A stretch of 33,862 nt of DNA, from the NCBI GenBank assembly GCA_963611905.1, contig CAVDTI010000063.1, positions 5,087-38,948 on the forward strand, written 5' to 3'. The position numbers and the translations under genes are program-made. The notes under the pieces were generated by a model. The model did no database searches. It was not told the origin of the DNA and saw only the letters and a program-made list of their open reading frames with translations. Origin of the DNA: Faecalibacterium prausnitzii. GTDB lineage: Bacteria > Bacillota_I > Bacilli_A > RFN20 > CAG-826. Within the stretch, counting starts at the first letter, position 1. Every line of letters starts with the position of its first letter. Of this stretch, positions 1-33,862 are shown one piece after another.

Positions 1-509
1 CCTAACAACAGAGATGCAATAAGTGATTTCTTAACATTTTTCTTTTCTTCCAGAAGTTCTTTTTTTGCATTTTGCTTATTTATAGCTTCTATTTCTTTAC
101 AACAATCTTCGCAAAAATAATGCTTTCCATCATTTTTCTTCGCATCATATTCATAAACAATTGAAGTAGAAAGGAAGCCATATTCTTCCTTGACTTCACC
201 CATGCCATATTTGCTATTTGAATAGATTGTTTTGCCACATCTAGAACATGTTCCAACAAATTTGCCTTTAGATGATGTAGAAGAATATACAGGGATTATT
301 TTCTCATGTGTTTTCTTGCTTAAGATATCTTCTTTATTAATTCTAAAGAGTGTTGCTATTTTTTCGATTTGCAAAGAAGAAGGTTCTCTTTCATCTCTTT
401 CCCATGCGGCGATTAAATCTTTTGATACGGAAAGAAGACGAGCTAAATCGTCTTGGCTTAAGCCTTTCTTAACTCTGTAATATGTAATATTCTTTCCTAT
501 CGTTTCCAT
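1..509 (-). CDS. XRE-family HTH transcriptional regulator with a zinc-ribbon-like Cys cluster (partial; 3' end runs off the window)
   Basis: Hand translation from the ATG at 509-507 is open to the window edge: METIGKNITYYRVKKGLSQDDLARLLSVSKDLIAAWERDEREPSSLQIEKIATLFRI... This is a typical HTH_3 pattern. It is followed by CSRCGK...FCEDCC. The ORF is missing from the ORF track because it is truncated by the edge. Confidence 0.7.
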   Translation of the reverse strand, partial: METIGKNITYYRVKKGLSQDDLARLLSVSKDLIAAWERDEREPSSLQIEKIATLFRINKEDILSKKTHEKIIPVYSSTSSKGKFVGTCSRCGKTIYSNSKYGMGEVKEEYGFLSTSIVYEYDAKKNDGKHYFCEDCCKEIEAINKQNAKKELLEEKKNVKKSLIASLLL

Positions 510-512
510 ATT

Positions 513-533
513 AGAAAAAGCCCCATAAGGGGC
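513..533 (-). terminator. Rho-independent terminator after the 556..1047 gene
   Basis: On the minus strand, GCCCC-TTAT-GGGGC is followed by TTTTTCT, immediately downstream of the stop codon at 556. Confidence 0.65.
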
Positions 534-555
534 CTAAATAATTAATCTTCTGAAA

Positions 556-1047
556 TTAAGCCTTCTTGGAGAATAAGACCTTGCCGCCGATGAATAAATC
601 GATAACGGCAGCAACAGCAGAGCAAATTCCAGCAGCTAAGAAGCCCCAACCTAGCGAAACAGTTGATGCGCTTGGAAGAACAGAAACCCAAGTATTTCCA
701 ACAATAACACCAGATAAGAAGAAGAGAAGAGCGCAAACGAATGCAATAATTCCAGTTAAGAAATTAAAGAAGGCACCAACTTTTCCTCCAAAGAAACCAG
801 TAACGCTTCCAACGATGCCAAAGAACGCACCGATTAAAAGAAGAACAAACCATGCGATCATCGAACCATATGGATCAATGATTTGAAGAGCATCGTTTCC
901 GAAAACAAAGTCGTAACCAGCAGCAGCTTCACTAAATGAACCGGCTTTAGCAACAAGGCCATCACCTAATGGGAACAAGAGAGCTCCAGCAATGGCTAGT
1001 ACAGCAAGAACACTAAGTATTCCTGATAATAATGATTTCTTTTTCAT
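556..1047 (-). CDS. Hypothetical multi-pass membrane protein (Gly-rich TM helices)
   Basis: ORF 556..1056. The upstream in-frame start is a GTG that lies inside the GAGGTGA ribosome-binding site. The ATG at 1047 (MKKKSLLSG...) sits 5 nt after that site. The product is strongly hydrophobic. Confidence 0.6.
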   Translation of the reverse strand: MKKKSLLSGILSVLAVLAIAGALLFPLGDGLVAKAGSFSEAAAGYDFVFGNDALQIIDPYGSMIAWFVLLLIGAFFGIVGSVTGFFGGKVGAFFNFLTGIIAFVCALLFFLSGVIVGNTWVSVLPSASTVSLGWGFLAAGICSAVAAVIDLFIGGKVLFSKKA

Positions 1048-1074
1048 AACAGTCACCTCGAATGAACAACGATA

Positions 1075-1103
1075 ATATTACTAGTCTTGTCTCTTTTCTT
1101 CAA
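1075..1103 (-). promoter_or_regulatory. Candidate sigma-A promoter for the 556..1047 gene
   Basis: Minus strand reads TTGAAG-N17-TAATAT, about 25 nt upstream of the RBS. Confidence 0.35.
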
Positions 1104-1140
1104 GAAAAGGCTATTATTATCCCTAATTTTAATTGTCGAT

Positions 1141-1848
1141 TTATTGTTTTTCCTCAGTCTTCTCTTTTGTTAGCTCTGAGCTATTCGTTGGAACAAAGTC
1201 GAAATGCGCATTGACTAGGCAACCAAGGCAAAGAAGCAAGAACATTAATCTGCTTGCGCCATAGCCGACCCAGTATTCAAAATCGCCAACGCCATTATTT
1301 GCATTAAAATGCGAATAAGCATTGAGAATTGAGTATGAATCCTTTGTCGCCCCACCGAAAAAGAAAAATGCAGCAGAAACAATAAAACAAGCCCAATATG
1401 GCCAAAGGTTATCACCATCTAAAGCTTTTTTGAAATAGAAATAAATGGTGCCTAACGTTCCCAACATTGCAACGATATAGAATATTGCAACGATAATGTT
1501 TACAGAGCCAAGTTTTATGCAATAAATTGCACGAGTTATCTCATAAGCTAAAACAGCAATAGTTGATGCCTCAACCAAGGCGATATGGCTTGCTTTTTTA
1601 CGAAATAATAAATCTAAGCCAAAGCCTAAGAAGAAAAGCAAGGCTACGCCTGAGAAAACCAAGGCAATAGCTGTTCCGGAAGAATGTAAATACGCGTCAA
1701 CAGCTTCATCTTGAAGATATTCCAGTCTCCAGTTCTTGCCAGCTGGATCAGACAAGGCAACCAAATAATTAATGAAAGGAGCGAAGCAAACTAAACACAA
1801 AAGCAATGAAGCTATAGCAATCCAAGGAAGATGTATTTTCTTTTTCAT
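1141..1848 (-). CDS. Hypothetical integral membrane protein
   Basis: 235-aa ORF with about 6 hydrophobic segments. It starts 3 nt after the oppF stop, so it is probably cotranscribed with opp. No family recognised. Confidence 0.55.
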   Translation of the reverse strand: MKKKIHLPWIAIASLLLCLVCFAPFINYLVALSDPAGKNWRLEYLQDEAVDAYLHSSGTAIALVFSGVALLFFLGFGLDLLFRKKASHIALVEASTIAVLAYEITRAIYCIKLGSVNIIVAIFYIVAMLGTLGTIYFYFKKALDGDNLWPYWACFIVSAAFFFFGGATKDSYSILNAYSHFNANNGVGDFEYWVGYGASRLMFLLLCLGCLVNAHFDFVPTNSSELTKEKTEEKQ

Positions 1849-1850
1849 AA

Positions 1851-3098
1851 CTATTTGCCTCCTTTCTTAGCATCTAAGGCTTTAATTTGCTTCTTGTATT
1901 CTTCTTCTTCGGAATCAGAGCAAAGAACAAAATGTCCTGGCAATATTTCACGGAATGTCGGCTTTTCTTTCGAATAATCATGAGCTTTTGAAGGATCATA
2001 AATCTTACGAACACGATTATGTTCAGAGATAGGATCTGGCTTAGGAATAGCGGAAAGGAGAGCTTGTGTGTATGGATGTAATGGGTGAGCAAAGAGTTCA
2101 TCACTTGTGGCAAGTTCTACCATATTACCAAAATACATAACGGCAATACGATCGCAGAAATATTTAACAACCGAAAGGTCATGAGCAATGAAGATCATTG
2201 TTAAGCCCATTTCTTGCTTAACATCATTAAGTAAATTCAAAACTTGGGCACGGATAGAAACATCAAGAGCAGAAATTGGCTCATCGCAAATTAAAACTTT
2301 AGGATTCATAACCAACGCACGGGCGATACCAATACGTTGCCTTTGTCCACCAGAGAATTCATGCGGATAACGCGAGGCGTATTCAGGAATTAATCCAACA
2401 CGTTCAAGTGTCTCAGCAACTTTTTCCGAATTTTGCTTACGATTATAGCTGCCTTGAATATGAAGGCCTTCGCAAATGATGTCTTCAACCGTCATACGTG
2501 GGTCAAGAGAATCGATAGGATCTTGGAAAATCATTTGGATTTCTTGGCGTAATTTTCTCGGTGAATGGCGATTATCGTAATTGATTTGTTTGATCAATTT
2601 CTTTTGCTCATTAACATGTTCTTTGAGTTCGGTTTCGATTGCGGCGATTTGATCGTTATAGCGTTTCTCGATATTCTCTTTAACACCTGGTGCCTCATTT
2701 GCATCAGAAAGCTCAATATGCATTTGTTCTTTGAGTAAAGCTATTTTTTCTTTAGCGTGAATTTTGCTCCACTTAATTTCTTTTTCGTTCCATCTAGAGC
2801 CGCAAGAAACACGGACCCCTTTGTAATAAATAGAGCCGCTTGTTGGCTTATAAAGACCGATGATTGTACGACCCGTGGTAGTTTTTCCACAACCAGATTC
2901 ACCAACTAAGCCAAAGCATTCACCTTCTTTTACATCAAAAGAAACGTCGTGAACGGCTTTAGTTTTATAATCGCCAGAAGAGAAAAATTGTTTAAGATGG
3001 CGGACAGACAAAATGGTTTTGTTTTCCGCTAAGTTTTCATCATAAGTAACTCCTTTTGGAGCAAGGTCTTTTGGATTCCAAGATGTTTCGTTACTCAT
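1851..3098 (-). CDS. oppF: Oligopeptide ABC transporter ATP-binding protein OppF, with an insertion between Walker A and the Q-loop
   Basis: Walker A GESGCGKTT, Q-loop MIFQDP, signature FSGGQRQR, Walker B LICDEP, and the C-terminal oligopeptide/dipeptide ABC extension (HPYTQALLSAIP). Its ATG overlaps the oppD stop (ATGAGTAA). Confidence 0.9.
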   Translation of the reverse strand: MSNETSWNPKDLAPKGVTYDENLAENKTILSVRHLKQFFSSGDYKTKAVHDVSFDVKEGECFGLVGESGCGKTTTGRTIIGLYKPTSGSIYYKGVRVSCGSRWNEKEIKWSKIHAKEKIALLKEQMHIELSDANEAPGVKENIEKRYNDQIAAIETELKEHVNEQKKLIKQINYDNRHSPRKLRQEIQMIFQDPIDSLDPRMTVEDIICEGLHIQGSYNRKQNSEKVAETLERVGLIPEYASRYPHEFSGGQRQRIGIARALVMNPKVLICDEPISALDVSIRAQVLNLLNDVKQEMGLTMIFIAHDLSVVKYFCDRIAVMYFGNMVELATSDELFAHPLHPYTQALLSAIPKPDPISEHNRVRKIYDPSKAHDYSKEKPTFREILPGHFVLCSDSEEEEYKKQIKALDAKKGGK

Positions 3099-4644
3099 TG
3101 TTTTTCCCCTTTCTCTTTGCTGGTTTTGCTTTCTTTAAATTGTTCTCAATACGTGTTGAAACAATCTTAGGCATTTCTACTTCTGGGGCACGATCATCTA
3201 ATAACCATGTCGAAGCGTAGTGAGTGTCACTAATTTGATACATTGGTGGTTCTTTTTTAAAGTCAACAGCCATCGCGTATTTAGAACGTAAAGCAAAGGC
3301 ATCTCCCTTTGGAGGGAAAAGCATATTTGGTGGCGTTCCAGGGATTGCTTCAAGCTTTTCTTTTGAATCAACATCAGGTATGGAGCTAAGCAAAGCCCAT
3401 GTATAAGGATGAGCTGGAGAATAGAAAACATCTTTGCTTGTTCCATATTCAACAATCTTACCAGCATACATGACTGCAACTCTATCAGCCATATTGGCAA
3501 CAACACCAAGGTCGTGTGTGATGAAAATAACAGACATGTGGTGTGTCTTTTTTAAATGGTTAATTAACTCAAGAATTTGTGCTTGAATGGTTACATCCAA
3601 AGCGGTTGTAGGTTCATCACAAATCAAAACATCCGGCTCAGCGGTTAAGGCGATAGCAATAACAATACGTTGTCTCATACCACCAGAGAATTCAAATGGA
3701 TATTGGTTGAAACGACGTTCTGGCTCAGGAATACCTACTTCCTTCATGATTTCTAATGCTTTTTCTTTCGCTTCTCTGTGTGTAACACGGATTTCAGAAA
3801 GATAACGTCTGTGTTCAAATATCAAATCGTTATAAGCAGATGAGAAATCTTTAAATAAGCGAGAAAGAATCGGCTTTCTATTTGCTTTATGTCTAGAAAC
3901 AATCTCAGCCTTCTTTTCGTTAGTGGCTTTAGATGCTTTCTTTTTTGCAATAGCCAATTCTTTTTTGTCGATGCTTAAATCTTCTTTGATCTTAGAAATT
4001 GAAGCGATTCCTTCAATCTTTGCGTCTTCGATTTCACCTTGTAAGGCTTCAATCTCTGCTTCATGATTTTTTGCTTTTTTCAAAGCCTTAATTTGTTTCT
4101 TTAAATCACTTATCTTCTCGTTTGTTTTCTCTTTTGTTAATTGATACAAACGAAGATCGTTCTTATACGTTATAAACTCTTTGTTGATAAGAGAATCATA
4201 GTAACGTTTTAAATGATTGCCTTGGATAATCATGACCTCAGTCATTTGCTTACCAATTTTCATAATTGGGTTAAGTGATGAAAGAGGATCTTGGAAGATC
4301 ATGCCAATCTTCGTTCCACGAATACGATGGAATTCATCTTCTGAAACCTTTGTAAGGTCTTCACCTTGATAGATAACCTCGCCAGAATCAATACGTGCAC
4401 TCTTTGGGAGAATGCCCATTATCGTTTTGTTTGTGACAGATTTTCCTGAACCAGATTCACCAACGATGCACAAAGTTTCTTCTTTGTGTAAATCGAAAGC
4501 TACTCCACGAACAGCACGAACTTTTCCTTGGTCAGTGTTAAAAGAAACGTTAAGGTTACGGACAGAGAGAACAATCTCGCTATTGTCGGCATTTGCGCCT
4601 GTCTCGAAAGGGTAATTAATAGTCTTATAAGCCATATTATTCAT
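3091..4644 (-). CDS. oppD: Oligopeptide ABC transporter ATP-binding protein OppD, with a large Lys/Glu-rich coiled-coil-like insertion
   Basis: Walker A GESGSGKS, MIFQDP, signature FSGGMRQR, Walker B LICDEPTTALD, HPYTWALLSSIP. The start overlaps the oppC stop. The choice between ATG 4644 and ATG 4635 is ambiguous. Confidence 0.9.
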   Translation of the reverse strand: MNNMAYKTINYPFETGANADNSEIVLSVRNLNVSFNTDQGKVRAVRGVAFDLHKEETLCIVGESGSGKSVTNKTIMGILPKSARIDSGEVIYQGEDLTKVSEDEFHRIRGTKIGMIFQDPLSSLNPIMKIGKQMTEVMIIQGNHLKRYYDSLINKEFITYKNDLRLYQLTKEKTNEKISDLKKQIKALKKAKNHEAEIEALQGEIEDAKIEGIASISKIKEDLSIDKKELAIAKKKASKATNEKKAEIVSRHKANRKPILSRLFKDFSSAYNDLIFEHRRYLSEIRVTHREAKEKALEIMKEVGIPEPERRFNQYPFEFSGGMRQRIVIAIALTAEPDVLICDEPTTALDVTIQAQILELINHLKKTHHMSVIFITHDLGVVANMADRVAVMYAGKIVEYGTSKDVFYSPAHPYTWALLSSIPDVDSKEKLEAIPGTPPNMLFPPKGDAFALRSKYAMAVDFKKEPPMYQISDTHYASTWLLDDRAPEVEMPKIVSTRIENNLKKAKPAKRKGKNNE

Positions 4645-6733
4645 CTGCTCCTTTCAAAGATGGGTTGAAAGCATCACGTAAGCCATTACCAAAGAGGTTA
4701 AAGGCGATCATGATCAAGACCATGACTATAGATGCACTAATAATCATATATGGATAGTTAGCAAGTTCATTTTGAGCATTCGACAATGTAATACCGAAGC
4801 TTGTGATGCCAGATTCATATTGAAGTAATCCTGGAAGGAGGTAGGCAACGTTTGCTTCAGTGAAGATAACAGAAGGAACCATAAGGATAGCACCAGTAAC
4901 AATCGTGCCAACGCCATTAGGAAGAATATGTTTGAAAATTAAGCGGAAATCACTTGCGCCTAATGTACGTGAAGCAAGGACATATTCTCTTCCTTTGTAA
5001 CGATAGAATTGAGAACGCGTTGTTCCTGCGACTCCCATCCAGCCTGTTAAGCAAAGAGCAATAAGTAATGTCCAGAAGCTTGATCCCCATTTCAAAACGA
5101 TGATAGTCATCAAGACAATCCATGGCATGCCACCAAGAATTTCGGTGAAACGCTCCATGATAATGTCGGTCCATCCGCCAAAGTAACCAGAGATTGAACC
5201 CCAAATCAAACCGACAATGATGTTGATTGAAGCACTTAATAAGCCTAAACCAAGAGAGGTAAGCAAGCCAGAGAAGACAAGTTTGAAGAAATCCAAACCA
5301 TTTTGGTTAGTGCCAAATATAAATTTAGGCATCTCGCATTTTCCAAGTCTTCCTTGATCCCAATAATAACGATACATAGAAACTTTTGCAGTTACTTCTT
5401 TACGAACTGTTGTTGTTCCCATTGTTTTGGTTTCAACCCAAGTTTCAGTGAGAATTTCTCTAATTGGAGAATGTTCATCATCAAGAATTTGAAGTCTTGA
5501 AGCGTCAACTGCTTTATCTTTAACACCCTTCTTAGAGAATTCGAATTTCAAATATCCCTTAGAAATGTATTCATCTAATTGAAGAGAAGATACGGTAATC
5601 GTTTTAATGCCATAGGCGCCTTTATAATAATCATATCTAAACGAACCTAGGCTGACTGTTACGTCAACTAAGTTAGTGTTTGCCCCATTATAAGAAGAAT
5701 AAGCAAGCTCTTTTTCAGAAGAGGAGGTAGATGTCGCGCGTTTCATTTCATTGATTGGCGAAGAAATGGCAATATTAGAAATATTAGTCTTATCATCTTC
5801 TGCATATTCATGGTTTGAAGAAACTTCAATTGCTTGTAAATAGCAGGAATTAGAACATGCGGCTAAGCTTTTCGGAGTCAAGGCGATAACTAAACTCCCT
5901 TGGCTTAATGTTGTTAAGCCTTCCCAATATGTTTTTCCTTCATCCGTTGAGCAAATAGCATCCTTAAAGGAAGAAATGCTGATTTCGTCCAAATCCAAAA
6001 GATTTTTACGTTCACTTAATGTGTAATTGGCTGTTTCGCCATCGCTTGCTGTCTCAAAAAGGATGGTTATATCCATCTCAGTGTCATTTACTAGATTTTC
6101 TTTATAAAGATCTTTGTTGAAGGTGAATTTCAAAGAAATGGCATCGCTTGTTTCGAAACTGAAAGTTGAGGAACGGATTCCGCTTAAGCCTTCGACAAAG
6201 TTATCCCCTTCTTTTGTAACAGCTGGAGTGATTGTATATGAACCACCAACGCCATAATCCAGAACTTGAGATGATGTTCCGCTTACTTTTGATTTAGTGA
6301 CCTGGATGGCATCTTTAACATCTTTGCCATTTGTAACGATGGCTTCGGTTAAATATTGGCTTGAATCCGGCAATCCTGTGGTTGGATTCAAAATAACTGA
6401 GGATACCTCGCCCGTTCCATCCATAAATCCATTCGCGTTATCAAACCACTTTGGTGGCAAATATTTTGCATCGCCAACCGGGGTGTTTATATCGTTTGAA
6501 TCAGCAAAAGGAACGATTATTGCCATCGCAATAATAACAAGAAGAATGCCGGCTGCAACAACTGAAGAGCGGTTTTTGCAGAAACGTTTCATCGCATCTT
6601 TAAAGAAGGTTGTAGGTTTTGTTTCGAACTTTGTGTCGTGGATTTTCGCATCGGCTTGGGAAAGGACGAAATCACTATCAGTTATTTCTTCGTCGTTTTG
6701 ATTTTTGATTTCAAAATTTTCGTTTTCTTTCAT
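4637..6733 (-). CDS. oppC: Oligopeptide ABC permease OppC, with an extracytoplasmic insertion of about 400 aa after TM1
   Basis: The C-terminal roughly 220 aa form a typical BPD-transporter permease core (ASRTLGASDFRLIFKHILPN). The N-terminal TM helix is followed by a long hydrophilic Ser/Thr-rich region. Confidence 0.85.
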   Translation of the reverse strand: MKENENFEIKNQNDEEITDSDFVLSQADAKIHDTKFETKPTTFFKDAMKRFCKNRSSVVAAGILLVIIAMAIIVPFADSNDINTPVGDAKYLPPKWFDNANGFMDGTGEVSSVILNPTTGLPDSSQYLTEAIVTNGKDVKDAIQVTKSKVSGTSSQVLDYGVGGSYTITPAVTKEGDNFVEGLSGIRSSTFSFETSDAISLKFTFNKDLYKENLVNDTEMDITILFETASDGETANYTLSERKNLLDLDEISISSFKDAICSTDEGKTYWEGLTTLSQGSLVIALTPKSLAACSNSCYLQAIEVSSNHEYAEDDKTNISNIAISSPINEMKRATSTSSSEKELAYSSYNGANTNLVDVTVSLGSFRYDYYKGAYGIKTITVSSLQLDEYISKGYLKFEFSKKGVKDKAVDASRLQILDDEHSPIREILTETWVETKTMGTTTVRKEVTAKVSMYRYYWDQGRLGKCEMPKFIFGTNQNGLDFFKLVFSGLLTSLGLGLLSASINIIVGLIWGSISGYFGGWTDIIMERFTEILGGMPWIVLMTIIVLKWGSSFWTLLIALCLTGWMGVAGTTRSQFYRYKGREYVLASRTLGASDFRLIFKHILPNGVGTIVTGAILMVPSVIFTEANVAYLLPGLLQYESGITSFGITLSNAQNELANYPYMIISASIVMVLIMIAFNLFGNGLRDAFNPSLKGADE

Positions 6734-6751
6734 ATTTTCTTCCCCCTTCCA

Positions 6752-7819
6752 TTATTTACGGCTACCCATACGAATACGTGGGTCAACAATGCCATAACTT
6801 AAATCTATGATTAAAGTAGCGAATAACCCAATAAGGGTATAAATCGCCATATCTACCATGACAACAGAATAGTCACGGTTTGTAATACCATCGACAAACA
6901 AGCGTCCGATACCTGGGATTTGATAAATCTGTTCAAGAACCATGGAGCCAGAAAGAATCGAAATAAATTCCGAAATAATCATAGGGACGATTGGAACCAT
7001 GGAGTTGCGGAGAGCGTGTCTAATAACACTTTGTCCGCGTGTAAGGCCTTTTGTTCTAGCTAAAACAAGGAATTCACTACCCATAACTTCGGTAAGCTCA
7101 GCTCTTGTATAACGAGCAAAAGAACAAATAGAGCCGAATGAAAGAGCCATAACAGGAATAATATAGCCCTTAAAAGCTAAAAGTGGGTCTGCTGCTGCTT
7201 GCGAGTCACTAGGCCAACTTGATGGGAATCCTGGAATTTGACGGAGCCACAAAAGCAAGAATGAAATCAAAACAAAGGATGGTACTGAGATAAAAATCAT
7301 GATGATTGTGGATATCAAAGTATCAACCCAAGTGTTTTTCTTCAAAGCGGCAAGAATGCCAAGTCCAATCCCCAAAGGAATAGAAAAAAGCATGGAGATG
7401 ATATTTAAACGCATCGAATAAGGAAGACGCATCATAATAATAGAGACGACATCTTGGTTAAAACCAATTGAGGAAGTTGATGTTCCCCAATCCCAACGAG
7501 TGATAACGTTAATTAACCACGCTCCATAGCGTTGTAAGATCGGATAAGGCAAATAATAATAGCTCTTTCCGTCTAAAACGACTGTCTGAACCGTGCTTCT
7601 TGCCGATTCAGACAATCCTAAATATGCTTTGTAATCGATTTCCTCATAGAAACCAAGTTCTACCTGGTGGTTCCAGAAGACGAACTTCTCAGCCGCCGAG
7701 TTAGAAGATGGTTCTAGAGGAAGTGTTTGTAAAAGGATGTAGGTTAAAGAGAGGATGATAAACGCAGTCAAAAGAATGAACAATACGCGTTGTATAAAGT
7801 ATCTAACTGAGTCTTTCAT
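6752..7819 (-). CDS. oppB: Oligopeptide ABC permease OppB
   Basis: Permease fold with an EAA-type loop (LARTKGLTRGQSVIRHALRNSMVPIV). Positioned between oppA and oppC. Confidence 0.85.
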   Translation of the reverse strand: MKDSVRYFIQRVLFILLTAFIILSLTYILLQTLPLEPSSNSAAEKFVFWNHQVELGFYEEIDYKAYLGLSESARSTVQTVVLDGKSYYYLPYPILQRYGAWLINVITRWDWGTSTSSIGFNQDVVSIIMMRLPYSMRLNIISMLFSIPLGIGLGILAALKKNTWVDTLISTIIMIFISVPSFVLISFLLLWLRQIPGFPSSWPSDSQAAADPLLAFKGYIIPVMALSFGSICSFARYTRAELTEVMGSEFLVLARTKGLTRGQSVIRHALRNSMVPIVPMIISEFISILSGSMVLEQIYQIPGIGRLFVDGITNRDYSVVMVDMAIYTLIGLFATLIIDLSYGIVDPRIRMGSRK

Positions 7820-7879
7820 TTTCCTTCTTTCCGTCTAGCTGTTTCTAGACTTTATAAATCCTAAAGGCTATAGCCTTAC

Positions 7880-10636
7880 TTATTTGGTGATTGGATCAAT
7901 GCCAAGTGAAGAGAGTTTTGCACTTGCGGTCATGATCATTGTTTTTGTCTTTTCACGAGTCGTTCCTGGATAAACCTTATAGACAAGATAGAACTGAACT
8001 GTGAAGGACGTGATTGGGTTTGTGGTGGTTGCCATTTGCTCACAATAAGCTTTGACAGTATTGAGAGGCATGCTGATAGAAACATAGCCGTTACCACTGT
8101 TAGTTGGTGAGCCAGCACCTTGGAAATAATATCCACCACTAATTGTACCAGCATCATTTTGTGGGAAGAATCCGAAGTCAGAGACGCCGGTGAAATCATA
8201 TTTATAGTTACCTATCTTATCATCTGTAACTAAGCCGGAATCTACATCTTTTTGGGTGTAAGTAGCTGCTTCTGGGCAATCGAAGGCAAATAAAATTTCA
8301 CTCTTTCCTGCAGTCATGCCTGTTGCTTCTTCTGTTTGATCAGGTCCAAGGAAGCGCATGTTGTTACCAAGAGATGTGGCAACACCACCTTGTGCGACAG
8401 TGAAACCTTGAGACATATTCCATAAGGCATCATAAGCCCAGTGTGCTTCGCTTCCATCTTCGTTTGTGCCGTAGACAACTGGGTTTTCAGACATATGATC
8501 TGTTGGTCTTCCCCAGTTCAAGCAGAAGCCTTGGTTAAGGGCGGAAGTTGAAGAACATGTGGACATGAAGTTGAGAGGATCGAGAACGTTACCAGTAATA
8601 GCACCTTCAGCGAAGTCGAATTCACCATGATCCATGACAGTATATGTATCGGTGTAAGAAGTTCCACCAACTTCGAGTTTGATTTCAAGAGTTAAACCAA
8701 GATCTTTACAAGCACGATTGAATGTGTCTGCAACGTCAGTTTTGATGTATTTACCAAGGTTGTCGATGGTGGATTGATAACGATATGTTCCTTGAATTTG
8801 GATTGTATCACCCGATTCATAATAGCCTTGTTTGATTAACTCTTCGCCAGCTTGCTTGAAGAAAGATTCGGCAACTGATTTGTTGTATCCATATTCGTTA
8901 CCAGCTGCTTCGGTAATTGAGTTGATAACAGCCTTACCTTCGTCAGATCCACGATATGTGACAGAACCAGTTGGGTCAATCATATAAGCATTAGATAAAT
9001 AGCCTAAAGCCGCTTTACGTCCTGCTGTTTCAGCAAGTGAAGCACGATCGATAGCGAAGTAGAAGCCACGGAGGAAGTTTTTGTTGGACATGATGTATTT
9101 GAGACCATTCCATTTACCAACACCCTTTTCCATTGCGCCTTCGCTGTGTTGATAAACCTTTCCCTTTGGTCCAAAGAAATAATTCCATTCTTCTTCGTTT
9201 GTTGTGTTGAGGTTGATTTTGATAATTGTTGAGCCTTCTGTTTGAAGAACTTTGTCAGAATGTTCTGCACGATAAGCAGGAAGATCTGTTTTCAAAGCAC
9301 TGATAGGAACTGTACATTCATCGAGTTTATTTTCTTTGAAGTCTCTCCATGCATCTTCGTCGGCTGTTGCAGAGTTGGTATATACCTTTTCAACATAGCC
9401 ATCGTAAGAATAACGATCAGCTGCAAAGTATTTTGTATTCTTCTCATAGATGAGTTCGGAATTGCTCTCCCATTCGACTGGTGTATAGGCGCCAAAGCAA
9501 AGGAAATAATCGAATGCGGAAGCACCAGTAGTACGAACACCATAGTTCTTAGCGCCACCAATGGCATTTAAGAATTTGTAAGGTAATGGGCTATAAAGAG
9601 AAGAGCTAAGAGAGGTACGTGCGCTTGAAACACCTTTTGCTTGGTTGAAGGTGAAGTCAATTGCGACATATTCTTTGCTAGATTTTTCCGTGTTGATTTG
9701 AATACCAACACCGGAATCCTCCCATTTATCGCCTTCGGAATGTGTTTTGTAAACGTATTCGTTTGCGCCAGCAATACCTGATGCATCGGAAACAAGATCT
9801 GAATAACGTGTTAAACGGTTATCAAGCATGGCTTTAAATGGAGTTATGTAATCTTCAGCAGAAACAGTAAGTCCATCATATTCGGAATTGGCCCATTTCG
9901 AACCAGGAACAGCTTGATAGGCATATCCTTCACCGATGTGAAGATAGACACGCCATTTTGTGGAAGTTTGTTCATTTGTTGGATTGCTAACTTCATTGCC
10001 ATTGATGTCGAGCATTGTTGGTGCGCTATCACGAGATAATTCGCCAACCCATCTATATCCAGATGACTCATTAGGATCCATAACAACACCGAAATATCCA
10101 GAAGAAATCATGCTGTGACGATCAGAAACATCAGAACCAGTTGAACTCCAACCATTGAACGTTCCAGAATCGGTATTTGTATAGGAGTGATAATAGCTTC
10201 TGTACTTTGCACGAGATTCAACTATTGAACCATTGTACATTTTACCTTCAACGTCCATTTTTCCTTCCATTGTGCCAAAACCATAGTTTGTGATGTATTT
10301 TTGTGATTTTGGTGTGACACGTTGAGAGATAGCGATTGACGAAGAATCATCATAAAGAGGGATTCCGCCAATGAAATTATCAACAGCATATTGTTCAAGA
10401 GCTGCAGTAATTTTTGTCTTTTCTTTCCATGTTAATTCTGAAAAGTCATCAGAACCAGTATAACCTTGTGGGTCGTTGATAATAGTTAATCCGTCTGCGT
10501 CTTTCTCTGATTCTTGGCCAGAATGGCTTGAAGAACTAGAACTATTGTTATTGTTCTCCGGACTACAAGAAGCAAGAGTAAAAGAAGCACCAATGACTAA
10601 CAAACCCATTAATTTTGTAAGTTTATTTACTTTCAT
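7880..10636 (-). CDS. oppA: Very large (918 aa) substrate-binding lipoprotein, OppA-like
   Basis: Signal peptide plus lipobox (FTLASC) followed by a Ser/Asn-rich linker. First gene of the opp operon. Family-5 SBP assignment rests on position and size and was not verified by alignment. Confidence 0.7.
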   Translation of the reverse strand: MKVNKLTKLMGLLVIGASFTLASCSPENNNNSSSSSSHSGQESEKDADGLTIINDPQGYTGSDDFSELTWKEKTKITAALEQYAVDNFIGGIPLYDDSSSIAISQRVTPKSQKYITNYGFGTMEGKMDVEGKMYNGSIVESRAKYRSYYHSYTNTDSGTFNGWSSTGSDVSDRHSMISSGYFGVVMDPNESSGYRWVGELSRDSAPTMLDINGNEVSNPTNEQTSTKWRVYLHIGEGYAYQAVPGSKWANSEYDGLTVSAEDYITPFKAMLDNRLTRYSDLVSDASGIAGANEYVYKTHSEGDKWEDSGVGIQINTEKSSKEYVAIDFTFNQAKGVSSARTSLSSSLYSPLPYKFLNAIGGAKNYGVRTTGASAFDYFLCFGAYTPVEWESNSELIYEKNTKYFAADRYSYDGYVEKVYTNSATADEDAWRDFKENKLDECTVPISALKTDLPAYRAEHSDKVLQTEGSTIIKINLNTTNEEEWNYFFGPKGKVYQHSEGAMEKGVGKWNGLKYIMSNKNFLRGFYFAIDRASLAETAGRKAALGYLSNAYMIDPTGSVTYRGSDEGKAVINSITEAAGNEYGYNKSVAESFFKQAGEELIKQGYYESGDTIQIQGTYRYQSTIDNLGKYIKTDVADTFNRACKDLGLTLEIKLEVGGTSYTDTYTVMDHGEFDFAEGAITGNVLDPLNFMSTCSSTSALNQGFCLNWGRPTDHMSENPVVYGTNEDGSEAHWAYDALWNMSQGFTVAQGGVATSLGNNMRFLGPDQTEEATGMTAGKSEILFAFDCPEAATYTQKDVDSGLVTDDKIGNYKYDFTGVSDFGFFPQNDAGTISGGYYFQGAGSPTNSGNGYVSISMPLNTVKAYCEQMATTTNPITSFTVQFYLVYKVYPGTTREKTKTMIMTASAKLSSLGIDPITK

Positions 10637-10788
10637 ATTTAGGTTTTCCTTTCTTTTTTCCTTTACACATGTTCACGCGCATACGAATGAAAACGTGCAT
10701 TTAATTAGTAAACAACGAAAACGAAATATTTCAAGTGTTATTTTAAGTTTTTTTACATTTCGCCAAAAACTTCAAGTTTTTTCGATAC

Positions 10789-11187
10789 TTATGCTCCTAC
10801 ACTGTTTAGTATCATAAAGATGATAGCCAAAACTATAAGGATCGCCCCTAAAAATAAATAAGGATAATAAGGAAATGGGTTTAGTTTTCTTTTTTGTTTA
10901 GAAAATTCTTGATAGTCACCCGCATTTTTAAACGTTCTTTTTCTGCTATGAGTCCATTGGGCAATTAATCTGCCCATGCCATAATGAAGAACGTCAAAAG
11001 TTCCGGAGCGATGAACAAAAGCGAAGCCAGAACACGCAAGAACAATAGCGCCAGAAACAAAGAAAGCATCAGAATAGCCTGTATAGGTATAAATTCTTCT
11101 TAGGAAAAAAACCAAGCAAAAAGAAGTTATGCCTATCGCAACTGCGACACCAAGATGAATTAAATTCTTTCTAACCTTTTCTTCCAT
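10789..11187 (-). CDS. Small membrane protein, DUF3899-like
   Basis: ORF 10789..11565 trimmed to the internal ATG at 11187 (MEEKVRKNLIHLG...), because the upstream part overlaps the promoter, RBS and 5' end of the plus-strand gene at 11336. The pattern of two TM helices, GTFDVL..YG and a C-terminal TM helix resembles DUF3899. No clear SD. Confidence 0.5.
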   Translation of the reverse strand: MEEKVRKNLIHLGVAVAIGITSFCLVFFLRRIYTYTGYSDAFFVSGAIVLACSGFAFVHRSGTFDVLHYGMGRLIAQWTHSRKRTFKNAGDYQEFSKQKRKLNPFPYYPYLFLGAILIVLAIIFMILNSVGA

Positions 11188-11335
11188 GAGGCAAATTTTA
11201 ACAATTGAAGAGAAAAAAACAAGCGAAGAATCTTTATTATTTAGCCAATTGTTAAAAAGTAATTCTTGAAATTTTATATTTTGTCGGCTATCGTATGCAA
11301 ACGTGCTAATATCGAGAAAAGGAGAAAAATAAATA

Positions 11336-13525
11336 ATGATAAAGATAAGAAATAAATCTCTTGCATTACTAGTCCTCGCAGCCACCTCTCTTTGCACTTT
11401 AGCAAGCTGTGAAAAAAAACCAGATGCAAGCGACAATAGCTCTAGCTCAACCTCTTCACAAGCCTCGTCTTCTTCAACGAGCACTGCAGCTAAACCCGTC
11501 ACAACATTGAAAAGAAGCACCATCACAGCAGGTATGACCTTCGTTGATGGAGCAATTCCAAGCACAACCTACGTCAACCCTTCACGTGGTGATGATATAG
11601 ACTATGGAAATGGCGGAACTTTCACTCTAACCAACAAAGATGATGAATCCAAAACCTACGCAGGGGATGAACCTCTTCCTGCTGGCACATACACAGTTAA
11701 AGGCAGTTTTAATGCCGGTGGCGGACGTATTGTTTCTAACAGTTTTGAAATTGTTGTTAAAGCTGGCACAACCGACAAAGACAAGGGTGTTGATAAATCT
11801 GTCACAAAAGAATCCATGAAAGACTATAAATTCATGAATTTCCCAGGCATGGATACATTAGGTACAACAAATAGTGCCTCAGGATGCATGCCTTCTGTTG
11901 GCGAATCTCGCGTTCTTGTTATCCCTGTAGAATTCAAAAACACATGTTTTGGCACAATCACTCGCGACGGAAGCAAAACTGGCGACGCAAGATATGACAA
12001 ATCACAAGCTGATGAAGGTCGCGAAAAAGCAAGAGAAATGCTTCGCGAAGCCTTCTTTGCCGAAAATGACAAAACAAAAGAGGCTGGAGCAGATGGAAAA
12101 GTTGCCGATACAACTCCATGGGAATCCTTACATTCCTATTATAAGAAGGCTTCCTTCAACCAATTAAACATCACTGGTGCCGTTTCTCCAGTCTATATCT
12201 ATGACAAAGGCGATGGTTCTTCAACCGACTTTGATGCAACAAAATATTCTTCCTCTTTTGCTGGAAGCCTTGCAACCGAAGCTGTTAACTATTTTATAAA
12301 GAATCAAACAATCATTGATGGAAAAGTATTCGATCCAAAAGACTATGATGCTGATGGTGACGGATACATCGATGGTGTTGAAATGGTTTATGTTACAGAT
12401 AACCTTACTCCACAAGGAAACACCGATAGTTCTATTTGGTGGAACTACACAACTTCCACTAGTGCTTCCGCTTCAAAGTCATCTCCAACCCCACGCCGTA
12501 TTTTCTTCTCTCGTTGGGATTATTTGATCAACACCTACTATACAGGAGCTGATTATAGTAAATATGGAACACGTTGGAGCGATGGAAAAGCGGTCGACGC
12601 TCATACCATCGTTCACGAAACAGGCCATATGATGGGTGCTGCAGACTATTATTCCTATGATAAGACCGAAGGGCCTGCAGGTTCAGTCGATATGATGGAC
12701 AACAACGTTGGCGATCATAATGCATATACAAAGATGGCTTATGGTTGGCTTACTCCATGGGTTGTTGACTACACATCAAACGATTTTGAAATCACCTTGC
12801 CTTCCTACACTGATACAGGAAATTTCTTGATCGTTCCTGCAAGTGGACAAAAATGGAATGGAACACCTTGGGATGAATATGTCCTCATCGAATACTACAC
12901 TCCAACAGGTGTTAACGAAGACGACAGCGATGGCTATGAAGAATGGCAACAAGCTGGATCAAATGGTTCCTCTACTTATGGGCATGGCGGAACATATCGT
13001 CGTCCAGGCGTTCAAATGTTCCACGTCGATACCCGCGCTTCATCCATGAAGGGTTCTTCCAAATCAAGTGCAACACGTGACTATACCGATACACCAAAAG
13101 CGTATGATACAACAGATTCTAGTGGATATGAGTCAAGTGCAACACGCGTCCATACAAACACACCTAAATCAACTGGTCGTGCTTCAGTAGATGGCAAAAC
13201 TGGTGAATTAACACCATTCCGTGAGCTTCATGCAATCTACCCATCATCACAAAACTCATTAGATTCCTCTTCTTATTACAGCACATTCGGCTATATGTCT
13301 AACCTCTTCGGAACACAAGAGTATTTCGAATCGAATGGTGAAAAATATGGCGATCAACCTGATACAAAGTACGGTGCAGACTTCTTCTCGCCAAGCCGTA
13401 ACCAAAATTTCTTCCCTAACAAGACGAATTTTGACAACGGAAAACCATTTGGTTGGTCTATTCAAATAACCGAACAAACTGATACATCAGTTACTCTCCA
13501 TTTTGTTAACAATCTTGCTGAATAA
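11336..13525 (+). CDS. Surface lipoprotein with an M6 (immune inhibitor A-like) zinc metalloprotease domain
   Basis: RBS AAGGAG. Lipobox CTLASC followed by a Ser-rich linker. HETGH zinc motif at nt 12614-12628 within HTIVHETGHMMGAADYYSYD. Upstream strings VLVIPVEF and DADGDGYIDGVEMVY resemble InhA/M6 family proteins. Confidence 0.7.
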   Translation: MIKIRNKSLALLVLAATSLCTLASCEKKPDASDNSSSSTSSQASSSSTSTAAKPVTTLKRSTITAGMTFVDGAIPSTTYVNPSRGDDIDYGNGGTFTLTNKDDESKTYAGDEPLPAGTYTVKGSFNAGGGRIVSNSFEIVVKAGTTDKDKGVDKSVTKESMKDYKFMNFPGMDTLGTTNSASGCMPSVGESRVLVIPVEFKNTCFGTITRDGSKTGDARYDKSQADEGREKAREMLREAFFAENDKTKEAGADGKVADTTPWESLHSYYKKASFNQLNITGAVSPVYIYDKGDGSSTDFDATKYSSSFAGSLATEAVNYFIKNQTIIDGKVFDPKDYDADGDGYIDGVEMVYVTDNLTPQGNTDSSIWWNYTTSTSASASKSSPTPRRIFFSRWDYLINTYYTGADYSKYGTRWSDGKAVDAHTIVHETGHMMGAADYYSYDKTEGPAGSVDMMDNNVGDHNAYTKMAYGWLTPWVVDYTSNDFEITLPSYTDTGNFLIVPASGQKWNGTPWDEYVLIEYYTPTGVNEDDSDGYEEWQQAGSNGSSTYGHGGTYRRPGVQMFHVDTRASSMKGSSKSSATRDYTDTPKAYDTTDSSGYESSATRVHTNTPKSTGRASVDGKTGELTPFRELHAIYPSSQNSLDSSSYYSTFGYMSNLFGTQEYFESNGEKYGDQPDTKYGADFFSPSRNQNFFPNKTNFDNGKPFGWSIQITEQTDTSVTLHFVNNLAE

Positions 13526-13541
13526 TTGATTTGCAAACGAT

Positions 13542-13571
13542 AAAAACGTCCTATAAAAAGGGCGTTTTTTT
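13542..13571 (+). terminator. Rho-independent terminator
   Basis: AAAAACGTCC-loop-GGGCGTTTTTTT (one G-U pair), 17 nt after the stop codon. Confidence 0.75.
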
Positions 13572-13713
13572 GTTTAATTGTTAGATTTTTCAGTAAAAAT
13601 AAAAAATAATGCTTTACATTTTTATTTTGGGCTATATGGTATTCAAGTAGCTTTTAGAAAGAAAGCAATTATTTTATGAGTTCGTAAGTAGCTCAAGAAA
13701 AGAAAGGGAAAAT

Positions 13714-15630
13714 ATGAAATCGAAATTAAAGACTCTCGCATTAGCAGTTATGCTTGGTGTTACGGGTATTGGAGTGGTTGGTTGCACGCCTGATTTACAT
13801 CCAGACGAGGAAAAAGAATCTTCATCAAGTGATAGCCGTGCATTTAACATTTGGTTTGACACTGAACTCACCAAACAAAACGGAAAATTAGAAATCGCAG
13901 TTGGCCAACGTTATTTGCTTTGGAAACACATTTCCGTTCCAAATGGAACATATGTTCTTGAAGCAAAAACAGATAACGTCACAATCGACAATCACGTTAT
14001 CGAAGCAACCGCAACAGGCGCTTTCAAAGTAAGCATTACCGCAACTTCCAACGAAGGAAAGAAGACAACAAAAACATTAAGCGGAACAATCATCACCGAA
14101 GAAAAGGCCGCTTTCAATAGGCTTTGGGACAAAATGGCCGAAACAGATAATTACAAAGCAACTGGTGACGTTTTTGGCGAAACAATTCATTATGGCTCAG
14201 AAAAAGCTTATGAATATCTTGCAGGAACAAATAGCTCAGGAAAGAGCGTCTACTATGGTGATGTCTATGATTCAAAGACAAAGCATTGGTATTCTTATGG
14301 CTACGTTGTCGGAGATTCCGAATTAACGTTTAATGGTGGCTATGGATTAGATGCAGAATCATTCGGTCTCGTTGCCGGTTTAACGGATATCGGAGCATAC
14401 CAATGGACTGAACTTACCGACGCAAGCGGTAATGGCACTGGCAAATTCTATCTCGAAGATTCAATCAGCACTTCTAACGGATATAAATATTCAGACGTTA
14501 TTAGCCCACTCTTTGATACAATCTATGGTTCTTTAAACAATGTTTGGGAAAGCATTTTGACAAGAAGTCTTTCCGCAACAGGCGTTGTTGCAACCGTTGA
14601 TTCCGATGATAATTCAATCACCCTCACACCAGTCGACAAAGACAAAAAGGATATTGACACCTACAAATCCTCTTCCTCTAATTATAGCCTTCTTACTGTA
14701 ATCAGTGGCGTCGGCGAAACCACAAATAGTTATGTTGATGAATGGATCAAAACTCCATCATATCCAGAAGCAGTTGATATCAATGGTTTAAAATCAGCCT
14801 TCAAGAGCATCGAAGAAAAGAAGAACTACACCATGACAACGATTGCAGCCTGGGTTAATACCTCAACAGAAAAAACAGTTGATGCTCCAGAAAATTTAGC
14901 TGAGGTTTTTGAGCCATTTATCTCTACAGTTATGGTTGATGATGACATGAAGGTCGATGTCGTTAACTATTCATCCTCAAATCAATGGAACTTCCTCAAC
15001 GCTGCCGGTCTTGATTCAACGTTCCTTGGCGACGATTCTGAATGGAAAATGCCTGAAGCCGGTGACGTTACAACAAGCTTCATCAAAGATGGCAAATATT
15101 CTCAAGTCACTGGTAAGGTCGGAGATGATCAAACAATAACTTATGGTGATGTTGCTACTGGCAAAGATCTTACTTCCTTATGGGGTCACTATCAACAAAG
15201 CGACGGAACAGCCGCTCTTCCACTTGTTACCGAAGGACTTGGTGACATATTAGACACAGTCTCATTCACAAGCACACGCAGTGTTGGCGACACAGATGCA
15301 TATTATTTCAATACATGTGGCGATGATTACAACGATACATACAAGATCCTTTCTTGGTCAACAGGAGCCATTGTTGGTGGTATCTGCCCATGGATCTATG
15401 CCGAAAATTCAGACTTCCTTGCACTTAATATGAAAGCAATCATGTCTTATGGCTTTGGCAGAGTTGGCGCTGAACTTTATTTCAATACCTACTTCACCGT
15501 CGAAGATGGCGAGATCACTTTAAACGAAGTTCTTAGCTATGACCGCTCTACAGCTTTTATCATGACAACAAGCTGGTCTGATATCGGCACAACAGTATTA
15601 GACCCTGCATCCCAAGCACTTCTTGCTTAA
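13714..15630 (+). CDS. Hypothetical surface lipoprotein (638 aa)
   Basis: RBS AAAGGGA. Signal peptide with lipobox VVGC and a Ser/Glu linker. Candidate own promoter TTTACA-N16-TATGGT near 13615-13642. No family recognised. Confidence 0.7.
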   Translation: MKSKLKTLALAVMLGVTGIGVVGCTPDLHPDEEKESSSSDSRAFNIWFDTELTKQNGKLEIAVGQRYLLWKHISVPNGTYVLEAKTDNVTIDNHVIEATATGAFKVSITATSNEGKKTTKTLSGTIITEEKAAFNRLWDKMAETDNYKATGDVFGETIHYGSEKAYEYLAGTNSSGKSVYYGDVYDSKTKHWYSYGYVVGDSELTFNGGYGLDAESFGLVAGLTDIGAYQWTELTDASGNGTGKFYLEDSISTSNGYKYSDVISPLFDTIYGSLNNVWESILTRSLSATGVVATVDSDDNSITLTPVDKDKKDIDTYKSSSSNYSLLTVISGVGETTNSYVDEWIKTPSYPEAVDINGLKSAFKSIEEKKNYTMTTIAAWVNTSTEKTVDAPENLAEVFEPFISTVMVDDDMKVDVVNYSSSNQWNFLNAAGLDSTFLGDDSEWKMPEAGDVTTSFIKDGKYSQVTGKVGDDQTITYGDVATGKDLTSLWGHYQQSDGTAALPLVTEGLGDILDTVSFTSTRSVGDTDAYYFNTCGDDYNDTYKILSWSTGAIVGGICPWIYAENSDFLALNMKAIMSYGFGRVGAELYFNTYFTVEDGEITLNEVLSYDRSTAFIMTTSWSDIGTTVLDPASQALLA

Positions 15631-15648
15631 TTCACAAAATAAAAACTT

Positions 15649-15678
15649 AAGGCCATCCTCAATTGGATGGTCTTTTCT
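15649..15678 (+). terminator. Rho-independent terminator
   Basis: AGGCCATCC-TCAAT-TGGATGGTCT followed by TTTTCTT. Confidence 0.7.
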
Positions 15679-15777
15679 TATATCGCTATGTTTTCATTTA
15701 TGCTCATTTTTCAATATTTCAATCATTTTGATAAAACTATACCGATATAAATGAAAGAATGTTAAACTTGAAAAGTA

Positions 15778-15795
15778 ATCGTTTAAAAAAACGAT
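15778..15795. promoter_or_regulatory. Palindrome ATCGTTT-N4-AAACGAT upstream of fucO (possible operator)
   Basis: Perfect 7-bp arms ending 20 nt upstream of the fucO ATG. AT-rich, so it could be chance. Confidence 0.2.
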
Positions 15796-15814
15796 AGAAA
15801 AAGAGGTAAAAAGA

Positions 15815-16960
15815 ATGTCTTACAGATTCATGTTAAATGAAACTTCCTATCATGGACATGGTGCGATTGAAAACATCGTCCCTGAAATTGAAGCAAGAGG
15901 ATTTAAAAAAGCACTTGTCTGCTCCGATCCTGATTTGGTTAAGTTTGGTGTCACAGGAAAAGTTACATCATTATTAGATAAGGCCGGTGTCGCCTACGCT
16001 TTATATGATAACATCAAACCAAATCCAACAATCGAAAACGTCACAAGCGGCGTTAAAGCTTGTAAAGAAGCAGGTGCTGATTTCATCATTGCCATCGGTG
16101 GAGGTTCTAGCATGGATACCTCTAAAGCAATCGGTATTATCATAACCAACCCTGAATTCGAGGATGTTAGAAGCCTTGAGGGGGTTGCTCCTACAAAGAA
16201 ACCATGCTTGCCAATCATTGCTGTCTCCACAACTGCTGGCACAGCAGCTGAGGTTACAATCAACTATGTCATCACTGATGTCGAAAGAAAGAGAAAATTC
16301 GTTTGTGTTGATGCGCACGATATGCCAATCATCGCCATTGTCGACCCAGACATGATGTCTTCAATGCCAAAAGGATTAACTGCTGCCACAGGTATGGATG
16401 CTCTTACTCATGCCATCGAAGGATATATCACTCGTGGTGCTTGGACGATGTCAGATATGTTCCATATCAAAGCCATCGAAATCATTGGAAAGAGCCTTAG
16501 AGATGCTGTTAAAAACACACCAGAAGGTCGTGAAGGAATGGCTTTAGGACAATATATCGCTGGCATGGGATTCTCCAATGTTGGCTTAGGTATCGACCAC
16601 GCTATGGCGCATACCTTATCCGCATATTATGATGTTCCTCATGGTGTTGCATGCGCTATGCTTCTTCCAATCGCTATGGAATTTAACGCAGACGTCACTG
16701 GCACAAAATATAAAGACATCGCTATCGCTTTAGGCGTTAAGGGTGTCGAAAATATGAGCCAAGAAGAATATCGTGCTGCAGCAATTAATGCCGTTAAGCA
16801 ATTATCGGTTGATGTCGGTATTCCAACTAAGTGCGAAAAGATCTTAGCCTCTGACTTAGATTCTCTTGCAACCGATGCTCTCCATGATGCTTGCTACCCA
16901 GGCAATCCAAAAGAAGCAACCCACGAAGAAGTTGTCGCTCTCTTTAAGAAATTAATGTAG
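15815..16960 (+). CDS. fucO: Lactaldehyde reductase / 1,2-propanediol oxidoreductase (iron-containing alcohol dehydrogenase)
   Basis: Near full-length resemblance to E. coli FucO as I recall it: MLNET..., NPTIENV, IAIGGGS, NPEF.DVRSLEG, TTAGTAAEVTINYVITD, RKFVCVD, DALTHAIEGYITRGAW, GMGFSNVGLG, PHGVA. Confidence 0.9.
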   Translation: MSYRFMLNETSYHGHGAIENIVPEIEARGFKKALVCSDPDLVKFGVTGKVTSLLDKAGVAYALYDNIKPNPTIENVTSGVKACKEAGADFIIAIGGGSSMDTSKAIGIIITNPEFEDVRSLEGVAPTKKPCLPIIAVSTTAGTAAEVTINYVITDVERKRKFVCVDAHDMPIIAIVDPDMMSSMPKGLTAATGMDALTHAIEGYITRGAWTMSDMFHIKAIEIIGKSLRDAVKNTPEGREGMALGQYIAGMGFSNVGLGIDHAMAHTLSAYYDVPHGVACAMLLPIAMEFNADVTGTKYKDIAIALGVKGVENMSQEEYRAAAINAVKQLSVDVGIPTKCEKILASDLDSLATDALHDACYPGNPKEATHEEVVALFKKLM

Positions 16961-16967
16961 GTGAAAC

Positions 16968-17005
16968 AAAAGACTCCTGGAATTTAGTTCCAAGAGTCTT
17001 TTTTC
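16968..17005. terminator. Bidirectional terminator between convergent fucO and the PIN-domain gene
   Basis: AAAAGACTCCTGG-loop-CCAAGAGTCTTTT (12 bp, one mismatch), flanked by an A-tract and a T-tract. Confidence 0.75.
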
Positions 17006-17006
17006 T

Positions 17007-18467
17007 TTACTTCTTTTTTATCTTTTCAAGTCTTTCTAAATCGGCAAGTTTGAGTTGGAAGGAAGAAACATCTTTTGTATTAAGTTTCTTCAATCTTTCT
17101 TTTTGCTTCTTTATCTCTTGAAGAGATTTATCCTTAGGATAGTTTGGGTTGTTGAGATTTGCATTGAGTACACGATCTGCGACGATTGCTTCGTTAAGTA
17201 AACTCTTATTGGAAGAATTTCTTACTACTGCAACACGCTCATCTTTAGTGTTTTTCTTCTTTGCTTCTCCAACAACAAGAATAATCCCCTCAGGTATTGC
17301 AGAGGAAGATCCACCTGATGTTGAGCCTTTAACCTTAACGACTTTAATCTTTTTCTTAGAAAGAGATTCGTCTTTAATTACAGGTTTTTCTTTCTCTTTT
17401 ACTGGTGCTGGCTTCTTCTCTTTTATTGGAGATGAAAGCTTTTTGTTGGTCTTATTTTCTTTAGAAGAATTCTTCAAGATTGAAACAGAGTATTCATTTC
17501 CTTTTTCGAATGAATATACAATTCCACCTTTAGAATAGGTGAAGTTTCCTTTTTTAGAAGAAAGAGCATCAACATTAACCAAGTCTTCCATAGTAAGATT
17601 CAATTCGCCGTGAACTTCAGGAACGTAAGGAACACTAGCGTCTCTGACGATTGAATGATAATTCAACGCGAGACGTTTTAGGGCTTCGCTAGCCTTCTTT
17701 CCCTTAGTTATGATGGTTTGTTGTTGAACTGGTGCGGGAGTTTCTTTCTTTTTCTCTTTTTGAGAGGATTTTGTTGAAAGAAGTTCCGCTTTCTTTTTGA
17801 GAAGATCTTCTTTTTGGAAATGAAGTTTTAGATCTGCTAAAGATTCTTTTCCAATCAAAGTTCTTTGTGCCTTGGTAAGAGGCGTTTCTTTTTTGTCTTT
17901 TTCTACTTTCTGAAAAGACGAAGCGTCATGTTTCTTGTTAAAAGGTTTTTCGCTATTTTCGCCAGGATTTTTTTCTAATTCCGATTGTTGATTCAAACGA
18001 TATACACTGAGATATCTCCCCTTCTGTGAATCAAGCTTGTTTAATTTCAATAAATCCGTTGTTAAGGTTTTGTCTTGGGTGATAACAAGGATTTTATTAT
18101 GAATCCGTAAGCTAGAAACTTTTGTGAATATGGCATTATCCGCAAAGGAATCGCCATCACATTTAGTAATTGTTAATGTTTTAGAACGCCACTTATCATG
18201 CTTGATGATTTTTAATGCCCTAGTCGCAGCAATTCTACTCGAAATACGCTCTTTGTCTTTTTCTTTTGAGTGTTTCTTAAGTTCTTCCAAACATTCGCCA
18301 AGAACAATTACTTGCAATTCATCTCTCCAATATTCTTTTGAGGACGTTAAGCGATCCATGAATAATGGGAATGAGTCTTCCATCAAGGAACATGTATCCA
18401 CGAAAACATAGTCATAATCGTTTAAGAATTTCGCTAAGTTCGAGGATTTCAATTCCTCTTGATACAT
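17007..18467 (-). CDS. PIN-like (PIN_4-type) nuclease domain protein with a long Lys-rich C-terminal extension
   Basis: The N-terminal roughly 160 aa carry the PIN acidic signature in order: VFVDTCS, VLGECLEEL, DSFADNAIF, VITQDKTL. The remaining roughly 320 aa are Lys/Glu/Ser-rich low complexity with two short globular-looking stretches. Confidence 0.6.
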   Translation of the reverse strand: MYQEELKSSNLAKFLNDYDYVFVDTCSLMEDSFPLFMDRLTSSKEYWRDELQVIVLGECLEELKKHSKEKDKERISSRIAATRALKIIKHDKWRSKTLTITKCDGDSFADNAIFTKVSSLRIHNKILVITQDKTLTTDLLKLNKLDSQKGRYLSVYRLNQQSELEKNPGENSEKPFNKKHDASSFQKVEKDKKETPLTKAQRTLIGKESLADLKLHFQKEDLLKKKAELLSTKSSQKEKKKETPAPVQQQTIITKGKKASEALKRLALNYHSIVRDASVPYVPEVHGELNLTMEDLVNVDALSSKKGNFTYSKGGIVYSFEKGNEYSVSILKNSSKENKTNKKLSSPIKEKKPAPVKEKEKPVIKDESLSKKKIKVVKVKGSTSGGSSSAIPEGIILVVGEAKKKNTKDERVAVVRNSSNKSLLNEAIVADRVLNANLNNPNYPKDKSLQEIKKQKERLKKLNTKDVSSFQLKLADLERLEKIKKK

Positions 18468-18845
18468 ATTTGTTGTTTGTATATTTCCTCCTTTAGTTTA
18501 TTTTAACTTAGAAATCAGGAATTGCAAAAACAATTGGCAAGATAATTCGTTTTGTCTCAAACGAAAGAATCCAAAAATTTGAATAGGAAAAATTATATTT
18601 GGTTCAATCTTATTTTGAACTCGGAAAATGTCTTTATTTGTCTTATGTTTGGTTACACTCGTTTCTTATGTCATCAAATGGAGACAAAATGAGAAAACAC
18701 CGATAAATACGGCGTTTAATTTATGTCACGTTATCAAACAAGTTAATCATGCATAACAACAATAAACATTTTTTCTTTCAATCACGTGTAATAAAACGAG
18801 TATCCATTTCTATTTTTGAAGATAAACGTTTAAAATATCTTAACA

Positions 18846-19472
18846 ATGAAAGACATTGCCAAAAACGTTTCACATAATTTATCAAGCCTGAGAAAAGCTA
18901 GAGGTCTTACACAAGGACAATTGGCGGAAAAGTTTTCTTATTCAGATAAATCGATCTCCAAATGGGAGACCGGTGAAGGTTTGCCAGATATAAGCGTTTT
19001 GGCTGAGCTTGCAGAATTTTATGGAGTCACGTTGGATTATCTAATTAGTGAGCATCCAGATGAAATATTAGAAAAAGATGGGAAAACCAACCCTGCAGAT
19101 GTTAGAAGGAATAAATTTATTGTCGTTTGTCTTGCGGTTGTCTTTGTTTGGACAATTGCTGCCGTAGTTTATTCTGCATTAAGAGTATCAAATTTAACGG
19201 CCTGGAATCCATGGCTGATTTTTATCTGGGCGATACCATTATCGATTCTCGTAGAAATGTATTTTGCGAAAAAATGGCACAAAAAAACTACTATGCTAAT
19301 AAGTGTTATTTGCTTGTTCTGGGCTTTTGCCTTAGCAATATATCTAGAATTAGGCATGGATACCAAAATAGGCTGGAGTTTGTGGTTTATTTGGCTAACA
19401 CCAATCCCTGCGACAATCGCGACGATATTCTTATATAGATACATCACCAACAAAGATGACTCTCTTTTCTAA
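18846..19472 (+). CDS. Membrane-anchored XRE-family HTH transcriptional regulator
   Basis: N-terminal HTH_3 (LRKARGLTQGQLAEKFSYSDKSISKWETGEGLPDISVLAELAEFYGVTLDYLI) followed by about 4 predicted TM helices. No SD; TAAAAT lies 9 nt upstream of the ATG. Confidence 0.8.
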   Translation: MKDIAKNVSHNLSSLRKARGLTQGQLAEKFSYSDKSISKWETGEGLPDISVLAELAEFYGVTLDYLISEHPDEILEKDGKTNPADVRRNKFIVVCLAVVFVWTIAAVVYSALRVSNLTAWNPWLIFIWAIPLSILVEMYFAKKWHKKTTMLISVICLFWAFALAIYLELGMDTKIGWSLWFIWLTPIPATIATIFLYRYITNKDDSLF

Positions 19473-19540
19473 AAGAGGGCACTTTTCTTGTAACTTTTCG
19501 GATATTTTTCTAAAATATAAGCATAAAAAGGAAAACAATT

Positions 19541-20215
19541 ATGGATGAAATTCGTGTTATCAAAGTGAAGCAAAGCGTGTTTGCAAATAACAATTCCCGT
19601 GCGGAAGAAGTAAGAAAGAAACTCAAAGAAAAAAACGTTTATTTGGTTAATCTCATGTCTTCTCCTGGTTCAGGAAAAACTACATTCTTGGTTAATTTGA
19701 TTAACCGTTTAAAAAATGATTTACGTATCGGTGTTATTGAAGCGGATATGGATGCGGTTGTCGATGCAGAGACGATTTCTAAAAACACCGGTGTTAAATC
19801 GATTCAAATACATACGTCTGGAGAGTGCCATCTTGACGCAAAAATGGTTGATGATGCACTCGCCGGCTTTGGTATTGATGACTTAGATTTAATTTTCTTA
19901 GAGAACATCGGAAACCTTGTTTGCCCAGCAGAATTTAATACTGGTGCGACTTCATCTTTTGAATTGCTTTCCATTCCTGAAGGTGACGATAAGCCTCTTA
20001 AATATCCACTGATGTTTACTGTCGCAGATGTTGTTGTTTTTACAAAATTAGATGCAATTTCGGTCTTTGATTTTGATATCAAAAAAGCAGAAGATCATAT
20101 CTTAAAATTGAATCCTAATTCCACATTCTTCCCTGTTTCAGCAAAGACTGGCGAAGGCATGGATAAGATTGCAGAATATCTCCTAAAACAAGTTAAAGAA
20201 TATCAAGCCAAATAA
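19541..20215 (+). CDS. hypB: Nickel-incorporation GTPase HypB
   Basis: P-loop SPGSGKTT, CH metal motif GECHLD, ENIGNLVCPAEF, FTKLD (NKxD-type). Lacks an N-terminal CxxCGC or His-rich segment. Confidence 0.9.
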   Translation: MDEIRVIKVKQSVFANNNSRAEEVRKKLKEKNVYLVNLMSSPGSGKTTFLVNLINRLKNDLRIGVIEADMDAVVDAETISKNTGVKSIQIHTSGECHLDAKMVDDALAGFGIDDLDLIFLENIGNLVCPAEFNTGATSSFELLSIPEGDDKPLKYPLMFTVADVVVFTKLDAISVFDFDIKKAEDHILKLNPNSTFFPVSAKTGEGMDKIAEYLLKQVKEYQAK

Positions 20216-20216
20216 C

Positions 20217-20561
20217 ATGCACGAGATGAGTTATGTCTTGATGAGCATTGAGCAATTAAATGACATCATCAAAGAAAACAACGTTAAAGAGCTTCTGTCG
20301 GTAACGCTTAACGTTGGAGAGTCCTCTGGAGTTGAAGAAAGTTATTTCCGAGTTTGTTGGGAAGCTGCAATCAAAGATACTCCCCTAAAAAACACAAAAT
20401 TAAAAATAAACATGTTGCCATCAAAAGCAAGATGTTTGTCTTGTGGAACAATCTTTGATTTAAAAGAAAATAACTACACTTGTCCGAATTGTAAAAATAG
20501 CAATTCATATACACCAATAAGCGGTAAAGATATAGAAATAGTTGAAATAGAGGCGTTATAG
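20217..20561 (+). CDS. hypA: Nickel insertion metallochaperone HypA
   Basis: N-terminal MHE nickel motif (MHEMS), two CxxC pairs (CLSCG, CPNCK), about 113 aa. Starts 1 nt after the hypB stop. Confidence 0.9.
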   Translation: MHEMSYVLMSIEQLNDIIKENNVKELLSVTLNVGESSGVEESYFRVCWEAAIKDTPLKNTKLKINMLPSKARCLSCGTIFDLKENNYTCPNCKNSNSYTPISGKDIEIVEIEAL

Positions 20562-20572
20562 CCTCTTTTTTC
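20549..20572 (+). terminator. Rho-independent terminator overlapping the hypA stop codon
   Basis: AGAGGC-GTTATA-GCCTCT followed by TTTTTTC. Confidence 0.7.
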
Positions 20573-20661
20573 ATACTGATTGATTTGCTCCAGTAACTTG
20601 CCAATATTTCCAGCTAGAGTGGCAAAAATAACATTATCTTCTTTTTGTGCATGTAATCTTT

Positions 20662-20697
20662 ATGGCGGAATTTCACTTTTTTCTTAATTTCCGCCAT
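20662..20697. repeat. Isolated inverted repeat (9-bp perfect arms ATGGCGGAA / TTCCGCCAT)
   Basis: A GC-containing hairpin in an otherwise AT-rich spacer. Neither strand has a following U-tract, so it is not an obvious terminator. Confidence 0.5.
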
Positions 20698-20863
20698 TGA
20701 TGTTATTAAACACAGCCTTTTATCGAATATTTTTAAAGTTTTTCATTTTAAAACAAATTTGTTTTATAGAAAAAGTCACTAAAATAAAGAGCCTCATTTT
20801 TGTTTTGATAGCCTATTGAAACTGCAAAAAATTATCAAACACTTGCTTGAGAAGATGAATTAG

Positions 20864-21145
20864 GTAAATGCAACACCTTTAGAGACGATAAAAAGTTTTT
20901 GAGGCCTTGAAATTTATATATTTGAAATCCTTCAAAGAAATGAAACATGAGATTCAAAAAGGCATCGACTTAGCAAAGTCAAAAAAACAAATATAAAGGA
21001 AGAAAACCATTAACTGTTGATAAGTTGTTTTTTCTTGAACAGAACGAAGCCGTTTCTAAAAGGAAACATAACTTTTAATCAAGCATCGAAAAATCTAGGC
21101 ATTAGTAAAGCAACATACTATAGATTGAAAAAGGAGTTCATTTAA
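20864..21145 (+). pseudogene. Decayed C-terminal remnant of a serine recombinase (resolvase/invertase) with an HTH
   Basis: Three frames joined by stops and frameshifts read NATPLETIKSF*GLEIYIFEILQRNE / MKHEIQKGIDLAKSKKQI* / YKGRKPLTVDKLFFLEQNEAVSKRK / FNQASKNLGISKATYYRLKKEFI*. This follows the resolvase pattern ..AEFEre.I.eR...Gi..Ak..G...GRkp....HTH (GISxxTxYR). No catalytic N-terminal domain was seen. Confidence 0.55.
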
Positions 21146-21211
21146 AAAATACAATAATCGAATTTTCATATGTAAAACCCCTGTAAGTATGAACTCACAG
21201 GGGGCATTCCA

Positions 21212-23332
21212 TTATTCTTTGCTAATCGTAACTTGATTATCTTTTACGTCAACAAGGAATTTGTTCTTTGTATCAATTTCTCCTTTGATGATCGATGTAG
21301 CCAAGAATGTCTCAACTTTATCTTGGATGAAACGTTTAATTGGTCTTGCGCCAAAGTTAGGCGTATAAGACGATTCAAGAATCCAATCTTCCAATCCTTT
21401 AGTAAAGTCTATTGAATAGTATTGATACTCAAGTCTCTTCTTAAGCTCGTTAAGCATCTTTTCAACTATCTTAAGTTGAACATCTTTGCTAAGTGGGTTG
21501 AAATAGACTATTTCATCAATTCTATTAAGGAACTCTGGTTTAAAGGTGTGATGGAGAAGGTCTTCTACTTTGCTTTTCTCATTATGTAAGATGTACTCGC
21601 TTCCAAGGTTACTAGTCATAATAATGATTGTGTTTTTGAAATCAACAAGATGGCCTTGAGAATCGGTTAAACGCCCATCATCGAGTATTTGTAGTAAGAG
21701 GTTAAAGACTTCTGGATCAGCCTTTTCAATTTCATCGAATAAGACTATTGAATAAGGATTGCGACGAACTTTTTCGGTAAGCTGACCCCCTTCTTCGTAA
21801 CCAACATATCCTGGAGCCGCACCAATTAAACGAGAAACAGAATATTTCTCCATATATTCAGACATATCAATACGGATAATATTGTTTTCATTATCAAATA
21901 AGGCTTCGGCAAGTGCTCTAGCCACTTCTGTTTTACCAACGCCAGTAGGTCCTAAAAAGAGGAATGAGCCAATTGGTCTATTTGGGTTTTGAATACCCGC
22001 TCTTTGACGAATAATTGCGTTAGAAACCAATGTGATCGCATTCTCTTGACCAATGACGCGTTTTTCCAAAGTATTCTTCAAATCAAGAACCTTCTCTTTG
22101 TCTCCTTTTTGAATTCTAGAAACAGGAATGCCAGTCATCTTGGCAACAATCTTTGCGATTGATTCTTGATCAACTATTTCATCAACCAAGCGTTCTCCAT
22201 TTGCGCTAGAATCGCTTAATTCTTTGATACGTTTTTCAAGTTCAGGAATTGTTTGATATTGAAGTTTAGAAGCTTTTTCAAAATTACCTTCTTGGAAATA
22301 ATTTCCTAATTCAACCTTGAGTTCTTCAACTTTGACTTTCAGATCTTTTGCTTCTTTGATTTGAGCTTTCTCTTTCTGCCATTCAGCAGTTAATTTATCT
22401 GATTTATCTTTATAAGATTTAAGTTCAACTTCAAGCTCCTGGAGTCTCTTTTGCGAAGACTCGTCATTTTCTTTATTTAAGGCAACCTTTTCCACTTCCA
22501 AAGAGCGAATCTTACGATTTGTTTCATCAAGTTCAGTAGGCATAGATTCGATTTCAACCTTAATACTAGCACATGCCTCATCGATCAAATCAATTGCTTT
22601 ATCAGGTAAGAAACGATTGGTGATATAACGATTTGAAAGAGTTGCTGCCGCAATAAGAGCGTTATCAGTAATTCTAACTCCGTGATAAGATTCAAATCTT
22701 TGTTTCAAGCCACGAAGAATTGTGATTGTATCTTCTACTGTCGGTTCTTCTACCATAACTGTTTGGAAACGTCTTTCAAGTGCTCTATCCTTTTCAATAT
22801 ATTGTCGATATTCGTTAAGGGTTGTCGCACCAATGCAATCAATTTCTCCACGTGCAAGCATAGGTTTTAACATATTTGAAGCGTCCATTGCCCCATCAGT
22901 TCTTCCTGCACCAACAATAAGATGTATTTCATCGATGAAAAGAATAATCTTTCCTTCAGATGCTTTGATTTTGTTAAGAACCGCTTTTAAACGTTCCTCA
23001 AATTCTCCACGATATTTAGCACCAGCAATTAAGGCGCCCATATCAAGTTCATAAATTTCTTTATCTTTAAGAGTAAGAGGCACGTCATTTTTAACGATTC
23101 TCTCTGCCAATCCTTCAACTATAGCTGTCTTGCCTACACCAGGCTCACCAAGCAAAATTACGTTATTTTTTGTCTTTCTTGCGAGGATTTGCACTACTTT
23201 TCTAATTTCTTCATCACGTCCAATAACAGGATCTACCTTACCGGCTTTGACGTCCGCATTAACATTACGTCCAAACTTATCAAGAACGTTTTCATCTTGA
23301 GAATAATCTTCCATTCCATTCATGTCGTTCAT
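21212..23332 (-). CDS. clpB: ClpB-type AAA+ disaggregase lacking the N-terminal Clp_N domain
   Basis: Two AAA+ modules (Walker A GEPGVGKT and GPTGVGKT), a coiled-coil middle domain between them, and a ClpB-like C-terminus. At 706 aa it starts just before NBD1. RBS AGGAGG lies 8 nt upstream. Confidence 0.9.
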
Positions 23333-23377
23333 AATTTAATCCTCCTAAATTTTGTTCTCCCATTTGAGAACGAGCAT

Positions 23378-23405
23378 ATTATACCCCTTCTTTTAGCACT
23401 CGCAA
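23378..23405 (-). promoter_or_regulatory. clpB sigma-A promoter (TTGCGA-N16-TATAAT), with the -35 box inside CIRCE
   Basis: Minus strand reads TTGCGAGTGCTAAAAGAAGGGGTATAAT. The -10 box is at 23378-23383 and the -35 box at 23400-23405. Confidence 0.6.
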
Positions 23406-23419
23406 GTGTTGAGTGCTAA
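23393..23419. promoter_or_regulatory. CIRCE operator (HrcA binding site)
   Basis: TTAGCACTC-N9-GAGTGCTAA is a perfect match to the CIRCE consensus, located upstream of clpB. Confidence 0.9.
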
Positions 23420-23547
23420 TTTATTTAAGATTATTGAAATTTGTTAAGCATTAATCGAATTTTGTAATTTGTTTGGCTTGTTTTTAAGGCCTTCAAGCGA
23501 TTTAATATTAAAGACCTCACATAGAGAAGAGAGCGAGTTTATTCGAG

Positions 23548-24171
23548 ATGGAAAAGAAATTAATTATTGTCAGCGCACCACCAGCAAGTGGAAAGACTTA
23601 TGTTTCAATGAAATTGGCTGAAACATTATCACACGTCACATATTTAGATAAAGATAGCCTTGTTCCTTTAAGCAATGTCGCATATAAAATTGCAGGCCTT
23701 CCAGTGGAAAGAGAGGGAGAATTCTTTCAAAAGAATATCCGTGACGTAGAATACGACGTCATCCTTGAAATGGCTTTTACCGCTTTAAATTACGAAGATA
23801 TCGTTTTAATTAATGCCCCATTTACAAGAGAGCTTCATAACCCAGAATATATTGCTAATTTAAGAAAGAAACTTAAGGAGCAATATGACGCCCATCTTGT
23901 TATAGTTTGGGTTGTTTGTGATATCGAAACGGTTAAAGCTAGAATGATTTCTAGAAACTCCGATAGAGATGTATTCAAGATCAAAAACTTTGACGCTTGG
24001 GTCAAAACACAAGACTTCAACATTCCAACATATCTTAAAGTTGAAGGAGATCCGTATTCATTGGTGATCTTTGATAACTCAAATGATGAAGTATTTGAGA
24101 AATCGATGAAAGATACGATTAATTTACTTGAAGAGAAAAAGGAAGAGAAACCAAGCGAAGTTACTGAATAG
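23548..24171 (+). CDS. P-loop NTPase / small-molecule kinase-like protein (AAA_33 / zeta-toxin-like fold)
   Basis: Walker A SAPPASGKT at the N-terminus followed by YLDKD. About 200 aa with an acidic tail. Substrate unknown. Confidence 0.55.
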   Translation: MEKKLIIVSAPPASGKTYVSMKLAETLSHVTYLDKDSLVPLSNVAYKIAGLPVEREGEFFQKNIRDVEYDVILEMAFTALNYEDIVLINAPFTRELHNPEYIANLRKKLKEQYDAHLVIVWVVCDIETVKARMISRNSDRDVFKIKNFDAWVKTQDFNIPTYLKVEGDPYSLVIFDNSNDEVFEKSMKDTINLLEEKKEEKPSEVTE

Positions 24172-24192
24172 CTTCATTCGATGTAGCAAAAT

Positions 24193-24226
24193 AGCGGGAC
24201 CAAACGGTCCCGCTTTTCTTTTTTTG
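24193..24226. terminator. Bidirectional terminator between the kinase-like gene and glcK
   Basis: AGCGGGACC-AAAC-GGTCCCGCT followed by TTTTCTTTTTTT. Confidence 0.8.
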
Positions 24227-24260
24227 TATTCCTTGTCTTTATAATTTTGTATTCGTGCAA

Positions 24261-25211
24261 TCAATCAATGAATAACGCTGCTGCGCCTAAAATTCCAGCA
24301 TCATTTCCTAAAGTGGAAACAAACACTTTAACTGGAGCCGTGCATGAAAATCCGTAATTAAGCTTCTTCAATTTTTCAGAGATGGCATTCGTTAAATACT
24401 CTCTTTGGTTAGAAAGTCCTCCGCCAAGAATAATGGCATCAGGTCTAAAGATATTGCAGTAATTAAGACAGCCAACCGTTAAATAGTCTTCATATTGGTC
24501 AACAACTGCTAAAGCGGTTTTATCGCCTTGTTTTGAACATTCGAAAGCTGTTTTTCCATCAACGCGGTTAATATCATATGCGACATAATCCCACATCAAT
24601 GAATTCTTATCTTTCTCCATGGCAGCTTTGGTTTGGCGAATAAGAGCAGTAACTGAGGCATATGCTTCGAGGCAGCCTTTTAAACCACACGAGCATTGCT
24701 CACCATCAATTTTGATAATCATATGGCCCATTTCTGCGCCCTTCCCTTCGTTTCCAACGAAAAGATGGTCATTAATGTAGAGTCCTCCACCAACACCAGT
24801 ACCAAGAGTTAATAAAACTAAATTATGATAATTCTTTCCAACGCCAAATTTAGCTTCGCCAGCCATAGCTGAGTTTGCATCATTAGCAATTCTTGCCTTC
24901 ATTCCAGTTTTCTCTTCAATCATTTTTACGATTGGAAGATGATGCCAGTTTAAATTGTTAGAGAAATCACAGCAACCAGTATCGGAATTTATGGATCCAG
25001 GAGCGCCTATTCCAATGCCGGCAAAATCTGATTTTTTGTAATCACATTTAACAATTTGTTCATTAATCAAGTCACCAAGACGATTGATTAATTCTTCTTG
25101 AGTTGCATTCTTATCGATTGGAAAACCAAAACGATTAAGAATTTCTCCTTCTTCTGAAACGAAACCTCCTTTAATTGAGGTTCCGCCAACATCGATTCCT
25201 ACATATTTCAT
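24261..25211 (-). CDS. glcK: ROK-family glucokinase
   Basis: N-terminal IDVGGT ATP motif and ROK zinc motif CSCGLKGCLE. 316 aa. The ATG overlaps the manA stop (TAATG). Confidence 0.75.
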   Translation of the reverse strand: MKYVGIDVGGTSIKGGFVSEEGEILNRFGFPIDKNATQEELINRLGDLINEQIVKCDYKKSDFAGIGIGAPGSINSDTGCCDFSNNLNWHHLPIVKMIEEKTGMKARIANDANSAMAGEAKFGVGKNYHNLVLLTLGTGVGGGLYINDHLFVGNEGKGAEMGHMIIKIDGEQCSCGLKGCLEAYASVTALIRQTKAAMEKDKNSLMWDYVAYDINRVDGKTAFECSKQGDKTALAVVDQYEDYLTVGCLNYCNIFRPDAIILGGGLSNQREYLTNAISEKLKKLNYGFSCTAPVKVFVSTLGNDAGILGAAALFID

Positions 25212-26119
25212 TATTTTCTTACCTCCGTTAGGACATATTTACCATTACCAGAAATGTGTGCGTGCTTCTTAGCTGGTATAAAGAATGTATCACCAATTTT
25301 ATATGGAATGCCATCGACATCCCCTTCACCAGATATAAACGTAATTGACGCAAAAGAATCTTCCCTTGCTTCGACTATATTGCCTCCTTTCACATCTCTA
25401 ACAAGTGATGTGAAATATTTGCATTGGCCAATCAAAGGTTCTGGGAATTCAACTTTCTTATATTCATCGAAATTAAGAACCTTCATTGCTTTATCAATAT
25501 GAAGCTCTCTTTCTTTCCCGTTTTTGTCTTTACGTTTATAGTCATATAAACGATATGTTAGAGTGCTATTTTGTTGAATTTCAATAACCGTTACACCAGC
25601 ACCAATCGCATGGACTGTACCAGAAGGAATGAAATATTTATCACCAGGTTTTACTTCAATAAAATTCAATAAATCCATTACAGAACCCTCTTGGATTCCT
25701 TTAAGTACTTCTTCTTTATTGGTTTTCTTTTTAAATCCAACATAAAGCCCTGCACCTTTTTCTGCATGGAGAACATACCACATTTCGGTCTTGCCGAATT
25801 GGTTTTCATGTTCTAAGGCATAATCATCAGATGGATGAACTTGAACGGATAAATTCGCCGCTGAGTTAATTAATTTAATGAGAACAGGAAAGAAAGGAAA
25901 TGAAGCAGGAGTTGATCCAATATCTTCCTTTGTTGCAACCTCCATTAGGAGTTTGCCTTCGTCTTTCCCTGAAGCAATAATGCTAGGACCCATCTCATTA
26001 AAAGATAATTCCCAAGATTCAGCGATATTTTCTCCTTGAGATTCTTTTCCCCAGGTTTTTAAATACGTGCCACCCCAAATATAATCCTTAGTCGCACCTT
26101 TAAGCTTTGTAACATCCAT
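25211..26119 (-). CDS. manA: Class I mannose-6-phosphate isomerase (Bacillus type)
   Basis: Cupin metal motifs QVHPSD, KTEMWYV and SGTVHAIG. Length of about 300 aa. Confidence 0.8.
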   Translation of the reverse strand: MDVTKLKGATKDYIWGGTYLKTWGKESQGENIAESWELSFNEMGPSIIASGKDEGKLLMEVATKEDIGSTPASFPFFPVLIKLINSAANLSVQVHPSDDYALEHENQFGKTEMWYVLHAEKGAGLYVGFKKKTNKEEVLKGIQEGSVMDLLNFIEVKPGDKYFIPSGTVHAIGAGVTVIEIQQNSTLTYRLYDYKRKDKNGKERELHIDKAMKVLNFDEYKKVEFPEPLIGQCKYFTSLVRDVKGGNIVEAREDSFASITFISGEGDVDGIPYKIGDTFFIPAKKHAHISGNGKYVLTEVRK

Positions 26120-26122
26120 AAT

Positions 26123-27232
26123 TTATCTCTCCAAAGATTCAAATAAGTCTTTTGCTGCAACGATGGCATCATCCATATCAAAATACTTGTATAAAGCAAG
26201 ACGCCCCAAGAAATAAACGTGTCCATCCAGTTTCTTCGCTTCATCAAGATATTTCTTAGCTAAAGAGTTATTCTTTTCATCATTAACAGTATAGTAAGGA
26301 ATCTTTCCATCAGAATATGAGTCTGGATATTCCTTGCTAATAATCGTGGAATGGTGGTTTTCGCAATATGGGTCAAAATGCTTATGTTCGCTAATTCTTG
26401 TATAACCGACATCTTTTGAAGTGTAATTAACAACTGGATTGGATTGATAATCATCTACATCTAATGTTTCAGTTTCAAAACGAAGAGAACGCCACTCCAA
26501 CTTGCCATAGCAATAATTGAAGAATGAATCCAATTGTCCAGTATAAATAATTGTTTTAGCTAAGGAAGCATATTTTTCCTTATCTTCTAGATAATCGACG
26601 TTGTATCTAATTTCAATGCCTTTAGCAATGTTGTTCGCAAAAACGGAATATCCACCTTTTGGTAAGCCTTGGTAGATATCATTGAAGTAATTGTTGTTAT
26701 ATTCAAAACGCAACGGAAGACGTTTGATAATTGAAGCAGGCAACTCTTTACAATCTCTTCCCCATTGTTTTTCCGTATATTCCTTAATGAGTTTTGTGTA
26801 GACAGTTCTTCCAACCATGCTTAAGGCTTGTTCTTCTAAGTTTTTAGGCTCTTTTATACCTTCTTTTTTGATTTCTTCAGCAATTTTTGCTTTTGCTTCT
26901 TCTGGTGTATTAACTCCCCAAAGTTCATGGAAAGTATTCATGTTAAACGGAAGATGATAACGCTCGCCACGGTAATTGGCGATTGGTGAATTGATAAACG
27001 GATAAACCTCGGAATATTTATTGAAAAAAGACCAAGCAAAATCATCAGAAGTATGGAAAATATGTGGTCCGTAAGTGTGGACGATAATTCCATCTCTCAC
27101 ATCTGTAGCAATATTGCCTCCTAGATGATCTCTTTTTTCAAGAACAAGGACTTTTTTACCTGCATCGGTTAATAATCTAGCGATGGTAAGTCCACTTAAA
27201 CCAGCGCCTACAATTAAATAATCGTAACTCAT
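26123..27232 (-). CDS. glf: UDP-galactopyranose mutase
   Basis: Full-length resemblance to E. coli Glf as recalled: YDYLIVGAGLSG, GPHIFHT, LPFNMNTFH, YTEKQWG, RFEYNNNYF, EHKHF, YYTVND, GRLA.YKY.DM. Confidence 0.9.
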   Translation of the reverse strand: MSYDYLIVGAGLSGLTIARLLTDAGKKVLVLEKRDHLGGNIATDVRDGIIVHTYGPHIFHTSDDFAWSFFNKYSEVYPFINSPIANYRGERYHLPFNMNTFHELWGVNTPEEAKAKIAEEIKKEGIKEPKNLEEQALSMVGRTVYTKLIKEYTEKQWGRDCKELPASIIKRLPLRFEYNNNYFNDIYQGLPKGGYSVFANNIAKGIEIRYNVDYLEDKEKYASLAKTIIYTGQLDSFFNYCYGKLEWRSLRFETETLDVDDYQSNPVVNYTSKDVGYTRISEHKHFDPYCENHHSTIISKEYPDSYSDGKIPYYTVNDEKNNSLAKKYLDEAKKLDGHVYFLGRLALYKYFDMDDAIVAAKDLFESLER

Positions 27233-27461
27233 GAAAATATTTTAGCATTAAGCATTTACCGACAAAAGATAGGTTTAAAAAACATTTTTTAACAATAGTA
27301 AATTAACTACAAATATCTATCTATTTTCCATGTTTTTATATTCCTATTATAGTACTCATTTATATGTATAGATTATATAAGAATATAAAGCTCTAAACCT
27401 TAAGAGAGAAATGACAAAAACATTCGATATTATCGATATTTCTAATAGTAAAAGTAAGCAT

Positions 27462-27497
27462 TATTTTCTTTATAGAAAGGCTGCTAAAATTTATAAT
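27462..27497 (+). promoter_or_regulatory. Candidate promoter for the plus-strand RNA island
   Basis: Two overlapping -10 candidates: TGcTAAAAT (27482-27490, extended -10) and TATAAT (27492-27497). The second has TTTATA 17 nt upstream. The GC-rich segment begins 6-10 nt downstream. Confidence 0.45.
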
Positions 27498-27581
27498 TTT
27501 AAGGTGCCTAAACTTTGTTCTTTGGGCACACGGGAAACTTTGACCCCCTAGAGCCTAGCGCTCTTAAGGAGGTTAAGCGAT

Positions 27582-27656
27582 ATGCTGAAAAAGTATGTTA
27601 AAAAAGCCGCCATAATCATACTTATAACGGCTTTTGCTCTTGCATTGGTCGAATAG
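27582..27656 (+). CDS. Possible 24-aa hydrophobic small protein (MLKKYVKKAAIIILITAFALALVE)
   Basis: Consensus SD AAGGAGG (27566-27572) lies 9 nt upstream of the ATG. The peptide has a Lys-rich N-terminus followed by one TM-length hydrophobic stretch. It lies inside the GC-rich RNA island, so it could be fortuitous. Confidence 0.3.
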   Translation: MLKKYVKKAAIIILITAFALALVE

Positions 27657-28058
27657 TCTGATGCAAAGTGGCCCGGGCTTCCCGCCTACTATCCGATTTA
27701 TAAGGCGCGATCAACAAAGGGTCAAGCCAGGAAGGAGGAAGCCAATAGACCGGCGGAAAATGCGAAATAAAAGCGCCTAACCCCTACTATAAAAGAGTGG
27801 CGCAAGATTAAGAGAGGCTTTCTATAGTGGCTGAGAGGGCAAAAGAAGCCCTAAACATCGCCATTAAGATTGCAGCCTTAAATAACAGCGATATTAGAGC
27901 TCATCAAAGCAACTAAAGAGCAACACAAAGGACCGGATAGCATCAATGGGCGAGCGCCCCCGACCCTTAAGAGGCCATTTTACAAGATCCGCAAATAAGA
28001 AAAGCCTAAATAACAAGAAATCGCACGTAAAACTCAATTATTTTTACTACTTAAAATA

Positions 28059-28086
28059 CCCAGCCACCGTGGCTGGGCATCTTTTG
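28059..28086. terminator. Bidirectional terminator (S41 peptidase gene on the minus strand; candidate ncRNA on the plus strand)
   Basis: CCCAGCC-ACCGT-GGCTGGG with TTTTGTT downstream on the plus strand and TATTTT downstream on the minus strand. Confidence 0.75.
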
Positions 28087-28096
28087 TTATGCAGTC

Positions 28097-29911
28097 TTAT
28101 TTGCTTTCAACGAAAGCTGCAAGAGACTTATTATCGTAGAAATATGCGCGTTCTAGAGTATAGTCTGGTTGAATGCCATCATCATTATCTTTAAATGATC
28201 CGTCGGCTTGTTTTGTGGATAAACGAGCAATGCCAGATATTTGACATGCAACACCATCGGCAGTCGTTGTAGAACGAACAACACACGCTCCGCCACCGCT
28301 CTTTTCACCAATGATTTTAGCAAGGTTGTTTTCCTTACAAACAGTTGGGAATAAATTTGCACAAGAGAATGAGTAATTAGATGTTAGAACATAGAATTTG
28401 TAATTTGACTTAACATCTTTTGTATCGAATTTTCCATCAAGGTTCGTATCGACAGAATAATGAAGTGTTGTCTTACTTCCAGTAAGTGGGCAATAAGAAT
28501 TAATCTTTACATCGTTTGTTAAGAAACCAAGTAAAGCAATACATGCATCGGCAGCTCCACCACCATTAAGCGATAAGTCGATAACAACGTTTTCGATTGT
28601 ATCGATGCTTTCGATCTTTTTCATATAAGTATAGAACATAGCAAACGAATCTAATGAAGCATAGGTAGAAATAGTTGATGGGCTAAAGTCGCTCATGTAA
28701 TTAGAAACGAACGAATCAAAACGAATGATTGCTGTTTTGTTATAAGTGCTAAAAGCGGAAATTGTATCTCCAAGATGTGTTTTACGAATTGTGGATAATT
28801 CCGTGGCATTTCTAGAAAGAGATAAAAGTCTATCCGAATATGCGCTCGAATCAATATTGTTATTTCCATCTCCAAAGACAGAGGAGAAAGGTCTTACACC
28901 AGTATGTCCGTCACCCAAAACTCCAAATAACAATTCATTAAGCGCAGCTTGATAAGTATCATTATCAGAAGATTTTAGATTTTTCTTTAATGATGGGTGC
29001 GCCTTGCTTACTGCAGAACTACTTAGATATGCATCTAATGGGGCAATGTTCTTATCAGCAAAGCCATAGAGATAATCGATTTTGAAACAAAGGGAATTGT
29101 AATTAAAAAGCGAATAATCCGCACTTCTTCCTTTTTTACTCAAAGAACCGTGATAGAAATCATATCCATATGTGGAAAATGTGTCTTTGGTGCCTGGCTT
29201 AAGGAACATATCAGAGTTGATAACATAGAAATCATCTCCATTGTAAGCAAAAGGCAATCCTAAATTTTCAAGAAAAATATCTGAAGCAACGGCAAAAGGA
29301 ATATAAACATCTTTATCGTAACCGATAACATCAAGAGAGTGACTCTTAAGATCAAAAGATGTTGTTTTTCCTGCGGTATATTCTGTAGGATTTGTCTCAC
29401 TATATTTGAGATAACTCATCTTTCCTCTTGCGGCACTTTCTGCAAGCGTAGAAATGCCATTTATCTGGTTATAATTTATAACCATTGTCGTATATTTATC
29501 ATAATCTTCAAAAGTAATGGTATCGTTAACCGAGTCAATAGTCATAGGATAAGTAACCTTACTTGAAGTAACGATGTTATAGGTATAGACATCGTTTTTA
29601 ACGTTTACGCTTACGGTTGAATTTTCTGGCCCTAGAATGGTCGTAAGAGAATTCATGCTTACATAAGGAACATCACCAATCGTACGATAATCCAACTTAT
29701 ATCCTGCAGCAATTTCACCACCGATAACATCGTTATTCATCGCTAATCCATACATAAGCCTTCCTTGCTTAATGCTAGATAGATCGCTTGCTTGTTTATC
29801 TGAATGAGAGGTAGTTTGGCTACTTCCGATAATGTCATATATATTTAAGTTGCAGCCTGCTAATAAACAAGAACCTAGCAAAGGGAACAACAATGCAAAT
29901 TTCTTTTTCAT
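28097..29911 (-). CDS. Lipoprotein with a C-terminal S41-like peptidase domain
   Basis: Start trimmed to MKKKFALLF (GGAGG 7 nt upstream). Lipobox LLAGC. The C-terminal strings VIDLSLNGGGAADA, SNYSFSCANLF and GEKSGGGA resemble the S41 DxRxNxGG, Ser and GxxxxG motifs, but the Lys motif is atypical. Confidence 0.55.
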   Translation of the reverse strand: MKKKFALLFPLLGSCLLAGCNLNIYDIIGSSQTTSHSDKQASDLSSIKQGRLMYGLAMNNDVIGGEIAAGYKLDYRTIGDVPYVSMNSLTTILGPENSTVSVNVKNDVYTYNIVTSSKVTYPMTIDSVNDTITFEDYDKYTTMVINYNQINGISTLAESAARGKMSYLKYSETNPTEYTAGKTTSFDLKSHSLDVIGYDKDVYIPFAVASDIFLENLGLPFAYNGDDFYVINSDMFLKPGTKDTFSTYGYDFYHGSLSKKGRSADYSLFNYNSLCFKIDYLYGFADKNIAPLDAYLSSSAVSKAHPSLKKNLKSSDNDTYQAALNELLFGVLGDGHTGVRPFSSVFGDGNNNIDSSAYSDRLLSLSRNATELSTIRKTHLGDTISAFSTYNKTAIIRFDSFVSNYMSDFSPSTISTYASLDSFAMFYTYMKKIESIDTIENVVIDLSLNGGGAADACIALLGFLTNDVKINSYCPLTGSKTTLHYSVDTNLDGKFDTKDVKSNYKFYVLTSNYSFSCANLFPTVCKENNLAKIIGEKSGGGACVVRSTTTADGVACQISGIARLSTKQADGSFKDNDDGIQPDYTLERAYFYDNKSLAAFVESK

Positions 29912-29988
29912 CTTTTTTCCTCCATAATTCGTTAAATTATGAGTTTCCATTAAACAAATTACAACTTTATTTTTATTTCTAATAAAAA

Positions 29989-30399
29989 CTAAATCTTATT
30001 TTTCTTTTTCTGATAATAGTAATTAAGAATAGACTTTCTTGGCACAATGCCAATGAACATATTTCTGTCATCAACTAAAGGAATGAAGTTTTGTTCCATC
30101 AATAACGTGACTATTTCCTCAAAGTCTGCGTCTATTCGTAACGCCTTATAAGATCGGTATCTAGGGATGCTAGTTACTTTGACGTTCTCCCCTTTCTTAA
30201 GATCTAAATCGCACTGATTTTTGATATAAGAAAGAAGATCTCCTTCTGCTATAGTGCCGAGATATTTGCCGTTTTTATCTAGCAAAGGCACGACGCTATA
30301 TTTATAAAAATCCATTCTTTCTAAAGTTTGCCTTAATGACGCATCATCTTCTACAAACTTAGTCTTTGTCTTTGGTATCAAAAACGCCAAAATATTCAT
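29989..30399 (-). CDS. CBS domain pair protein
   Basis: 136 aa with two CBS-like repeats (VVPLLDKNGKYLGTIAEGDLL and IPLVDDRNMFIGIVPRKSIL). Confidence 0.7.
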   Translation of the reverse strand: MNILAFLIPKTKTKFVEDDASLRQTLERMDFYKYSVVPLLDKNGKYLGTIAEGDLLSYIKNQCDLDLKKGENVKVTSIPRYRSYKALRIDADFEEIVTLLMEQNFIPLVDDRNMFIGIVPRKSILNYYYQKKKNKI

Positions 30400-30467
30400 C
30401 TATCTCCTACCTCCTAAAACATAATAATTTTATCAGTTTTAAGATAGTTTATGGTGTGGAAAAATAC

Positions 30468-31166
30468 CTAGGCTTTGTAGGCGTTTTTTCTATTTTTAGA
30501 AATTTGATGTCTTGAAACGAAGGAGAAAATAACCGGTGCTAGAGGGGCAATCTGGCTTAATGTTTCTAAAACTGATAGATATCCTTCATAAGGAAGATAA
30601 TCTTGAGCGATTGAGCAAGGAATAGAAAGGCCAATGCAAACGATTCCAAAAATCATGAGAATGTTCCAAGTTTTACCTTTCTTTGGGAAGAAAACTGTAA
30701 TTAAGAAAAAGAAAAGGGAGAGGCCTAAAAAAGAGAACTCAAGAAAATAGAAAATATTATATAGATTTAATGACTCATGAAGTTTCTGAGGCAAGGCAAT
30801 AAGTTCAGGAGTAATCAAGGCTCCACCTACAACCAACCATGCAAATAGATAAAGAGTAGATATTGCTTGTATGCCAACGTGTTCTTTTTCTTTGGCCATA
30901 TCTGCTACTCCATCAACAAAAGCGATAAGAATCAAAGCAAATATCAATTCGATGCCTTCATAAGCGATAGAATCATTTAATTCATCGATTCTCTCAGCGC
31001 TAGCTCCGGCCTTTTCTAAGGAGTAGATAATAATGAAGGTCACACCAAAAACGATGTGTAAAATATCAAAAATTGTAAAGCCTAGAAAGTTATAGTCTCT
31101 TCCAGGATGAATTATCTTTTTACCTTCTAAATCCTCAATAATCTTTTCTTCTTTGCTTTCTTTCAT
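30468..31166 (-). CDS. Hypothetical integral membrane protein
   Basis: 232-aa ORF with about 6 hydrophobic helices. No family recognised. Confidence 0.55.
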   Translation of the reverse strand: MKESKEEKIIEDLEGKKIIHPGRDYNFLGFTIFDILHIVFGVTFIIIYSLEKAGASAERIDELNDSIAYEGIELIFALILIAFVDGVADMAKEKEHVGIQAISTLYLFAWLVVGGALITPELIALPQKLHESLNLYNIFYFLEFSFLGLSLFFFLITVFFPKKGKTWNILMIFGIVCIGLSIPCSIAQDYLPYEGYLSVLETLSQIAPLAPVIFSFVSRHQISKNRKNAYKA

Positions 31167-31192
31167 ACAAATATATCTTAACTCTTTTTTGA

Positions 31193-31957
31193 TTAAAAAT
31201 GTTCTTGAGGTCTTTGAAAAATAGGATAAGCAGCTAAATCGTCAACTTTATTAAACTTCCTTGTTGCAAAATAAATAGGGTAGAAGAAAAGCACGATCAT
31301 AATTACGGTTACCGCAGAAGTAAAGAGTGCGGCAGGTAATTTTAATAGAGATGATGCAAGAGCCGCTTCATAAGTCGTACCAATTGCCATAGAGAAAAGG
31401 ATTCGTAAAAAGAATTCGCCAACAACATTTGCAGCAAGAGAAAGGGTTAACGAAAAAAGCAATGGCTTATTTGATTCTGGAAGCCAGAAAGAAACTATCG
31501 CACAAACTAATAGAATGCCAATAAGCACTGACAAGCCAATTACCGTTGTAAGAGTGAATTTGGAATTTGGAATAAAATACATGTAAAGCGAATAGGAGAA
31601 GAATGCTAATAGAAGCAACAACGATGAAATCATAAGAATCCAACCATTCGCCTTTTTCTTCAAACAAACCCTAAATAAGAATCCGGAGAGAAAACCCATA
31701 ATAAATTTCAAAATGAATGTACGTAGAAACGTTGTCCAAGCATAACCGAGCATGATGTCATTAAGACCCATTCCGATTGATCCAGCAAGTCCGCCAATAA
31801 GTGGACCACACAAAAGACCGCAAAGAACGCAAACAAAATTGCCTAAGTGAACCTTACTTCCACCTAAAGGAATAGAAATGAAAGTCGCACCAAAACACAA
31901 AGCAATGAATATTGCTGTGTATACCATTTTTATTAATAACGTTCTTTCTTTGCCCAT
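31193..31957 (-). CDS. Membrane protein resembling an ECF-transporter S (substrate-capture) component
   Basis: IALCFGATFISIPLGGSKVHLGNFVCVLCGLLCGPLIGGLAGSIGMGLNDI matches the general ECF S-component N-terminal pattern. Six or more TM helices. Substrate unknown. Confidence 0.45.
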   Translation of the reverse strand: MGKERTLLIKMVYTAIFIALCFGATFISIPLGGSKVHLGNFVCVLCGLLCGPLIGGLAGSIGMGLNDIMLGYAWTTFLRTFILKFIMGFLSGFLFRVCLKKKANGWILMISSLLLLLAFFSYSLYMYFIPNSKFTLTTVIGLSVLIGILLVCAIVSFWLPESNKPLLFSLTLSLAANVVGEFFLRILFSMAIGTTYEAALASSLLKLPAALFTSAVTVIMIVLFFYPIYFATRKFNKVDDLAAYPIFQRPQEHF

Positions 31958-31985
31958 AAATAATCAACCTCTTAAGCAATTCAAT

Positions 31986-32014
31986 ATCATAGTCAAATTA
32001 TGCTTGCTTAGCAA
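31986..32014 (-). promoter_or_regulatory. Candidate promoter for the ECF-S-like gene (TTGCTA-N17-TATGAT)
   Basis: Read on the minus strand. It leaves a leader of only about 20 nt with RBS AAGAGG, so there is no room for a riboswitch. Confidence 0.4.
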
Positions 32015-32099
32015 AAATTGTGATTTGTTTTTACAAATAATAACTAGCCGAGCGATGAAACTTCCTATAATATGTAACGGGCGAGTAACCATTAAGTAA

Positions 32100-33827
32100 A
32101 TGACAAGTAACATAATATTACAGGCAACAGCTTCTTCCGTCTTAATTCCAATTTTGCTTATGTTGGGAGGACTTGGTGCCCTTTTTGTTGGCATGAATAT
32201 GCTACAAGCTTCCACTGAAAAACTAGCAACCAGTGGTTTAAAACGTCTTTTTGCAAAAACAGCAAAATCGAAATTGGCAGGCGTTGGAATTGGAACATTG
32301 GTAACAATGATCATGCAGTCTAGTGGAGCAACAACAATCATGGTTGTTGGTTTTGTTAACGCCGGAGTCATGAGTTTGGCTCAAGCTGCAACCTACATCA
32401 TGGGCGCAAACATTGGAACAACAATTACCGCTCAGATTGTCGCACTCGGTGGATTATCTTCCTCAGCCTTCCCATTAACTGAAATAATTATTTCTCTCAC
32501 ACTTATTGGTGTAATTCTTCGTTTGGTATTCCATAAGAAATTCCCTAAAGTAGCATTTGCTGGCGATATGATCACTGGTTTAGGTCTTCTTTTCTTAGGT
32601 TTAGAGACAATGACCTCCAATATGCAATCGCTTTTCTTATCTAACGAAGGATTGAAAGATGCCCTTGTTTCTTTGTCGAATCCATTCCTTCTCTTATTAA
32701 TAGGTATTGTTCTTACTGCTCTTGCTCAATCTTCAAGTGCTGTTACTTCTATCGTTTTAGCTCTTGCTATGGCTGGTGCGGTCATTGGTGGAAGTGGAAA
32801 CGGCGTTCTCTATTTGATCCTAGGTTCAAACATTGGTTCATGCACCACTGCTCTTCTTTCCGCGATTGGTTCAACAGCAAACGGCAAAAGAGCATCAATC
32901 ATTCACTTATTGTTTAATGTTTTCGGCTCTTTGATATTCTTTATCATCCTTATTTGTTGGCCAAGTGCGATGGAAATGACGTTTGCAAAATGGTTCCCAA
33001 ATTCACCTGCGACGCAAATAGCTATGTTCCATACTTTCTTTAATGTATTTACAACAATTTTGTTTTTACCATTAACAAAAGGATTAGTCTTCTTGGCAGA
33101 AAAGATCATTCCTGATAAAGGCAAAGACAGTGAAAGCGATCTTCTTGACGCAAGATTTCTTTCCACCCCAGAACTGGCTTTAACTCAAGCCGTTTCTTAT
33201 TATCACATCATGGCTAATTTAGCTTTGAAAGATTTAAATGTCGCATTAAACGCCTTCTTAGACAAAAACGAAGGAAAGAAAAATGAAATAGATGAACTCG
33301 AAAGCAAGGTTCTTCATATGTCGAAAGAATTATCCTCTTTCATTGTTCAAATAGCCTCCAAGGGTGTAAGTGAGGCCTCTCAAAAGAGAATATCTAGAAT
33401 GCAGCTAGATATAGCGGATATTGTCCGTTTTACTGAGGTTGCAGACAACATCACCGGTTACACTCATCACGAAGTAAATGAAGATTTAACATTCTCTCCT
33501 ATCGTTGTTTCTGATTTAAAGGACATGCAGACTCAAATAAACGATATGTTTGGAACTGTTGATAAGATTGTTGATCAGCCATCCATAGAACAATTAGAAG
33601 TCGCTAGAAATATGGAAGATGGAATTGATAATAAGCGTACCTCTATGGTTCATGGCCATCTTAAACGTCTTGAAAAAGGCGAATGCAAACCACAAAGTTC
33701 TAACGTGTTTATTAACTTAGTTGGCAACCTTGAACGTTGTGGCGACCACCTTAACTTTATTGCAGAACGTTCTTGTAACGATCTTCTTCCTAAAAACGAA
33801 GAAAATAATATTACATTGCATCCATAA
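32100..33827 (+). CDS. Na+/phosphate cotransporter family protein with a C-terminal PhoU-like domain
   Basis: Two Na/Pi-cotransporter repeats (GANIGTTITAQ and GSNIGSCTTALL), plus a helical C-terminal region ending in ERCGDHLNFIAE, as in PhoU-type domains. Confidence 0.8.
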   Translation: MTSNIILQATASSVLIPILLMLGGLGALFVGMNMLQASTEKLATSGLKRLFAKTAKSKLAGVGIGTLVTMIMQSSGATTIMVVGFVNAGVMSLAQAATYIMGANIGTTITAQIVALGGLSSSAFPLTEIIISLTLIGVILRLVFHKKFPKVAFAGDMITGLGLLFLGLETMTSNMQSLFLSNEGLKDALVSLSNPFLLLLIGIVLTALAQSSSAVTSIVLALAMAGAVIGGSGNGVLYLILGSNIGSCTTALLSAIGSTANGKRASIIHLLFNVFGSLIFFIILICWPSAMEMTFAKWFPNSPATQIAMFHTFFNVFTTILFLPLTKGLVFLAEKIIPDKGKDSESDLLDARFLSTPELALTQAVSYYHIMANLALKDLNVALNAFLDKNEGKKNEIDELESKVLHMSKELSSFIVQIASKGVSEASQKRISRMQLDIADIVRFTEVADNITGYTHHEVNEDLTFSPIVVSDLKDMQTQINDMFGTVDKIVDQPSIEQLEVARNMEDGIDNKRTSMVHGHLKRLEKGECKPQSSNVFINLVGNLERCGDHLNFIAERSCNDLLPKNEENNITLHP

Positions 33828-33830
33828 TAA

Positions 33831-33862
33831 AGAACTTCTAGATCAAAGAAGTTTTCTAGAAG
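33831..33862 (+). terminator. Hairpin after the Na/Pi gene (possible terminator, truncated by the window edge)
   Basis: There are two alternative stems: AACTTCT/AGAAGTT (7 bp) or CTTCTAGA/TCTAGAAG (8 bp). The downstream sequence is not visible. Confidence 0.35.

What the first reader, a model, noticed from the sequence alone, without database searches (positions are those of the whole stretch)
27462..28090. GC-rich, ORF-poor island of about 580 nt, antisense to both neighbours: candidate large structured ncRNA
Directly seen: my hand count gives 231 G+C in 500 nt (about 46%) for 27501-28000. The spacer at 27241-27300 is about 23%, and coding DNA here looks clearly lower than 46% by eye. No long ORF exists on either strand; the 82-aa ORF 27946..28194 merely runs antisense into the peptidase gene. 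Promoter-like elements (TGcTAAAAT and TATAAT at 27482-27497) sit 6-10 nt before the composition jump. A strong hairpin with a T-tract at 28059-28086 closes the unit, predicting a transcript of about 580 nt. Both flanking genes (glf and the S41 lipoprotein) are on the opposite strand, so this is not their UTR. Hand-found helices with G-U pairs valid only on the plus strand are 27504-09/27524-29 and 27796-802/27859-65. Further local stems are 27602-09/27628-35, 27703-08/27773-78 and 27836-40/27848-52 (loop AAAAGAA). Long-range candidates are 27561-69/27965-73 (9 bp), 27689-95/27934-40 (7 bp) and 27634-41/27916-23 (8 bp). Inference: GC-rich intergenic islands in AT-rich genomes are usually structured RNAs. 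I could not match this one to RNase P, tmRNA, SRP, 6S or a riboswitch class. Its length is close to that reported for ROOL-type ornate large RNAs, which occur in Firmicutes, Tenericutes and rumen samples. I cannot confirm family membership from memory, so it may be unclassified.
Basis: partly seen in the sequence, partly recalled or inferred. Interest (0 to 1): 0.8.

Follow-up and report, generated by a model that had tools for sequence, protein, structure and literature searches.

The report
Small-peptide gene with antisense RNA
The GC-rich "island" is probably not a giant ornate non-coding RNA; it looks like a small inserted module found in only two related lineages, carrying a tightly folded mRNA for a 24-residue hydrophobic peptide and a predicted ~94-nt antisense RNA, which is the layout of a type I toxin-antitoxin pair.

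Summary
Positions 27501-28000 are 46.2% G+C (231/500), against 21-24% in the spacer and about 36% in the window. There is no long ORF. A conserved promoter and a terminator bracket a plus-strand unit of about 583 nt.

The interpretation as a ROOL-like large ncRNA does not hold. No Rfam family matches. Only one diverged homologue exists (L001, 73% identity). Five syntenic relatives have a 40-105 bp gap there instead, so the island is a lineage-specific insertion of about 0.8 kb. Only 27498-27830 is conserved above the neutral rate and has conserved structure.

It has a consensus Shine-Dalgarno (SD) ribosome-binding site, and both the SD and the AUG are locked in conserved hairpins. On the minus strand there is a near-consensus promoter (27725->27697) and an intrinsic terminator (27635->27596). 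Together they predict a 94-nt antisense RNA over the ORF.

Best reading: a type I toxin-antitoxin-like module (confidence 0.45). Expression and toxicity are untested, and the conserved core 27726-27830 is unexplained.

The parts
27276..28096 (.). Lineage-specific insertion between the S41 peptidase stop and the glf promoter. Boundaries are approximate.
   Evidence: Five syntenic relatives (L003, L005, L008, L009, L010) have only 40-105 bp between the peptidase and glf. Similarity to L003 resumes only at the glf promoter, about 27233-27275.
27285..27468 (.). AT-rich left part of the insertion (21-24% GC). It contains the inverted repeat 27335-47/27377-89 and the start of a 33-nt stretch identical in L001 (27447-27479, which runs on into the sense promoter's -35). 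Role unknown, possibly regulatory DNA for the sense promoter.
   Evidence: 81-90% identical to L001, against about 68% at third codon positions.
27469..27497 (+). Sense promoter: -35 TTTATA (27469-74), 17-nt spacer, -10 TATAAT (27492-97). Predicted start about 27502-27504.
   Evidence: 10/12 consensus matches. Both hexamers are identical at the aligned position in L001.
27504..27529 (+). 5'-terminal hairpin of the sense RNA (GUGCCUAAA/UUUGGGCAC).
   Evidence: MFE folds of both species. In L001 a U-A pair becomes U-G, which is valid only on the plus strand.
27531..27684 (+). Closing helix 27531-40/27675-84 (CGGGAAACUU/GGGCUUCCCG). It encloses the SD, the ORF and three internal hairpins.
   Evidence: Alifold consensus and independent MFE folds of the window and L001. 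It contains U-G pairs valid only on the plus strand.
27541..27575 (+). SD-sequestering hairpin. The anti-SD UGACC-C-CCU (27541-49) pairs with the SD AAGGAGG (27566-72) and flanking bases.
   Evidence: Changes in L001 are G-U to A-U and C-G to U-G, so pairing is kept.
27582..27656 (+). Small ORF of 24 codons plus stop: MLKKYVKKAAIIILITAFALALVE. The AUG lies in a hairpin (27579-27599) and the stop codon lies in the loop of hairpin 27636-46/27660-72.
   Evidence: It is the only SD-preceded small ORF conserved in both lineages. L001 encodes MYKSILKKAVIMLVITALALALLD, with the same length and no indels. Codon-position identity is 0.76/0.84/0.64. In a simulation of 19 random substitutions, P(ORF intact) = 0.16 and P(intact and still hydrophobic) = 0.004. 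GRAVY is 1.4-1.6.
27596..27635 (-). Intrinsic terminator T3 of the predicted antisense RNA: a 14-bp hairpin (27635->27602) followed by U6 (27601->27596). It lies inside the ORF.
   Evidence: dG -17.1 kcal/mol, z -5.1. The stem is continuous only on the minus strand, where U-G pairs replace the C-A mismatches seen on the plus strand. The hairpin and U6 are both kept in L001.
27597..27690 (-). Predicted antisense sRNA of about 94 nt, complementary to codons 6-24, the stop codon and 34 nt downstream.
   Evidence: It is defined by the conserved promoter and terminator. Both species fold into the same three-hairpin shape (L001 z -4.7).
27697..27725 (-). Antisense promoter: -35 TTGACC (27725->27720), 17-nt spacer, -10 TATAAA (27702->27697). 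In L001 the -10 is TATAAT.
   Evidence: 11/12 consensus matches in L001 and 10/12 in the window, at aligned positions. The hexamers are 11/12 conserved while the spacer is only 8/17 conserved at constant length (Fisher p = 0.016).
27726..27830 (.). Conserved GC-rich core, unexplained. It holds an SD-like AAGGAGG (27732-38) and an outer helix 27736-43/27816-23 that is best on the plus strand. It also holds an inner hairpin 27773-27803 with a C-rich loop (CCCC 27781-84). That hairpin is better paired on the minus strand and is followed there by UUUUAUUU (27772->27765), giving terminator-like T2.
   Evidence: 83-90% identity to L001. SCI 0.93 against 0.54 in shuffles, z -4.4. T2 has dG -13.8 and z -2.95, and the scan calls it a terminator in L001.
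27831..28058 (+). Unconstrained 3' tail of the sense transcript.
   Evidence: 66.5% identity and 9 gap columns, which is the neutral level. SCI 0.24, equal to shuffles, z -0.7. GC has drifted to 37% in L001, against 42% in the window.
28059..28086 (+). Terminator T1 (8-bp GC-rich hairpin plus U-tract), shared back to back with the convergent S41 peptidase gene.
   Evidence: In L001 one G-C pair became A-U and one C-G pair became U-G, and the latter is valid only on the plus strand.

Best explanation
The island is a self-contained sense/antisense module with the layout of a type I toxin-antitoxin locus. It was inserted between the S41 peptidase gene and glf in the common ancestor of two closely related lineages, probably Erysipelotrichaceae-like.

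Predicted from sequence signals (no expression data):
- A plus-strand promoter (27469-97) starts an mRNA at about 27503.
- The first 190 nt of that mRNA fold into a closed five-helix domain.
- That domain has a 5'-terminal hairpin, an anti-SD/SD hairpin, a hairpin over the AUG, a hairpin inside the ORF and a hairpin holding the stop codon. A long-range helix closes them all.
- The domain encodes a 24-residue peptide with a basic N-terminus and a 15-residue hydrophobic stretch.
- A convergent minus-strand promoter (27725->27697) and an intrinsic terminator (27635->27596) predict a 94-nt antisense RNA. It is fully complementary to the 3' three-quarters of the ORF and the 34 nt after it.

Inferred:
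- The folded mRNA is translationally inert.
- The antisense RNA pairs with it. This either triggers double-strand-specific cleavage or stabilises the closed form, and it keeps the membrane-active peptide from being made.
- Convergent transcription may add interference.
- The sense transcript runs on through a conserved core of unknown role and about 225 nt of unconstrained sequence to the terminator it shares with the peptidase gene.
For: Insertion and narrow distribution:
- Five relatives with identical gene order lack the island.
- It is found only in the window, in a Logan contig differing at one base (L023), and in L001.

ORF:
- The SD AAGGAGG lies 9-10 nt before the ATG in both lineages, and both encode 24 codons with no indels.
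- Replacements are conservative and hydrophobic. Joint preservation has p of about 0.004 under random substitution.

Translation lock:
- The SD and the AUG are both paired in independent folds of both species, with the same architecture (z -5.1 and -6.4).
- The consensus-energy z is -8.7.

Antisense unit:
- The best promoter match in the region lies on the minus strand: 11/12 in L001 and 10/12 in the window. It sits at aligned positions with a diverged spacer of constant length.
- The terminator hairpin is continuous only on the minus strand, has U6 in both species, and has dG -17.1.
- The predicted sRNA has the same three-hairpin fold in both species.

Strand mosaic of wobble pairs:
- Most helices are valid only on the plus strand.
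- The two hairpins followed by U-runs on the minus strand (T3 and T2) are the ones valid only on the minus strand.

Fit to the published definition:
- Published ranges are toxin 20-60 aa and antisense RNA 60-200 nt, with an anti-SD stem-loop and a 5' stem-loop (PMC8594479).
- Patchy, narrow distribution is typical of the class (PMC12390103).
Against: - There are no expression data for either strand and no test of toxicity.
- Only two independent sequences exist, so most pairs are invariant and covariation is thin: 5 compensatory pairs out of 104.
- Strand-blind structure tests score both strands alike.
- The peptide matches no known toxin family.
- Its hydrophobic stretch of 15 residues is short for a transmembrane helix. 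It looks as much like a bare signal peptide.
- The sense RNA would be about 583 nt, above the 150-400 nt usual for type I toxin mRNAs.
- The most conserved block, 27726-27830, has no role in the model.
- The window's antisense -10 is TATAAA rather than TATAAT.
- RNA-structure constraint inside the ORF confounds the coding-conservation test.
Confidence: 0.45

Rival explanations
1. Peptide-signal or dual-function RNA locus. The 24-residue product is not a toxin. It would be a signal-peptide-like precursor of a secreted peptide, as in enterococcal prgQ with its convergent Anti-Q RNA. Alternatively the transcript acts both as an mRNA and as a base-pairing regulator, as in staphylococcal RNAIII with hld. 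In that case the C-rich loop at 27781-84 would bind ribosome-binding sites of other mRNAs.
For: The peptide has a basic N-terminus, a 15-residue hydrophobic core and nothing after it. By my recollection this resembles pheromone or inhibitor precursors of 21-24 residues. The promoters are convergent, with predicted starts about 187 nt apart, and the small ORF lies between them. That is the prgQ/prgX geometry as I recall it. The ORF sits at nt ~79-153 of a ~583-nt RNA, much as hld sits in RNAIII. A conserved hairpin presents a CCCC loop, and two anti-SD-like and two SD-like motifs are conserved. An Opp peptide importer is present in the window.
Against: No receptor or regulator gene of the RRNPP/Rgg/PrgX kind lies next to the module, and no agr-like genes do either. 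The insertion carries no protein gene at all. Rfam RNAIII and other sRNA models do not match. The region 3' of 27830 is unconstrained. Opp transporters are general. The resemblance to pheromone precursors rests on my memory and was not tested here.
Confidence: 0.2
2. Decaying remnant of foreign DNA. The 0.8-kb insert is a leftover of a horizontally acquired piece whose higher G+C has not yet ameliorated. The promoter, ORF and hairpins would then be fortuitous or no longer used.
For: It is an insertion absent from five syntenic relatives. It has no homologue anywhere else that I could search. The 3' 225 nt evolve at the neutral rate and have lost G+C in L001. Codon usage in the ORF is atypical for this genome.
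Against: After about 30% neutral divergence, both promoters, the SD, the start, the stop, the reading frame and all three terminators are intact in both lineages. Positions 27498-27830 are 75-90% identical and keep 45-49% G+C in both. Structure conservation is far above shuffles. Six-frame translation finds no protein relative that would mark a dead gene.
Confidence: 0.15
3. One reading: one large (~580 nt) structured non-coding RNA of a new or ROOL-like class. The small ORF and the antisense signals would be incidental.
For: High G+C in an AT-rich genome, with its own promoter and terminator. Plus-strand MFE z is -4.9. Structure is conserved in the first 330 nt. The sequence is A-rich, like many structured RNAs.
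Against: No Rfam family matches at gathering score, and nothing relevant appears at E<=10. The 3' 40% has no conserved structure or sequence. Long-range helices are not conserved. The ORF with its SD is preserved better than chance allows. The element is confined to two lineages, whereas known ornate large RNAs are widespread.
Confidence: 0.1

Closest known systems
Type I toxin-antitoxin systems of Bacillota (for example txpA/RatA, bsrG/SR4, fst/RNAII; Ibs/Sib in Enterobacteria)
   Same: A small hydrophobic peptide ORF of 24 aa. A highly folded mRNA with a 5' stem-loop and an upstream anti-SD that sequesters the SD. A cis-encoded convergent antisense RNA of about 94 nt with its own promoter and intrinsic terminator. 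A small, self-contained module with patchy, lineage-specific presence. These match the features listed in PMC8594479.
   Different: No sequence match to any known toxin or antitoxin family. The sense transcript is predicted to be about 583 nt rather than 150-400 nt. A conserved 105-nt GC-rich core downstream has no counterpart. The peptide's charge sits at the N-terminus and its hydrophobic stretch is short. Toxicity and RNA expression are untested.
prgQ / Anti-Q (pCF10) and iad (pAD1) pheromone-inhibitor loci of Enterococcus (comparison from my own knowledge)
   Same: A 21-24-residue signal-peptide-like ORF near the 5' end of a several-hundred-nt RNA. Convergent promoters about 200 bp apart. 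A ~100-nt antisense RNA overlaps the sense transcript.
   Different: No PrgX/TraA-type receptor gene and no downstream conjugation genes. The locus is chromosomal, between housekeeping genes. No sequence similarity was found.
RNAIII / hld of Staphylococcus (Rfam RF00503)
   Same: An RNA of about 0.5 kb with a 24-26-codon ORF about 80 nt from the 5' end. A C-rich hairpin loop could pair with ribosome-binding sites.
   Different: No match to the Rfam model. No agr genes nearby. The 3' third is unconstrained, whereas the 3' domain of RNAIII is its most conserved regulatory part (my own knowledge).
ROOL, GOLLD, OLE, raiA and other large ornate bacterial RNAs
   Same: A GC-rich intergenic island in an AT-rich Bacillota-like genome, with length near 0.6 kb.
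   Different: No covariance-model match. It contains a conserved translatable ORF. Only about 330 nt are constrained. It is restricted to two lineages.

Membership tests
ROOL / GOLLD / OLE / raiA / HEARO / RNase P / tmRNA / SRP / 6S / group I-II introns (Rfam 15) | Match to the family covariance model at or above its gathering score | tested here: not met
   cmscan of the whole window on both strands gave 0 matches at gathering score. At E<=10 on 27200-28300, the only matches were weak ones (8.5-18.4 bits, far below gathering) to unrelated small families.
Large ornate structured ncRNA (general kind) | Conserved, covarying architecture along the whole length, and no conserved coding potential | tested here: not met
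   27831-28058 has SCI 0.24, equal to shuffles, and neutral-level identity. Long-range helices decay in L001. The conserved SD-led 24-codon ORF is described.
Type I toxin-antitoxin system | Small (20-60 aa), usually hydrophobic, toxin ORF | tested here: met
   24 aa, GRAVY 1.4-1.6, mean hydropathy 3.0 over residues 9-23. It is conserved in length and character in L001.
Type I toxin-antitoxin system | Sequence signals for a cis-encoded antisense RNA of 60-200 nt overlapping the toxin mRNA | tested here: met
   The conserved minus-strand promoter is TTGACC-17-TATAAA/T at 27725->27697. The conserved minus-strand-optimal terminator with U6 is at 27635->27596. Together they predict a 94-nt RNA. This rests on sequence signals only.
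Type I toxin-antitoxin system | Toxin mRNA folded so that the SD is sequestered (anti-SD stem-loop, 5' stem-loop) | tested here: met
   Searches show the same architecture in both species. z is -5.1 and -6.4.
Type I toxin-antitoxin system | Toxin mRNA length of 150-400 nt | tested here: not met
   The only plus-strand terminator is at 28059-28086, giving about 583 nt. Processing to a shorter form cannot be assessed.
Type I toxin-antitoxin system | The peptide is toxic, and the antisense RNA is expressed and neutralises it | not testable with these tools
   This needs expression experiments and strand-specific transcriptomics.
Known type I toxin / antitoxin families (Pfam, NCBIfam, Rfam) | Profile or covariance-model match | tested here: not met
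   The peptide gives no Pfam or NCBIfam hit at E<=10. No antitoxin RNA family matches in Rfam.
prgQ/Anti-Q-type peptide-pheromone locus | Adjacent cognate receptor or regulator gene (PrgX/TraA, RRNPP family) | tested here: not met
   The neighbours are glf, PMI, ROK, the S41 peptidase, a CBS protein and an ECF-S component. The insertion carries no protein gene of 50 aa or more.

The most novel reading that the evidence does not exclude
The ~330-nt conserved part (27498-27830) could be a new kind of bifunctional RNA locus. A structured RNA would both encode a membrane or secreted micro-peptide and, through its conserved core (SD-like tract, C-rich loop, strand-mosaic hairpins), regulate other mRNAs or proteins, with its own antisense partner. 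That would be an RNAIII- or prgQ-like regulatory hub in an uncultured Erysipelotrichaceae-like gut bacterium, acquired as a mobile cassette.
Probability: 0.15. Interest if true: 0.6.

Novelty: new member of a known kind. Interest (0 to 1): 0.35.

Why it matters
If the model is right, this adds an unrelated toxin/antitoxin sequence family to type I systems. These systems are hard to find by homology and are reported from few phyla (PMC12390103). The host here is an uncultured gut or rumen lineage. The case also shows how such a module lands as a bare 0.8-kb cassette between housekeeping genes and borrows a neighbour's terminator.

Methodologically it is a caution. A GC-rich, ORF-poor island in an AT-rich genome need not be a large ornate RNA. 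Overlapping sense and antisense RNAs plus a micro-ORF give the same signature. The practical impact is modest until transcripts and toxicity are shown.

Tried and rejected
**Known RNA families.** Rfam was searched at gathering score and at E<=10 and gave nothing relevant.

**Second copy in the window.** The bin 501-1000 has similar composition, but it is a 166-aa membrane-protein gene on the minus strand.

**Homologue hunting:**
- blastn against phages and plasmids gave nothing.
- The genome-contig scan via the peptidase gave L001 (has the island) and L002 (no island).
- Five viral contigs pattern scans gave only chance hits in high-GC contigs.
- The single metagenome scan with AGGAGGAAGCCNNNNGACCGGCGG gave 10 chance hits and no homologue. 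That pattern was too GC-rich and too short to be a good use of the only scan.
- The 46-aa ORF that gene callers report (27411-27551) has no relative among 1.84 billion representative proteins.
- Exact look-ups of that ORF and of glf returned only one near-identical Logan contig.

**Decayed protein gene.** A six-frame translation of 27498-28060 against 5.8 billion proteins gave no hit at E<=10. Only the 8000 candidates sharing the most words were scored.

**MITE or terminal inverted repeats, or a 5'-3' closing helix.** The arms 27437-57/28038-58 give duplex z -3.0 in the window but +0.6 in L001, so I rejected this.

**Tandem duplication of the toxin module in the 3' part.** The local alignment is no better than shuffles, with 83 of 300 scoring at least as well.

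**Other small ORFs.** MRNKSA in the window and the 22-aa ORF in L001 after the SD-like tract are not conserved.

**Other minus-strand promoters.** I looked for one in 27830-28058 that could feed terminator T2. None is conserved (and inspection).

**Strand assignment.** Consensus folding energy does not discriminate between strands. The assignment rests on promoters, U-tracts, the SD/ORF and the direction of wobble pairs.
Full report
**1. The observation**

The island is real. The upstream spacer is 21-24% and the window averages about 37%. The segment is also A-rich (35% A).

The flanking genes are UDP-galactopyranose mutase (glf, 26123-27232) and a 617-aa S41-family peptidase (28097-29950). 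Both are on the minus strand. No ORF longer than 48 aa lies wholly inside the island.

A promoter-like site TTTATA-17-TATAAT ends at 27497, and a GC-rich hairpin with a T-tract lies at 28059-28086. The plus strand folds better than its shuffles (z -4.9). The minus strand does so less clearly (z -2.0).

**2. Known RNA families**

Rfam 15 gives no match at gathering score anywhere in the window. At E<=10 on 27200-28300 there are only weak matches (8.5-18.4 bits, far below gathering) to unrelated small families. ROOL, GOLLD, OLE, raiA, HEARO, RNase P, tmRNA, SRP, 6S, RNAIII and the intron models are therefore excluded as far as covariance models can tell.

**3. Distribution: a lineage-specific insertion**

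A search through the neighbouring peptidase found one diverged copy of the island in L001. That contig is 36% G+C, labelled as an Alistipes bin, and its peptidase is 89% identical. A near-identical copy lies in a Logan contig, with 1 mismatch in 864 nt.

Five further relatives have peptidases 52-61% identical to the window's. All keep exactly the same gene order: Na/Pi transporter, ECF-S component, hypothetical protein, CBS protein, S41 peptidase, glf, PMI, ROK. In all five the peptidase and glf are only 40-105 bp apart. An Erysipelotrichaceae MAG (L002) also lacks the island.

Similarity between the window and L003 resumes only at the glf promoter. Roughly 27276-28096 is therefore an insertion gained in the common ancestor of the window lineage and L001.

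Nothing similar was found elsewhere:
- phages and plasmids
- viral contigs
- the one metagenome scan I could run

A six-frame translation has no protein relative among 5.8 billion sequences, so a decayed protein gene is unlikely.

**4. How much of it is constrained**

Between the window and L001, third codon positions of seven flanking genes are 63-72% identical. I take this as the near-neutral level.

| Region | Identity to L001 |
|---|---|
| Island RNA overall (27498-28058) | 73% |
| 27498-27830 | 75-79%, with blocks at 83-90% |
| 27831-28058 | 66.5%, with nine gap columns |

G+C stays at 45-49% in both species up to 27830. In the tail it has drifted to 42% in the window and 37% in L001.

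Column-shuffle tests of the two-sequence alignment give these results:

| Region | Consensus-energy z | SCI | SCI in shuffles |
|---|---|---|---|
| 27498-27690 | -8.7 | 0.67 | 0.43 |
| 27693-27830 | -4.4 | 0.93 | 0.54 |
| 27831-28055 | -0.7 | 0.24 | 0.24 |

A 21-nt complementarity between 27437-57 and 28038-58 is not supported in L001. So about 330 nt are constrained, not 580, and nothing ties the two ends into one architecture.

**5. A conserved micro-ORF in a locked mRNA**

Scanning both species for SD-preceded small ORFs gives exactly one shared hit. The SD AAGGAGG (27566-72) lies 9 nt before the ATG at 27582. Twenty-four codons follow, with the stop at 27654-56.

| Lineage | Peptide |
|---|---|
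| Window | MLKKYVKKAAIIILITAFALALVE |
| L001 | MYKSILKKAVIMLVITALALALLD |

The two ORFs have the same length and no indels despite 19 differences in 75 nt. In-frame identity by codon position is 0.76/0.84/0.64.

I simulated 19 random substitutions using the island's own substitution spectrum. These keep the start, frame and stop in 16% of trials. They also keep an uncharged core of equal hydropathy in 0.4% of trials. RNA-structure constraint on the same bases confounds this test, so it should be read with that caveat.

Independent MFE folds of the first ~190 nt of both species give the same architecture (z -5.1 and -6.4):
- a hairpin at the very 5' end (27504-29)
- a closing helix (27531-40/27675-84)
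- an anti-SD/SD hairpin (27541-75)
- a hairpin over the AUG (27579-99)
- a hairpin inside the ORF (27602-35)
- a hairpin with the stop codon in its loop (27636-72)

One-sided changes in these helices are wobble changes valid on the plus strand. The ORF uses codons that are rare in this genome: ATA three times, GCC twice, ACG and CTG. These fall where the stems need them. The peptide matches no Pfam or NCBIfam family.

**6. An antisense unit**

The best promoter match in the region is on the minus strand. It reads TTGACC-17-TATAAT in L001 (11/12) and TTGACC-17-TATAAA in the window (27725->27697, 10/12), at aligned positions. The two hexamers are 11/12 conserved. The 17-nt spacer is only 8/17 conserved but keeps its length (Fisher p = 0.016).

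About 55 nt downstream of the predicted start (~27690), the hairpin inside the ORF reads on the minus strand as a continuous 14-bp stem. The two C-A mismatches of the plus strand become U-G pairs there. The stem has dG -17.1 and z -5.1, and it is followed by U6 in both species.

This predicts a 94-nt antisense RNA (27690->27597). In both species it folds into a 5' hairpin, a middle hairpin and a terminator. It is complementary to codons 6-24, the stop codon and 34 nt beyond.

A second hairpin (27773-27803) is also better paired on the minus strand, and UUUUAUUU follows it there. In L001 the scan calls it a terminator. It lies just upstream of the antisense promoter and could shield it from read-through coming from the peptidase gene. 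That role is my inference.

The terminator at 28059-77 shows the opposite bias. In L001 it carries a wobble pair valid only on the plus strand, which argues that the sense transcript does reach it.

**7. Interpretation**

The layout has these elements:
- a small hydrophobic ORF
- an mRNA with a 5' stem-loop and a nearby anti-SD
- a convergent cis-antisense RNA of about 94 nt with its own promoter and terminator
- all of this in a small cassette with patchy distribution

These are the features used to define and annotate type I toxin-antitoxin systems (PMC8594479; PMC12390103). I commit to that reading with confidence 0.45.

The sequence signals and their conservation are shown. Three steps are inferred: that both RNAs are made, that the peptide is membrane-toxic, and that the antisense RNA blocks its synthesis by pairing, by RNase III-type cleavage or by reinforcing the closed fold.

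Points that do not fit:
- The sense RNA would be about 583 nt.
- The most conserved block, 27726-27830, has no assigned role. It contains an SD-like AAGGAGG, a C-rich loop and an outer helix best on the plus strand.
- The peptide looks as much like a bare signal peptide as like a toxin.

**8. Rivals**

- A peptide-signal or dual-function RNA locus of the prgQ/Anti-Q or RNAIII/hld kind shares the geometry. It lacks any receptor or agr-like partner gene nearby. Confidence 0.2.
- A functionless remnant of foreign DNA fits the insertion, the orphan status and the neutral tail. It does not fit the intact promoters, SD, ORF and terminators after about 30% neutral divergence. Confidence 0.15.
It fails on sections 2, 4 and 5. 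Confidence 0.1.

**9. Verdict**

The ROOL-like interpretation is only partly supported: there is a structured plus-strand transcript, but it is not a large ornate ncRNA. The most likely identity is a new member of a known kind (type I toxin-antitoxin-like), seen in two lineages only. Interest is moderate to low (0.35). The conserved core and the AT-rich, highly conserved upstream segment remain unexplained and keep a small chance of something more unusual.

Noticed in passing
window 27233-27262 (minus strand); L003 5870-5900, L008/L010 5830-5856: glf appears to be leaderless. A -10 box (TAAAAT here, TATAAT in the relatives) ends just 6 nt before the ATG in the window, L001 and the island-lacking relatives L003, L008 and L010. 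No SD is present.
   Followed up: partly
window 27335-27347 / 27377-27389: An AT-rich inverted repeat (13-nt arms, 92% complementary, 29 nt apart) sits inside the inserted spacer. It is also present in L001 (TTATATTCCTAT/ATAGGAATATAA). No U-tract follows on either strand, so it may be a protein-binding site. A 3-mismatch copy of the left arm occurs at 12128-12145.
   Followed up: partly
window 27447-27479 and 27815-27826: Thirty-three consecutive bases upstream of and overlapping the sense -35 are identical in L001, more conserved than any part of the RNA. They contain the near-palindrome CTTTATAGAAAG. Its half TATAGAAAG is exactly complementary to CTTTCTATA at 27818-26, in the conserved core (repeat I9). 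Both are invariant, so the data cannot separate an RNA pairing from two DNA sites for one regulator.
   Followed up: partly
L001 (CAVKFY010000087.1): This contig is deposited in a bin named Alistipes communis. It is about 36% G+C, 85-89% identical to the window over 11.7 kb, and syntenic with Erysipelotrichaceae-like MAG contigs. It is probably mis-binned.
   Followed up: partly
window 27411-27551 (+): A 46-aa ORF spanning the sense promoter and 5' hairpin is called as a gene in a Logan assembly. It has no SD, is truncated to 33 aa in L001, and has no relative among 1.84 billion representative proteins. It is almost certainly a spurious call.
   Followed up: yes
window 1851-10636 (minus strand): An oligopeptide ABC transporter operon has unusually long components: a 918-aa solute-binding protein and a 698-aa OppC-like permease. 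From my own knowledge, such enlarged Opp proteins are typical of Mollicutes-like lineages.
   Followed up: no
window 556-1056 (minus strand): This bin has island-like composition (42% G+C, strong A excess on the plus strand). It is a 166-aa hydrophobic protein gene with no Pfam match, followed by a hairpin terminator near 520-535.
   Followed up: partly
L022 4327-4380: The Logan contig of the L001-like strain ends 53 nt after the peptidase stop, right at the shared terminator hairpin. The assembly breaks at the island edge, which may indicate strain heterogeneity for the insertion or low coverage.
   Followed up: no
window 11336-13525, 13714-15630 (+), 17007-18467 (-): Three large ORFs (729, 638 and 486 aa) have no Pfam match at E<=1e-5.
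   Followed up: no
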